NCBI GenBank assembly: GCA_010405405.1
Contig: MU004231.1
Span: 1 to 64,000, forward strand
Source of the DNA: Microthyrium microscopicum
Taxonomy: Eukaryota
DNA: 64,000 bases
Reading direction: 5' to 3'
Positions 1 to 64,000 of this stretch are shown here, one piece after another. The position numbers and the translations under genes were made by a program. The notes below the pieces were generated by a model, which had not been told where the DNA came from, did not search any database, and saw only the letters and a program-made list of their open reading frames with translations. Position 1 is the stretch's first letter. Each line of letters opens with the position of its first letter.

Positions 1-86
1 AACCCTAACCCTAACCCTAACCCTAACCCTAACCCTAACCCTAACCCTAACCCTAACCCTAACCCTAACCCTAACCCTAACCCTAA
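1..86. repeat. Telomeric repeat (CCCTAA)n / (TTAGGG)n, about 14 units; chromosome left end
   Basis: Perfect AACCCT tandem array from base 1 to 86 with the C-rich strand on +, as expected for a left telomere. Confidence 0.98.
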
Positions 87-189
87 ACAACGCTCAAACC
101 ATCTCCCACCCCCTTCTCCAATAAAACAATAATTTAAACTGCAAACTGCGCGCTGCGCGCGCAATCGACCACCAACTCTATCACCATTT

Positions 190-700
190 TCTCAATCTGC
201 TTCTCGCTCAAACGCCGCCCATTGCCTTGCTTCATTCGCTGCCAACTTCAATCTGCTTTCCGCCCGCTTGCCGCGCATCTCAACCACCAAATCCGTCGCG
301 CATTGTTTCGTCGCACATTTTCTACATCACTCGCTGCTTCACAATCGTTTTCTGCCATCAATCTGCTTCTCACTCTCACCAATCTGCTTCCCGCTGCATC
401 AACTTCGTCGCCGTTTCTTTTCATCTGCTTCTTGCTCGCACACGCGCTTTTTTCCACATCGCTCGCTGCTTCACCGTCATTTTCCGCCATCAATCTGCTT
501 CCCGCTCGCACATCGCGCGCCATCTCTTTGCTGCTGCTCGCCGCGCATTTCACAACACCACAGCCATCGCGAACTTTTTTCTTTCTCTGCCCCTCTCGCA
601 CACTGTCATCTGCCTTTGCCAAACCCACTGATGCGCTGCTGCCACTGCGCATCTTCCAACACCATGCCCCTCACAACTGTTTCCGTTTCACAATCTGCTT
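190..700. repeat. Telomere-associated C-rich low-complexity sequence with a diverged internal duplication
   Basis: CAATCTGCTT recurs near 193, 249, 359, 380, 491 and 691; 318-373 and 449-503 are diverged copies (…ACATCRCTCGCTGCTTCAC…CCATCAATCTGCTTC). Confidence 0.75.
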
Positions 701-2001
701 CGCGCCCACACACCGCCCAGCCCCAACACCAAACGCATCGCCAACTCACACCACCGCTATCCCGAACATCATCCTGCTCCGCGCTCTGGCACTTCTCGCG
801 CTCAAGCGATCACGAAACTCATGCCGCGCCGCTCAACCCTCACGTCCCTGCTTGCCAACCTCTTCCGACTCTCACATCCCGCTGACTCCAAGCATCTTCG
901 CGCAACCGGCCTTCTACCGACGTCCTTTCTCATAATACCTTTCCGGCGATCCTTTCGGTGACACATCACCTCCATTTGCCTTCATTGATCGATACTCCCG
1001 CCATTGACGACGCCGCGACGTGGGACGGGGCCCGCGTTTGTCACCGCGGGATTGGCACACAAACTCGGGCGCCTCTGGGCAGTCGCCATGGATCATGATC
1101 TCCTCAAAGCCGTACATGGAAGCGGGCATATTTTTTTGTCGTTATTGCAAGCTCTATGAATAACACACTTTCCTGAGCCCGATTTGTGCATGCTGCTCGC
1201 GCATCACCGGAATGGCCTTGTCGTCGTCAATGCCATCGGTCATCGTCCTCGGTTACAATCTTTCGTCCCTAATCTGATGTGGAAAACCGTTGCGGCTGTA
1301 ACGACAATTGACATCGCGACCTTGTTCTTTCGCATGCGATGCTTCGTACAAGTCATTCCTGTGTCCTTTCTTGCCAACTGCCTGAGTTGGCGTCCGCAAC
1401 CGTTGAATACCTTCTTCTCGCGTTCGCTTTTGCAACGGGCATGAATGACCCACGACCTCTTCGGCATGTGCTCACGTAACGGGCGTGAATGGGTCGCGAC
1501 CTCTTGTTCTTCACATCTTCTGCAAGTGAATCCGCAACGGGCATGAATGTTTTCGCCCTTTCGTCTCACCTTTGGTTTCGTGGCTGCCCGTGCGGCTTAA
1601 CCAATCGACATTTCTCTTCTCATTCACCTCATTTTGTGCCCTCTGTTTTCTCCGTGATGCTGCTCGCGCATTGCGCATGAATGATGGCGGATCGATTCCA
1701 TACCGTCCTGTGTTTTCTGTCGTGCTGCTCGCGCGCCGTGCATCTGCATTTCGAGCGGCACAAAGCTATCATCAACTGACCTCGCCTCACATCTGCCCGC
1801 TTGCCACACCATCCTCTCTGTCGAACTACTTTTGGTCCTCCGAGCGAACTCACGCCCATCATCCTCATCAAACCCGACTTCCCGTGGCACATTGCCTTCT
1901 CGGCGTTCCAGTGGCCGGTTTTGCACATGCTCCATTTGACTGCCGCGTTGTCGACGTTTTCGAACGCCGGGCCAACGGAAACACTCGCATGCAGCGGGCA
2001 C

Positions 2002-2064
2002 CGGTCAACGGTCAACGGTCAATGGGCAATGGGCAATGGGCAACGGTCAACGGTCAACCGGCAA
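2002..2064. repeat. 7-bp minisatellite, 9 units
   Basis: (CGGTCAA)3 (TGGGCAA)3 (CGGTCAA)2 CCGGCAA read directly. Confidence 0.9.
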
Positions 2065-3595
2065 TTGACATCAATCGGCGCTCACCATATGGACTGGAGT
2101 TCTGATGTATTTCCCGTTGGCACATGCCCCCTATGAATGACAGTCCTGGCGTAATGCGGACGATTGGAATCGGTATTTCTCTCCTGGTCTACGGTGGGAA
2201 CTTCTTGTTGCTGTAGTCGCGGTTTTGTATGCGATCTTTTCTGATACACTACAAGCCATTGCGTATGTATTCCTTTGCTGGTTCTGCACGGTTGATACGC
2301 TCTCGCAACGGGCATCTACACAAGCTCTTTCACTGCTCCCTTGCGGGTGTTTCTCAGTGAATACGCTGTCGCAACGGGCATCTATATCAGTTGTTCTTTT
2401 GCTCCTTTCTTTTTCCGTCTGTTCGCTTCGGGGCGTCATGGATGTATTCGCTCTCGCACCGGCCATGACTGGCTTTCCTTCCGATATCATACGTATCTCC
2501 CGCAAGTGGTGGACATGAGCAGATACACCACGGGGCTTTCCTCATACGTCTTCCTTCTGGAGCTCGGTTCCCACGCCGGCATCAAATTACTCTGCTTCTG
2601 CACAGTTGTATGGGCACAAACACTGGGGGCTTGTCGTGTTCTGCTTGTAACATGCTACGATGCACATTCCGTCGCGGCGATGTTCTCTTCGTCTCCCTAC
2701 TCTCTGCCGACTCAACTGTTACCCGCTCCGCCACTCGCGCGTTGCGCATCTTGCTACAAAACGCCCATTGCCATCAATTTGCTCCCCAATTCAGGCTTCC
2801 TCTCTCTCAGTATTCAGTTCGCGCCACGTAAGTTCGTGGCAAAATGGTCACCTCACGACACGGGAACACCTCACACATCACCGTTGCCACTTCAATTTCA
2901 GACCTCTCTTCGGAAACTACGTTCCTCTGGCGCAATTCCTTCGCGACGGTGCTCTTGGTGGTCTCTCGCATCATTGACATTATCAGCTCATTTGTACTTT
3001 GGTTGCCCGTTCTTGATCGCCGGACTGGCTGATAAAGCTGGATCTTTTCGGTCACGTCCATGGACGGTTTCCGCGCTGTACTCGGAACTCTCTGCGATTT
3101 GCGATTGATCTCTGGCGGTATATCTTTCTGGCGCATGCCTGACGAACGACAAGCCATGAATGATCTGGTTCGTCATTGATTTTCTCGCGCGGTGGACAAA
3201 TGATCCTGATGTTCCGCGTCTTTGTGATTCTTGCTCTTTCTCGTGTGACTTACCATATGTGCTCTTCTCTCCTGTGACGGATATGTTGCTGTTTTCTCTG
3301 CATGCCATTCCGTCTACTCGACCTGAAGCGGTCCATTACTGAACTCGATCTCTTTCCTTGCTCCTCTTTCATGTCTTTTGGTCTTCTTGGGGCCGGCTTT
3401 CGCATCCGGGATGAATGTGTATTGTCATTTGCTTCTTTTTGGTTGCTGTAATGCTCCATGAAACAATTCGTATCTGTAACTAGTCTTTGCCGTCGTGCTG
3501 CTCAAGTATGCGCATGAATGAAAACGTGTCGTGCTCCTCGCTGTCCTCATCCTCGTCGTGTGCCCTCTATTTTCACTGTCCAGCTACTCGCGCCT

Positions 3596-3722
3596 TGCGC
3601 ATGAATGATGACGGTCGTACTCTTCCTTTTCGCCGTCTGTGGGGCTTGGTTCTTGAATGTCGACGTTGTGTACCTCTTTGGGCGATATGCGGGCATCCAC
3701 GACCGGAGCAGTGGCATCTTGG
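3596..3722 (-). repeat. Inverted subtelomeric duplication of about 17439-17570
   Basis: Reverse complement aligns with 17439-17570. Peptides: QDATAPVVDARISPKEVHNVDIQEPSPTDGEKEEYDRHHS versus QDAPGPILDARI*PKEVHIVDIQEPSPTDSEKEEYNRHHS. Confidence 0.9.
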
Positions 3723-6700
3723 TATCTTCTTGGAAGTATTGGACCCACACTACACATAACTGGTTGTTTTGCTTGGGCACCCAACATGGTTTGAAGTATT
3801 TATTCACAGTTACTACTCAAAGGATGGTCGGCTAGTATATGTATCGTTTACGTCGGCGCTCATGGAATTGGCTCTGGGCAGCAAAGGTATAACATCGCGC
3901 CTGGTGGTAGTTATCATGTTCGGCTTCGCCATCATTATAGATCTGTGGCCATTGCCATGAAGAAAACAGGTTTCAAGGAGCGAAGATGTGATCATGTACA
4001 AATTTATGGACTTTGAAAAGCAGAAGACACGCGTTTCCTTTCCATACGCGATAGCGCGCTCTGCGCAACTGGTGGCTGGATCAGCTGGAAATCTCATCCA
4101 ATCGGAAAACCCGAGCCATCTGTTGCGCCACCTCCTTGTCACAATACCCAAGGTTCGGGAGGTGTGTTTTGCTCCGGGCGCACTCCACGGTGTCTGAGCT
4201 TCTCGTGAAAAACGTAATTTCAGTTGCGGGCGTGACTTTGTAGCCTACCCTAAGGCATGCCTCCGTCAAGCAGCAGCATTGGGAATCTATCGTCTTTTAT
4301 GCCCGACTCACAGCAAGCCAGAGCTGGTCCATGTTCGTCTCCCTCCCAAGAAAGAACAGAACGTACGGAAATCACGTCACCACAAGCTCTATTTGTTGCA
4401 TGTGAACACTGAGCTTTGGTTTTGAATACCGGCTATGGTTTTGATCCCAGAACAGGAAGTTGACGCTGATATCTACTGAAAGTCGAAAGATATCATACAT
4501 TCAGTCCAGTCTGAAGTTAGACTCATCGTTGAGCTTCTTGCTAACTCGGAAATGATGTTGCTTGACCCTGAATTTCTCTGATTTGACGTTCATACATTTG
4601 ATCTCTTGCCGCAGCCTGATTTCGAAAGGTATCAAACGCGAAGCTGGAAGTACAAAGGGAATCAATTCGAGTGGCGCGCTTTGAAATGCCGCCTACAACA
4701 TATGTTTGAACCGTTTTTTTTTCGGTAATTCGCCGAATCATGGACAAACGTTGCCTCAACATGCTCTGGAGTGACTGTATCTACATGAGACTACTTTGAA
4801 CATGTCCAAGAAGGCTTCCAAGGGAGCATCGGACGATCACCGCGGGGACAACCACGTAAGAAAAGTTCTCGGAATATCTGGCAATGTGCCATGTAACGTC
4901 GCTTTCCTCGGCTGCTTCGTCGCTTTGTCCAATCATTTTCTTTTCGTGGGTAATCTGTGTTCAATGCTCCGCGAATCACGGACACGGCCTTGCCTGCTTT
5001 CTTCTCAGGGACTTCACGGTGCGCTTGTCGTATGTCAGGCAGCATATTACGCTGGGTCCTCTAACAGCTTCGCAGTGTGTGAGCGAGGAACGATCCTTTT
5101 CTTGACAACAACCATAGCTCTGGTGGTTATTGCCTAGACTGAATGTTTCATTTGGTTGTTGAATGGTAAGCGGTCTATGCTGCGTGACAATCTCTCAATT
5201 TGCATGCAATTTGAGTCCTGAGCCCGACTGCTATTGTGGCCTGGCCACCGCGAGTGCAACCTACGCATCTCTCACCATCACATATCCGGCCAAAGTATTT
5301 GCGAAGATTGAGACTCGAATACGTCTTTGGACTACGAGCTGTGAAAGCAGCGAGCTTCAGGTTTCGACTTGTCATCGGAAACTTAACGACCTGGTATGTA
5401 AAAGCGAGAGGCGCGAGTCATGATTGTCCGGAGTTGATACTGTCACGAACTCAAGGCTTGATGAAGGCGCAGATCATACGGCAAAAGTTGAGTCCGCATC
5501 AATGAATCTTCAAATGTCCAGGGCAGATTTTGACTAAAAAAATAGAATTTGCGTATCAATTGAATGACGGGAAGAGGACTTCGTCAACTTGCTGAACACA
5601 AAACCTATCTTGTATCAAATTCGATGTCAGATTCATTTGAGATCGCTACGGATTGCATGTCTGTTTGTCTGGGAAATATATATACGATCACTTCGGCAGT
5701 AATTGCGATCCGAATACTACAATGAGTTCAAGAATACCAGTTCAGGGCGTTTGTTAAACGAACAGCAAGCTCAGGATCAAATTGGAGCAAAGCCTCTGTT
5801 CAACATCTCAGCGAGACTCTACATAGCTAGATTTCGAAAAGGATTGACTTTCCAGGCTTCACAGGAATCACCAGCCGATTGAAACAACCACGCATCATTG
5901 GCGTTCAAGCCTTTCGTCTTCTTGAAATTTGGCAAAATTATTGCCTCCTTCTTCACCGACAACGACTGCCCTCCATGTCCGCGACCGCAACTCGACTGGG
6001 ATCGAATGATAGTTATCATGGCGGCTGTGATCGTGACTGGTTCCTTGCGATCTACGAGCTGAAAAAAGCATACACCCATAAGCGAAAAGTGATGGTCGCT
6101 GGGACACACCCCCTCTTGTCTCTTTGTAGAAAAATCAGATAATCCAACCCTGATTACCCAAGTCAATCAGGTGACCAGCTCTCTGTCCAAGGGCAAAGGC
6201 AAGGCGATGCCAGTCTCTTCCAACGCATATGCCTCCAACAAGGAGGGCGAAATTCTCTAGGATTGTCTGATGAACCAGATGACTTTGTCTGTTAGTTAGA
6301 CCGCTAAAGTAATGGATTACGGAAGAAGTCTAGAAGATAGAGGCTAAGTAGATTATAACATCAAAAGCTTCACAGGGTCTCGGCATACACCAAGCAAATG
6401 AACGCAGTGATCACACTTCGCAGAAGTGTGATGGCGGCAAGCGCCTCTGTACAACTAGCAGCAAGACGGTTTTGTTCAGGATTGGATGTGATAATAGAGT
6501 ATGGTGTTAGGCTCGAGCGTAATACGTGTGTGTTGTTCGGGCTCTTCCCCGTCATGAGAATAAATAAGCACAAACCATTGGCTTCAAGTCCGCTCCCTTT
6601 GACAGACGTTTGGCGGATCGCAGCTCAGAAACAAGTAAGACACTGTTTGGCATCGTCGAGGGCCTTCATCAAGCAGTAGAATCGAGAGCACAATCGTCAA

Positions 6701-9700
6701 AATGCCGTGGCGAAGCACCACTCTATGTCTGACTTTGGGATCTGCAGACAGTGACAAACCTGTTGCTACTGCCGCCTCCTCGTCCTGAATCGAACCGTCA
6801 GCGAAATCCTGTAGTCATGCCTCTTGTCGGGAGAACGTTGATTACGTCGAAAGAATCACAATGCCAATTGAGGACTCGAGCAGCGTCGGGAAGACACAAA
6901 AGCTGTGGGACGTGATCATTGTCCAGATGTAGAAGCTCACGCTTCTAATCGGATTGCCAATCAGTACCACATAACTCCTAGTCACGTCGGATGGTCAAAA
7001 CCCTTCAGCCTCCTCCAATTCCACTCGTAAGCACACCGCTGTCTCATAACCCGACCGGAGTCCGGAAAACAGTCCAAGACCGGTCGCCGCCAAGGAATAC
7101 ACAACGGCCATAGGCCATCCAGCCCTTTTCGTACCTCACGAGGTCTGAAGGCTGTGGATCTGGATCTACATCGTGAGAGTACGTATTCAGCACAAATCCT
7201 CACGCCTTCGCAAGAGTGCTTCGGAAGAGTGCTTCGAAAATCAAGTGGCAAGAAGCATCGATGAAATCATTGTCACCAACTGACTGGCATGTGTCTTTAG
7301 CAGAGAATATCGGGGCGCGCGACACGCTCACACCAAGCCCCATCGCGTCCTCAACTCATGAGTCGGTCGTAAACCCGTCCCTCAATTGCCCCAGCCACCA
7401 GGCTACCGCGAAGCCAGTCTCAAGCCCATCGCAAACCATCCTATCGAATGCATAAATATACCACGTAGCTTGATCAGTGGATACTGGATGGGCATCCAGC
7501 ATCTACAAATGACACTTCCGGCCAAAATGATGCCTGAGCCCATGCCATGAGTGGAGCTTGCGAATGTCAACTCGCAGATTCGGAGCAAGTGCATGGAAGC
7601 CACAAGCAATATGTTTGCGTATCATTATCTCGAAGGGAAGCGCTGGAGACACCAACCAATTCAAAGTCAGTGGTCGCGAGATCCTCGAAGCCAAACTCGA
7701 CATTTCCGCAGCTGCTTTGATCTCGTGAATCCCATGTCGGAACGCCTTTGAACCTCATGGACCTTGGTTACATCTCTACGGTCGACAGCAGTACCTTGGC
7801 GGCTCTTTGCGTTTGGACAACATGAGTGCCCGTTGTTGAAGCTTCAATCAACACTTCTGTGAGGGGTTAATTGAATCGTGGGAAGTGGGATATTGACCGG
7901 CTTGGGGATAAGAAGCTTGTGCTCCTGGACTCTCGCCTTGCACGTCAGACTCTACGGTGTCGTGGCATGGGGGCAAATAAACATCGTAGAAATCACATTT
8001 GGAAATAATATCCTAGCACGATTTCACGTGGCTAATGTTGAGCTTGCTAGTATATGTTTACCGAGACACGACGCCCACGATTTCTCGAAATCCCCCGTGA
8101 AAGCGCCGACCGAAGTGGATCATCACTGGTAGGCGCGGGATACGCACAGCATGCTGCCTTGATCAATTCCACGATCTGGTTCCCTTACCTGTCAAAAATA
8201 TGACGAGACAATTTGCCGCCGGCATGAGAGTGAGTGGACCTTCTAGAACACACGACTTGTTGTCAGCCGCTAGAGCTTGAACTCGCTAGACCTCGCCATA
8301 CGTTGCTCGCGTGATTGTATGCCCCACTGCCTATACCCTTCCCAATCAACGATCCCCTTTTCCGAAAGTCGAGCCTCTCGAAGCCTCCCATCGAACGTAT
8401 ACCACAACAACTTTGCAACAAGTGCGAGAGAAAGTCTACCTAGGTAGCTTCGAGATTGAAATAGTGATGCTGGGAGTAGGACCCCAGTCGTGATCATAGC
8501 CGGCCTATGTTCACCACTAGACCGGTGGCAGGCGAACATGACAGCGCGGATATGGAGAGCAGTCATCGTGGCTGACAAAAGAGGCAAGGGGTTCGATAGG
8601 TAGCAAGAAAATAGAAGATTGTACAAGAAACTTGGATGCTACGGTGATGTCAAAAAGGGCTGGTTGTGCTCGTCAAGCTCGGGAGGATGATCTGCTTGAG
8701 AGTGACTATGGATGGGGTTGAAATCTCAGCTTGGGCGAGGTGTTCGAGAGAGGCTTTGCTTCAAGCTGGTATAGCTTCACGGTCTTCTGCCAGTCGCTTA
8801 GAGACTCAACTGCCACTATCCTTAATGTCCTGTGCCAGAATTTGCTTCCAGTGTTAGGAATTACGTCAACCGAGACCAATAACGTTCTCCTCATGTGTGT
8901 ATCATGCTTGAGCGAGCTGACCTTGTCTAGTTTTTGTATCTACACCTCACTGGTGAACCTGGGGGCGGACGATGTGCCAATTGTTCCGACAATCTTTGCG
9001 GTTGATTGAGATTCTCGCAGGAAAGAGTTCGCAGGTCAAAGGAGATAGACTTTTTACCATAGTCGTTGGCTGACTGCTACTGACATGAGACTTTGATCTT
9101 TGCTTGTCAATTCGAAGGGTTTGAGATGCGGCCACTGGTTGCAAAGTGTACACAATAGGCATTCGGACTACTGAAATCAATCTAGACAAGCTATGAAAGA
9201 GATCTGAATGGAGCTGTTCGAGATTGACAGGAAGAGCCATAGTAAGTGTACATTTTCCAGCTGAGGGCAAGAGGAATTTTCTAGCGAGTGAGTTCGAGAT
9301 CATGTTCTAAACACAGGCTTTGGGTTTAGCAAATTGGTGAAGCACTTCTCCCGTAGTTCCATGGATATACGAAAACTGTTGTTTGTCAAAAGCCGCCTAG
9401 AATGACTGGAGAATATCTGGTGCGGACTGAAATGCTACTAGAAATTATACTTGTCTCACTCAAGCTTGTCTGATTCGCGGAAGTTTCTTCTCGATACCAG
9501 ATGCCGATGGATACTTATCGCAGCGGGTCGTTGAATTTGCGGTCGGAAATCCAAGTCCAAAGCTCGCAGATATCAAAAATCTAAAATGGTTGATTCGAGG
9601 CTTGAAGCCTTGGAATACAAAATTGCGAGACTGGCGATAAATCACTGATGTCCAACTCGCATTCGTGACTCCAAAAAGACCGGAATCCTGAATGTATGCA

Positions 9701-12587
9701 GTTCTAGAGATGCTCACGTAGCAAATATTGCCGCCCGTTCAGCGATAGAGTACAGCTGCCGACGACCACCCGACAAGCAGACAGTGATGCGATGGTGAAA
9801 ACCATGTAACGCGTTTCTTTTTCCAACATTCCCAGGAGAAACGACTAGGAGAAAACCTCTCCACAGAAGTCGGCGCGATAAGCCTTCCGGACTAAAGTGA
9901 TATTGTGATGCAGTCTTGAAATCAGAATGCTTGAAACTCCCAGCACTTAGTGACGGCCATCGCAGTGATAGTTCTAAGCATTCACAACATGATCTTTGTG
10001 ATCAGTGACTCGTTGACAGTGCGCTTTTGTTCAATCTTCGCGTTGAGCGAGTTATTCGTGGCTCCTTGCGTTTCGACCTTTGCTTGTAGCGTTCCATTCT
10101 CAATAACCCTTTCTACAAGCTTTGAACCATAGTATTGTTCGTCTCATGGAGCAAGCGCAAGCTACAGGAATGCTCTGAAGGCACCGGCGAAAAGTTTTAT
10201 CATACTGCGAAGCAATCTCTAAGAACTATTCACGGCAAAATCCCTGAAGACGCCGCTGTCAGTTTGAATATGGCGCTGAGCCGGTCCAGCCGATCCTCGA
10301 ACTCTAGACCTTCCACTGCTCTGAGTGGCTCAAGATCCATTGCGTCAACGCTTCGATGAACTTGTATTGTCTACATGCGAGCAAAAACGCCACGAGCTTG
10401 TGGAGCATTTCAATCTTTTCTGATCGCCGGCGTCGTGTCGTTTGGCGCGGATTCGATCTACCCAAAGCCAGTGCCATGAAAATGAGGATGAAATTGGATT
10501 CACGGATTCAGCCTCTGATTCATCTGACGAAGATGAGGACGCAGGCAATGAATTGACCTCTGCGGGAGCTACGGAACTGAAAAGCTTGCAAGTATGCTGG
10601 ATCAAAACGCGGGCTCCATTGTTTATACTGACAAGTTTACAGGCCGGCGACCAAACCCTCCAAACCTCGCTTCAATCCAAAAAAACCATGGTCAAAGGCT
10701 TTGTTGCTGAATTTGATGATTACGTGCTTACGAAAGTGACCAGCAGAGATCACTGCAAGAAGTTGGGCGACATGAGCCGCAAATTTCAAGCTTTTGAGCG
10801 CAGCGTTGGTTTCGCGCACCATATAGTCGACAGTAGATAAGCACTTACCGACGAACACGACGTGGAACACATGGCCTGGACTAGAATTTGATCCAATGAG
10901 GAAGAACAAGACGAGATACCACGGCATGTGAAAGGTGAGACCGGCAATTGAGGCACTTTCAAGGTCAATGACCACACTCAGAACAATTTGTAGATTGCCA
11001 GACTTATCCTGTTATTGCAGCTGGATTACAAGAGCTTAGCAAAATGAGAGAGATGTATCTAGGTATATATTTTTGATTGAATTTTCCACGTTCAAGCCCT
11101 CGTATTACCTGCAACTGGTTCCTGAGAGAACATTCGAAGATTTTGGTATACAAAATGTCTCATGGATGCCGACTCGCCGAGGCTCTGTTGTGGATCTGGC
11201 TGCTGCATGAAGAATTCCGATGATACTGGTGATGCCTCAGATTGTTTTCAGAGATCCGGACTCACGATATGTTAAATACCAGAGCAGTTGTTTACAGGCT
11301 GGCATCAGCTTTCCCATCCACGACATTTATTCCGCGGTTCTAACACTTAAACCACCTCGTTCCCTCATGCAGTACTTACCGTGTCAACCTCCAGTACAGC
11401 TGTAGTGACTTACAGGGGTTGTCAAACTGCACGAGGAACAATCACTGAGAGAGTGATTCGAAGCAGTCAATTGAGAGCGGTTCTGTCCAACTTCAAGCCC
11501 ATTACCTATCTCTCGAATTCGGGACTGGGTTTTCAAACATTTACTAGTAGTGATGGGTCACAGACATATATTCAGGTCAAAGACTTCTTCCACCAAAACT
11601 GTTTTCTATCCAGATTGGACGCATCGCACCAATATATAAATCAAAAGATTGTGCGAACACCAAATAAGCGCGACACTAATCAGCATCGAAATCGCTGTTC
11701 CCAATACTCGCTTCCAATTGGAGACAGCTTTTGATTGAATTGTAGCAGAAACGAAAGCGAATATCTCACATCATTCCGAAAAGGCCACGACATAAGGAAA
11801 CGCTGCTATGGTGTCATTCTTCGCTACCTTGCAAACTCGCAGTGTGGGATAACATTTCTTTCTCAGTGAGTCTCGTATCTGTCAGAATGGTGTCCGTCTT
11901 GGGAAGTACTGATCAAGGTCTTGACAGTAGCATATTCATTTTTTCCCTGCCTGCTCGACGCCTTGGGACGCAAAATCTCAAAGTTCGGGTCAATTGGGAT
12001 CGTAGGCTTCCAAAAACCATGTAGATTCTATTTCGTGGCTCCCAACGGTCCAAAGGGATTGAATAAGTGCGCTGCAGATTGGCCATAATCTTTTACAACC
12101 GAGCCCCATGTCCCACTGCTCGGTAGTAACCCTCGATGTTGCCAAACGGTCTCTTGTTCACAAGCTGACAATGCATACGGTGCTTGGAGTTGGCATTTCC
12201 ATTGGATTATGGCCTCAGAATTCCCATCGTCTGTCAATAGGGAGCGGACAATAGGTCAATCGAACAGGAAAGGTGACCCCAGGGTAGAAATGAGTCCAGG
12301 CGACCATCGCAGAAAACATGTGTTTGGCGGCACTGTCATCAATTTCAAGGGTTAGCCAAGGTCTTGTGCGAATGCCATTGCAAGAACTCGTGGCACTAAA
12401 TGGTCGCTGCCAAAGCTGCTCTGTGATCGTCGATATTTCTAAGAAGGACGGATAGGATTTGGCTCAAGGAGATCCATTCTTTCGTCTCATCATTTCACAA
12501 AGTCCTTTTTCCGTCTGGTCTGCCGGCTTCAATGCAGAATAACACACAGAACGCAGAGAAGCAGGCTACGGGGGCGTAGCAACGACA

Positions 12588-12751
12588 TGGCACAATAAAT
12601 GGCGTTCTCGAGCAAAACTTGCTATGTTTCCCATTGAATTCCGTACACCATTCGGATCAAAACATCTTTCATGGCAAACAAATCACTCGATAAAAGAGCG
12701 TAGTATCTAGGCGGCAACGAGGCTGATGGGAGCGCGCCATTTATGTTGCCA
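12588..12751 (-). repeat. Hairpin repeat, diverged inverted copy of 18795-18944
   Basis: 12602-12751 (reverse complement) aligns without gaps to 18795-18944. It has its own 17-bp imperfect inverted ends at 12588-12604 and 12735-12751. Confidence 0.7.
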
Positions 12752-15636
12752 GCCTGTTGGCTTCATTCGAGCAACCCTTAGAGTCATGCTGAGCCTGCCG
12801 TCTTGGTCAACACTGTCGAAGATTCTGGTTCTCGATCGGCATGCGCGTGGGAAACCTATACCACATTGGCATTGAGTAGAGAAACACTGGTGAAGGGTAA
12901 GCTAGATCTGAGCAGCACAGAGGTTCCGATGTTTCATTGAATTGACGGAGCGTTTTTGACGACAAAAGTACTAGAAGGGAGTGAAGATGAGAGCCATGGG
13001 TATTCGATTTGTTGTGGTTGATTGTTGACTTCGACATACAGGGTTTCAAAGAGATCGTTGCTAGATTTTGAATGACGGGCTTCAAAAAGCTGGAGAACAT
13101 AGTATTTCATTCCGAACCATAGTTGTTTACAAAGAGTTTCGTCGTTGATCATGGACAACATGAAGTTAGAGATCAGATCGTAGATTGACGCGCCAGCCGC
13201 CGCAGCCGCAGCCACGTGGACAGCGGCAACCACAGCCGCCACCGCCTCACAAGTCCCAAGTAGCAAGTTCTCCAACTTCTGAAAACCCTACATCTTGTTC
13301 CATAAAACCAACTCCTCGAGCTTGCTCATTACCGCATACCCACCTCCCTGAACCCTGTGATCGGCCTTCGAAACAGCGCAACTATGACCCTTGTTGAGAA
13401 TATGGCGACGGAGATGCTGAGCTCTGTACCGGCTTTCTCACTCCACTCGAGAGCGATCACACTAAAAGTGTCACGATGCCAATGGAGAACTATCAAGTAG
13501 CAACGGGTAATTCAGCATCCGCTGGCAATGATCGGCCTTTTGACGTAGAGGCTCATGCTTCTTCCCGGCTTACACATTGATAGCACGTTCTACTGCCTTC
13601 AGGTCGTCAAAGTTGACATCCCAATCTTCGAATCATCAGCCTTTCGGATATCCATCGCACCTACAGCGGAGCCATATGGCACGCCTTGAAATGCTCTTCG
13701 GGCGCCGCCATCCTTCCCACTACGTCACACTCTAACGACGATTATCGCGAACCATCTCATCGTTGCCCACCTGCATGGCTGCTTTACATCAACGACGAAG
13801 CGCAAGACTGTTATGCTGCCGCGATTTGTGAGATGGATGTGAGAGACTAAGCAGGGCGTTCAAATCTCGAAAATCTCCGCACCCACCAATACTGGTTTAT
13901 CGATTGAACTTAGCTGGCCGATAGACTTGCCACATGACTGGACGGACGTCTCAGCCGCAACGGAATGGGTCTTTTTGAGAGGGCGGGACATGGCTGTAGA
14001 TCATAATCCTCTCCTTTCCAGTCGCATCCTACGCGAGTACCATTTGCCTGCCAACCCAGACGGTCATAACATGCTGTAACCTACTGGAGCCGCAAAAGCT
14101 GTCCGATGCCGAGGCGTACACATGATGCCTGTCGCTGACCATACAACCCGTTTTCTGCTCTCACAAAGTCTCGAGGCTCTGGATCTGGCCGTCGACCACA
14201 CCAGGTAGAGGCGGCACAAATCAAGGTTTGGGAGTGGACTTATCTGAAAAGGATTGGTTGGGGGTAATCAGCGCGAAAGAAGATTGTCTGGTATCGATTG
14301 ACTAACACATATCGTTCGCAGAGCATTCCGGTATGCGCGACGCACTATTATCTTCCACCACCGAACCAGTCGCAAGCCTTCCCCTCAATCGTCCCCACCG
14401 CCCGAGCACTGCGAAGCCCCTCTGCTCATTTCCAAGCTCGTCCCCTGCCTGCCATTCCCTCGAAAGCACAAACATATCACGCATCTTGGTAACTGAAGGT
14501 TCTCCGGGGGCTGAAAAGATGGCTTGAGAAGCCACTGGCCTCCAGTCAAAGTCATGCTTCACCCCACAAATTGTTATGGGCGGCACTTGCGGATACCAGC
14601 CTACAAAGTTAGAGCCAGCGCTCGTGAACTACTCGAAGCCAAGATTCTAATACAGTGTGAATACTTTGGTACCTAGAAGAGCTTCTGCACCTCTCTCTCT
14701 CAAACCTGTGGAGGGCCCATACCCTGGATAGAACCCTCAACACACCATCTTACGCTTGGATGCTCAGAAAGGCTGCTCCATCTCTCTGCCTATCCCGTGG
14801 AGAGCCCATACCCTGCAGAGAGCCTTCAAAACACCAACCCATATACTCCGTGCCAGTGTTCGCAAAACTCTCGAAGCCAGACCCGATATCTGTGCGCACC
14901 AGATGAGTCCACGTGCACACGTCTACATAACTCGCACTGGGCAGCTTGGTTCTTCTGACGGAGAACGAGTGGTTAGATTTTGCTTGGACTGCCAGCGCCA
15001 TGTTTGGCGATTGAGTTGATCTCGTCCTTTCATCTTGGGAACTCCGCTGAGCCCAATACGTATAGCTCGATGCTCGAGAACAATATGCCGGTGGCTATTG
15101 TTATCTGAGGCATATGGATGCTAGCTGTCTTTCAACAAGGATCCTCACTAGAGCCTGACTGAAATGCGGGTATTGAGATAGTGGCATCAGCTTGGGGATA
15201 AGCCATTTCTGCTCTTTGGCTCTCGCTCTGTTAGTAACAACACAAGCGTTACTGGAAGCGTGGAAAGGGTTGTGGAGCAGATGGTTGCGCCATTCTGGGT
15301 GCTGTTTGGTTGCTTTACTTGTGTGCTGTTTGGATTGATTGGTTCGCTCCATTTGGGTGCTGTTTGGTTTGGCAGACTTGCTGGCATCATCACATTCACA
15401 ACTTGAGCCTTCTCGAACCAGGCCATACATCAACGCGTGAAACTGTACAGTCCGTAGCCCTGTCATGAACACCAATCAAGTGCAATGGTCACAACATCCT
15501 TTGCAGCGCGTAAGGTAGACATCATGAAAACACAAGCCCCGCGTGATGAAGATGGTATACATGTATCACAACGCTCATTTCGTAAACCCTTAGGCGCCAT
15601 GCTACTGAAAAGAAGTTTGTAAATAATATCATCTCC

Positions 15637-15688
15637 ACGCTTGCAAATACTCTCACAGACAAACGCTTGCAAGTACTCTCACAGACAA
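15637..15688. repeat. 26-bp tandem duplication
   Basis: ACGCTTGCAAATACTCTCACAGACAA followed by ACGCTTGCAAGTACTCTCACAGACAA (one mismatch). Confidence 0.9.
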
Positions 15689-16156
15689 ATGCTTCGACAT
15701 AGTTCTTGATACCAATATCTAAGGGATTGGTTGAGATAGAGTGGAGGTAGTGTAATGGATGACGGATGAGGTCGGCGGTCTCCTCCACACCCTTCCTACC
15801 CTTTCAGTAAGTCAACTACATAGGCAATACGATTTCTTCATGACTGTTGTGATCAGAGCATCATCAGCATCATTATTCGGGATTTGAGGCGCAAGCTGTT
15901 GGCCTGGTTGAGCGAAGGTTTCGCCAATGTTCTTGCTGGGGTTGGGTCTGATCTGAGTGTTTTGTGTCTGTCTAATCTGGCATAAATAGTGCTTCAATTC
16001 GTGCTTGGAAGGTACGTAGGCTACACATTTGAAGCATATGAGCTTGATATCTTTTGAATCAGGTAGAAAGTGCAAGGCAGGGAAGTACTAGACACCTCTA
16101 ACGTTCAACGAGTAGCGACTTCACTGATTGGAAATGGGACTGCCGTGCTAAACAAG

Positions 16157-16251
16157 ACCAAATTCTAGAAGTAGTCACAAGTTAGATGTATTGGTCGAAA
16201 TAGAGATATAAGTGCCGATCAAATTCTTGAGCCGCGAAGAGGACTAGACTG
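16157..16251 (+). repeat. 95-bp direct repeat, copy 1
   Basis: Matches 18092-18186 with 4 substitutions. Confidence 0.95.
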
Positions 16252-16991
16252 CTAGCAGTGACCTTGATGGAACCCAGGTATTTGCGCCGGTGTATGTTGA
16301 TTGATTCTGGCTGGATTGCCTGGCGTCAGTAACAAGAGTATAGAGTAGAAAGCTTTTCTAGGCAGCTGGCGAACGTAAGCACCCTTCATAAGCACATTGT
16401 AGGAAGACATACATTCTAATGGTTCGAGATGGGGTACTAGAACCTGTATTAGATTTTATGTTGGGTGCTCCGATAAAGCAATCTCTTGGGATGCTTTTGG
16501 ATCGTAGTGATTCATTCTTTCAATGTGTCAGATCTTTAAATATTAGCACTTGCTTCAGGCTTGGGCTGTGCCGTAGAGCGAACAGCAGATTCAAAATACA
16601 GCTGCTTTACACCGGTGCAAGGTTTTCTTTTTGGAATGGCTTATATGTTTTCACTCTCTATTGCAAACCCGAATCAGTTCAATTCTGCTGAGAGCACAGA
16701 ATGTTGACCAAATCTTGGCCTCATAATCTCCGTCCCATGCTCGATGAATTTCTGGGTTTCTATAAGAACTCAGAAGCCGAAGCTCGCACGTTTTCTAATG
16801 AGCAACTCAAAAGCTTCTGACGCGATGGTGATAGATGCGAACATGCCTATAGTCAAAGGCTCCGTAGAATCGCTAGTGTCAGCACATATATATTTGAAGC
16901 TACTACCAAAGAAATCATTCAGCTTGACCTATCCTTAACACCTACTACCACCCTTCCTTCTTGATTGCATCTAACAATACCTTGGGCTAGC

Positions 16992-17747
16992 CTGCCTAAC
17001 CTACGAGGAAAAATGGGTCGAGTGTAGGCCTACAAAGGCGAAAACATTTTCATAACCATGACCGACTGGCCCAAAACAGGTCTCGAGAAACGCAATGGCA
17101 AAGTCCTGATGTACTTCGGCCGCCAAAATCTTTACAAATTGATTGACGAGGACGTCGCCGAATGGGCGAACGGATGCAGTCTCAAAGGCCTAAGCTCGTC
17201 CAAGCAGTCCATGATCACTAAGCTGCAAAATGAGCGATGGTGGGATCTTCTTCGCCAATACTGCAAGGATAAGCACATCGACCTGCCCGAAGCTCTTCCA
17301 AAGAGTCTGGCTGGCAAAAAGGCGGCGGACGAACAGAAGCAAGTGGATAGCGGCATGGGATCTGGTGCATCTAGCCATACAGGCTCTCAATTGGCTCCAA
17401 ATCGCAAACCCATCGTCTCCAAAAAGCGATCATTACCACAAGATGCCCCTGGTCCGATCTTGGATGCCCGCATATAGCCCAAAGAGGTACACATCGTCGA
17501 CATTCAAGAACCAAGCCCAACGGACAGCGAAAAAGAAGAGTACAACCGTCATCATTCGCAATGCGCGAGCAGCTCAGATACTGGTATTAATAGCGCTGAC
17601 GAAGAGTTTGTTTGTGAGAGCATGTCTCTCTTCCATCTCCCGCATAGCGGCGGAGAAGGCGTCCACCGTCTCATCCCAAAAGGTGCGATTAGGATCACTT
17701 ATGAAACCACAGGTGACCCATTCCTCCTCGTCGGTTGGGCAGGCTAG
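16992..17747 (+). pseudogene. Disrupted gene of unknown family
   Basis: Protein-like frame (LPNLRGKMGRV*AYKGENIFITMTDWPK…RWWDLLRQYCKDKHIDLP…DARI*PKEVH…) with in-frame TAG at 17025 and 17475. The paralogous copy near 3.7 kb has TCG (Ser) at the second stop. A CTAAC…TAG acceptor-like signal ends at 16990. Confidence 0.55.
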
Positions 17748-17996
17748 CCCGAGGTGTTGTTCGATGCGAATGAGAAGGGAGGGTGGTAGTGGGTGTTGAG
17801 GATGGGTCAAGCCCCATCCAATATTGAGCTGAGTTTCCTTGATCTCTTCGGCAGTGATGTCAATGGCAATACCACGATAGGATCGAAGATACCAGCTCAT
17901 AGCGTTTCCGACTTGGCGGTCGGAGAGCAGTTCTCGCTTCTGAAGACGAAGGTAGTAGCGGCGTTCTTCTTCATCCATCGCGCTGAGAAAAGTCAC
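17574..17996 (-). other. Possible coding exon or relic of unknown function (140 codons)
   Basis: Open frame with protein-like composition (MDEEERRYYLRLQKRELL…FWDETVDAFSAAMREMEERH); no recognised domain. Confidence 0.3.
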
Positions 17997-18091
17997 ATTA
18001 TAAGAGTGCTTTCAACACCAATACCTGCCTAGATTGTCCATATACATCACCTTACTTGGGGGCTGAACAGAATCGATGCAGAAAAGGCAGA

Positions 18092-18186
18092 ACCAAATTC
18101 TAGAAGCAGTCACAAGTCAGATGTATTGGTCGAAATAGAGATATAAGTGCCGATCAAATTCTCGACCCGCGAAGAGGACTAGACTG
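18092..18186 (+). repeat. 95-bp direct repeat, copy 2
   Basis: Matches 16157-16251. Confidence 0.95.
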
Positions 18187-18809
18187 TGTACCGGTCAACG
18201 CCAAATACAACAACTACTCCAGCTGGAACCATTGGCCAGAGCCCATCACTTTCCATACCAAGCTTGAAATTGTTGGGTCATCGGGCTCCTTGCCGTGCTA
18301 GTAGTCTGAAACTCTTGTCCCCAAGCAGCTTCAAAAGCGGCAAGTTCGACCACGACGCTTCACTCGCCGGTTGCCGAAGCGTGGATTCGAAAGCTGACTC
18401 GCAATTGTAGGCTTGACAAGGAGAAATCGCACCCATGCAATCAATGCAGACTCAAAAAATCGACCGTGCTTTGGGTTCAATGCAACTCAAGGGGACTTTT
18501 ATACCCGACCACTGCCTGTGGAGCTTAGGGGCAGCAACGACGAGTCTGATCGACTGTATTTGGTGAGGGAGGGTGATATGGATTTAGAGAAACTCAAAAT
18601 CTCTTGCTTCCAATCCAACGATCTCATTCAAATTGAGCAGCATATGAGTTCCGATCACGCAAATCCAGCCAGAATCAATCGACATAGACCGGCGCAAATA
18701 CCTGGGTTCCATTGTATCGCGAAGCAATGGTGCGGCAACCACGGGTTGCCCAGTGATATTATCACCGTGAAACAGAGTCTGGCGCACATCGGCATGGCAA
18801 AATGAATGA

Positions 18810-18976
18810 CGTACTACCATCAACTCTGATGGCGCCCAGAGGCTACGGTCTGTTATCGAGTGCTTTATTTGCCATAAAGGGCGTTCGGATTGGGAGTATT
18901 TATCAGATACGATGGCAATTAAAGCAGCTTTTAGTTAGCAGCGCTGGTGGTAGCCATCAGAGTTGATGGGAGTACG
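18810..18976. repeat. 167-bp imperfect palindrome (MITE-like or hairpin-forming)
   Basis: Outer arms 18810-18833 and 18953-18976 pair 23/24; inner arms 18861-18875 and 18912-18926 pair 14/15. Confidence 0.85.
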
Positions 18977-19051
18977 CCCCGTTGGCGCAGTGGCTGGAAA
19001 ATCTCAGACAAAGACGGCAGAAACAGCGGCGTTGCTGCGTACAGCGACAGG

Positions 19052-19605
19052 TATGACGGCTCATAACGGCCACCCTGGCCACTTCACCAAAATCCAAAAT
19101 CCAAAAATCTATGTGTTTACAAATCAATTATTTACACCACAAAGAGCCCAAATTTGAGGATTCTGAAGAAGCTAAATGGCAAATTGGATTTTTCTGCATT
19201 TTTGCAATGTCTAGAAATATTATATTTATGTGTTTTGACACGTTTTTGATGGTTAGTTGTTTCTGAGATCTTTTTGCTTTTTGACAAAAAGTGGAGCTTG
19301 ATGGGAATACCCTTTAGGCTTGCTAAGTTAGTGGGGGGACCCCCCTAAATTAGCGAGTCCTTCATGCTCCAAAAATGCTAAGAAAAGATACGTATTTCTT
19401 GAATCAAATATTTAACTTCAACAACCATACTTAAATAGACTTTTCTAGCTCTCGAAAATCAAGCAAAATTCAACTTGCAATTTGGCTTCTTTAGATTATC
19501 TAAATATATAGTATTTGTGTTGTAAGTAATTAATTTGTAAATACATAGATTTTGTACTTTTTGGTTTTGCTGAACTGGCCAGGGTGGCCGTTATGAGCCG
19601 TCATA
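19052..19605. mobile_element. Non-autonomous foldback/MITE-like DNA element, 554 bp
   Basis: Perfect 30-bp TIR TATGACGGCTCATAACGGCCACCCTGGCCA (19052-19081 and 19576-19605), extending imperfectly for about 200 bp. AT-rich interior with a central GGGGGGACCCCCC hairpin. Flanked by ACAGG direct repeats at 19047-19051 and 19606-19610. Confidence 0.9.
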
Positions 19606-20178
19606 ACAGGACAAGACTGCTGGATCATCGCGGACGCACCCAACAGCGGTGTCGTGAGCCAAGACCCAGCAAAATGCATGCACTCCCCTCTGATGGTCCA
19701 CAGGCAGCTTGATGCATTCGGAGGGCTGAGGCTGAGAAGAATGCACTAGGTGATTATGATTCACAGGCTCGGCCGTTCGCGGTGGTGTTCGAGGTGTTTT
19801 CATGTAGCCCTCAACAGATATTAGCACCATCAAAATGATATAGCTGCTATATTTATCGCCGAATACCTACTATGTGTTTACCCTAAATCGGACCATTCCC
19901 CACGAAATAATCTGTCAATAGCAAGTTTCATATAGCTATAAATGCTAGCAAGTCAGTGGCCCAGTTGTTCATGGGGTATTAATATCTTCAAACAAGGTTT
20001 TAGACAGACCAATGAAAGAATTTCCGTTTATACATGTTCAAATTTATTCAAGATTCACTTAGCTTAGCTTCCCCATATTTTACTATTCTTCTCTACGTCT
20101 ATCTCCTTTCTGACTAGGTGAGTCGACGCGATACGCAACAGTCTGTCCTTACCATTAGCATTTCATTCATCCTACATC

Positions 20179-21661
20179 ATGAAGCTTCTGCTCCCCCTTC
20201 TCGCTATATCCTCTCTAGCGAGCGCCCAGCTCTCGGGCAAAGTTGGTCCAACCACGTCACACGCTACCAAAACGGCCCGGAAAGTATGTAACATCACCTC
20301 CTATGGCGCCAAACCGGGCAAAACAGGGGATATAGGTCCAGCCATGACCGAAGCCTTCAACGCCTGCAAAAACGGCGGCACCATTGTCATCCCCTCTGGC
20401 GACTGGGGCCTACGAACCTGGGTGAACATGCAAAACGGCAAAGGCTTTGCAATTCAATGGGACGGCGTCATCCACCGAACGGGCGATGCTGGTGGAAACA
20501 TGTTACTCGTGCAAAAGAGTGATGATGTCGAGATATTTAGCAGTACCGGCAAGGGCGCGTTCCAAGGAAATGGTTACGAATTCCATCGCAAGGGATCAAT
20601 TACGGGGCCAAGAATTCTGAGATTTGTGAGGACGACGAATTTCGCGGTACATGATGTCCTGTTAATTGATGCGCCGAGTTTTCATTTTAGTATGGATACA
20701 TGTAAAAATGGGGAGGTGTATAATATGGTTATCAAGGGAGCGTACCAAGGTGGATTGGATGGGATTGATGTTTGGTCGGATAATATTCATATTCATGATG
20801 TTATGGTTTCCAACAAGGATGAGTGTGTTACTGTGAAGGTAAGTCTTTGGTTTTCGAGAGTGGTAACTGATTTCTGACTGATGTTCGACAGAGCCCGGCG
20901 CATAATATTTTGGTGGAGAATATCTATTGTAACTGGAGTGGTGGTTCGGCATTTGGCTCTCTTGGAGAAGGTGTCGATATTGCCAATGTTATCTACCGAA
21001 ACGTTTACACCATTCAGTCGAATCAGATGATGATGATCAAGTCAAGAGGAGGAAGTGGCTCCGTCAGTAATGTTCTATTTGAGAACTTTATCGGTCACAG
21101 CAACGCCTATTCCCTCGATATTGATCAGAACTGGTCACCAATGAAGTCCCATCCAGGTCCAGGCGTTGGTCTGAGGAACATAACGTTCAAGGTAAGGATC
21201 TTTCCACTTTCTGGTAACAGTATACTAACGTAAGGCAGAACTGGAAAGGCACATGCGCCAATGGTGTTCAGAGACCACCCATCAAGATCATCTGCTCCGA
21301 TGACAAACCTTGCGTTGGAATTCACATCGTCGACTTCGCCATGTGGACCGACTCTGGAAGTTCCGTACAATACCAATGCAAGAGTGCATATGGCAGCGGT
21401 GGATGCCTCAAATCTGGCAGTGGAGGAGCATATGCTACAACTTCCAAGACCATAAGCAGTCCTCCAGCAGGATATAATGCAGTTAGGATGCCAGGAGATT
21501 TGAAGACATCAACTGGCACCAAAGAGCCGATTGCTATCCCACAGATGCCGTCCTCGTTTTTTCCTGGCAAATCGCCTCTGAAAGCGCTGGCAGCGGGAGG
21601 CGCTGGGGGCAGGCTCGTGGAATTGTTTAATGATGTAGATGAAGGGTTTATTGAGTCGTAG
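20179..21661 (+). CDS. rhgA: Secreted GH28 rhamnogalacturonase, 460 aa
   Basis: Signal peptide followed by [11 protein letters not shown]; motifs [39 protein letters not shown]. Introns 20839-20891 and 21192-21238 keep the frame. Confidence 0.92.
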
Positions 21662-22235
21662 AAGGCTGCATGACAGGAGAATGTTGTACAAGAATGGCGG
21701 CAAGCCAAATAAATTCGTGTAGAATGTTTAGTTCAAGAATTTGATAGGCCGAACACTTTGTGAGTAGATCTAACAACAGAACTTGCCGCACATGCCGCGG
21801 AGAAAGAGTTCGCGGACAAATTATATACCCTTTGACGAAGTCGTCGGATCAAGATGGATTGAAGATTTATAAGTTGTGCGCGCTGACCTGATCAAGCTGG
21901 CTGACTGGCCATTATTTGACAGGGATAAAGGACGCATAACGGAAGCATTCGGCCATTGACATGCATTGCCAAGTGAGCTACTGCTGATTAGGACATCTGT
22001 TGGCGACCATCAAAGTGGTCGGCGACTTGGCTTTGGTGAATTTCGCGAAGTTTGACGTCCTGCTCGTTAAGCAATACCGAAAACTTCATGGAGCTTGAAT
22101 ATTGCTATGCTTGGCGAGGCAAACTGAAAGGTCCGGCAAAGGGCATATAAAAGGATGGACCGAAAGGTCCAGATCAATTCAGATCAATTCGAATTCAATC
22201 TGTCTTATTGAACCATAACATCAATACCCAACACT

Positions 22236-23258
22236 ATGGCATCTTTCAATATTCCCAAAAGAATCCGCGCCATCAACCAACCAGATTGGCAATCCACCAA
22301 TCTTGAACTCATCGAGACAGACACACCAATTGCCAAACCAGACAGCGATGAGCACCTCATCCGCGTATACGCCACAGCTCCATGCGCCGGAGAGCTTCTG
22401 TGGGCAAAGAATTTTCCTGCAACACTGGAAGGCGGGAAATCTGGTGTCCCATGTTACGACCTCTCGGGTGTAGTAGTCACGGCTCCAGCAAACTCCCCTT
22501 TCCAGCCAGGAAGTGAAGTTTACACCCGCACAACAGCCTGGAGAACCGGTAATGCTCGAGAATATACCATTGCTGTAACGAGCGAGTTGGCTCTAAAGCC
22601 GAAGAATCTATCTTGGGAGGATGCTGCCAGTATTCCATTGAGTGCGTTTACTGCGTATCAAGCGCTTTTTGAGCATGGCGGATTCAAAGCACCATGGAAG
22701 GATCAAGCTGGCGCGACCGAAAATGGAGAGAAGAGGCTTATTGTAACTGCGGCCTCTGGAGGAGTTGGAGTTTGGGTGCTTCAACTTGCCAAAGCAGCCG
22801 GCGTCAAGGATATCGTCGCGGTCGTGGGACCATCAAATGTAGAGTTTGTCAAAGAGCTTGGAGCCTCAGAGGTGGTGAACTATAAAGAGCAATCGCTAGG
22901 GCACTGGATCGCTGCCGGCAATGCCAAAGCGGATGTAATTTTCGACGCAGTTGGAGGTCAGACCTTGACCGATGCTTGGGGAGCTGTTAAGGAGGGTGGA
23001 AAGATTGTTACGATCAAAGAACCAGCTGCTTCTCGTAAACCAAAAACAGATCCTCCCAAAGATGTCCAAGATGTCTTCTTCATCATGGAAGCCGAAGGGT
23101 GGCAGCTGAAAGAGGTTGCGCAATTGATCGAAGCTGGTAAAGCAAAGCCTGTGGTTGATAGTATTTTCAGCATGGAGGACTTTCAAAAAGCGTTTGATAA
23201 AGTGGAAAGTGGTCATGCTCGTGGCAAGGTGATGATCAAGATAACAAGCAGCGCATAA
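22236..23258 (+). CDS. MDR-superfamily NAD(P)H-dependent oxidoreductase (quinone reductase / zinc-independent ADH-like)
   Basis: 340-aa single ORF with GroES-like N-domain, AASIPLSAFTAYQAL, Rossmann AASGGVG, C-terminal GHARGKVMI; TATA-like TATAAAA near 22146. Confidence 0.9.
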   Translation: MASFNIPKRIRAINQPDWQSTNLELIETDTPIAKPDSDEHLIRVYATAPCAGELLWAKNFPATLEGGKSGVPCYDLSGVVVTAPANSPFQPGSEVYTRTTAWRTGNAREYTIAVTSELALKPKNLSWEDAASIPLSAFTAYQALFEHGGFKAPWKDQAGATENGEKRLIVTAASGGVGVWVLQLAKAAGVKDIVAVVGPSNVEFVKELGASEVVNYKEQSLGHWIAAGNAKADVIFDAVGGQTLTDAWGAVKEGGKIVTIKEPAASRKPKTDPPKDVQDVFFIMEAEGWQLKEVAQLIEAGKAKPVVDSIFSMEDFQKAFDKVESGHARGKVMIKITSSA

Positions 23259-23388
23259 AAGGCAATACAGCAAAGGAAGGTCAACTTGCATATGAAGAAG
23301 GGGTTTATACCGTCTACATAGCTTTAGACTCCGCCAAAGACTTGACTCCTCGATCAATCAAAATATCTCCGCTTCAATTCTTCCAAGC

Positions 23389-24509
23389 TCAATTAGCGCC
23401 TTCGCCTCTTTCTCTTGAGTCGTCATTTGATTCTGTCCTGGATCCTATATCGGGTCTTTTCTTGTTGGATAGTTCTAGTTCGGCGAATCTTGGTCGCATT
23501 AAACTGATGTTGACTCTTGCGGAGTTGAAGATGTATTCATATGGAGGTAGAGACACTGCCAGGTTGGTATTCTCTGTTAAGCGAGTGATGAAGAACATGA
23601 ATCGACCGGTCTTGATCTGAAGTTCGGCGAAATTTGCGCTGCCAGCTGGAACGCCCATGTGCTTGCTAGTAGTTGTTAGTTCTGGTCAAGGAAATTTACA
23701 TGAGGACGTACGCCATTGAATGCTTGTGAGTTTTGAGAATACTCGAAATTCGCTCGAAGCGATCCGTGAAGGGATTTTGTAGTTCGGTGCCTTTTGTGAT
23801 ATGAGTGACCATCAGACATGTAGTCCGCTCGTATAATATTATTTCTCGAGCATGAATAACTTCTGCTAGATCTTGTAGCATGGACTCTATCGTTTGGGCG
23901 TTGGGGATGAGAAAGTAAATGATTTGAGTCCAGGCTTTATATAAGCTTTGATCCCAAATACTGGTAGGAAAGAATTCGACAGCCTCTCCAAATGACTCGG
24001 ATGCTGCACGAATGTGCTCTGCTCTTTGCTCAAATAATGAATGGCGAAATCCGCTTTGGACAAGATCCATCTTGTGTATGAGACAAAAGACTTTGGCGTT
24101 AGGAGAGCACTCTTCCAAGGCTCGAATAATATTGCCGTAGTTAATAACATCGGCAGCAAATTCGCGAGATTCTATGTCAAAGACAAAGATGAGTACTGCA
24201 ACACCACCAAAGACGTGGGATCTAGAATGCAATAGGTAGTTCTCTACAAATCCATCTTGACTATTCATGATTAAATGATGCATTTGATAGACGGACGTTG
24301 AGAACTCACCCTCCACAATCCCACAAGTTCAACATCAGGTTGCCCATGAATTTGATATTGGAATGCTCGACATCGATTGTGGCACCCAATCTTCGAACAT
24401 CTTTGGCGACATAATTGCTGAAGACGATTGATCGCATAGATGACTTTCCAGCGCCACTCTTGCCCATAAGCAGGACTTTGCGCTGCTTAAGGCGCTTGCT
24501 TGAACTCAT
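23389..24509 (-). CDS. GTR1: Rag A/Gtr1 GTPase, 341 aa
   Basis: [45 protein letters not shown]. Introns 24261-24309 and 23666-23711 give an intact frame. Confidence 0.95.
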
Positions 24510-24972
24510 GATGACGTTATTGTCGAAAGGGGAAATGGCGTAAAGTTGCTGGCCTCTCTAGGGCGCTGGATGGGTCATATAGCGCCGCAGCGCCTAGACA
24601 TACTTGTTGGATTAGCAGTCTCGTAGGCGATAGTTCATGTTGGAATGAGTGAAGGTTGAGGCATATATCGCGTGGTGAGATTATAGAAAGGAGATCGATA
24701 TTGAGGCCGCCTGGGGCCTGGGCCACCAAAAAAGGCTGGAAAGTACACGCCGCCAAGCAGGGATGATCCATGCTCGCGGAGAAACCTCGGTAGATGGTTT
24801 TCATGACCTGCAACTTCTAGTATCTGCCAAGCCATCACTTTGAACGGTTCCAACGTTTGAGCTTGATCTACCTAGGTGTTCAAGTCACTCGCATTTTTGC
24901 CTTCTGATACTTTGAAGTTTGCGCAACACCTGAAAACCCTCATTGCAGACTGTCTATTTCCACATACCCATT

Positions 24973-25785
24973 ATGACCTCTCCAAGTCCCCAAAAATCAA
25001 CCTCCGAAGCTACATCCAGCAATGCGCCAACTCCTGAAAACGAGTCGCATCGCGAAGCTTCAGAAGATGGTGAACATACTCCGAGCCCAGAACACGACGT
25101 AGAGTCAGAACAACCTCCGCTACCAGACGAAGAAGCTCCTCCTCTTCCCGATGAAGACGCGCCGCCTCTCCCAGACGAAGCTCCACCACTACCAGATGAA
25201 GCACCACCAGACAATGATGATGGCTGGGAGCCCGTATGGGACGCGACAGCACAAGCATTCTATTTCTTCAATCGATTCACCAAAGCCACACAATGGGACA
25301 ACCCCCGCGTACCCATCGAACCCTCCGCAATTCCCTCCGTCGCAGGTCTAGGATCGCACGATCGGATAGGCAGCATTCCCAAGCCAAAGAAGAGCGTAGC
25401 GGGTGGCTACAATCCTGCTATCCACGGCGACTACGATCCAAACGCCGACTACGCGCAGGCTGCTGTAGACTCAGATGAGGAACAAAAGCCTGCGGTAGCA
25501 GCGGCAGCAGTAGTGGATGATTACACGGCGACGGGCACATTCAACCGCTTTACAGGCAAGTGGCAAGCGAGTACGCTAAATCCCGAGAACTATAACGACG
25601 AAAACAAGTCGAAGCGGCAAATGAATGCTTTTTTTGACGTTGATGCGGCGGCGAATACCCACGATGGGCGTAGTCTCAAGGCGGAGCGGCAAAATAAAAA
25701 GTTTAGTAAGAAGGAGATCAAAGCGTTCAAGGATAAGCGGCGGGAACGAAAAGAAGAAAAGAGACGCGCATGGTTGATGGATTGA
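24973..25785 (+). CDS. WW-domain protein with N-terminal PPLPDE repeats
   Basis: GWEPVWDATAQAFYFFNRFTKATQWDNP WW motif; basic C-terminus. First in-frame ATG at 24973 (ORF track starts at a TTG). Confidence 0.88.
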   Translation: MTSPSPQKSTSEATSSNAPTPENESHREASEDGEHTPSPEHDVESEQPPLPDEEAPPLPDEDAPPLPDEAPPLPDEAPPDNDDGWEPVWDATAQAFYFFNRFTKATQWDNPRVPIEPSAIPSVAGLGSHDRIGSIPKPKKSVAGGYNPAIHGDYDPNADYAQAAVDSDEEQKPAVAAAAVVDDYTATGTFNRFTGKWQASTLNPENYNDENKSKRQMNAFFDVDAAANTHDGRSLKAERQNKKFSKKEIKAFKDKRRERKEEKRRAWLMD

Positions 25786-26019
25786 TATGTTCATGAGCGA
25801 CTCTTCCTTGTGTATGTGTTTTTGATTATACTACTGTCAGCGTATGTAGCATTATTCCCAGCCGGATTGGATATACCATTTCCTCCGGTACATGAAAATC
25901 TATGAGACGGCCAATCGCCTCTTTTGAATGATCCCAAACATTGCGCATTATAGTACAGACCCGACCGCTCATGACCCAGTATCCATCTTCTCACCATCTA
26001 CGGCACCCTCAGTAGTTTC

Positions 26020-26642
26020 CTATTCCTCCCCATTTGCTTCACCTTCCTCACCATTCTCACCTTCATTTCCATCTCCTCCAACAGCCTCGTCCAATCCAGT
26101 CCCCTCTTTCAGTAACACATCCACCGCTTCCTCCTTCTCATTAACCTCCGCCTCATACAAAGCATCATGCCCCGCGCCATTCAGCACACTAGGATCTGCA
26201 CCATGCCTTAATAACTCCAATATGACCAGCACATGCCCATTTAGCGCCGCCCAATGTAGAGCCGTGTTTCCTGCGCCATTCTTTGCATTTACTATCGCAG
26301 GGGGCGGGACTGCTGGATTTGATAAGGTGTCTGTGTCCGCGAGCGGTTGTGCGCCGTGTAGTTTCAGTAAAAATTGGACGATTTCTGTGCCACAATATTA
26401 GCGCCCGCAGCTAGCTATAAGATGTTTCGTGAGGAGGTGTATGCACCAAGGTGGCCATTACCAGCGGCATAATGGAGGGGTGTGTTTTGACTGGACGCAT
26501 CGATGGCCGCGGAACAGATGGCTGATGCGCTGAGGGAGTGCGTGGTCGCGAGAGACTCGAGGGTGGATTGTAGGTCGGCGAGTTCGTTTGCGCGCGCAAA
26601 GTAGAGAATGTCGTCGGATTCGTCTTCGGTGAGGGTGGCCAT
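26020..26642 (-). CDS. Ankyrin-repeat protein, Yar1-like, 186 aa
   Basis: DDILYFARANE, TPLHYAAGNGH, GNTALHWAALNGH, acidic tail; intron 26385-26446 keeps the frame. Confidence 0.88.
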
Positions 26643-27012
26643 GTTTTGCGCGTTGGTGGTGTAAGGTAGAATGCGGAGGGTTGAAGTGGGTTGGGACCTG
26701 GAATTCAATTGGGAATACTTTTTTGGAGGGGTGAACGTCATTGGTGGGAAGGCTGGAGTTCAGCCTTATGGGTTGAGTCTACGATTTCAGATGCTCTCCT
26801 GCCCATCACCTTTTGATAAAAGAAGTCACTCTGGAGAAATATAGGTAGTGATGTGAGCGGTTGAGAGGTCGACTGTCATGAACTATGATTTGATTTAGAT
26901 TATTAGTGCAGCCAGGCTTGAAATGGGCATCAGATTAGTAGATACCATTAAACATTACATCTATCATTTCAACAAATCTGATTGTCTCTGCAAGCGTCCA
27001 AATCCTAGACTA

Positions 27013-28199
27013 CTAATCATAGACGACCGCCCTTGGACTCCCCACTCGTCTGGCAACCCTCGCTTCGACCGCTTCTTCCACAAGCGCATCATCCTCTTCG
27101 TCCCCCTCTCCCTCTCCATTGCTTCCACTGTCTATGTCCTTGTACCAAAAGAACTGCACAAACACTCCTAAATCCAGAACTAGCGATCCGGCACTCCCCA
27201 AAATCCATGATGCGTTCACAGCAATATATCGCCAATATATTCTAGCCGCCTCACCGTTCCGACACTTGCTTGGATGCTTGCAGATCGGCTCATACGCCAT
27301 AATGCTCAGCGCATACGTCAGGTTGCCCAACACAGCAAATAGAAAGAACAGCATATTCAGTCCACTTGTAGACTTGCGACGGTAGTTGAGCAGTAGCTGC
27401 GGAATACGTGAGGCGAGGTACAAGAGAGCGCAAATATATCCAAAGATTTGACCAAGAACGCTGAAAGGCAGAGCATCATAGAGCCGCTCAGACGGTGGAG
27501 TGGTGAGGCGCGCGAGCGCCCAGCCGAGTACGCCAGCAACGCTAACGAAGCTGAGGGCCAGACAGTTGAAGATGATGGTGCGGGATGGTGTAGCGCGAGT
27601 GACTGCCGGCGAGAACTCCTCTTCAGTAATTTCTGGGACGAGTGGCGTAGCAGGTGAGAGGTGCGTAGCATCTACAGCAAGGAGATGATCGCGAAACGAG
27701 TCGAAGGAGCTACGACGACGGTCTGCTGCGGCTGGCGTGAGGTAAGTTGAGTCCTGAAGGAGCGTGCTGATGAGTGGTGTGCGCTCAGTGTCGTTGGATT
27801 GAGGAAGCGGAGCCGGCTTGGTGTCATTGTCCGAGAGTGTGAAGCCGCGATAGTAGAAGATTTGGCAGAGAAGAGCTAGATCTGCTAGAGTGTAATAGAC
27901 AGCAAGTATGATCTGATAATTCGATTAGCAGTCGATTTTCAAGACCATGGTCGATAGTACTCATTTACCATTGTAGGAAGCACACCTTGTAGTACTGCTC
28001 CGAGTATGTTGAAGAGATCTCCAATTAGCCAAGCGGCTATAAAAATGGTAGAAAGCCCATCAGCAGATCCGCGCTGAAAGTTTTCGAAGATTTGCGGTGA
28101 GAATACAACAACCCAACAAGCAATGGATATAGAGCCTATTATGCCACTGACTGCTTCGATATCAAGACTGAAGCCCTGAGAAGGTGGATATAAAACCAT
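27013..28199 (-). CDS. PQ-loop vacuolar cationic amino-acid transporter (Ypq/PQLC2 family), 376 aa
   Basis: Two PQ motifs (VVFSPQIFENF, ASRIPQLLLNY) with TM helices; intron 27913-27968. Confidence 0.9.
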
Positions 28200-28695
28200 A
28201 TCGATTGACCGAATTGATAATCGAACCGATAGAGCCAATTAGAGTGGGAGGAAGACCTGGGACCAATTACAGGTACACTGATTAGTGGCGTTGTAAGAGA
28301 TGATCTATATATCTATCATGCTGTTGGCACGATGTCTGTCCCTAGGATAGAAGTTATAGAAAATGTCAATAAAATGTGACAAGAGTAGAGGTTGGAACCG
28401 GGACGTTGGTTGAAGAAAATGATATCGGATGGGGCATACCTTTTAGTGGCGCTTCCACCCAAACCCTGCTAGTCAGAGTCGGATAGTCGACTCAACAAGA
28501 TCATCCGGGACTAATTGGTAGTGGTGTAGCGGTGTAGACTTTCTAGTTCAACTGCTCGAATATGAATATCATGATATCGCTCTTCTATTGTGGTAATATT
28601 CGTGAAAAACTCAATCGCTTCAAAATGCTCCTATCAATCCCCTTAGTGATCAATCGCGCGAAAACTACAAACGATAGCATACCCGCTTTCATAAC

Positions 28696-31477
28696 CTAAA
28701 GATTATTCTCCGCCTTAAACTTGTCCCAAGCCTCATTCAACGTGCTGAACACAGCAGAACTTATCATCTTCTGCTCCGTTGAAGCTGTTTGCGAAACCTA
28801 ATCACCACCGTTAGCTGTCAAGTTTCGAGAGTGCCATGTGAAACAAACATACCTTATCTGGATGTACCTTTGCAATCGCCTTCATGTACACAATCTTTAC
28901 TTTATTCGCCATAACCAACTCATGCATGCCAACCTTCTTCCAATTCGCTTCTTCCCAGAGTACCTTATCCAGCGAGCCCAGCAGCGCACGCAGATTATCC
29001 GCTTTACTACCTCGCCATGCTAGTAGTTTAGCATCCACCTGGTCCATGAGTGAGAACTTTTCATCATCCGCCTTCTCTGCTGCCGCGTTGGCCGCGCGCA
29101 ACTTCTTGACTGCATCTGCTGAAGCAGCAGTATTCACCTGCGGTCTACGTACTGGTGCCGCTGGCTTCGGGCGCGCAGCTGCTGCTCTTGGCGCACTTGA
29201 CTGCGCGCGCGGCTGCTGAGAGCCACCACCAGCAGCCTTCTCACAGCGATTCCGACCCTGAATAGCTAATCCACCGCCAACACCAGCTTCAACGGCTAGG
29301 CGCCATACTGATGCAGCATCGGCCCATTTCTCCATGTGTTCGAGGGCTTCGGCTTTCCGCATAAGCGCTTTACCATAAAACTCTTTCATGTCCTTGGTGC
29401 CTTCCGTGCCGCCAAGGGCAATCTTCTCGCCTTCGCCGCGAGAGACGCCAATAATCTCAAGCGCGTTTTCTGCATCAGCAACCGCAGCTTTGGGTTCGCC
29501 GACTTTGATGTTAGCGAGGGCGCGGTTACAGAGGACAATGATAGTGACAGGATGTGTGGAAGGAAGCGGACTGAGGGCGCTGGAATAGGCTGCGTGGGCA
29601 CTGGCATAGTCGCCACGCTTAAACGCTTCTGTGCCGGTTTGACGATGGGACGCGGATGTGGAGAGGGCGGAGGAGGAAGCTGGTGGGATTTGGCGTGGTG
29701 GTGCTCTAGGTCTTGGAGGTGTTGGACTGGGCGTTTGTCTGGCTGGCTTTTGGGAGACATTGAGGAAGGGATTAGATGATGTCGTTGGAGGTGACGATAG
29801 TGGAGATTTGACACGAGCTGGTGCTGCAGGTATCGGTTCAGGGGTAGAGTTGGCTGGTGAGGTTTGTGGTTTCCGTCTACGTGCAGCGCTCACATAGGGC
29901 TGTGGTGTCTCTTTTTCAAGATCCTGCCGTGTGAGACGTGAAGCGGAGCGGCTTGTTGCCTCTCTTCCAAGACCATCTCTAAATGACTCTTGTGGAGAAC
30001 TGGATCGATTTTCGAAAGGGTTTCGCGATTTGGACCCAAACGAATCTGGTGAATCTACTCGAGCAGGCTGCCGATTTCCCGATGGTCTCGAGGGTAAAGA
30101 TGGTCTTCCATCTCCAGATTCAAGCATCATAGCTTCATCTGTAACATCGGCCTTTGCCTTTTTCTGTGCTGCACTCTTTTCAGCTGCTTCCGCTAATTGA
30201 GCATCTCTCATCCACTTTGGCTGATTGGTATCTCCTTCCGGCTGGTTCAAATCCGCAACTACTCTTTGCACCTTTTTTTGGCTTGTTTTCCAGAGCGAAC
30301 CAGCTGATTTCAGAAATGAGCTCCCTATTTCAGAGGCATATTGAGTGACATCCTTCTCCTTGCTCGCTTGATTGCTGTTCCTTGAACTAGAACGTGATTC
30401 GTCTTGGTTTTTCATCCACGAAGGCATCGAATCATCTCCAGGTCTCCTCCTAGCGCCAGAGTCCACTTCTCTTTGAGGTCTTCGTTGACTTGGCACATCC
30501 TCCCTGTCACTTGCCGGTCTTGTCTTCTTTCGAGATTCTTCGTGTGCTTGATTAAGCAGTATGCCAACTGCGGCTTGTACGTCCGTTCCTGAGTCGGTTT
30601 GCGCCAGAGCAATAGCCGCCTTCTCGAGAGAAAATCCCATATCTACCAACTCAGCAGCAGCTTTATCCTGTGCGTTGCTTGGAACATTGTCTTCCTCATC
30701 AGAACTTGAATCCAAAGCAGGTCTCTCCTCCCTTTGAGGCTCAGGAGCAGCAAACTCGTCAACAGGCCGTGAAAGCATGCCCAGTATATCATCGTCCTGA
30801 CTTGCCGACGGCGCCGGTTGGACAATTGGTTGCTTCGCAGTGAATTGACTCAGACCGAATGGATCGTCGTCGTCATCTGGAAAAGCATTGGAAAAAGGCG
30901 GTTTGGGAGCTACATTCGCCGGTGTGCTTCTACCGCTATTCGCAAGCTGCGGAGGAAAGTGACTCGAAGCATCAACTTTCGCCGATGAATTAAAAGCTGC
31001 CAATATATCTTCCACTGCTTCATCCTTCTTTGTGTTCCCACTTCCAGGAGCCGCAATCGGTTGAGGCGTTGAAGGCTTGGATGGCTGCAAAGCACCTAAA
31101 CTTCCATTCGAACTTCCAGTGCCATTCCAACCTGCAGCACCTAGCGACCCAAAGTGCGAGTCCAACTGTTTTGCCTTCTTTGCTTTTTCTTCTTGTAATA
31201 GGCGCTGTCTCTCCTGCAAAGACAGATTATTGGTGCTTTTAGCGGGCCCACTCGATAGTAAGCTGGCAAAACTATCATTCGCAGGTGTCGCGGGCTTGGA
31301 ACCGATCTTTTGGGAAGGAAGAGAGCTTGAAGTGGTTGGTGGCCGAAATGCGCTTGGAGTTGATCTTCCCGATATTGATGGGCTCGGAGTTGGGCGTAAG
31401 GAAGGGAAGGTTTGAGGGGTGGGTTTGAGAGCTGATTTGGCGGGACTGTTCCAATCCAGGCCGTTAAGGTCATCCAT
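28696..31477 (-). CDS. SWA2: Auxilin-like clathrin-uncoating co-chaperone (UBA + TPR + J domain)
   Basis: UBA (ELVDMGFS), TPR (GTEAFKRGDY…NRALANIK), J-domain HPDK. Intron 28798-28852; last exon VSQTASTEQKMISSAVFSTLNEAWDKFK. Confidence 0.9.
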
Positions 31478-32167
31478 AGTCCATATAGTTTATTCAATGT
31501 TCAATGGTTTGTTGCGGGTAGAAGACGATGTCGCGTGGTGGTATGTTTAAGCTGTTTGGATTGATGCTTGGCATTGAGTTGAGGCTCCGAAAGCTGAGGC
31601 TCGATTAGTCAGCCACGTGCAATGCCCATACATCAAGCGAGCTGCGAAGAGCATTGGCAGCTTCACTTCTATAGCATCGTCACTGGACAAGAATTTCAAG
31701 TCTTGAGTATCTTCAAGTAAGTCAAGCGGCACGAAGTCACATTGAGGGATGAGACGCATTCCCAGAAGGACAGAATACTTGGTGTGCTTCCATCAGCTTG
31801 GCTGGCTCCCACCAGCTACCTACGTTATTATTGATTCCCTCATTTCTTGGAGACGATAATGATATATTGACCTCTTATCAGGCACGACGGGAAACATTTG
31901 AAAGTACTAGCTTTGGAATAATTCATTATGGATTGCGGAACGTCACAAGTATCAAAATATCACAAGTTGATCAACAGTAACGATATTTCATTCAGCGTAT
32001 TGAGCATGGTCCATGCGAGCAACCTTCCTAGGTATAATCCCAACGACGCCAACCATCATCATAAAGACAAACAAGAAGAGCAATAAGCGTCAACATGCTT
32101 CCGCTAATCGCAGAGAGCCACCAACAAGCGTTTGTAATCACCACTATTAAACGTCAGCCAGGCTCCG

Positions 32168-33481
32168 CTATTGACAGAGAGCCGCCATCAACCTCTTATA
32201 ATCCCCGCTCGTCTCGCCCTCAACGCGCTGCTTAAGTTCCCGATGATGGAACTTGCGATACGCGATCTTGACCTGTCGCATATGCTCACGGTTCCAGTGC
32301 GCGCGCACCATGCGTGTTACCAATTGCTCATCCTTAGTGCCCATACCCTTCATTGATAGCTCTAGCTGATCCGCGTCAGACTTGACTGGGTCGGCTGCTC
32401 GAGCAGCCATTAACCGTAGGGCATCGCGCATGTGGCCGGAGAAGTTCTTATCGAAGAGGGTATCGAGATTCTTGCGAAACTTCGCCTCGTAGCGCACGTT
32501 CATGGCTCTTATCATGCCAGAACTTGCATGTGCCATTATCTGGCTTACTATTTCCTGATTTGTGCCGAATTTTGTGCCTTCAGTTGCTTGTTGGAGACGG
32601 TCTACATTTTGCTCTACTTCGTGAGGATGTACTGGAGCACTTTCTTCCGCCCGTCGACCCTCAAGAACCATTTCGAAAAGAGTCTTCGTCTTCATGCTGA
32701 GATCCTCGCGAATTTCCTTGGCGAGATCCTTGTGTAGCCAATTTTGATAGCACTCCTTGATAGCGTGAATGTCTGCGTTAGACCGGCCGAGAACAACATC
32801 GTTTAGCAACGCTTCTTTTGTGCCAGCGCCCCGAATCGCGTGGTCGATTTGCCAGCAGTCTTGTAGGAGAGGTCCACGAGCGAGGGCAAGCAAGCCCATG
32901 CGGAAGTAGCCGCTGGTTTCCGACTCAATATCTTTGAGCAGGTTTCGTCGGAAGCGGTCGTCGTAGGTATGGCGAAGCTTGAGCATGTGCGGCGCATCGG
33001 GCACTTGAACGAGGGCAGCGATGAGTTTCGCTTCATCTGTACCGAATCCTTTCATTGCTTCGCGGACTGCTGTTGCTGGACCGTTCATGTCGGTTGGCGG
33101 TATGACGCGTGGATCATATCCGAGAGTTGGTTGTGCTGGTGGTCCATATCCAGCGGGCGGTCCTTGTGGTGGAGGGGGTTGGCCATAGCCGGCTGGTGGA
33201 GGACCGCCTTGAGGTTGAGGATATGGAGAGTGTGATGATGGACCAGGGTATTGCTGTTGCTGGCCTGGTGGAGGTCCGTATCCTGGCTGAGGACTACCCG
33301 GGTAGCCTTGTTGAGGATAGCCTTGCGGTGGTGGCGGCTGTTGCTGGTATTGTGTATGAGGAGGATATTGGCCGTAACCTTGCTGCTGAGGAGGAGGGTA
33401 GCCTTGATGTTGGGGAGGAGGATAGCCTTGCTGTGGCGCTCCGTATGGCGGTTGTTGTTGCCAGCCTTGATTGTATGCCAT
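32168..33481 (-). CDS. Annexin with P/G/Q/Y-rich N-terminal tail (ANXA7/A11-like)
   Basis: Four annexin repeats (AMKGFGTDE, GAGTKE, FGTNQ, MKGMGTKDE, ETSGDY). Confidence 0.95.
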   Translation of the reverse strand: MAYNQGWQQQPPYGAPQQGYPPPQHQGYPPPQQQGYGQYPPHTQYQQQPPPPQGYPQQGYPGSPQPGYGPPPGQQQQYPGPSSHSPYPQPQGGPPPAGYGQPPPPQGPPAGYGPPAQPTLGYDPRVIPPTDMNGPATAVREAMKGFGTDEAKLIAALVQVPDAPHMLKLRHTYDDRFRRNLLKDIESETSGYFRMGLLALARGPLLQDCWQIDHAIRGAGTKEALLNDVVLGRSNADIHAIKECYQNWLHKDLAKEIREDLSMKTKTLFEMVLEGRRAEESAPVHPHEVEQNVDRLQQATEGTKFGTNQEIVSQIMAHASSGMIRAMNVRYEAKFRKNLDTLFDKNFSGHMRDALRLMAARAADPVKSDADQLELSMKGMGTKDEQLVTRMVRAHWNREHMRQVKIAYRKFHHRELKQRVEGETSGDYKRLMAALCQ

Positions 33482-34200
33482 TGCGGACAGAGAGTTCTGG
33501 TGTAGTAGTTTTGGACTTTTGGTTTGGTATAAGCTCTGCAGTTTGACCTGATGCTTATGAGGTTGTGGTGTTGTAAGGGTGTAGTAAGAGTTCGTAAGTC
33601 AGAAGAAGACTAGGTTGGTGACATTGAGGTTCAGGATTCTTATATGAAGAGGATACCTAGAGTGGTGAATGAGGCAGTGAAGACGATGGCGTGGATTGGC
33701 AACGAGGCTGAGCAAAAGATGGTGATGCAGCAATGATGTATGCGAAGCGAACTCGAGCTTGCCTTGCCTTTGCCCCGCTACAAATCCACCAAATCCACCA
33801 AATCCACCTTCACCTGGGGCACTTTGTCTAACCGCAATTTGTTTAGACTGCGCCGCAGTGAGTTTTTGACAAATTGACATTTGGGTAAGGGCGTTCAGCA
33901 TCTTGATGGTGGTGAGTCTGTCTCCAAGTTTGGAATTGATAGATAGCCCCTTGGAGTGGCGCAGTCGCAAACTTGAACAAACCTTCGGGTATGATCGAGA
34001 TGATATAGCCATATACTTGTCAAATTAACAAATTACGAAGATTGTCCATCCGAGTAACTGCTTAATTGTGAAGATGATGCTGGTAAAGACTGGAAGCAAT
34101 CATGCTGGGGGTACCCCAATGTACGACACCAACCTTCATTATATCATGACTTGTAGAGAAACAAGAAGAAAGAGATATATTCAAACAGCCAATCGAACTG

Positions 34201-36075
34201 TTACCCTTCCCCTCTCGTCTCATCATCCAGAATCATCCTCTCCCCATCCTCATGTCTTCTCCGACGTCTCCGTGCCTTGGACTCTATCTGACTCGACAAT
34301 TGTTCAAGTCTCCGATCACACTCATCTTCCTCTTCAGCAGTCAACAATGGCTCTTCCTCCGCCGCATCCATCGCCTTGCTCAATAGATCCGTTGCAATCG
34401 GATCTTGCGGACTCACCGCCAACGCCTCATGTAGCGCAATCAATGCGCCCCGATTATCGCCCATATTCAACAACACCAATCCCTTTGCGCTAAACACTCC
34501 CGCATCCTTCCCACCCAGTCTCAACACCTCGTCAAATTCAGACAATGCCTCGCGAAATCGATGCATTCGTCGAAACGTGTGTGCCAAATTGCTGCGCGTC
34601 GATATCCACGCTTTAGGATCCGCGCCGACGTCTTGTGCTATCTTGAGGGCTGCGCGGAACATGCGTGCTGCGTCTTCGAGCGTTTCTTCATGGTAGTGTA
34701 CCACGCCTACTTCGTTGAGTAGTAGCGGGTCTGTCTGGCAAAGTTGATATGCCGAATTGAGGTATTCGCGCGCCAAGCGCAGATTGCCGAGCTGAATGTT
34801 TTGCATCCCGAGGAACAGGGAGGGGAGATGTGTACCTTGGAAGAGGCGCGCGGCGGTTGAGTAAGCGGAGATGGCTTGGTCATGCTCGCCCTCGGCTGCG
34901 AAGGTGTGTGCGAAGCCGATCCAGGCCGGTCCAAAGTGTGGATCGAGGATTGACGCTTTGGAGAAGAAGCGCCGTGCGGAGGCGATCTGGTTGATGCTGA
35001 GGTAGTAGACGCCGATTGCGAGATGCGTGGCAGGCTCGGAGGGGTGGGTATCGGCGAGGCTGTGAGCGAGGAGATAGAGCGCATTCTTCTCAGAGAGTTC
35101 GTATAGACATGCTAGTTGAATAGGGAGAGCTGGGAAATTATATGGGTCGGCGTCTAGGATGGATGTGGTGAGAGCCAATGCGTCACGGAATCGGCATTGT
35201 GTGAAGAATAGAGAGGCATTGGCGAGGAGGATATCGGGGTTTCTAGAGAGATTAAAGTGTGTTGATAGGGTCTCTGTTGCGTTCTTGAGCTCGGCAGGAT
35301 GTGAGTATTTGGACATTCGAGTAATGTATAAAAGTTTTGTAAAATCCGCAGCTTTTTGAGAGATGGAAGGATCTGAACCATCTCCTACTGCAATGCTGTC
35401 AAAGTTGAGAGATTCTAGAAAAGACCATTCTTCTTCCGGAGACATTAAAGCGTTAGTCATTAAGGCATCGAATGCTTCAAAGCATTGTACATCAATCCGA
35501 ACAGCATCTTTATAGCACTCCTTTGCTCGATCAAAAGCATTCTGTTTGGCATGGCAAAGACCACGAAGATAGCACATGGCCGCTTCAGCTCGTATACTAT
35601 CCATCGGCTCAAGCATTCTATCTTCGCTTCGATCGATTCGTTCTTGTCGAAAGACCTTTGGTTCTTTTCCAATGCCATTTCTCGCCCGCGAGACATTTTG
35701 TAACTTTCGGCGATTGTCATCGGCTGATGTTATCAGATGGACCGGATTCTTGTCGCCAAGAAGAGTAAGGGCGTCGTCGTATTTGGCTTGTTTGACATAA
35801 CATAGGGCGGCGAGGTATTTACAGGAGGGATTTCGTGAGGTTAAATGGGATCGTGATAGGACGCTTTGGGCTCGAACATAATTGCCGAGATTGAAATGGA
35901 TAGAAGCAAGCCACCAAGCATCTTGCTCGCTATCTGAGAGAGTTTAGTACGGAAGACTAGCAAGAGCAGAGTACTCACTCGTTATAGCAAGCAATTTATC
36001 GGCAATGAAAATAGCGGTCTCAAACTGATGTCTGTCCACAGCGGTTTTGCGCCATTCGCGTAGGTATTGTTCCAT
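34201..36075 (-). CDS. cut9: Anaphase-promoting complex subunit 6 (Cut9/Cdc16)
   Basis: N-terminus MEQYLREWR…AIFIADKLLA; TPR array with FGPAWIGFAHTFAAEGEHDQAISAYSTAARLFQGTHLP; intron 35934-35978. Confidence 0.93.
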
Positions 36076-36493
36076 CGTTCAGGTGGAATACTAGAAAAAG
36101 TCGTAATTCGTGAGTCATGGGAGATATGCAAAGTCGGGAATTATGCAAGCAGCGAATCCATTAGTCGTCGAGGGTATAATTAGGTTTATTGTTTTGCTAG
36201 GAGAGAAGAGATGGTTGTCACCAAGTTGGACAGTTGAGATCAACACCAACATTGAAAGTTGACGCGCCTGTTCAGTGTTCGTGCCTGCCAAAGTGCCAAA
36301 GTGGAGGGGCCAGTGCGTGGCTTTCAGGGCCCCCCTGCTTAGCTTAGTTACCCCACATGCCACGTGAAAGTCCTGCCTAACCCTGGTCAATAAATATATC
36401 TTCGTCCAGCTCTTCTACATCTTCCTCTACATCCAAAATACCGCCTTCGCCTTCTACCATCGCACTTACAAGTAACGACTACAACGAAACACC

Positions 36494-37264
36494 ATGTCGG
36501 AACGAAAAGTCCTCCAGAAATACTATCCCCCAGACTTCGATCACACCAAGATCACAAAGTCCAAGGGTCCCAAATCCACCAAACTCCCCACCGTCCGCCT
36601 AATGACCCCCTTCGCTATGCGATGTACGCGATGCGGCACCTGGATCCCCAAATCCAAAAAGTTCAACGCGCGCAAAGAAACACCCGAAGGCGACAAATAT
36701 CTCGGCATACAAAAGTTCCGCTTCTACCTCCGATGTCCAGGCTGCTCTGGCGAGATATCCTTCATGACAGATCCCAAGAACATGGACTACGTCGCCGAAG
36801 CTGGCGCAAAGCGAAACTTTGAACCATGGCGCGAAAATCATGTGGAGGAAACGGATGAGGAGAGATTAAGGAGGTTAGAGGCGGAGGAGGTGGAGGTTGA
36901 TCCTATGCAGGATCTTGAGGCGAAGATGCATGATGCTCAGGAAGATATGCAGGTGGCGGATGCGCTTGACGAGATTCGGGCTGCCAATATGCGACATTTG
37001 AAAGCGGCGGAGGGAGGGGAGGTTACTGTTGCGCCAGATGCTGTGGATGAGGAGAGAGAGCGGCAGGAGGCTGATGATGCTGAAGCTGCTCGCTTAGCAT
37101 TTCAGAAGGTGGGCGCGGCTGAGCCATTGGAAGACTTACAGTCTGTTCAGGAAGTAGCGGAGCCTGCTGAAGTCATACCCATCATTACAACATCATTCAA
37201 GCGGACATTCAAGAAAAAGAAGGATTTTGGTGCTGCGCTTGGACTCAAGAAGAAGACATCTTGA
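36494..37264 (+). CDS. YJU2: Splicing factor Yju2/Cwc16 (CCDC94 family)
   Basis: MSERKVLQKYYPPDFD, CTRC…KFNARKE…CPGC…TDPKNMDY zinc-knuckle domain. Confidence 0.93.
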   Translation: MSERKVLQKYYPPDFDHTKITKSKGPKSTKLPTVRLMTPFAMRCTRCGTWIPKSKKFNARKETPEGDKYLGIQKFRFYLRCPGCSGEISFMTDPKNMDYVAEAGAKRNFEPWRENHVEETDEERLRRLEAEEVEVDPMQDLEAKMHDAQEDMQVADALDEIRAANMRHLKAAEGGEVTVAPDAVDEERERQEADDAEAARLAFQKVGAAEPLEDLQSVQEVAEPAEVIPIITTSFKRTFKKKKDFGAALGLKKKTS

Positions 37265-37390
37265 ATTGCCTTGATTTGCAACGTGATAGATATTTAGCGT
37301 GGAGTTTAGGATATGCATATTAGCTATTATTTGATATAATTACAATCTATCGTCCCAACATATCGCGCCGCCCTACCAAGTCGTACATCT

Positions 37391-40300
37391 CTAAGCCTGG
37401 TCCAAACTCTGATCAAGACACATCTCATAGTAAATGCCTTTGCGATCCAAAAGCTGCGAGTGAGTGCCCGCTTCAACAATCTTACCACCACCAAATACAA
37501 ATATACAGTTACAGTCCCTGACCGTGCTAAGACGATGGGCTACAGCTATCGTAGTAGAGTTCTGAGCCCCATTCTTCAGCGCTTCCTGTACCAACCTCTC
37601 ACTATCTGTGTCCAGCGCAGACGTTGCTTCATCAAGCAGCAGAAGTTTCGGTTGTCGAATCAAAGCGCGAGCAATCGCTATACGCTGTCGTTGGCCACCA
37701 GATAGTTGCGCGCCGCGTGAACCCACTGGCGTATTCAAACCTTCCGGTAAAGATGTGATGAATTCGAAGATATTGGCTTTTCTGCACGCGTCTTCGATTT
37801 CTTGCTCGGAAGCCGCGTGCTCTTTTCCGAGAGCAACGTTGTCACGGATTGTACCTTGATAGAGAGTAGGTTCTTGCTGGACCATGGCGATATTTGAGCG
37901 GTAGGCACGAGGATTGAAATGCTTGATATCCTGGCCGTCGAATTGGATCATGCCCGAGTCTGGATCATAGAATCGCTCAAGTAAAGCAATCATAGTAGTT
38001 TTGCCGCACCCTGATGCTCCCACAAAGGCGAGACTTTGGCCTTGTTCAGCTTTGATGCTGACTCCCCGAAGGACTTTGTAATGTGGGCGGAGTGCATAAG
38101 AGAATGTCAGGTCGGTACAATTGACTTCAGCCGCTGGCCCGTTTCCCATGTCCTTTTCGTGATCAGCGGCATCGGATTGCCTATGCTCTCGCATAGTTGG
38201 CACGATGGAGTGCAGCCAAAGCAGATAGTTCGCTGCCCTCTGTGCCTTGGTGAAACTAGTTGTATACGAGAAGAACTGTGCTGCTCCTTCACCTCCAAAG
38301 ATAACACATACAAAGACGGTAAAGAATTGCGTAGAATTATATTCACCCGTACTCAGCAGACGTGAGCCATACCAGAAGCCGAGTGCCATTGCCAAGAAAG
38401 TGATCGATTGACTACCACTAAACCAAATCATTGTCCACAAAAAGCTCTTGATGGACTGCTTGTTGATGCCTTCGAGTCGTTCTTGATAGCGTTCAAGTAC
38501 GTTTGGTTCGAGCGCAAGGGAAGCTACAGTACGTATAGCAGCTACTGCTTCCGATGCAATAGCTGCACTGGCAGAGAATCTGTCGGCGATCTGATCCTCG
38601 AGTTTACTAGACGGAATGTTAGCCATGTTGACCACATAGCGCTTGAGTTGCAGATTTGAGTAATACATACCTCTCCAAACGTATACGGACGTAACCAAAC
38701 ATGACCATCACCGGCAAAGCTGACAAGGAGATTGTCAAACCTAGCTTCCAGCCAAAAGCAATGGCTACAACGCTGCTGGCGATGATGTTGACGAATATGG
38801 TAATAATTAGGCCGACATTGAAACCAATCAACTCCTGAAGATCTGTAGGTTGAGTCGAAAGTTTTGCCACCAGTGCACCTAGACTGTTCTCGTCTCGATC
38901 GAAAAACTCCATATCCTGGTTCATGAGGTCCTTGAACATTTGCAGCCGGTAAAAGTATGTTGTTTCTTGGCTGATGACACCAGCAGACCAGCCGATGCCA
39001 AAGTATATGAAGAACACTATGATGGCGACTATGAAGAGCATCAAAGCATAAAAGTCACCACGAGATATAGCTTGAGCGGCTGGTAATTGGAAGGCGGTGA
39101 CTGCACGCGCAAAGAGGACTGCTGTTGCTGGATTGACACAACCTCCAAGAGAAGATGTGACAAAGACCGAAAGAAACCAAGGCCAGAGATGAGATTGTTG
39201 CCGGGCAAGGATCCAGAGACATTTGAGTAAGCTGTAATGAAAAGTTCTCTTCTCTGTACCCTCTTCTACGGCGCCGATTGCAGCGTTGGTGTTTGATGTC
39301 TTCAGCCGGAGAAGTTCAGGTCTCGTACCATCTTCGCTGTGGCGTTCTGAGCTACTATCGTCGCCTTCTTGGTTTTGATGAAGGTCTTGCGCTCTAACTA
39401 GGCGAGCATAATCGCCACCTTTAGCAATCAATTCTTCATGTGTGCCTTGCTCAACGATAACACCTTTTGACATAACAGCGATATTGCTGGCCTTTCGTAC
39501 AGTGGAGAGCTTGTGTGCGATGATCAAAGTTGTCCTTGAGGTTGAGACCTTATCAAGTGCCTCTTGTACCATTCTCTCTGCTTTCGGGTCCAGTGCGCTT
39601 GTGGCCTCGTCCAAGAGAAGTACTTTGGGGTCAGAAATGATGCTACGCGCGATCGCAATACGTTGCTTCTGTCCTCCAGATAGTCTTCCAGCACGATCGC
39701 CAACCTGGGTGTCATAGCCATCGGAAAGTCCAGAAATGAAATCATGGGCGAAAGCGGAGATGCAAGCTTCTTGCACAAGCTTCCTCTTATTTGCCTCAGG
39801 CGCAGTGGCATGTTCTGTTCCAACGAGTCCGTATGCAACGTTTTCGAAGACTGTTCCATTGAAAAGAACAGGTTCCTGTTGAACAACTCGAATATTGGTG
39901 CGCAGCCATTGAATGTTCAGTTCGCTAATATCGATTTCGTCAAGCGTGATGCTACCTACCGTAGGTTTGTACCACCGTTCCAGCATTGCAATAACTGTAG
40001 ACTTGCCTGAGCCTGAAGCTCCAACAAGAGCCGTGGTCTTGCCAGTCGGCAATTTCAAATTGATTCCGTTCAGAATAGGAGCGTTTGGTCTTGATGGATA
40101 GTGAAAGCCGAGATCTCGCAGCTCAACTTCGCCTACACATTCCGCTGGAGTCTGGCCAGATGTGGACATTGAGTCGACTTGCGTTTCCCTGTCAATAGTC
40201 TTGAAAAGATCATGGGCGGCCGAGGCTGCTTTGGTGAGGGTCAAGGTCTGTGGTCCAATTTGCGTCAGAGCCGAGGCGGCAACGATGACAGCGAAGATAA

Positions 40301-41310
40301 CGGTGACAACAGACCCGGAAGTTGCGATTTCCCCACTGACATACATATGAATGCCTCGCCAGAAAGCCAGACCATAACCAGCAGTGACGCAAAAGAATTG
40401 GATTGAAAAAAGCACGCCGTAGTTAGGTCTTTTCTTGCGGCCTTCTCGTTTAGCTTCAAGGAGGATTTCATCATACTTGTCAGCTAGACGAGGATGCATC
40501 CAGAATGCGTGAACGTTTCGAATACTGGAGATCACATCTTCCGCAAGAGCGCCGGCTCTGCCGTAGGCATCTAGGATTTTTCCTTCGCATTTCACCTCAA
40601 CGCCAATACAAATTGCTACCACAATCACGATCGTCGGCACAATGCTCAGTGTGATCAGTGTCAGTTTCCATTGCACAGAGAAGGCCTGAATTTGGTTAGC
40701 AGGACTCGACGAAGCAACAGATCATGGGTGTACGTACTACTACGAATGCTGCAACGAACGTTGCAATTCCCTGTACTCCAAGACCAAGCTTTTCAGCAAT
40801 GCCAACATTAACCAGATTTCCGTTCGTTGTAATTTGAACAGCCATGGCACCATTGCTGGCTTGATCGAAGAAAGCAATGTCCTGACGCAAAGCTTGTCGC
40901 AAGAAGTCGATTCGCAATGCCTTGGTAGTCTGTAAAGCTGAGATGTTGACAGCCACGGTCCAAATATACGTCAAACAAAACCTGGCGATGAAGAGATAGA
41001 TGAACCATAATGTCCAACTCGTAGATTGCGAACGAAATTCAGCTGGGGAGAGCTTTCCAGTGCCAAAGTCTGTGAAGGTGGTGACAGTCCTGCCAAAGAC
41101 TAGATTCATCAACGGGAGAAGCGCCCCTGAGATTATGGCTGCCACAAGGGCAATGAAGTTTAGGATCCATCCAGTTCTGTTGGTATATTTGAAGATTCGC
41201 CAATAGCTCGCCCAGCCGGCTTGTTCTTTATCTTTGTCATTGGCGCCGTCATTTGCCTTATCGTTCGCAACGTCGAGAGTGACATCCTTCGAAGGCGCAT
41301 CTGCAGGCAT
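37391..41310 (-). CDS. Full-length ABCB (MDR/P-glycoprotein-type) transporter, about 1267 aa
   Basis: TMD-NBD-TMD-NBD; Walker A GASGSGKST and GASGCGKTT, LSGGQ signatures, LLLDEATSALD. Introns 40686-40737 and 38607-38670 give a 3804-nt CDS. Confidence 0.95.
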
Positions 41311-41624
41311 GATATTCGGGGAAGAAGATGATTCAATTGGTGAGAATTGAATTGGAGAAACAGGAGAAGTTCAACATACATATATAGTACATACTGAAGT
41401 GCGACTACTTTTCACCATGCCACATCGAATAATGGCCACATTTTGCTCGACGTAGAGCTCGATTAAGCTACCTACGCGACAGAGAGGTTGTAACCTTGTC
41501 CAAGATGGGAGCGATGACAGGTTGATGTTCAACTACGTCGATTGATTGGCAGCTTCGGGATTGACGCGTTTGTTGTTGGTGGTGGTCCCCCTGATCGACG
41601 TGCGAGCAGCCGAAAGCTGAGAGC

Positions 41625-41657
41625 TGATTGGCTCCACCGGCCCGCGGCGGCCAATCA
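41625..41657. promoter_or_regulatory. Inverted CCAAT boxes flanking a CGG-rich core in the ABC/TF divergent promoter
   Basis: TGATTGGC (41625-41632) and GCCAATCA (41650-41657) enclose CGGCCCGCGGCGG (41638-41650). Confidence 0.5.
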
Positions 41658-41860
41658 AATACATATCAACGGGTAATCGCCTCGCTTATCATGGTCCTCA
41701 ACTCTCAGCACATCAAGTCCATCTAGACAACGCAAAATCTCAAGAAGAGCGAAGTGTTTTCTCGGAGCTTGAGAGCAGGCTTGGGCAGATCCTCAAGTGT
41801 ACGGCTACCGAGATCTTGGTTGATTTCGAAGCAGGGGACATTAGATATCAGGGTGCCAGA

Positions 41861-44314
41861 ATGCCAGCAGTACGTCCGACGGTATCGTATTGAACCAATG
41901 CTGTAGCTAAGATCATTACCAGTGCGATACCTGCCGACTACGTAAGGTAACGATGTTCCTTCGTGCCCAGATGACACTGTATTGATAGCGTCAGATCCGC
42001 TGTGACAGGCAATCGCCTTGTAACTCTTGCGTATTATCAAAGTTCGATTGCAGTACAAGCTCGAAGCGATCGCGAGGCGCGCGCAAGGTTGATCTTACAC
42101 TCCGTCAAAGGTATGTACTATAGATACATCTTATAGAAATATCTTTGTTTGCAATTTCTAACTATCTACTCATCAGCGGCAATTCTCTACATGTGCTTAA
42201 GCCAAAGACAGCCACTAACACATCCACTGTTCCAAGGCACAACGATCTTAATGGCAGTTCGGCAAAGCGTATCTCGGTTGCGCCGCCAGATCCGTTTAAA
42301 TTACCTAATGTTTCTCTCGTTGCTTCGGAGGGTGTAGAATTCGAAGGTGAATCCTCACTACACGCTCATTCCAAAGCTGCTCAAGATCTTCTGGAACAAA
42401 CCCTTAGCAACCATTCCAATGTCCGTGATAACCCCAAGATGGTTGCCGCTTTGAGGTCGTTGCGCCAAATAGTAGATGCGGACAAGATCGAACCTTCACA
42501 GAAGAAAAACAACTTGGTAAGATTGAGCGGACATCGCCAATCTATTTATGAGCTCCAGTTGCCGCCAACAGAGGCAGTTTTGGACATTCTTCGCAAAGCA
42601 AAAGGTAAGCAAAGCACTTTCGATGTGTCATTTTTTAAACACTTGAGCATGAATAATACTCAAAGTCTCTAGAACGAACCACCTTTGTCTTCAGCCCTCC
42701 TCTCTCATTTATACCTCGTGACCAATTCACCGAACTCTGCAAGAATGTTTTCTTCCGCACGGAGGATTATCCTATCTCCACGGCAGTGATTGTTCATGGA
42801 ACGCTCAACAATCTCTTAAAGGAGTTTGAATGGGCTGAGAAGGATCTCACGCTTCGACAAAAATACAGCGAGTGGGTTAAGCTATGTCGCACAAACCTTG
42901 AGATGAGCATCTCTAGTCTCGATATACTACTTCCAACGACTATGGAGAGTGCTCAAGCCTTAATAATTGCGGCATCTTACTGTATGGAGATTGCTCAAGC
43001 TTCAAGTTGTAAGAAGTTTGTAATACATGGTTGTATGGTTGTTCGATCTTTAGGCTGGCATCGTTCATCATCTACGAAGAACGATAGCGAGCTTCTTCGA
43101 AACCAAAAGCTTTTGATTTTTTGGGTGCTTTATTCGCTAGACAAGTACCTTTCATTGCGATTAGGTCAAGCATCATTCATCCAGGATTATGATATTGATA
43201 TTCCTTCACCTCACATGGCCACATCTGGTCCTCGAACCCCATCAGGCCGCCTGGATATGTGGGTTAGAGCAGGTAGTGTCACCAGCCTCGTTTATGAGAA
43301 ATTGTATTCGCCTGGCTCTTTGGGCCAGACAGATAATATGCGCATTCAGTCCGCTCTACAGCTTCTGAAACAGGTTGAGGAAATAAAACCAACGTTCTAC
43401 GATAAGGTCAGTTTTCTGTTGTAAAGACGACAGTCCATTTCGGAGCATGGCCACTAACTGCAGTTAAGGACAATATTTCACAGCTCATCCAAAATCCGCA
43501 TTCCTCGCCGCCTGCCTTTTTTTATGAGATCAACGATATGCTCTTCAAATCCGACGAGATCACCTACCACGCCCTTCTCTGCATGATCTACCGTGCAACG
43601 CCATCAGGTGCGATGTTGACCTATGACCCGGCTGGTCGGTGCATAGAACATGCTCGCGCCGCATTGGAATGTCATAGATACTGTACAGCTACTTTCAAAT
43701 CTCAGACTGAAGTATGGGCCATGTACTTGCACTGGTGAGTCTCGCAAAAACTTGCTACAATCGTAGCTTATCTTCGTAACAGAGTAGTGACTGATCTCCA
43801 TATAGGACTATTCTGAACACCCCTTTCGGTCACTTTACCACCCTTTTCAGCCATGTACTGAAGACGCACGACCGCTCTGATCTGGAGCGCCTGCAAGATT
43901 TTGCAGCTTCCATGTCCGGATTCTCCTCCTTCACAGCCCGCATATAAAGTCTCCCGAATTGCTTCAGTCTTTGTCAGTGTCGCAATGGTGTATATCGAAT
44001 CAAAGGAGCAAGAAGCCCGAAACGCGTTCAGTGAGTCGCAGCGGCCTTTGTCGCCAAACTCTCATAGCTCCACAAATGCCAATGCCAACGCCTTCCCGCA
44101 CACAACTGCAGACTCGATGCCAGCATATGCGCCAATTGATCCACTTCTAAACGCTCTTGGTTTAGCATATGATCCTTCCTCTAGTGTGAATGGCAGCTCT
44201 GGAACAAACGCCGATTTGGTAAATTGGTTCAATGGCAATCAACAGATCAACGGCCTGTTGGAGGATGATCTGAGCTACCTAGACGATTTTACTCTAAACT
44301 TTTCCAATACATGA
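41861..44314 (+). CDS. Zn(II)2Cys6 fungal transcription factor with apparent frameshift in the last exon
   Basis: Spliced binuclear cluster CDTCRLRK|IRCDRQSPCNSCVLSKFDC (exons 41923-41946 and 41995-42110). Fungal TF middle domain FWVLYSLDKYLSLRLGQ. The start codon is uncertain. The last exon frame stops at 43945-43947 while the plausible C-terminus continues in the +1 frame. Confidence 0.85.
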
Positions 44315-45256
44315 GGCTCAGGGGAAGATACTTCCAACTTTCAGAACCTGTCGACCTCCATAACTGTTCGCATATAAAACACGCCAAGACGAATATGACT
44401 GCATGGTAGACACCGCAGTCGATGGGAAAACGCCGATTGTTTTGCCCGCTTACCTGTTATTGCCGCCAATACCTACCTCTTGATCTTGAACTTTCCATAT
44501 CTACAATTGTAACTCCATTACTAATGCTGTTCGTTCAGGTCAAATTCAACCAATAGAAAGGCGGTTCAAAATGTCTGAATACCCTAGTGACGGCGTATTC
44601 TTGCCACTTTCGCCCGCATCTCGTACTGACCGGGTGCCTTAAAACACCTACCAGGTATGACAAGAGCAAATCGTAACGTTCGCGACAGGGTTTACACCAA
44701 GTATCCACGCGGGCTAGCCCGTCGGGATCCTAGCCGTAAGAGCTATCCAAAAATGGCCAAAGAGACGACAAGACTCATACACCTTTCAGTTGAGACACCA
44801 CACAACCCATCAGGGATCAGTTTCTATGATACTCACTCCTTAGTCAACCAGAACAAGGCCACACGTTATGATGGGGGCAACACGTTCTCCATGAACTGAC
44901 TTTACGGTTCTACTCCCTGGGTCATTGTCGATCATTGATGTATTTGCACTTTGGAACTTTTCCAATTCTTCGTTTGTAGTGTCCTGAAAGCTTTTTCATC
45001 GAATCTTCATATAAGGCAACGACGACTTCGTGCAAGGTATACTCCCGCGTTGCCTTATCTTTCTTCTCTGGTAAGACGCGTGGGAACGTATATTGGGGCC
45101 GAATGAGCACAAGAATTTTTTTCAATGGTGTTATTTCCAAGTCTCAGTCGTTATAAATGTCATCTTCATCTCGTAAAGCATTGCCTCTGCTATCAAAGCC
45201 CTCAAATGTCGAACTTTGAATGTCATGCCTGACAACCAGGCCTGCACGTTTCTCAA

Positions 45257-45269
45257 CGGCCCGCGGCGG
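45257..45269 (+). promoter_or_regulatory. CGG-rich 13-mer identical to the one in the ABC/TF promoter
   Basis: CGGCCCGCGGCGG about 375 bp upstream of the predicted NOS ATG; TATAAA at 45550. Confidence 0.45.
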
Positions 45270-45641
45270 GAGGAACCATAGCCACATGCAGGGTAATAGA
45301 CCTTGAAGGAGGCCAGTTTTGCCTTGCTCGTTTGGTAAGAACATAACCTTATGTTCTAATGTTTGTATTGTATTCGTGTCACTATCATTCGGCTGCTTAC
45401 AAGTATCCCGCGTGAGCTTTCAGGTATACGCAATGTATCAAATATGTGCTCACCAGATTTATGGGAAAGCTACAAGTTACCTAAAACGTGTTGTTGATTT
45501 TTAACATTCAGGTGGCCAAGGATCGTGACTTAGCTCAAAAGCTTATTTGTATAAAGAGTTCTTTGTTCAAGCGCTACAAAGTATTGTAGTCATTCAAATC
45601 AAGTTAATACTTGACTTCACTTCATCATTAGCTCCTTTACA

Positions 45642-48600
45642 ATGGAGAGCTTCGATTCAGACAGTGACACAACACTCCCTTGGGAGCCATCAGCCCTTTT
45701 GGAGGTCTATAACGAGAAGGTGGGCTTGGAGACTTTCACTGTCAAAGGTACGACTTCCTTTTGAGGTGATCTCGTGGGCGCGACCTATGTTTCTACTTGC
45801 AGAAGTCTTAATCATTTGAATGTTGCGCTGTCATGTGGACATATGTTATTCTCCTGCGCGTTCTTTCCAAATACTTCAAACCTCCCAAAACTAACTCATT
45901 CGTAGAACTTTCTTCTGACCATATGGAAACCGCTGAAATCCAAGAAATAAAGATGCCCGATGCGCGTATTGAACAGTACAATGTTCCAACACAACAATCC
46001 TCAGCAGCGCTGGAGTTCGAAAACATCAAAAGACAATGCCCTGTCCTCGCTTCCACTGGCTGCAACGCCGATTTTTGCCAATCAGGCCGCATGCTCCACA
46101 CAGACGAGCCAAGAGTTGGAGAGAACCGACCCATTGAAGTTGTCATGAACGAAGCAGAGCAATTCCTACGAGAAATGCTACAGGGAGGCCTCTTCAGCAC
46201 TATCGATGAATGTGAGGAGCGCATAAGAGTCGTCCACGCGGAAATATGCTCCAACTCACGCCACGGCATCATTCCCGGACAAGAACAGCTTGGATTTGTT
46301 GGAGGAATTTATTACCAGTCCACACAGGAGCTGGAATTTGGTCTGCGGAGATCATGGCGTAATGCGCGAAAGTGTATAATGCGCTCGCAGCACGAAACAC
46401 TTGTGCTGAAAGACCTGAGACACATCACATCCAGTCTGGAGATGGCCAATGAGGTTATCAAAGGTATGCAGGAAGCCTTCAACAAAGGCAGTATTCGGCC
46501 GACGACTTTTGTTTTTCCCGCGCGCACCGTTGACCAACGAGGACCGATGATCATAAGTCAGCAGTTACTCGCTTTCGCCGGCTATAAAATGAATGATGGA
46601 AGCATTCTGGGGGATCCTGCCAATGTTCAGTTGACGAAAGATATTATCGAGCTTGGATGGACACCACCTGAATATAAAACGAGATGGGATCTCTTACCCT
46701 TCGTCACGCTGGCCGAGAACGCAGCACCCGCCATCGTTGAATTGCCATTGAATCTCCAGAAGCTTGTACAAATTCGACATCCTCGATATGAATCCGCCTT
46801 TGAAGACTTGGACCTAAAATGGGTAGCTGCACCAGCTCTAAGCAGACTCGGATTCGATATAGGAGGCGTTCAGTATACAGCAACTCCATTCATCGGCTGG
46901 TTCATGGATGCGGAAATCGGAGTACGGAATCTAGCAGACAGCTTTCGGTATAACGTTCTCCCTGACGTAGTCAAAGCTTTGAAGTTGGAAGGTAGCAAAG
47001 ACTACGATGATATGGACGATCTTCCTGAGTACGAAAAGCTCGCTTTACTCTCAAGAGCACAGGCAGAGCTTACCTACGCTGTCACTTGGTCGTTCCAGAA
47101 CGCGGGAGTCTCCATCTCCGATTCATTCACAGCATCTGCAAACTATATTGAGTTTGACGATGCCTTCAAAGCGAAGCATGGATATCGGCTACCAAGTGAC
47201 CCTTATTGGCTTGCTCCACCACAGGGAAGCATAGTACCAATCTGGCATCGTGGAGGTGCGCCGAATTATCAACCAAAACCACTGATTGCAAAGCATGTCC
47301 TGAATCCGATGAAGGCATGGCGAAGAGAAGTGGCGAGATATGTCAAGGCTGGTACACCAGTGCCCGAGATCATAATCAAGAAGAACTCGTACAGCTCGCC
47401 AGTACGGCAGCTGGCGCCCGTCAGTGCCAAAGCTATTCCCAACCAAATTATCGCACAATCCATTTCCGTGGCAACTTCGATCACAACACAATTCATCAGC
47501 AATAAACTTCAAGGTTTTGAAGCCTTGATGGGTACCGACAGCTGCCATATTGCAATTCATTACTGCACTGCTGGAACGACAGCTCGAAAATTAGCGGATA
47601 AGCTTCACAAGAAGATCGCCATGTACCTTGCAAAGACCACAAGTAAAGTGATCTTACACAACATCGCAACCCTGGACGCCATTGAAGTTGACGAACTTGG
47701 ACCAAATACTCTACTGCTATTAGTAGTAAGTTCGACAGGTTTTGGCGATATTCCAGCAAATGGGCAAGCGTTCTACAACGCCTGCAAGCTTCGAGAGAAC
47801 AGCACCCCAAAGCTGAACTTTAGATTTTCTCTCTTTGGCAATGGCGATAGCAGATATGCAGACTCATATAACGGAGGCGCATTGAAGGTTTTGGAGGCGC
47901 TTAATGGAATTGGAGGCACTTCACTCGGTGGATCTGGCTTCTTTGATGCAGATACTGCCTTGGAACCTGTGCCAACCCAAGCATTGGACCGATGGTTTCA
48001 TGCATTACAACAGCCATATGATGCCGCCTTGGGAGTCAACGGCCAAATGACCATTCATGACAGCAAAGGAAATATCACAATTCCACTCAAGCGAGGATCA
48101 ATAGTTGATCCATGGACACTCTTAGTCCAGCAACTCAAGATTCTGACTGCGCAGTTCGTCCCGGCCACCATCGTCGATATAAAGCGCGGCTCAGAACTGC
48201 CTGGAACTGGTTCCATGATAGTGACGCTTGATGTGGGAGCGACCCCTTGCGTGCATCTGGGCTGCATTCAGGTATTGCCAGTGAATTCGCCAGCAAAAGT
48301 TGAGACAATTCTGAGCTTGCTGAATCTTGATGGAAGCGAATGGCTTGATCTTTCAAAGACCGAGGCAATCATCGGGATTACAAATAAGCGATTCTTTGCG
48401 GAGCTCGTGGATTTGGAGGCACCTTTCTCAGATCTTGCGTGGATATCACAGCTCAAGATTGGCGAAAACATACCAGAAGCATCTATAGATGGACTCGGCT
48501 CTTTCAAAGTGCTCCAATACCTTCAATCGCAAGGCCTATTTCCTGAGTATGTCTCGCAGGAAGTGCGTAAAAATATCATTCTGTCCATGCGTCTGCTCAC

Positions 48601-49219
48601 AGAACGAGTATTCTCCGTGGCCTCTTCGGCACCTGTTCTTCGGCTGAAAGGGTCCCAGAAGCGGACATGCAACGAAGTCGATATTATGGTCAAGTCCGTC
48701 GCCAACGGGCGCTTCAGCGATGCGTTTCTCTCCGCTTGCTCTCTTCCCGTCGCATTACAAGTTCGGAGCATCGAAGCTGCTTGCACGCGTAAACTGACAG
48801 AATGGACTGGGCAAACTCATATGGTCGCTATTGCAACTGGTGCTGGCTTTGGTCCTGTGAGAGCTCTTTTGCAGCGTCAGATTGGGCTTTCTCGGGAGAA
48901 GAGTATGTCCGTCTTTGTCGGCGTCAAAGCATGCGATGTCTCGCTCATATCCGATGTATTGGACGAAGCAGCCATCAGTGGCATCGCCGACGTTGTGGAT
49001 ATTGTGCCAAGCAACGAAAACAAGCTTCGGATTCAGGATAGATTCTTGGAACCTTGTAATCGTCAACATCTGAAGAAGAAGATTGAAGGTGATGGTGCTC
49101 TGGTGTTCATCTGTTCTGGGCAGATCCAAGCGACGGAGATAATTCGCAAGCTAGATGAGGTTGTGGATGGGGAAATAAGAGTAATTCTCGGAGAGCGACT
49201 GATCTTGGAGGTTTATTAG
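45642..49219 (+). CDS. Nitric oxide synthase-like protein (oxygenase + flavodoxin + FAD/NADPH reductase), about 1139 aa
   Basis: TGCNADFCQSGRM (Cx4C), heme motif WRNARKCIMR, QLLAFAGY…GDPAN, PFIGWFMDAEIGVRN, DPYWLAPPQGS, FMN motifs VSSTGFGDIP and FSLFGNGDSRY, FAD motif RVFSVASS, NADPH motif TGAGFGP. Model: exon 45642-45747, phase-1 intron 45748-45905 (GTACGA…CTAAC…TAG), exon 45906-49219. Confidence 0.92.
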
Positions 49220-49949
49220 CTTGACGAAGGAAGGCGAATGGTGAAGAGTAGAGTAAGCATAGCGAGGTGTCGGAGCAATTGCCAGTAGTGATAGATCAGG
49301 CTCTTTTCTTGCCCTCAAAAGCAATACACACGATTTTGATATTTTCTCTTCGCAACTGGCATGTCTTTTGTTCCTCATCTATTCTTTCCATGAAGTATCC
49401 AAGATTCTCAAAGTTTGAAGTCTTATCTGGCTCTATGGCACGCGCGCTGTTCCGAGGTTTATAAACACCACGTCTTGGTAATTGGATCTAGTAGTTGAAG
49501 AGTCGTAAGTAATGGTAGCCCAGTACGTTGCTCATGTAAATCCAGATTGACGAGAGCATGGGACCAATAAATGAAACCTAAGGGTATGTCGTTAGGTAGA
49601 ACTTAGAAGACAATCGAACGATAAGACCAACGTCAAATGAAAAGGGGCAGGGGCGATGAAAGCATCGAATCTCTCGTTCGTATTCATTTGGCGCCCCTTT
49701 TCAACACCAAGACCTGCCTCGATCTGGCCATAAGCAGAAGCAGCCTGACGTCAAGCATTGTGATGAGTTCTTTTCATCTGACTTCGTCGTGGTTGGCAAC
49801 TGTTCTTGCAACGTCAATCGTGGGTCTGTCTGAAAGATGTCGCAGAGTGTTATGCTCTCCATGACACGAATGCGCTTTCTCATGTCAACGTGGACGCGTA
49901 TTCAAGACAGTAACTTCATCACCAAGGACGGCTTCGAGAATAAGCGGTC

Positions 49950-51872
49950 ATGTCACAAGCGCTTTATGAAGACCTAAAACTGGACGCGAACCAGACACGC
50001 GTTCTCGTACTGCAGCCATGCCGAAAAGACAAGGACCCCATCGTGTGTTACCTGGAGATTGTCGACTTGACTAGTGGATCATCTTCAATCAATTTTGAGG
50101 CACTATCTTACGTTTGGGGCAACCTATCTGACCGGCGCGATATTCAAATTGGGCCTCATGTTGTGGCCGTCACCCTGAACTTGGAGAAAGCGCTGCGCTG
50201 TCTTCGTGGTCGGAAGCGTAGTCGGCGACTATGGGTAGATGCCGTCTCAATTAATCAGAATGACATCCCGGAACGAAACTATCAGGTCAAGCTAATGTCT
50301 AGCATCTATCGAGATGCCAAAAAGGTACTCGTCTGGCTTGGTGAATCAGACAAGGACATTGAACGCACTGTCAAGTGGATGCGAAGATCTCTATCTCCGG
50401 GCTTCTTCGACGTCTCTATTGCCAAAGGGACCAATGACTCAAAATGGCATTCAAAAACAGATTCTCCTAAGGATATTCCTGCATCAAATCCAGTCACGAA
50501 TTGGTTCCGGAGGTCCCTGCTCTGCGGATCTGGTGAGATCGCCACAACTGACATCAAGTCGGATCATGGGATGCAAAAGCTGCTTGAAAACCCGTATTGG
50601 CAGCGAATGTGGACTTGTCAAGAGTTTGCACTGGCTAGTTGGGATCCCATTGTGATCTGCGGTCGAAGCTCTTTCGAGGCTAGTTATCTATGGCCAGCTT
50701 TGCACGCCAAAGGACTTCTTCAAGACATGTCGATGCTCTGGACGGAGGATGGGATTATCAACAACGGCTTTACCTCGAATTTCCCCAACATTCAGACATC
50801 TATCTTAATCAGACACGCTATGGACAACAGAGGATTGCTTCCGTACCGGCTCGAACCTAGTCTTGGTTTGTTCCTCAGCATGACTTGCGCCAGAGAATGT
50901 ATAGACCCCAAGGATAAGATATATGCGCTTTATGGATTGGTGCAGCATCAGGATACATTGCCTGCTGCGGACTACGAAAAGTCCACAGAAACTATTGTTA
51001 AGGAGACCTTGTCGTTCCTGATCAACGAAAGGGATGAGGTTGATGTTTATAGCTTCCTAGGCACCTTCTCAAAATCCGACAAAGTATCCTTTTCATCATG
51101 GGTCCCAAACCTATCAGATGGCAGCTTACGCTCCGCAAAATGCCCAGCACATTTCATCAGTCGTGAGATCTGCTCGCATGGTGGATTTCGATTTGGTGGC
51201 GCTCAAGATCAGCACAACGGTCGTGTTTCCCCGGACCTTACTACCCTCGTTGTCCACGGAATTCAGATTGACAGACTACAGAAGATATTTGTGTTGGGTA
51301 ACAACCTATCGCAACTGCGGACACAGATTATCGAAATTCAGGAATTGCTGAAACACAATCAATCCATCAATAGACGCGAGCTCTCAATGGTCAAAACAAG
51401 TGAAAATCAACGTCCTATAGCTGAGCTCATCAACAAACCAGGAGTACAAAACCTGTGGACAACTTTAGCTCCACGATTCGATGACAACCATGGCATCAAA
51501 GACATGGACTCTTTACCTGTCCAATTCGAAAAGTTTCTAGGCACCTCAGACATTGTTGACGGAGTATATCCAGGAATGCGAGCTTCTCCCGCCCTTGTGC
51601 AAGCTCTTGAACATATGTTTGGCCGGTCATTCTTCATTACAGAACAGGGAATATTCGGCGTGAGCGTCCCTGATGTCCAAGATGGCGATGAGCTTGCGCT
51701 ACTCTATGGCTTCAAAGTTCCATATATTCTGCGAAGAAGTCCTGAATACCTTGGCGCGCATTCAGAACCTTTCTTAATGGTAGGTGGAGCATATGTTTCG
51801 GGCGTGATGCTTGGTGAACTTGCTGCCGTGGAAGGCTTGAGTTCTCGCATGAAAGCTTTGAAGATAATATGA
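49950..51872 (+). CDS. HET-domain (heterokaryon incompatibility, HET-6-like) protein, 640 aa
   Basis: FEALSYVWG, LWVDAVSINQND…ERNYQVKLMSSIY, YWQRMWTCQE, DPKDKIYALYGL, SWVPN, C-terminal GD…PYILR…VGGAYVSGVM. Confidence 0.93.
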   Translation: MSQALYEDLKLDANQTRVLVLQPCRKDKDPIVCYLEIVDLTSGSSSINFEALSYVWGNLSDRRDIQIGPHVVAVTLNLEKALRCLRGRKRSRRLWVDAVSINQNDIPERNYQVKLMSSIYRDAKKVLVWLGESDKDIERTVKWMRRSLSPGFFDVSIAKGTNDSKWHSKTDSPKDIPASNPVTNWFRRSLLCGSGEIATTDIKSDHGMQKLLENPYWQRMWTCQEFALASWDPIVICGRSSFEASYLWPALHAKGLLQDMSMLWTEDGIINNGFTSNFPNIQTSILIRHAMDNRGLLPYRLEPSLGLFLSMTCARECIDPKDKIYALYGLVQHQDTLPAADYEKSTETIVKETLSFLINERDEVDVYSFLGTFSKSDKVSFSSWVPNLSDGSLRSAKCPAHFISREICSHGGFRFGGAQDQHNGRVSPDLTTLVVHGIQIDRLQKIFVLGNNLSQLRTQIIEIQELLKHNQSINRRELSMVKTSENQRPIAELINKPGVQNLWTTLAPRFDDNHGIKDMDSLPVQFEKFLGTSDIVDGVYPGMRASPALVQALEHMFGRSFFITEQGIFGVSVPDVQDGDELALLYGFKVPYILRRSPEYLGAHSEPFLMVGGAYVSGVMLGELAAVEGLSSRMKALKII

Positions 51873-52238
51873 TTCATCATATTGGTGAAGAAACCGAAGT
51901 ACCTGCTTTACGCGCTTATGATATCAGATCCCAAAAATGGGGCAAAAACGAAAATGTCAGAACACCGGTACGAATGAGCAGATACTACTCGTCAGTTGGA
52001 CTCGGATTCTAATGGCATTGTCATGATGACTTATATTTCTGATGAATAGAGCAACGTATATGACATTCGTTGAGGGTACCATTTCAAACGAACGAATTAC
52101 GTCTTATGCGAAATGAAATTGGAAATCGTAAGAAACAGATTCTGCTATCAATTGAAGTTGGGAGAAGGTTGCGTATTAGCACACATCACAGTCACTTCTC
52201 GACTGGATCTGAGGGATCAAAGTGATCTTTTGAGAGAA

Positions 52239-53546
52239 ATGTCCGACCCATGGAACTACCTATAAGGGAATGAACTCCGCAACCTTGCCTCGCGAACTTT
52301 CTCGTAACTGCACCATTGAACCATTCCGTAATTGCTTCTCTTTGGAGTCTGGACCGGACTTGACGTCGAACTGGAAGCTCTTTTTAGAGGCCCTTCTCTC
52401 CAATTCTTTCAAACTCGTTCCAGAGTCCATGCTATAGGCTTTCACACAACGAATCGAGCGACAGCGAGGAGATATCCACGGATCTTTGACACCTGCCTTT
52501 CATATCAGAAATCATGTAGCGAATGGCTAAGCTAGCAAGGAATTGCCCCTGGGAGTCTATGAGACCTCACTACCACCACGAACTGGCACCGAAATTGCCA
52601 ACTGCCTTGAAAAATCCTCCAAGCTACTAGACTTACTTATTACCCGGTGAAAGCCTTCAGAGCACGCATAGACCACCATTGAATTGATAAATCACGCTAT
52701 CACAATTTTCTGGCCTTTCAATGCTTCTCAACGAGTAGTATTCCTCCGCTAGAATATCGAGTACTCTGCCCTGAAAGCTATGGCTGTATTCTGGACATAG
52801 AGGCCGATGTGCTGACTTCCAGCTCATATCTCCTTCCAATCTGGGTATCACTGTTCTGCGGCCAAAGAAGTGTTTCAAGCTACGTGTAGCTCCTAGAAAC
52901 GTGGTTTTTATATGATGTGCAGTTCTAGTAAAGTTATCTGTGTATCGTATGATACCCAGCAAAGAATTTTGAGGCTTTGACTACTACTTCTATCAGAGTG
53001 TTGTGTATTATCGCCAACAATGCTTCAATAGGCTCTTCCGGTTTCTTGGGCAGCGGGTTTATCTCCTGCCACGGGATGTGTTCCAACTTGCAAATCCATC
53101 CATGCAGCAACTTAATGTTCACATATCGAATCATGGTGGATTGGCGCTAGTTAGCCCTACAAACGACCAACTGGTCCAACGATCAAGGGTTACCCATTAT
53201 GGACTTCAAGATGTTGTTGGGATAAACCCTGAGAACAGTATGAATTCCTTCTTTGAACCAAGAATCTGACTCGGAGCTTCGTAACAAAGCGATCATGGTC
53301 ACCTCGTGGACATTCTACGATTGGTATATGATCTATTCGATCAATCTAGCTCATAATCCTTCCCGAATGGTTAAATATTCCTTGCATCGAATCATCGATC
53401 ATCCCGACTTGAATAACTCTACTCTGCATGGCATTGAAACCCTGAACCCCTTCGGCAACGTGTCAAATGATCTAAGCTTCAATCGGAGCTTTGATATTCC
53501 AAGAAATGGTTTCCACATGGAAGCTTACTATCTATCGTCCTACTAG
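52239..53546 (+). pseudogene. Possible decayed gene of unknown family
   Basis: Chain of short protein-like + frames (52332-52535, 53003-53269, 53253-53546) separated by stops; no domain recognised and strand uncertain. Confidence 0.2.
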
Positions 53547-53773
53547 TTGTAGAACAAACTAACCAATCCGGCAATGGCCTCATCTACTGGGGCTTGAGAG
53601 CCTCCCAAGGATCGTCTAAGCATGGTAACTCTACGTGCTTTTACACACCCGCTCGCCAATTTCTGGTCACTGCGCCAGACGGTTGTCATTCTTACTTTTT
53701 GTGTTGGGTTCAGGTACTCCAAGCTTGTTGTTCAACGCACTCTTGGTGCTGGCTACGCCAGCTGAATGACGAG

Positions 53774-55498
53774 ATGTCCGAAATAGGGAAACCAGAGCCT
53801 GGAAGCGACATATTTTTCACCTCATATTTCATCCCGCTTTCAATCGTAGGCAAATGGCCTCCACCTAGCGGCGCAAATGCTGAGCGAAGGACCTGGTATG
53901 TGCCGTATGCGATATTTCTGCAGGTGATCGCTGCGCTGTGTGTCGCGATACGATTCTACGCCACTTATACAAAGCGAATACGGGCATTTGGAATTGATGA
54001 CGTTCTTATAATAGGTGGAATGGTAAGAATCAAGACGACAACTTGCTGTTGCGCATGCTGACTCAATTGAGGTATTCGCCATAGCCTTCACCGCCTCGTC
54101 AATATATGGTACGCATTTTCGATCCAAAAATCATCACCCTCACTGACATTAGTAAAGGCGTGCTCCATGCTGGGTTCGATACGCACATATGGGAAAATCT
54201 GCTTACAGGCGAACAAGCTGGATTTGTATGAACATTGAGATACTGCTTTTCAGACCACTCTAACAATCACAGGTCGCCTGGATCAGCGAGATATTGTTCC
54301 TCGCGAGTAATTGCTTGACTAAATTATCAGTCTTGCACTTTCAACGACGTTTGATACAACGAACCCATAATCCTATCATACTCCGCGCTATCGACCTCGG
54401 AATCGCTTTCACGATCGTCTACTTTTTCGCCTTCGTCCTCTTCCTCATGTTTGCTTGCTCACCAACGAATGCGTCTTGGAAATCAATGAACATTAATTAC
54501 AATCAGCCTTACAAATGCGTACACAGAAACGTTATTGACCCTATGGTTGGCGCTTTGTCTGCCGTCAGCGATGTCTACGCTTTAATTGTTCCAGAAATCC
54601 TCATATATAAGTTGCGCATGGAAAGAAAGAAGAAGGTGGTACTCTATATCATATTTGGTTCAGGTCTCATGCAAGTATACAGAATGAAACCTACCTGAAA
54701 GACATCTAACACCCCTATAGTGTATCTGGTGCAGGATTGGCACGAGCAGTCTGGCTAGGACGACTTTCAACAGACTCACTGCGAGATCTCACTTGGGTTG
54801 GGTATAACATTCTCGTTTGGACTCAATTGGAACAACAGGTAGCGCTGATTACTGCTTGCGCACCTGCACTGAAAGCTTTCATAAGCAATGTCAAGACTGG
54901 CGAGACTCGGACTGGAGGGTCAACCTACAAAGGATCAAATTACGGAACAGAGTTGAATTCTGGCAGTAACTTTCAGAGCGGTACAAACATGAAACTGGAG
55001 AAGGAAATTGCCTATAACAAAGGCATTTTGGTGGAGCAACGAGTATCATTGAACAGTGTCCTTATCTCATCTTCGGCATCTGGAAAATCTGCTTCAAAGC
55101 CTTTCAATGAGGTGACTGTTGAGACAAACAAACTGGACGACATCAACGAGATACAAGAAAGGCCTTCTTTCTCCTCTCCAACAAGAATGAGTCCCTCACC
55201 AGCGGACGAAATTCAAGATAGATCCTCGTTCTCATCACAAACAAGGTTGGATAAATCATATTCTTCATCGCGATCCGATCGGCCCAGCCCGGTAGAGGCC
55301 ACAGCATATTCTCCACATGCGACACGATATCCTATAGACGATTCACCCAAGGAACCGGCCTCAATATTACACGGCACGTTCTCACATTATCCAACAGAGC
55401 ATTACACACGCCCAGTGCCTGTTGCCAAAAATAGCTGGACTAACAAGCTTTCAAATCCAGCAAACCGATCAAAGGCGATGCGAGTGTTAGAAGGGTAA
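53774..55498 (+). CDS. Pth11-like (fungal rhodopsin-domain) integral membrane protein, no CFEM domain
   Basis: AIRFY…FGIDD, GFDTHIW, LTKLSVL, ACSP…W, DVYALIVP, WTQLEQQVALITACAPALK. Introns approx. 54022-54071, 54109-54157, 54226-54272 and a GC-AG intron 54671-54720. Confidence 0.9.
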
Positions 55499-55847
55499 AG
55501 CAGCCAACCTGAATTTGTTTTGAATACTTTTAACTTGACGATATAATGATACCCAACTTTAAGTTCTTGCAACCTAAGCTGAATTCCTGTGTCCATATAT
55601 GTTCTATTTCAGGAAATAATACGTTTCTTCTTTTCATTACTAGAATCAAACGGTCTCTCGTTCATATACATTAGATGAATATCATTTGTATCTTGAAGAG
55701 AATGACTGATGGTCAAAGTAACGCATTGGTGGGATGCTGATCCTACCTCGGATAAATCAGGCATCATTCAATTACCAAGTCGCAGCCTCAGCCTCATGCT
55801 ACCAACTTTTCCATTTCCTCTATCTCTTTTCAAGCGGTGTTGATAAG

Positions 55848-57035
55848 ATGGGCTTCAGCGGTACAGCTCTGTTGCCATTGGTGTCAGAAGCTGACATACA
55901 GGCCCTTCTCGTAGACATCGGACTTCCAAGAGCAACATCTGCTGTTCCGTTAAACGCGGCGGCAGACTATCATTCCATATACATACTCAGCTTCGACAGC
56001 CATCCAAAATTGACAGACCTAAGCGGCGACAGAGTATTAGAGAATGAGATCGTGGAACTCGTCCTTCGAGTGGCTGGAACACAAATACCCAGCACAAAAA
56101 CAATCAATGAGATTGCATCAATTGAATGGGTGCGCAAGAACACTGAGAACATTCCCGTGCCAATCATACTTCGCTTTGATGCTAGCACGACGAACGCCCT
56201 GAAGCATGAGTACACTCTGATGAGCAAGGTTTCGGGTATCAGCGTTGACAGAATCTACAACAACTTGAGCCAGACAGCAAAAGACTCTTTGGTTGAACAA
56301 CTTGCCTCAATCGTTCACGAATTACATTCGCACACCTGGGACCGTGTCGGTGGACTGGCATTTGATATCCAAGGCGACATTATTCCAGGCCTAGTTGTCG
56401 AGGAGACATTTTGGCAAACACAAGATCTACCACTCTGGAACGATGGCACCTTGCTTGAGGACTTGAATATTTCGGGACCTTTTTCGACTTATGGAGGATA
56501 TGCTCTTGCGCATCTGGGAAAATATAACTATATGATCAATAAACACTCGAAGCTTAAGCCTTTCAGGTCTCTTGAGCCACATATTCAAGCTCTGGAAAAG
56601 AGCATAGTCTTGAAAGCAGGTGCGGTCAACGATGTACGGTACATTCTAGCTCACAGGGACCTGCATTTTGGAAACATTCTTTGTGATCCGGAAACCTGCA
56701 AGATCACAGCAGTATTGGACTGGGAGTTTGCTGGTGTATGTCCAGCCTTTCGATGGAATCCGGTCAGAGCGTTTCTGTGGAATTGCCAGAAAATTGACCA
56801 GAGTCAAGATGAGAAAGACGCCCTTTTCCAGAAGTTCGAAGCCATCTGCCTATCAAGCTATCCACGACTATTAGAGGGAACTAAGCCAAATAAAACACAG
56901 GAATTGGTTAGCACGGCCATCAATCACTTGAGGGCGATAATCGAAGTCTCGGTCAAGGGTGGTGCAGTTGACAGGATTTCAGCATGGGAAAGTATATTCA
57001 CAGAGTCTGTAGATGCCCTTTCACATGTGGCTTGA
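55848..57035 (+). CDS. Aminoglycoside/choline phosphotransferase (APH) family kinase-like protein
   Basis: LVLRV, IPVP, LAHRDLHFGNIL, TAVLDWEFA. An upstream in-frame ATG exists at 55734. Confidence 0.88.
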   Translation: MGFSGTALLPLVSEADIQALLVDIGLPRATSAVPLNAAADYHSIYILSFDSHPKLTDLSGDRVLENEIVELVLRVAGTQIPSTKTINEIASIEWVRKNTENIPVPIILRFDASTTNALKHEYTLMSKVSGISVDRIYNNLSQTAKDSLVEQLASIVHELHSHTWDRVGGLAFDIQGDIIPGLVVEETFWQTQDLPLWNDGTLLEDLNISGPFSTYGGYALAHLGKYNYMINKHSKLKPFRSLEPHIQALEKSIVLKAGAVNDVRYILAHRDLHFGNILCDPETCKITAVLDWEFAGVCPAFRWNPVRAFLWNCQKIDQSQDEKDALFQKFEAICLSSYPRLLEGTKPNKTQELVSTAINHLRAIIEVSVKGGAVDRISAWESIFTESVDALSHVA

Positions 57036-57083
57036 TAAATCGTTCTTATAGTCGAAGGACCCAAGAAGGGTTTTGCAGTGCAA

Positions 57084-58376
57084 TTAATCCTCAGGTCTGT
57101 TTCCCCAGACAACTACAGTTCCTAGACCTGTTAGCAGAAATATATTTCTAAAAATCCGACGACTTACCATCTCCAGCAGCGCTGCACCACTCATCCCGTA
57201 CAGGACATTCTTGAACGCCGCTGACGACACTTTTCTTACTTGCCGGACCATCTTGAAAACGCTCATCATGCCACAGCTCATGCATAACCACTCCTGCGAG
57301 GATATCCCAGACAATGATTCTTCCATCTTCAGAACCACTGACGACAAGGCTGTCGTTTGCGGCCAAAGCACTTCGTAAACGATATGAAGTGTTGGAGAAC
57401 TTTGGCGACGTGAAAGACTGGAGCATTTTGCCTGAACTTTTGTCTATCAGAAGCAGAGTGGAATCGAGAGTGCTGACTAGATAAGCATCGCCTTTCCGTG
57501 TGGGAGTGATCGATGTAACAGAGTCTATTCATGTTGTTAGCAATAGCCTCACGTTAACGTGCACGTCTCGATAATGGTACTTACTCCCTATAACATCAGT
57601 CGATGTCTTGCCCATCCTGATATCATAAACTCGAACCCTCCCATCAACACTGCCAACAAAAATCTCAGCATCCACGACTGCTAAGCATGAAATGCTGTCC
57701 TTGGCATCAGACAAGGTCATTAGAGGCTTTGAATTGTTTGATTTGGTATCCCACATTTTCACCGTGGCATCAAAACTTCCTGTGACAGATTAGCTTTGAT
57801 TAAGTACGGCCATAAATATGTCCGAATTGTTTTCTAGAGATCGCATACCACTTATGATGACACCACCCTCGTCTTCACTACCGGCCCATGCGACAGCATT
57901 ACATCGTCCTCCATGACCTTCCCAGCGTCGAAGAACTGTTGCTTGTGCTACGTCCCATAGAATGACGTTCTTGTCGCCACCAACTGATGCGAATCGAGCA
58001 TTGTCGTACGAGACTGCGATGTCGAGAACTTCATGTGCATGGCCGGCATATGTCTGGATTAGGCCAGCTGGTCGGGCACCTGGAGGCTGCGGCTCAAGTG
58101 AGGCTTTGGCAGGATTATATAGCCTAATCAGGCGATCGGATGAGCCTGTCAGAATCTAGATGTCGTAAGTATTCACATACGGCGATAACTTGCGATAAAA
58201 TGAGCTTACGTATTGCGCCTCAGCCGATGAGTATGTGAGAGCATGAACTGGACCTTTGTGGAGTTAGTCTCAATTTGACCCGCGATTCTTGACTTTTTTA
58301 ATGGCATACCATTTGGACCAGATAGAATAGCGACAGGAGTCACTGGCAGAGTGCGGCCAGTAGTTTGTTGGGTCAT
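57084..58376 (-). CDS. WD40-repeat protein, MORG1/WDR83-like
   Basis: Multi-exon: ILTGSSDRLIRLYNP, IQTYAGHAHEVLDIAVSYDNARFASVGGDK, SFDATVKMWD, GSVDGRVRVYDIRMG, VSGSEDGRIIVWD, GTVVVWG. Confidence 0.88.
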
Positions 58377-58536
58377 CACATAATTCAAGAACAATGATGG
58401 GATGAAGTTGGAGATTAGAGTTTGACGCCACCAAAAAGTTGACGACTTTCCCACATCGCGACAAAGCTCTCGACGTCACCACCATCCAAACTCATCCTAC
58501 ATCCCGAACACCACACTTCTTCCATCCCTCAATTCT

Positions 58537-59187
58537 ATGCCATCAAACGTCGTAGGCTATCCCTCAGGTATCTGGCCCACTGTCCTATTCCTCTGCATCT
58601 TCCTCTCGGCCTTCTTCCCTGCTCAATTCATTGGCGTTGTCCAATATCCTTTCCGATCCTCAACTCCGATTAAGAAACCGATCAACGTACCCACCGGAAC
58701 AATGTCTTGGTTCCAGAAGACAATCACACTTCCCTCAAAATCGAGAGGTTCCTACCTTATCACAGACAATATTGTGAAAGAGCTTCCGGAAATCAAGCAA
58801 TACCGCGTTGGCGTCCTACACTTGTTCGTCCAGCATACTTCATGTGCCCTGAGCATGAATGAGAATTGGGACTCGGATGTCAGATCGGACATGAGCGATA
58901 CTCTTGATAGGCTTGTTCCTGAAGACAAGAAAGGAGACCTCTACAGACATAGCGCCGAGGGAAGCGATGACATGCCTGTAAGTTGTATACGCAGGATTCT
59001 GAGCTACTAGTACTAATCATCGAAGGCCCATGTCAAAAGCGCCTTGATCGGAAGCTCAGTCTCAATCCCCATTTCCGACGGAAAGTTGGCCACAGGCACA
59101 TGGCAAGGCATATGGTATCTCGAGTTCAGAACAGCAAAGCATTCGAGGAAGATAGTGGCAACAATCAACGGCGAAAAGACGGGTTAG
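58537..59187 (+). CDS. UPF0047/YjbQ family protein (core starts at ATG 58702)
   Basis: [11 protein letters not shown]…[51 protein letters not shown]; intron 58978-59025. Confidence 0.92.
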
Positions 59188-59275
59188 TAGCGTTGATGAC
59201 ACAGCTGCAGCTATGAAGTCAATAGAGCTTTTGTTCTCATGAATGATATTCTATATACAGAGCCATTTCAAGCAA

Positions 59276-60070
59276 TCAGTCATGCGGCTCGCTATCGTAT
59301 TTAGGCAGGGGTTTTCCCTCAAAGCCAGCAACAACAAAGTCTGCTGCCTCATCCTGCCACTTTGTTCCTTTGCCATTGTACACGAGATGGTTGGAGAACT
59401 CTCCTGGGTTCTTCGCATCGCAAGCTGGGTCTTTGGTGCCGCATCTCTCCAGCAACTTCTCCTGCAGTCCTTTGGGAAATGGCATCGCGGGATTCTTCTG
59501 TCCCGGATCACCATACATAACCAAGGCCACAATCTTTGCATACCACTTTGGATCAAAATCACTCATTGCGGTGGCGTTGCGTGTTGTTCGGGCACCCTGC
59601 GAATAGCCGACAAGTGCAAACTTCTGTTCCGGGCAAGCCGCGGTCTGCGTCTTGAGTCGGTTGATGATATCTTTTGCGCCAGTTGGCACTGAATTGGCAT
59701 CCATGCTTGCTGGATACTGGACGGCGTAGCCTCGAGAGTCGGGAAGTTTCTTGGTGACGCGAGCCACGAGAGGATCGCCCGCGATCAAGCCAAATGGGCC
59801 TGGCTCCGATGTGCCTCTTGCTATAGATTATCAGCACTCTACATCGCCGATAGTTTCAAAGAATCTGGTATACATACCTACGATGAGCTCATATTTGCTG
59901 CATCCTTTTGGCGCAGGACCCAGGGCAACCGGATTCTTTCCAAAGTCCTTGGGAATCCCTTTTCCCTTGGGCGCAGCTGGCTTGGGTTCAGTCTTGGGAG
60001 CTGCTGGCGCTTCTTGTGCTCGAACAGCGACGCTAGCCGCAAGAGTGGCAAGGAAAATGGCGACTTTCAT
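59276..60070 (-). CDS. Secreted cutinase (CE5), 245 aa
   Basis: Signal peptide, Lys/Pro-rich pro-region, ARGTSEPG, GYSQG nucleophile motif, DPAC, NHLVY; intron 59821-59877. Confidence 0.93.
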
Positions 60071-60855
60071 AGTGCAAACGAGTGTGTAGACAGTGATCGA
60101 ATACGTCAAATCTGTATGGCAATGGCGGTGCTTCTATAGTCTTGTTACCGACCGTCGCCATTGTGATTCCATAAAGCAATGCAATTACTTATTTATCATG
60201 CCGATTGCCCGTGGGTCTGTGTGCACATATGAGGGTTACTTAAGTACTGCCATGTAGTTTGTCAGTGGTATAGGGAGAAGTACGGTAGATAGCAGATTCT
60301 GGCATCGAGGAGTTTGCGTCAAATATAGTGACTTAAAGTCGGTACGATTACCGGTTTCGAGGAACCAACTGCAAGGGGCACTTAGATCTTGTATTGTTCT
60401 TAAGAAGGCATAAGCATCATATAGGTGAGTCTCATATAGGTCAATTTGATTACTTGGTTATTCGTGTTACTCTTAACTAGATCTATAAAGCAGGGTTTCG
60501 TGCCACGGAACTATAACAGTCCTGTCTTACAGCTGCGCTATTATTCCCAACCTCAGGCTTAAGACAGGTGCGAAGGGACTTGAGGAACCATGCTGTAGTT
60601 CGTAGTATATGCTAAGAAGATTTGGACACAATCGCAACCCAGAAGAGATTCTCAGAGTCGGGCTCCACTCCAACATTCCCAAACTCAAACAACATTATGG
60701 AAGGATCCATTGATCTTACGAGATTCGAGTATTTCAAGGCGGATACATGGAATCCTGTTTAAGACGCGAACGACGTGATTACATTCTGATACTAATAGCT
60801 ATTCAACGCTTCAATGCCATGATACCTGATAAAGGTGATATCAATATGCATGTGC

Positions 60856-61281
60856 CTAGACGAGGACAGACATAAGCTCCTTGGCCTTCTCTGGGTTCAA
60901 GCCTTCAGCACGCTTGATTTCTGCTCCATCCTTGAAGACAATAGCGGATGGGAATTCTGTAAGCTTGAGGTTCTCCTTTGCGGCAGGGAACTTCTCAACA
61001 TCAACGCTGAAGGAAGCGGTGTTGTGGGCATATGCCTTGGCAGCACTAAATATTTATTATGTTAGCAATTGACTGCGAGTTAGTTCGTGGTTACTTACTT
61101 CTCAGCCTTCTCTGGGATCTCGCCGGTGTGGGCGAAGATGATGACATACTTGTCCTTGGTGCCAACAGCCTTTTGGAAATCCTCCTTGCTAGAAAGGTGT
61201 GAGAGGAGATTAAGTATATATTGTACCAAATGCGTACCTGTGGAGTTGGGTGTGTTGGCTTTGGACTTCAGCGGTGGCCAT
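60856..61281 (-). CDS. Thioredoxin-fold protein lacking all cysteines, 107 aa
   Basis: Three exons (61281-61238, 61188-61099, 61045-60856) with canonical introns. Protein: MATAEVQSQHTQLHSKEDFQKAVGTKDKYVIIFAHTGEIPEKAENAAKAYAHNTASFSVDVEKFPAAKENLKLTEFPSAIVFKDGAEIKRAEGLNPEKAKELMSVLV. Not in the ORF track. Confidence 0.8.
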
Positions 61282-63644
61282 ATTTGATAGTTATATTAGA
61301 CTGAGATTGTCTTGTAATTGGTGATTGGTGTTGTAGTCAAGGAATGTTGTTCTGATGTTGAGAATGTTGTTGATGATGTTTGAATTCGAAGGAAGAGACT
61401 GAGGCTTCTTATACCCATCAAGCTCACAAGATAACATTCGAGTTCAGATTTAGACGAGAATACACATGCGGCAGCTTACCTTGTCGGGCCCTGCCTATCA
61501 AACCCGGCTCCGCAGGAATCTCAGTTTGAAGTCGCGTCCAAATCCGATCATCAGTAAAGCTGTGGTGGCACATGGCGTTATTCAAACACATCGGCCCCGC
61601 TACATGAGGGTTCCGTGTAAGCTCAATTGACAGGTTGTGGCACGTCAGATACTGCATTGGCGTGATTGGCAAGCTCTGCCACTGCAAGACGCGAGAATGT
61701 TATCTCAGAAGCTCTCATACGCGACATTGATGGCCCAGATCTTACATCAGGAGCATTGGAGGATCATGTGTACCACGTCAATAGAGTCCTGGGCCTGAAG
61801 TTAAGCATAGCCGCTTTGATAGTCTCCAGAAATTCTTGTCGTCTTCAGCGGAGAGCCGTAGAAGACAACCGGGGTCTCGGGATATTGAGCTGCCTCCACA
61901 CATGTAGTGCCTCGAAAGGAGGCTCAGCAACTTCTGGGATACGCGTCGGGAAATTTCTAAGAAAAGAACGCGCCTAAACGTCGGTTGCCTGAAGGCTTTA
62001 CATAGCGAGTCTAGCTTGTTCAATTCAGTCGATGAATGGCGACGATCATGAGCGTAGAAACAGTGCAGAACTTTGGTTCGTGCAAAAGAAAGGGTTGGAG
62101 GTGGAAGGTTTCAGGTGGAGCAAATTCGTGGCTGACATCAGACGTCTTTGGTGAGAATCAGGGGCTTGATAACGCAGTGATGTACAGCAAATCTTTCCAT
62201 CATTCCATATTTTATTTTAGAGCACCATTTCTTCCTCAAACATTCGCCAAAGAAAACGATCGACTTGGTGACAATTCGATTCCAGTATTTCCAAGAACCG
62301 TCCCCCGTCATACCATCGTAACAAGCTCATCAAAACAAGCTCTCATACTTCAAGTTTATTTTGCAGATGTCACAACTCCAAATTGTTCCCAAAAGTTGAT
62401 CATCATCATTATGTAGAATATGTTCGCACAGTTACGATTGTTGTAGTTGTGAAGGACTATTCAGCCTTTCTCCGGGAAAGATGATAGCATAGTATCGTCC
62501 CAATAGAACCAAGCGCCGTTGCGCGGGAATATACATTGAATCTATGAGGACGTACTTCCGTACGTATTCTTTACTTCTCGTGTTCATTCGAGTCTTGTTG
62601 ATTCCTGCACAATCTTTCTGATGGCGCATCGGTATGGATATATCATAGCAGGTAGGGTAAGCAATATAAACGGACCAAATGACTTGCTAACAACAAAGAT
62701 TCTTCTTCAATCAAGCAAGAGCGCACTGAAATCCTTGAAAGTCATTGAAGTCTCTTGCAACATGAACAACCATTAATCATAATGCCCCGACTAGTTTCGA
62801 CACTGAGAGACAATTCAACTGATAATGCTGTTACAAATCTTCCGAAAAATGAACTGCCAATTCCAGATGCCCACGGTCTTATTTATGGTACATTAAGGCC
62901 CTAGCTTTCTACTCACGAAAGTGGGTGGTCTTCCAAGCTACAAAGCCATATATCACATACAACGCTAAGTCCATTTGATCCCATTGTACCATGAAGGCCT
63001 GTAATTCATTAAGCATTCACTGTCCTGTTGCCTCTGCCAATTGAGAAGTCTCGTCAACAAATCCTATAATGATATGAGCAAATATCTGCTTGCGAGTGCC
63101 ACATAACCTATGGTAAATGAAATGGTGTCCATCATTACAAAACTCGCATTCGGAATTCCCATTGCTTTACCAGTACGCGGGAAGGATATTGAGGTTCCTA
63201 TTTAGCCAACACTCCTATGCAAAGAACATCGCCTCCCATCAGGGGTATGTTCCAATGAAAATAACTAAATGGTAAGCTTGGACACGATTTATGAGCCACT
63301 GTGTTCCTATCATCGTCTTGTGATTTCACCCCCATGCAATTCGATCGAATATGTAGTATAATCCTAGAATCATAGCTTCCTTGAGCAATGAGTTTAGTAA
63401 CTAATGATACTACTCTGAGGTGTTCAGGGGCCAATAAAGCTCTGAAATGCCTGCAAATTGGCAGATCTGGGTCCGTACAGCGATGTGACATGTCAAATCT
63501 ATGGTCATAGTGTGATAACGGTGATTGCCTATTTGACGAGCTCCTGCGGAAGATTATTTAGTCTACATCTTGCCATATGCTCGTAATTCCGCGTCTTGTA
63601 ATGCAATTGTTGATTCATTTGCATTGGTTGCGGGTTTCTCCACA

Positions 63645-64000
63645 ATGCGGTTCTCCATATTCATAAGATTGGCGTGCTTGCTGTGTAATTGTCATATTAC
63701 CAGTAAGTTTACTGGAAGTCACCCTTATACAATCGGGCCATTTGACGCTAACATGAAGTCTAACAACAGATGCCGCTTCCTATGAATCTCCCGCCCCTGG
63801 CGCATTGGCTGCTAGTTTTGAGCCACATCAGACAAAATCCGTCGTCAATACGGTCATCCTAGATGTTGCGCCCACGCCAATACCGCGAGAACTACAGGCA
63901 AGGAGCCCGCAGAGAGGGAAGGGTATGGCATGGGGGAAAGGACGAGGTCCGCCGTGGGGCGCAGGTCCTCCTCCCTGGGTACGAGGAGGTGAGTAATTCT
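63645..64000 (+). CDS. 5' part of a probable secreted protein, truncated by window end
   Basis: MRFSIFIRLACLLCNCHIT|NAASYESP…GPPWGAGPPPWVRG; intron 63703-63769 (GTAAGT…CTAAC…CAG); next donor GTGAGT at 63989. Confidence 0.6.

Follow-up and report, generated by a model that had tools for sequence, protein, structure and literature searches.

Within the window, i.e. the stretch of 64,000 nucleotides of Microthyrium microscopicum DNA that was analysed, an intact open reading frame for a nitric oxide synthase (NOS)-like protein extends over 1135 codons without a stop, from stop to stop, at 45812..49219 (+). The main coding exon of the gene was placed at 45906..49219 (+), with the stop codon at 49217-49219, based on the open frame, its translation and the deposited protein. 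The first-pass annotation of this DNA had described 3.3 kb of the gene as a single exon, and the open frame bears this out. Residue numbers of domains and landmark motifs refer to P0001, the translation of 45932..49219 (1095 aa). The deposited M. microscopicum protein BT63DRAFT_396259 (P0002), which has the UniRef name nitric-oxide synthase, is the same protein except for a gap of 17 residues; the corresponding 17 codons, an in-frame stretch of 51 nt at 47330..47380 (+), are taken out as an intron by the deposited model. The donor of this stretch is weak (GTGGCG), the closest relative, P0003, has residues at this position, and a public contig covering the locus does not skip the stretch. It is probably a coding linker rather than an intron. 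Upstream, a putative exon 1 at 45642..45747 (+), with the ATG at 45642 and a GT at 45748, comprises 35 codons plus one base and joins the main frame in phase; it would be followed by a putative intron of 158 nt at 45748..45905 (+) with the elements GTACGA, ACTAAC (45890-45895) and TAG. This start and this intron are compatible with the sequence and in frame from 45906 on. In alignments with relatives, exon 1 has no homology support and similarity does not set in until shortly before the zinc motif described below; moreover, the single public contig on the locus does not skip the putative intron. Other in-frame starts are ATG 45923 and ATG 45953, the latter being the start of the deposited model. 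In total, we conclude that the gene for a NOS-type enzyme in this leaf-litter ascomycete is real and intact.

At the start of the window, the telomere-type repeat AACCCT is present in 14.3 copies (1..86) and, therefore, the NOS-like gene lies ~45.6 kb from the chromosome end. An ABC transporter gene (37394..41370 (-)) and a fungal transcription-factor gene (42124..43735) are located just upstream of it, and a HET-domain gene adjoins it. Core enzymes of the polyketide, peptide-synthetase and terpene types were absent from the 23 larger ORFs that were scanned in the 20-60 kb interval. A metagenome scan yielded no relatives with a single-protein query and 27 loci with alignment A2 as the query; at 17 of these loci, at least one flank measures ~5 kb or more, and there are fewer independent contexts than loci because several of the 27 are near-duplicates. 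When the 67 ORFs in the window that start at or after base 20000 and encode at least 110 aa were compared with the 27 loci at E <= 1e-8, only two matched, i.e. the NOS frame at 27/27 loci and, at 14 loci, the shadow frame antisense to it. Both are NOS-derived, and a conserved gene cluster was rejected.

The public contig, which spans 45400..49400, comes from a single run (X1), the RNA label of which is a guess. It skips neither proposed sense intron and cannot show that the sense mRNA is absent; it does skip 81 nt at 46617..46697 (-), which are a putative intron in an antisense transcript, with the elements GTAAGA, CTGAAC and CAG. Thus, the sole transcript-like evidence at the locus is an antisense GT..AG splice and not a sense mRNA.

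Residues 71-442 (46142..47257 (+)) form the NOS oxygenase (haem) domain. They match the Pfam NO_synthase profile with an E-value of 8.4e-87 and 291.9 bits over profile positions 5-345 of 362, in agreement with the earlier claim that the oxygenase domain is genuine. Similarly, the haem domains of nNOS, eNOS and iNOS in the PDB match the oxygenase part at ~1e-61 to 1e-56 (nNOS, 1e-61). A model of the oxygenase gave TM values of 0.72-0.77 with the haem domains of mammalian NOS; its mean pLDDT is just 71.5 and, as pLDDT falls below 50 in the zinc and pterin segments and in the substrate loop, it is usable for the overall fold match only.

The zinc-type motif TGCNADFCQSGRM is located at residues 42-54 (46055..46093 (+)), where CNADFC aligns with the Cx4C of the fish nNOS, Hydra and Owenia rows, as expected from the previous description of an animal-type zinc motif. 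Among the 112 rows of the Pezizomycotina-type family to which the protein belongs, the Cys pair is present in 103, while eight rows are gapped and one has another residue. We regard this Cx4C as a candidate zinc-tetrathiolate motif of the eukaryote-type NOS dimer. The proximal haem-thiolate Cys (codon 46373..46375 (+), residue 148 in WRNARKC) aligns with Cys415 of 8t1j_A, and the Glu that binds the substrate guanidinium (codon 46913..46915 (+), residue 328 in GWFMDAEIG) aligns with Glu592; each is present in 110/112 family rows and in 104/104 other rows. The coordinates given for these three landmarks in the first-pass annotation were exact, and GVRN and DPYWLAPP, which it had also listed, were found. 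In 8t1j_A numbering, the query has the equivalents of Trp409 (111/112 family rows), Gln478 (100/112), Trp587 (111/112), Arg596, i.e. the Arg of GVRN (109/112), Arg603 (110/112), Trp678, i.e. the Trp of DPYW in DPYWLAPP (110/112), and His692 (110/112). We take Arg596 and Trp678 to be pterin contacts, with Trp678 stacking. Several other positions are replaced in the family: Val567 by Leu (110/112 rows), Asn569 by Arg (96/112), Tyr588 by Phe (97/112; Aspergillus members keep Tyr588), Gly590-Thr591 by Asp-Ala (each 109/112), Trp676 by Pro (108/112) and Tyr562 by Val (85/112).

For the reductase half, the first-pass annotation had proposed flavodoxin and FAD/NADPH domains. The FMN-binding flavodoxin domain (residues 543-675, 47558..47956 (+)) was recovered by Pfam Flavodoxin_1 with 43.4 bits at a cut-off of 25, and its PDB matches include cindoxin (2.7e-07) and the CPR FMN domain (7e-05). 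By contrast, the profile test failed for the rest of the reductase: FAD_binding_1 (PF00667) had no Pfam match in P0001, and NAD_binding_1 (PF00175) reached 17.1 bits, under the curated cut-off of 22. Among the 120 relatives listed, 11 have PF00667, 11 have PF00175 and 98 have neither. Likewise, phmmer searches of the reductase against the PDB gave weak matches, i.e. E 0.0033 to sulfite reductase flavoprotein (residues 383-577) and a sub-threshold CPR stretch. The region at 48128..49216 (+), which ends in EVY, is divergent in sequence and matches a connecting, FAD- and NADPH-binding module of the FNR-like type in fold. Residues 500-1095 were modelled with AlphaFold2 at a mean pLDDT of 85.6; the alignment used for the model included 13 non-family rows (ten of the animal/amoebozoan group and three with early-diverging fungal NOS), which may have aided the prediction. 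Model residues 234-596 aligned with the FAD/NADP+ domain of rat nNOS (1f20) with Z 28.3 and an rmsd of 3.8 A over 341 residues, and the same module gave Z 27.5 with CPR (3qfs) and Z 27.7 with 1ddg. Foldseek searches with the reductase model returned syNOS (2.5e-26), CPR (6.5e-25) and the nNOS reductase (3.3e-23). As modelled, an FAD/NADPH (FNR-like) fold with a connecting domain is present despite the Pfam miss.

The reductase contains RVFSVASS (with Phe for Tyr), GRFSD, GAGFGP, FICSG and a terminal Tyr. In alignment A1, the columns of RxFS, GxGxxP, the FICSG Cys and the terminal aromatic residue are either invariant or conserved at 90% or above, with F or Y as the terminal residue in 43/43 family rows. 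We presume that R-x-Y-S is an FAD motif and G-x-G-x-x-P an NADPH motif, to which a catalytic Cys and a C-terminal stacking aromatic residue are added, and that the 2'-phosphate of NADPH is bound by a pattern of S-R and K-x-Y. This canonical 2'-phosphate pattern was not found in the protein, which has P-S-N for S-R and K-L-R-I-Q for K-x-Y-V-Q; S-N is present in 15/15 family rows shown. Because of the altered pattern, NADPH or NADH are both possible as the electron donor. The FMN loops are also non-canonical, i.e. CTAGTTA compared with ATETGKS and STGFGD compared with STFGNGD.

Regulatory elements of animal NOS were not recognised in the protein. There is no autoinhibitory insert (28 residues between the two FMN-loop motifs as opposed to 68 in fish nNOS) and no regulatory C-terminal tail (0 residues after the terminal aromatic residue as opposed to 34 in fish nNOS). 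The tail is 6-61 residues long in ten rows of the animal/amoebozoan group, including fish nNOS, Hydra and Owenia, while the median in 43 family rows is 0 and the maximum 11. The linker (residues 453-538) contains 11 K+R and 4 D+E; its sole basic stretch, KAWRRE, is conserved in the family and located at the oxygenase end, and the linkers differ greatly between relatives, both in length and in composition. By sequence inspection, we recognised no conserved basic helix at the position of the calmodulin site in this variable linker. The animal architecture attributed to the gene previously therefore holds for the domain order and the Cx4C motif, but not for the insert or the C-terminal tail, and a conserved basic helix was not recognised. 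As no recognisable calmodulin helix, autoinhibitory insert or C-terminal tail is present, control would be expected via expression and not via Ca2+/calmodulin.

Altogether, we consider it fairly probable that the gene encodes a self-sufficient, calmodulin-independent NOS-type flavohaemoprotein that converts arginine to NO and belongs to a family mainly found in Pezizomycotina. From the observed family membership, domain folds, residue conservation and missing animal inserts, we infer the dimer, cofactors, substrate, product and regulation of this predicted enzyme. Oxygenase, FMN and FNR-like FAD/NADPH modules are fused in one polypeptide, and the self-sufficient enzyme proposed in the first-pass annotation is also the most likely reading here. 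By homology to characterised NOS, the Cx4C motifs of two oxygenase domains would form a Cys4 zinc site in a dimer, and electrons would pass from NADPH to FAD in the C-terminal FNR-like module and from FAD via FMN in the flavodoxin domain to the Cys-ligated haem. A pterin would be stacked on the conserved Trp, and the haem would activate O2 for the conversion of L-arginine via N-hydroxy-arginine to citrulline and NO.

Compared with mammalian NOS (nNOS, eNOS and iNOS), the protein has the same oxygenase fold and catalytic residues, with ~30-40% identity over ~320 residues, and shares the Cx4C, the order oxygenase-FMN-FAD/NADPH and the FAD/NADPH fold (Z 28.3 to 1f20, as above). It differs in lacking the autoinhibitory insert and the C-terminal tail, in its variable linker, in the replaced pocket positions 567, 569, 588, 590, 591 and 676, and in having a reductase too divergent for Pfam FAD_binding_1. 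Physarum NOS and syNOS of Synechococcus PCC 7335 (PDB 9q05), the latter ranking first among the Foldseek matches of the reductase model, are likewise self-sufficient with an oxygenase and a diflavin reductase, and Physarum NOS have been described as calcium-independent; however, the Microthyrium protein has no globin or C2 domain, and the proteins are on separate deep branches of the tree. Bacterial stand-alone NOS oxygenases (~330-440 aa) share the core of the haem domain and the catalytic residues Cys, Glu and Trp with the Microthyrium protein, but have neither the N-terminal Cx4C segment nor a fused reductase; the first Cx4C Cys is gapped in 57/104 non-family rows. At position 567, many of these bacterial proteins have Ile whereas the Pezizomycotina-type family has Leu. 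Finally, CPR and sulfite reductase flavoprotein have the same FMN, connecting, FAD and NADPH fold (Z 27-28, ~480-490 residues aligned as whole chains) with only 15-20% identity; compared with them, the hairpin before G-x-x-S/T is shorter in the Microthyrium protein, the 2'-phosphate pattern is altered and the plant-FNR-like end is EVY.

PF02898 is present in 120/120 relatives listed, and many already bear the name nitric oxide synthase. The family is large, with members in Aspergillus, Colletotrichum, Cercospora, Ophiocordyceps, many lichen fungi and Collybia; M. microscopicum itself has a second NOS-like paralogue. Thus, a full-length NOS-type gene is widespread in Pezizomycotina, with the Microthyrium locus and ~100 named relatives including most lichen-forming fungi sampled. 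To our knowledge, the accessible literature contains no enzymology for the Pezizomycotina NOS-like relatives. According to reviews on fungal NO, NOS orthologues are absent or rare in fungal genomes, model fungi have none, and the source of arginine-dependent NO is unknown. The statement in the first-pass annotation that NOS-like sequences are only sporadic in ascomycetes fits this literature but not the databases. For A. flavus, A. oryzae, A. niger and G. graminicola, NOS-like sequences have already been published, and two reports on a cloned active fungal 'iNOS-like' protein, cited in a review, may or may not concern the Pezizomycotina-type family. Among the listed literature matches for M. 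microscopicum, the titles and opening abstract lines do not have NOS as a subject. In comparative papers, the FAD domain of fungal NOS is termed 'apparently lost' or 'highly derived'; the model suggests that it is structurally present. As its family has been annotated in public databases already, the Microthyrium gene is of use as a test case rather than being a discovery, and the gain from this gene itself, already deposited and UniRef-named, is modest. It does provide a concrete NOS candidate for arginine-dependent NO in fungi, with tractable relatives.

The first-pass annotation had also suggested a possibly horizontal distribution. Acquisition of the gene, or of the whole Pezizomycotina-type family, from an animal, protist or bacterium would explain the patchy distribution, and the lack of NOS in model fungi reported in reviews and the subtelomeric site are in line with it. 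In the phylogeny, the stem branch of the family is long (0.94 changes per column with FastTree, 1.44 with IQ-TREE), and the family is nested neither within the animal NOS clade (support 99, IQ-TREE) nor in the presumably bacterial groups, which were judged bacterial by domain layout. Moreover, NOS is also present in chytrids, Mucoromycota, Zoopagomycota and Basidiomycota (Phlyctochytrium, Gonapodya, Jimgerdemannia, Basidiobolus and Pterulicium), and 31/31 fungal rows are on one side of a single branch (SH-aLRT 92). Of the trees found, the one constrained to fungal monophyly had the highest likelihood (p-AU 0.853) and exceeded the free 'quick' tree by 22.5 log-likelihood units, the search for the latter being suboptimal; grouping the family with animal and amoebozoan NOS gained just 1.26 units and was not rejected (p-AU 0.513), so that both constraints, for groups named after the first tree was seen, survive the AU tests. 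'CIMR' after the haem Cys is common to the family and several other fungal NOS, with 'C(V/I)GR' elsewhere, and at least three old paralogue clades are spread over Dothideomycetes, both of which argue against acquisition from outside the fungi. Within the family tree, Collybia (Basidiomycota) is placed among lichen-forming ascomycetes, and transfer inside fungi is therefore plausible. In total, a horizontal origin of the gene or family is not supported by these sequence comparisons and we regard it as improbable; the best tree joins all fungal NOS, with their deep placement weakly fixed.

Bacterial NOS supplies reactive nitrogen for thaxtomin nitration, and the Microthyrium protein might similarly combine a NOS fold with changed chemistry, i.e. 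oxidise a different guanidine or amine, yield nitrate or nitroxyl rather than free NO, or deliver reactive nitrogen to a metabolic pathway. The near-invariant replacements Val567Leu, Asn569Arg, Tyr588Phe, Gly590Asp, Thr591Ala and Trp676Pro, together with the less frequent Tyr562Val, are at positions that line the substrate/haem pocket of animal NOS and, like the long stem branch, the altered NADPH-site pattern and the ABC transporter and transcription-factor genes just upstream, would fit this. We nevertheless consider it unlikely, because the residues for the guanidinium and amino-acid ends of the substrate (Glu592, Trp587, Gln478, Arg603 and Asp/Asn597) are kept, Aspergillus members keep Tyr588, the 23 larger ORFs scanned include no polyketide, peptide-synthetase or terpene core enzymes, and none of the neighbours recurs at the 27 loci of relatives. 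We think it very improbable that the gene is a silent or decaying accessory copy in subtelomeric chromatin from which no enzyme is made under normal conditions: the 1135-codon frame is intact, every checked catalytic and cofactor residue is kept, and the oxygenase domain is 81-82% identical to that of the nearest relative. The telomere repeat at 45.6 kb, the adjoining HET-domain gene, the second paralogue and the public contig, with its antisense GT..AG splice and neither proposed sense intron skipped, are compatible with silencing; however, this contig is unable to show the absence of sense mRNA. More tentatively, Pezizomycotina-type NOS could be a functionally shifted subfamily, in which the pocket replacements and a rewired nucleotide site, in a minimal FNR-like reductase not controlled by calmodulin, could change the substrate, product (e.g. 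nitrate/nitroxyl) or electron donor, and the subtelomeric copy could be gated by spliced antisense RNA; this proposal seems doubtful to us.

The closest comparison is with the annotated NOS-like proteins of Pezizomycotina (Aspergillus section Flavi/Nigri, Colletotrichum/Glomerella, Cercospora, Neofusicoccum, Ophiocordyceps and many Lecanoromycetes), which belong to the same family with 37-64% full-length identity and have the domain order, the Cx4C, the FNR-like F/Y end and the signatures CIMRS and GWFMDAEIG in common with the Microthyrium protein. Within this family, the Microthyrium copy is in subclade A, together with Tothia, Lepidopterella, lichen fungi and Collybia; the Microthyrium protein ends with the Tyr of EVY and has Phe where most relatives have Tyr in RxYS.

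On the plus strand, a stop-to-stop open frame of 1135 codons spans 45812..49219, and we translated 45932..49219 to give P0001 (1095 aa), the protein studied here. In Pfam searches, P0001 matched NO_synthase (291.9 bits, E 8.4e-87, residues 71-442) and Flavodoxin_1 (43.4 bits, residues 543-675); NAD_binding_1 scored 17.1 bits, under the cut-off of 22, and FAD_binding_1 had no match in P0001. The first-pass annotation had proposed a NOS oxygenase domain fused to flavodoxin and FAD/NADPH domains, and the profiles recover the former two and not the FAD/NADPH part. Searched against the PDB, the oxygenase part matched the haem domains of nNOS, eNOS and iNOS (E ~1e-61 to 1e-56). Moreover, the Cx4C motif, the haem Cys and the substrate Glu lie where they had been placed, at 46055..46093, base 46373 and base 46913, respectively. 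In total, judged from the sequence, the NOS-type match and the landmarks of this frame are far above chance.

In a passage of one paper, fungal NOS are stated to have 'apparently lost the FAD domain' (PMC7400543), and a passage of another describes this domain as 'highly modified or derived' (PMC10073611). In a phmmer search of residues 500-1095 against the PDB, the FMN domain was detected, and beyond it only sulfite reductase flavoprotein (E 0.0033, residues 383-577). For residues 500-1095, AlphaFold2 with an alignment of 57 rows gave a confident model (mean pLDDT 85.6, pTM 0.78). Of the rows in this alignment, 13 are from outside the family (the Pezizomycotina-type NOS clade that holds the query) and could have aided the prediction; 10 of these belong to the animal/amoebozoan tree group, and three group with early-diverging fungal NOS. 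With the model, Foldseek returned whole diflavin reductases, including syNOS (9q05, 2.5e-26), CPR (4yal, 6.5e-25) and the nNOS reductase (1tll, 3.3e-23). In VIA-align, model residues 234-596 superposed on the FAD/NADP+ domain of rat nNOS (1f20) with Z 28.3 and an rmsd of 3.8 A over 341 residues, and on the FAD/NADPH domain of CPR (3qfs) with Z 27.5. The cofactor motifs RVFSVASS, GRFSD, GAGFGP, the Cys of FICSG and the terminal aromatic are recognisable, and in the alignment their columns show full or at least 90% conservation. Because the fold matches and the conserved cofactor motifs are recognisable, we conclude that the FAD/NADPH module, as modelled, is diverged and not lost. Within the reductase, 'S-R' is changed to S-N and K-x-Y-V-Q to K-x-R-I-Q, and both FMN loops are non-canonical.

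The animal architecture claimed for the gene holds for the domain order, the Cx4C motif and the catalytic and pterin residues; it does not extend to the autoinhibitory insert or the C-terminal tail, and probably not to a calmodulin helix. The domain order is the same as in animal NOS, and the Cx4C motif, both Cys of which are present in 103 of the 112 family rows of the oxygenase-domain tree, aligns with those of fish nNOS, Hydra and Owenia. Similarly, Cys415, Trp409, Gln478, Trp587, Glu592, Arg596, Arg603, Trp678 and His692 (numbering of PDB chain 8t1j_A here and below) are each found in 100-111 of these rows. By contrast, the site of the autoinhibitory insert holds 28 residues compared with 68 in fish nNOS, and the query has 0 residues past the terminal aromatic, whereas 6-61 are found there in the animal/amoebozoan tree group (10 rows); in 43 family rows this tail has a median of 0 and a maximum of 11 residues. 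The protein ends in ...ILEVY, and plant-type ferredoxin-NADP reductases likewise end in ...EVY. Finally, the linker between the oxygenase and FMN domains differs in length and composition among relatives, and in the query it has only one basic stretch, 'KAWRRE', which is conserved across the family and lies where the oxygenase domain ends; therefore, calmodulin control would not be expected.

The reading that we favour, and consider reasonably probable, is that the gene encodes a self-sufficient, calmodulin-independent NOS. Two chains would pair as a homodimer, electrons would pass from NAD(P)H through FAD and FMN to the haem, and L-arginine would be oxidised to NO. Alternatively, the same NOS fold might serve a shifted preference for substrate, product or nucleotide. 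This alternative, which we regard as unlikely, draws on the long stem of the family and on replaced pocket residues. The replacements that are specific to the family and nearly invariant in it are Val567 by Leu (110/112 family rows), Asn569 by Arg (96/112), Tyr588 by Phe (97/112; Tyr in the Aspergillus group), Gly590-Thr591 by Asp-Ala (109/112 each), Trp676 by Pro (108/112) and Phe691 by Trp (111/112). The roles of the pocket, pterin, FMN-loop and nucleotide-site positions are those that we presume from structural work on NOS and CPR.

PF02898 is present in all 120 relatives listed and PF00258 in 117; PF00667 and PF00175 are each present in 11, and 98 have neither of the latter two. Many of these relatives already bear the name nitric oxide synthase; among them are proteins of Aspergillus sections Flavi and Nigri, Colletotrichum, Cercospora, Ophiocordyceps, Apiospora, Venturia and Neofusicoccum as well as of two species of Collybia and dozens of Lecanoromycetes that form lichens. 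Passages in earlier papers present NOS-like sequences of A. flavus, A. oryzae, A. niger, G. graminicola, M. phaseolina and others, published since 2011-2014 (PMC4778047, PMC4160249), and passages in reviews still rate fungal NOS orthologues as absent or rare (PMC4929157, PMC10889981). Added here are a FAD/NADPH module that is predicted to be intact, the missing animal regulatory elements, the presence of two old NOS paralogues in M. microscopicum, and the subtelomeric position of the copy in the window together with a possible antisense transcript. The second copy (P0073, 1142 aa) has 37% identity and groups with Verruconis and Aulographum; its N terminus has a long extension, and its NADPH-binding domain is interrupted by an insertion of ~55 residues rich in Ser, Arg and Gly.

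With the oxygenase domain as query, an exhaustive search yielded 1383 cluster representatives at E <= 0.001. The family rows end at 254 bits (rank 36); a row at 242.7 bits, already outside the family, comes next, and varied non-family NOS follow. In a FastTree tree of 216 oxygenase domains, the 112 family rows form one clade (support 100, stem 0.94) with four subclades: A, with the query, Tothia, Lepidopterella, lichen fungi and Collybia; B, with Colletotrichum, Cercospora, Ophiocordyceps, Venturia and Neofusicoccum; C, with Aspergillus; and D, with Verruconis, Aulographum and the Microthyrium paralogue. Elsewhere in fungi, NOS were found in Pterulicium (Basidiomycota), Phlyctochytrium and Gonapodya (chytrids), Jimgerdemannia (Mucoromycota) and Basidiobolus (Zoopagomycota). 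Among the relatives listed, several dozen fungi that form lichens, including Caloplaca, Xanthomendoza, Lecanora, Cladonia and Candelaria, have subclade A NOS genes; a passage of a lichen study states that no NOS orthologues have been found (PMC6681199).

In a 'quick' IQ-TREE tree (LG+C20, 68 rows), the family clade was recovered (support 100, stem 1.44) and the animal clade (support 99) left the family outside. One branch separated all 31 fungal rows together with one unnamed row, with an SH-aLRT of 92 that is below the star threshold. In AU tests, for which the groups were chosen after the first tree had been seen, neither a constraint joining the family with animals and Amoebozoa (p-AU 0.513; 1.26 log-likelihood units over the free tree) nor an all-fungi constraint (p-AU 0.853; 22.5 units over the free tree and the best tree found) was rejected; these tests do not discriminate between the two deep groupings. 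'CIMR' at the haem Cys is present in 99/112 family rows vs 8/104 others, the latter including Pterulicium, Jimgerdemannia and Basidiobolus, and 81/104 non-family rows have Gly at the same position; this small signature is consistent with fungal kinship. A possibly horizontal origin, as had been suggested, is unsupported for the family and in our view unlikely, given that the animal clade excludes it and the best tree joins all fungal NOS. We read the gene as an old eukaryotic one that fungi would have retained amid many losses and old duplications.

Three NOS proteins of Collybia sordida and C. nuda (P0021, P0023 and P0043) lie inside subclade A amid lichen-forming ascomycetes in both trees and sit on contigs of 282-487 kb, and are candidates for an ascomycete-to-basidiomycete transfer. 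The NOS of Pterulicium, another basidiomycete, is outside the family. A rotifer-labelled pair on a long branch (P0249/P0186, Rotaria sp. cluster) stands apart from the animal clade; the FastTree tree places it near the family base, and the IQ-TREE tree groups it with unnamed metagenome rows.

The NOS gene of the window is already present in databases as P0002, 'hypothetical protein BT63DRAFT_396259 [Microthyrium microscopicum]', for which the UniRef name is nitric-oxide synthase. This match assigns the window to M. microscopicum, a Dothideomycete. P0002 has 98% identity to P0001 over 99% of the query, and the sole difference seen is a 17-residue gap, where the deposited model splices out 47330..47380 (51 in-frame bases, 17 codons). 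Because the donor, GTGGCG, is weak and the closest relative retains residues at this place, P0002 is probably 17 residues too short, and we think that 47330..47380 is coding rather than an intron. P0002 begins at ATG 45953, and ATG 45923 is another candidate start; the putative start of the first-pass annotation, ATG 45642, also fits the sequence, with GT at 45748, ACTAAC at 45890, TAG ending at 45905 and a phase that joins the main frame. Likeness to relatives starts only shortly before the zinc motif, and therefore the start codon cannot be fixed by homology.

Of the words sampled from 45400..49400, 97% are present in a public sequencing run (X1), for which the label 'RNA?' is a guess. The single X1 contig over the locus (7350 letters) has 0 letters that differ from the window along the aligned stretch; it keeps 45748..45905 and 47330..47380, and bears no firm message on the sense mRNA. 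The contig omits 81 bases (46617..46697), which on the plus strand begin with CT and end with AC. Read on the minus strand from 46697 down to 46617, with exon-intron borders marked by slashes, this stretch is AGG/GTAAGA ... CTGAAC ... CAG/G, by its sequence a well-formed fungal intron, and its removal from the sense strand would cost 27 conserved NOS codons. Spliced antisense RNA across the NOS gene is the simplest reading of the gap; it is no more than a hint, because contigs merge molecules and lose rarer variants.

Upstream of the NOS gene lie an ABC transporter gene (37394..41370, minus strand), a fungal transcription-factor-domain gene (42124..43735, plus strand) and an ORF without family (43862..44311). 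A HET (heterokaryon incompatibility) domain gene (49944..51872, plus strand; Pfam HET, 103.1 bits) follows 0.7 kb past the NOS stop, and beyond it are genes for a fungal-rhodopsin-domain protein, an APH-type phosphotransferase, a UPF0047 protein and a cutinase. No secondary-metabolite core enzyme was recognised among the 23 larger window ORFs scanned between 20 and 60 kb. In tblastn searches of 67 window ORFs against 27 metagenome loci, several of them near-duplicates and 17 with at least ~5 kb of flanking sequence on one or both sides, matches came from the NOS frame and its antisense shadow only; a conserved gene cluster was rejected, as no neighbour recurs beside the relatives in these loci. 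HET genes are typical of variable, subtelomeric regions. The window starts with 14.3 copies of the telomere-type repeat AACCCT (1..86), and therefore the NOS gene lies ~45.6 kb from the chromosome end and the whole window is subtelomeric. Strand skews are strong in the first 4 kb, with a GC skew of -0.33 in 1..2000 and an AT skew of -0.27 in 2001..4000.

Follow-up and report, generated by a model that had tools for sequence, protein, structure and literature searches.

The gene for a nitric oxide synthase (NOS) in the window, that is, the whole 64,000-nucleotide stretch of Microthyrium microscopicum DNA analysed here, raises the question of what an enzyme oxidizes when its substrate pocket departs from that of mammalian NOS. 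A first-pass annotation had proposed that it may act on a decarboxylated or derivatised guanidine or retain NO for transfer, in company with a neighbouring exporter. The pocket was contained in a 1128-codon open reading frame (45833-49219, plus strand); the frame is open from 45833, and we took the start at M41, matching the public model P0002. That model omits residues 500-516, and the RNA contig carried no such joint. The gene comprised the following parts.

45953..49219, plus strand: full-length fungal NOS gene with oxygenase, unconserved linker, flavodoxin and FNR-like reductase
46061..46078, plus strand: Cys-X4-Cys (C77, C82), aligned with the animal NOS zinc site in the homolog and iNOS/nNOS alignments
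47558..47956, plus strand: flavodoxin (FMN) domain (PF00258, E 4.7e-11), its motifs kept in 107 full-length homologs
48605..49216, plus strand: FNR-like part for FAD and NADPH, carrying RxxS, GxGxxP and the conserved Cys1094 and ending in Glu-x-aromatic at the C-terminus

The Pfam family NO_synthase (PF02898) matched residues 104-475 with E 9e-87 and a score of 291.8 bits, where 22.7 is the cut-off, and Flavodoxin_1 matched residues 576-708; the Pfam FAD/NAD models had no match in the window protein. BLASTP aligned the reductase with that of horse iNOS at 21% identity over 565 columns (E 7e-9), and S928 and C1094 were present in 106 and 103, respectively, of the 107 full-length homologs; a fused, strongly diverged FMN/FAD/NADPH reductase is present by sequence. 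Linker residues 501-580 were unconserved in the clade described below (top-residue frequency 0.14-0.29), and thus no conserved calmodulin site was seen. C77 and C82 lined up with the iNOS/nNOS cysteines, with Cys in 112 of the 119 members of a homolog set and gaps in the other 7. The window locus holds one NOS gene, 46 kb from a telomere, and a paralog with the same pocket lies elsewhere in the genome (contig C5); a plasmid search matched bacterial and archaeal NOS only, at <60% identity.

We addressed the register of the pocket by phmmer alignment to the nNOS chain 8t1j_A, in which the C415 numbering is that of rat nNOS. The relevant segments are listed below.

46355..46393, plus strand: heme-ligand motif W175-H187; C181 and W175 kept, G417 replaced by Met and W421 by His
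46562..46573, plus strand: Q244 (=Q478, kept) to A247 (=R481, lost), from the alignment
46823..46846, plus strand: V331, P334, gate residue L336 and gained R338, from the alignment and clade counts
46889..46948, plus strand: F353, I354, W356, F357, D359/A360, the guanidinium ligand E361, R365, N366 and R372, from the alignment

The alignment was gap-free across all four motifs, and the AlphaFold2 model (pLDDT 95.2 for residues 60-500) superposed on the nNOS and iNOS heme domains with Z 45-46 and an rmsd of 1.6-1.8 A over 384-405 residues, which together ruled out mis-registration. The substitutions that the first-pass annotation had read from remembered mammalian motifs were therefore real and in register, and those motifs, all four of them, occur letter for letter in horse iNOS (P0404); the position that it had called Asn (I354) is Ser in nNOS, and the heme motif lies just outside the interval that it had given. 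Changed relative to rat nNOS were M183 (=G417), H187 (=W421), A247 (=R481), V331 (=Y562), L336 (=V567), R338 (=N569), I354 (=S585), F357 (=Y588), D359 (=G590), A360 (=T591) and N366 (=D597); kept were C181 (=C415), W175 (=W409), Q244 (=Q478), P334 (=P565), F353 (=F584), W356 (=W587), E361 (=E592), R365 (=R596) and R372 (=R603). Sequence and model carry the NOS fold, the heme Cys with its Trp/Phe sandwich, Cys-X4-Cys, a guanidinium anchor (E361, W356, P334) and the fused flavin parts, their motifs intact. On this alignment, the Cys-thiolate heme ligand with its Trp and Phe stacking residues (C181, W175, F353) and the guanidinium-binding Glu and Trp (E361, W356) are present, as the annotation had held for the Glu, and the animal-type carboxylate-side residues Y562, Y588 and R481 and the gate V567 are absent (V331, F357, A247, L336). 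Among 108 animal NOS, the five positions concerned (R481, Y562, V567, S585 and Y588 in rat nNOS) were nearly invariant (R/K in 106, Y in 105, V in 107, N in 107 and Y in 106), and thus the pocket changes are not due to chance. That such changes matter, as had also been claimed, agrees with published work: Tyr588 hydrogen-bonds the alpha-carboxylate, mutating it has strong effects on binding and oxidation, and Val-to-Ile at the gate slows NO dissociation (PMC6120233).

The altered pocket was not special to this gene, and this part of the earlier claim was not supported. In a FastTree tree of 231 rows, 127 rows formed one side of a single branch (support 100) together with named fungal NOS-like proteins, the other 104 rows being other NOS; the 127 include lichens, saprobes, Colletotrichum, Ophiocordyceps and Lepista. 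By sequence, the window protein belongs to this main Dikarya clade of fungal NOS-like proteins, and it carries the entire clade signature as defined in the present analysis (M183, L336, R338, D359/A360, P457 and W471). Counted over 52 non-redundant clade members, the heme motif (C181 51, with 1 gap; M183 48), the guanidinium side (E361 52, P334 51) and the altered residues (L336 50, D359 50, F357 48, R338 46, V331 44) were all largely fixed, as were R372 (51) and Q244 (45); position 366 was N in 29 and D in 21. A pocket change specific to the window gene was ruled out, since this pattern is the clade default. All 16 pocket positions compared were as in the window protein in 27 of the 126 other clade rows. 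The V/L/I/F combination occurred in none of the 104 NOS rows outside the clade, a confinement that could reflect a real substrate change.

Position 247 was variable (S, A, E, N, D, Q, T, G, M); Arg there was found in 0 of 119 homologs and lay outside the six commonest residues among the 52 members. A basic residue at 338 occurred in 1/104 NOS rows outside the clade, no row of the 231 was basic at both 247 and 338, and neither position was basic in 15 of the 127 clade rows. With relatedness counted on the tree, the 247/338 exchange gave no significant association (2 of 6 independent pairs the same way, 0 opposite, p 0.5). The two Tyr positions did co-vary within the family (median p 0.03 over 9 independent pairs), and a nested Aspergillus branch had regained both Tyr at once. 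This co-change and co-regain, along with the loss in most members of a second fungal lineage, indicated that evolution holds the Tyr pair only loosely in NOS pockets. The pocket is the normal one of a widespread, already known fungal NOS group.

The pterin site was altered in the same clade-wide manner.

47192..47257, plus strand: pterin/dimer-face segment; W459 (=W678) and H472 (=H692) kept, W676 replaced by Pro, F691 by Trp and E694 by Gly

W459 was found in 51/52, P457 in 49/52, W471 in 52/52 and G474 in 50/52 clade members; the R596 and W678 equivalents were kept, those of W676, F691 and E694 changed, and the H651/H652 equivalents changed as well. A genome search gave no PTPS match, and GTP cyclohydrolase I matched at two loci, the second with no pterin-pathway neighbour among the ORFs scanned. 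Tetrahydrofolate, or some other pterin than BH4, is the probable cofactor here, against which it counts that some ascomycetes contain tetrahydrobiopterin (PMC4778047).

The exporter link was addressed through the genes upstream.

37391..41310, minus strand: full-size ABC (MDR-type) exporter (Pfam ABC_tran and ABC_membrane)
41800..44314, plus strand: fungal transcription factor with a Zn2Cys6-like start, start approximate (Pfam Fungal_trans; five GT..AG joints)

The translation of the transcription factor carries a Cys pattern. When the ABC, transcription factor, HET, rhodopsin, APH and Yju2 ORFs were used as tblastn queries against 76 homolog loci, the ABC transporter alone had matches, in three loci that all bear a bacterial-type NOS (L036, L038, L042); the transcription factor and the other ORFs matched none of the 76. 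Neither the 29 fungal-clade metagenome loci nor the paralog had an ABC match alongside. A Pfam scan of neighbours (59 hand-picked of 106 ORFs of >=170 aa in 18 loci, plus three window ORFs; flanks of <=10 kb, about six independent neighbourhoods) identified DNA polymerase eta, GST, inositol phosphatase, glycosyltransferase, importin and similar genes near homologs and housekeeping genes beside the paralog, and no PKS, NRPS or terpene core among the ORFs scanned. With neighbours not conserved and no core enzyme among the ORFs scanned in flanks of <=10 kb, exporter or cluster linkage was rejected, and the NOS does not appear to lie in a biosynthetic gene cluster of the TxtD/PtnF style. The proposed exporter link was thus not supported, with no ABC match adjoining any fungal-clade homolog locus. 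Exon-wise searches of the genome gave no match to speA-type or pyruvoyl arginine decarboxylase; a single group IV decarboxylase locus and five ureohydrolase-family loci were found.

A spliced antisense transcript was also observed within the gene.

46617..46697, minus strand: 81-nt intron of the antisense transcript, over conserved NOS codons 262-289 (RNA joint)

The joint ends CT..AC in RNA run X1, hence GT..AG on the minus strand, in one contig of one run; contigs of this single run reveal spliced joints but neither strand nor level. A minus-strand intron in an RNA contig indicates that an antisense transcript is spliced inside the NOS gene. No long ORF spans the intron, and its splice sites were not generally conserved in the homolog loci.

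Comparison with known systems placed these features in context. The NOS-like proteins of Aspergillus oryzae, Colletotrichum, Neofusicoccum and Macrophomina (Sarkar 2014, PMC4160249, in passages that leave pocket residues undiscussed) share clade and architecture with the window protein, and the Aspergillus, Colletotrichum and Neofusicoccum proteins are 53-59% identical to it over residues 60-500; the Colletotrichum members have the pocket signature in common with it, whereas in the Aspergillus members positions 331 and 357 are both Tyr. Another close system is Lepista (Collybia) sordida, in which NOS-like proteins (GHP15257, 15259, 15260, 15261) are linked to 2-azahypoxanthine. Three intact copies are 65-68% identical to the window protein in the oxygenase core and share K180, M183, L336, R338, I354, F357, E361 and N366, and P0024 and P0123, at 65-67% identity, are the same at all 16 pocket positions compared. 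They differ in arrangement, forming a multi-gene array with six of seven candidates on one scaffold, among them a copy without the heme Cys (P0144), compared with one locus gene and one paralog here. In Table S4 of PMC6458111, all seven L. sordida candidates have the same dothideomycete protein as their nr match, and no L. sordida protein was among the 120 matches listed for the other fungal NOS lineage. The claim that NO can serve as a nitrogen donor for metabolites has a fungal NOS precedent, as PMC10831120, citing Ito 2022, describes a contribution of fungal NOS to triazine formation in L. sordida as demonstrated, and fungal NOS is reported to supply the 2-azahypoxanthine nitrogen in that species.

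Mammalian nNOS, iNOS and eNOS are alike in fold (Z 46, rmsd 1.7 A), Cys-X4-Cys, heme sandwich, E592, Q478, R596, W678 and the fused diflavin reductase, at 38% identity in the core; unlike them, the window protein has a changed Tyr pair, R481 and V567, an altered pterin and dimer face, a linker unconserved in the clade, and no C-terminal tail after the aromatic end. Bacterial NOS (bsNOS, TxtD and PtnF type) resemble it in the bulky gate residue, Asn at D597, a probable non-BH4 pterin and use of NO in metabolite chemistry; however, their gate is Ile rather than Leu, they keep Tyr588 and R481, and they mostly have no zinc site or reductase. The second fungal lineage (Pterula, Rhizoctonia, Ceratobasidium, Dendrothele) is animal-like, lies outside the clade and is 40% identical; it has Met at G417 and Cys-X4-Cys and has lost Tyr562 in 10/10 and Tyr588 in 7/10 members, but it keeps R481, V567, W421, W676 and the His-His pair.

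With moderate confidence, we proposed that the window protein is a NO synthase acting on L-arginine and N-hydroxyarginine through a rewired carboxylate site, and that it probably works slowly and with a pterin other than BH4. It would be a self-sufficient heme-thiolate enzyme of the main Dikarya clade, with electrons predicted to pass from NADPH through FAD and FMN to heme and L-arginine to be converted by way of N-hydroxyarginine into citrulline and NO. On the carboxylate side Q244 and N366 are still there and both Tyr hydroxyls are gone, and the gained R338 would supply the positive charge given by R481 in animal NOS. With a bulkier Leu at the gate and without Tyr588, binding is probably weaker and the output of NO low or slow, much as for bacterial NOS. 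The NO, or a nitrosating species derived from it, may serve signalling or N-N chemistry, and the neighbouring exporter is probably incidental. In the work of Moreau (2004), nNOS V567L reportedly still turns L-Arg and NOHA into NO, though more slowly; Y588F is said to retain much of its NOHA oxidation in that of Sato (2001), and labelled arginine and recombinant NOS are said to have been used by Ito (2022). The substrate channel is lined by both N569 and R481, according to PMC10343299. The effects of Tyr588 mutation, and the 100- to 300-fold loss of L-Arg affinity with bulky residues at 567 (PMC6120233), count against this reading, as do the non-significant 247/338 exchange, the 15 clade rows basic at neither position and the confinement of the V/L/I/F combination to the clade.

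A substrate other than arginine was weighed in two forms. That the whole clade prefers a derivatised guanidine with an acid group or extended tail, such as 4-guanidinobutyrate, an N-alpha-acyl or peptidyl arginine or arginine amide, is unlikely in our judgement, although such a compound retaining the acid group is possible. Here Tyr-to-Val would open room and R338 would bind a repositioned carboxylate, consistent with the loss of both Tyr hydroxyls, with clade-fixed R338 and D359, and with a tail site that varies (D247 with K331 in 8 rows, E247 in 22) around an invariant guanidinium site; the five ureohydrolase-family loci and the ability of mammalian NOS to oxidize non-amino-acid guanidines point the same way. 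Against this stand the lack of conserved biosynthetic neighbours, the retention of Q244, N/D366 and R372, and NO production by NOS reported for a species with the same pocket. The form put forward in the annotation, a decarboxylated guanidine such as agmatine with the product leaving via the neighbouring ABC exporter, is very unlikely. The Tyr588 and Tyr562 equivalents are indeed gone, an exporter and a transcription factor do lie upstream, and a Tyr588 mutant of nNOS in the 2001 work of Sato reportedly gained activity on agmatine or an arginine ester. However, with R338 gained, R372 kept and Asn at D597, the tail site is no more acidic; the genome had one group IV locus and neither speA nor pyruvoyl matches, exon-wise absence being no proof; and the exporter was missing at the 29 metagenome loci and the paralog. 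The kept Q478/R603 equivalents likewise argue against a decarboxylated substrate, and the clade-fixed R338 and the Asn at D597, overlooked by the annotation, would fit an anionic tail better than agmatine.

Two further readings concern output rather than substrate. Arginine may be bound with little free NO released because the Leu gate traps it, giving nitrite, nitrate, nitrosating species or uncoupled superoxide/peroxide; the enzyme would then serve nitrogen transfer or redox chemistry instead of signalling. We considered this distinctly unlikely: the gate is Leu in 50/52 members, Val-to-Ile slows NO release, the W421, W676, H651/H652 and E694 equivalents are changed and N-N bond use is reported for L. 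sordida, but Leu is not Ile, bacterial NOS with Ile still produce NO, and this reading overlaps the preferred one and differs in degree only. It is highly improbable that the window copy is silent or redundant, with spliced antisense RNA over the gene and the contig C5 paralog doing the job. The RNA contig keeps the form with the minus-strand intron, the paralog has the same pocket and the telomere is 46 kb away; however, the reading frame is unbroken, every catalytic motif is intact, dinucleotide indices gave no RIP-like signature, and the RNA represents one run and one condition, in contigs bearing no strand or level information.

Returning to the arginine-oxidizing NO synthase that we favour, the clade-wide pocket and pterin-site signature, rather than anything special to the window gene, is what deserves attention; no description of it was found in the literature searched, which covered few subscription journals. 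PMC10889981 still calls the source of arginine-dependent fungal NO unclear. A bolder proposal, in our view unlikely, is that the entire Dikarya clade of 127 rows is a distinct NOS class, whose Leu gate is fixed, whose Arg-for-Tyr tail site is retuned per lineage and whose pterin face is rebuilt, and which would act on non-L-arginine guanidines or hold NO for N-N bonds without BH4 or calmodulin, with spliced antisense control at this locus. If the clade did use another guanidine, it would be, to our knowledge, the first natural NOS class with a different substrate. Given this signature, results obtained on fungal NOS with mammalian inhibitors or BH4/calmodulin assays are predicted to be possibly misleading.

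The NOS reading frame comprises 1128 codons (45833-49219, + strand), contains the interval singled out in the first-pass annotation, and matches the public protein P0002, labelled hypothetical protein of Microthyrium microscopicum, whose model starts at M41 and leaves out residues 500-516. In that gene model, 51 nt of linker (47330-47380) were treated as an intron, and no such joint was present in the RNA contig. The NOS oxygenase and flavodoxin domains were assigned to residues 104-475 and 576-708, respectively (Pfam). As telomeric hexamer repeats occupy positions 1-85 and the window is the start of host contig C2, the gene lies ~46 kb from the chromosome end. Alignment to the nNOS chain 8t1j_A paired the pocket residues as follows:

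A247=R481, V331=Y562, L336=V567, F357=Y588 and E361=E592 (query versus nNOS 8t1j_A)
I354=S585 in nNOS, with Asn at this position in iNOS
K180, M183, S185 and H187 surrounding heme Cys181

Every residue named in the first-pass annotation fell in register, which confirmed the proposed pocket substitutions with the guanidinium Glu kept, and horse iNOS (P0404) contains the mammalian motifs against which it had compared the gene. For residues 60-500, an AlphaFold2 model derived from 86 sequences (pLDDT 95.2) matched the fold of mammalian NOS heme domains on superposition (Foldseek TM 0.82-0.85; Z 45-46, rmsd 1.6-1.8 A).

We addressed the distribution of this pocket by a protein search with the query, in which all named proteins among the best 120 of 321 matches were fungal. 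Excluding P0002 from these best 120, the gate L336 and E361 were each found in 118/119 homologs, I354 in 94 and Arg at 247 in none; position 331 was Val in 94, Tyr in 11 and Lys in 8, and position 357 was Phe in 107 and Tyr in 10. The best 150 of 1384 matches from an exhaustive HMMER search were added, clade and other rows were divided at 47% identity to the query, and rows with at least 280 aligned columns were thinned at 80% identity, giving 52 clade representatives and 102 other NOS representatives, among them a second lineage of fungal NOS that resembles the animal type (Pterula, Rhizoctonia, Dendrothele). The former carried L336 (50), V331 (44), F357 (48), R338 (46), D359 (50), Q244 (45) and E361 (52), and the latter Val (56), Ile (39) or Leu (6) at the gate, Tyr (84) or Phe (18) at 357, and Arg at 247 (71). 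In a FastTree of 231 rows, from which ten near-identical Aspergillus rows had been removed, 127 clade rows formed one side of a long branch (support 100). The combination V331/L336/I354/F357 with non-basic 247 occurred in 73/126 other clade rows compared with 0/104 rows outside the clade, and all 16 compared pocket positions were identical to the query protein in 27/126. The query has the fold and motifs of NOS and groups within the clade; it is a further member of the fungal NOS-like clade already described (PMC4160249, PMC10889981 and PMC4778047).

The host paralog on contig C5 (P0052, from position 843649) carries the same pocket; it has introns, is 64% identical in the core, and adjoins MFAP1 and importin genes. 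Tyr occupies both 331 and 357 in the Aspergillus proteins P0054, P0059, P0063, P0072, P0077, P0080, P0097, P0100, P0104 and P0107, a pair nested in the Val/Phe clade and apparently regained together. D247 accompanies K331 in a subclade with a Cladonia protein among its members (P0018, P0027, P0028, P0036, P0039, P0040, P0046 and P0109); in P0109, Lys moreover replaces the catalytic Glu. The second fungal lineage (P0282, P0302-P0309 and P0311, from Pterula, Rhizoctonia, Ceratobasidium and Dendrothele) is nearer animal iNOS; most members have also lost the two pocket Tyr, but R481 and V567 are kept there.

Tyr562, Gln478 and Asp597 act at the substrate carboxylate, and Arg481 is a channel residue, not a direct ligand. 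PMC6120233 states that Glu592 binds guanidine, that Tyr588 hydrogen-bonds the alpha-COOH, that mutating Tyr588 has a strong effect on binding and oxidation, and that NO dissociation is slowed by Ile at 567 (Leu was not among the residues tested); PMC10343299 groups Gln478, Arg481, Asn569 and Ser477 as channel residues. The premise of the first-pass annotation therefore holds in part. A new Arg that had escaped the earlier list, R338, sits at the N569 position. Positions 247 and 338 were both basic in 0/231 rows, 338 only in 112/127 clade rows and neither in 15, suggesting that the positive charge crossed over to the opposite side of the channel; a tree-aware test of this exchange gave no support beyond chance (2/6 pairs, p 0.5). 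Family-wide, the two Tyr positions co-varied (median p 0.03, range 0.03-0.22, over 9 independent pairs). Since the query retains Q244, N366 and R372 and has gained an Arg, its tail site would accommodate an anion no less well than that of bacterial NOS, and would be ill-suited to the extra bare amine of agmatine.

Agmatine as substrate, coupled to export, is highly unlikely, although nNOS Tyr588 mutants are reportedly shifted in specificity, one of them towards agmatine. Exon-by-exon searches of the host genome, in which absence is not proven, gave no match to speA, pyruvoyl arginine decarboxylase or PTPS; the loci recovered were one for a group IV decarboxylase, two for GTP cyclohydrolase I (C2:2356042-2356735 and C6:1546495-1547059) and five of the ureohydrolase family, these last showing that the host may metabolize guanidino compounds besides arginine. 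Transcription factor and ABC exporter genes lie upstream of NOS, and HET, rhodopsin-domain and APH genes downstream (Pfam). A metagenome scan yielded 65 NOS loci, 29 assigned to the clade by residues, and tblastn of the query neighbors gave no match in these 29 or the paralog region, the ABC matches being confined to three loci whose NOS is of bacterial type. At fifteen clade loci the upstream flank reached 10 kb, enough to include an exporter at the query spacing; these reduce to about five independent neighborhoods plus the paralog. NOS adjoins mainly housekeeping genes there, and no synteny with the query neighborhood is seen. In metagenome loci L023-L028, the gene directly 5' of NOS encodes DNA polymerase eta, and genes for GST and inositol phosphatase are found farther upstream; in L017, the divergent clade NOS, with R244 and K247, is closely preceded by a berberine-bridge-like FAD oxidase (7197-8639).

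One sequencing run (X1), presumed RNA, gave 12 joints over 36200-55900: nine were GT/GC..AG in + strand genes, the ABC gene on the minus strand accounts for two with CT..AC ends, and the remaining CT..AC joint skips 81 bases within NOS:

46617-46697, minus strand, antisense intron of 81 nt (GT..AG on this strand; joint in run X1), overlying conserved codons 262-289

No long ORF was found across this intron. Because the joint inside NOS reads as a minus-strand intron, cover over the gene is no sign of sense expression. A silent NOS copy is a very remote possibility. The contig with the antisense joint extends to 49531, close to the HET gene start, where a divergent promoter is possible.

The query retains the Cys-X4-Cys site and equivalents of R596, W678 and H692; those of W676, F691, E694, H651 and H652 are replaced throughout the clade (52 representatives), indicating a rebuilt pterin and dimer face. 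Across 107 full-length homologs, the reductase motifs (S928, C1094 and the terminal Glu-x-aromatic among them) are conserved and the linker is unconserved; the query and iNOS reductases share 21% identity.

Ito (2022) reportedly studied Lepista (Collybia) sordida with labelled arginine and a single recombinant NOS. Four NOS-like proteins of this fungus lie on one contig, and the three intact ones have the same pocket and 65-68% identity to the query core. The fourth, P0144 (GHP15261), has Trp in place of the heme Cys and no pterin segment, and is thus probably inactive. Table S4 of PMC6458111 lists seven NOS candidates, of which six share a scaffold and all have a single Coniosporium protein as their nr match, and PMC10831120, citing Ito 2022, describes a fungal NOS as a demonstrated contributor to the 2-azahypoxanthine triazine. 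This is the strongest sign, an indirect one, that enzymes with a query-type pocket use an arginine skeleton to make NO. The triazine report also lends some support to the earlier suggestion that NO is used for transfer. An enzyme releasing little free NO is rather improbable. A derivatized acidic guanidine as substrate is unlikely.

Taken together, we infer that the enzyme probably oxidizes L-arginine to NOHA and then NO, with a rewired carboxylate site, in which R338 may take part, holding the substrate, Leu acting as a hindered gate, and a non-BH4 pterin serving as cofactor. The nNOS V567L variant is said to retain reduced activity on L-Arg and NOHA. The query gene is ordinary within its clade, and the clade-wide signature renders a question about fungal NO testable.
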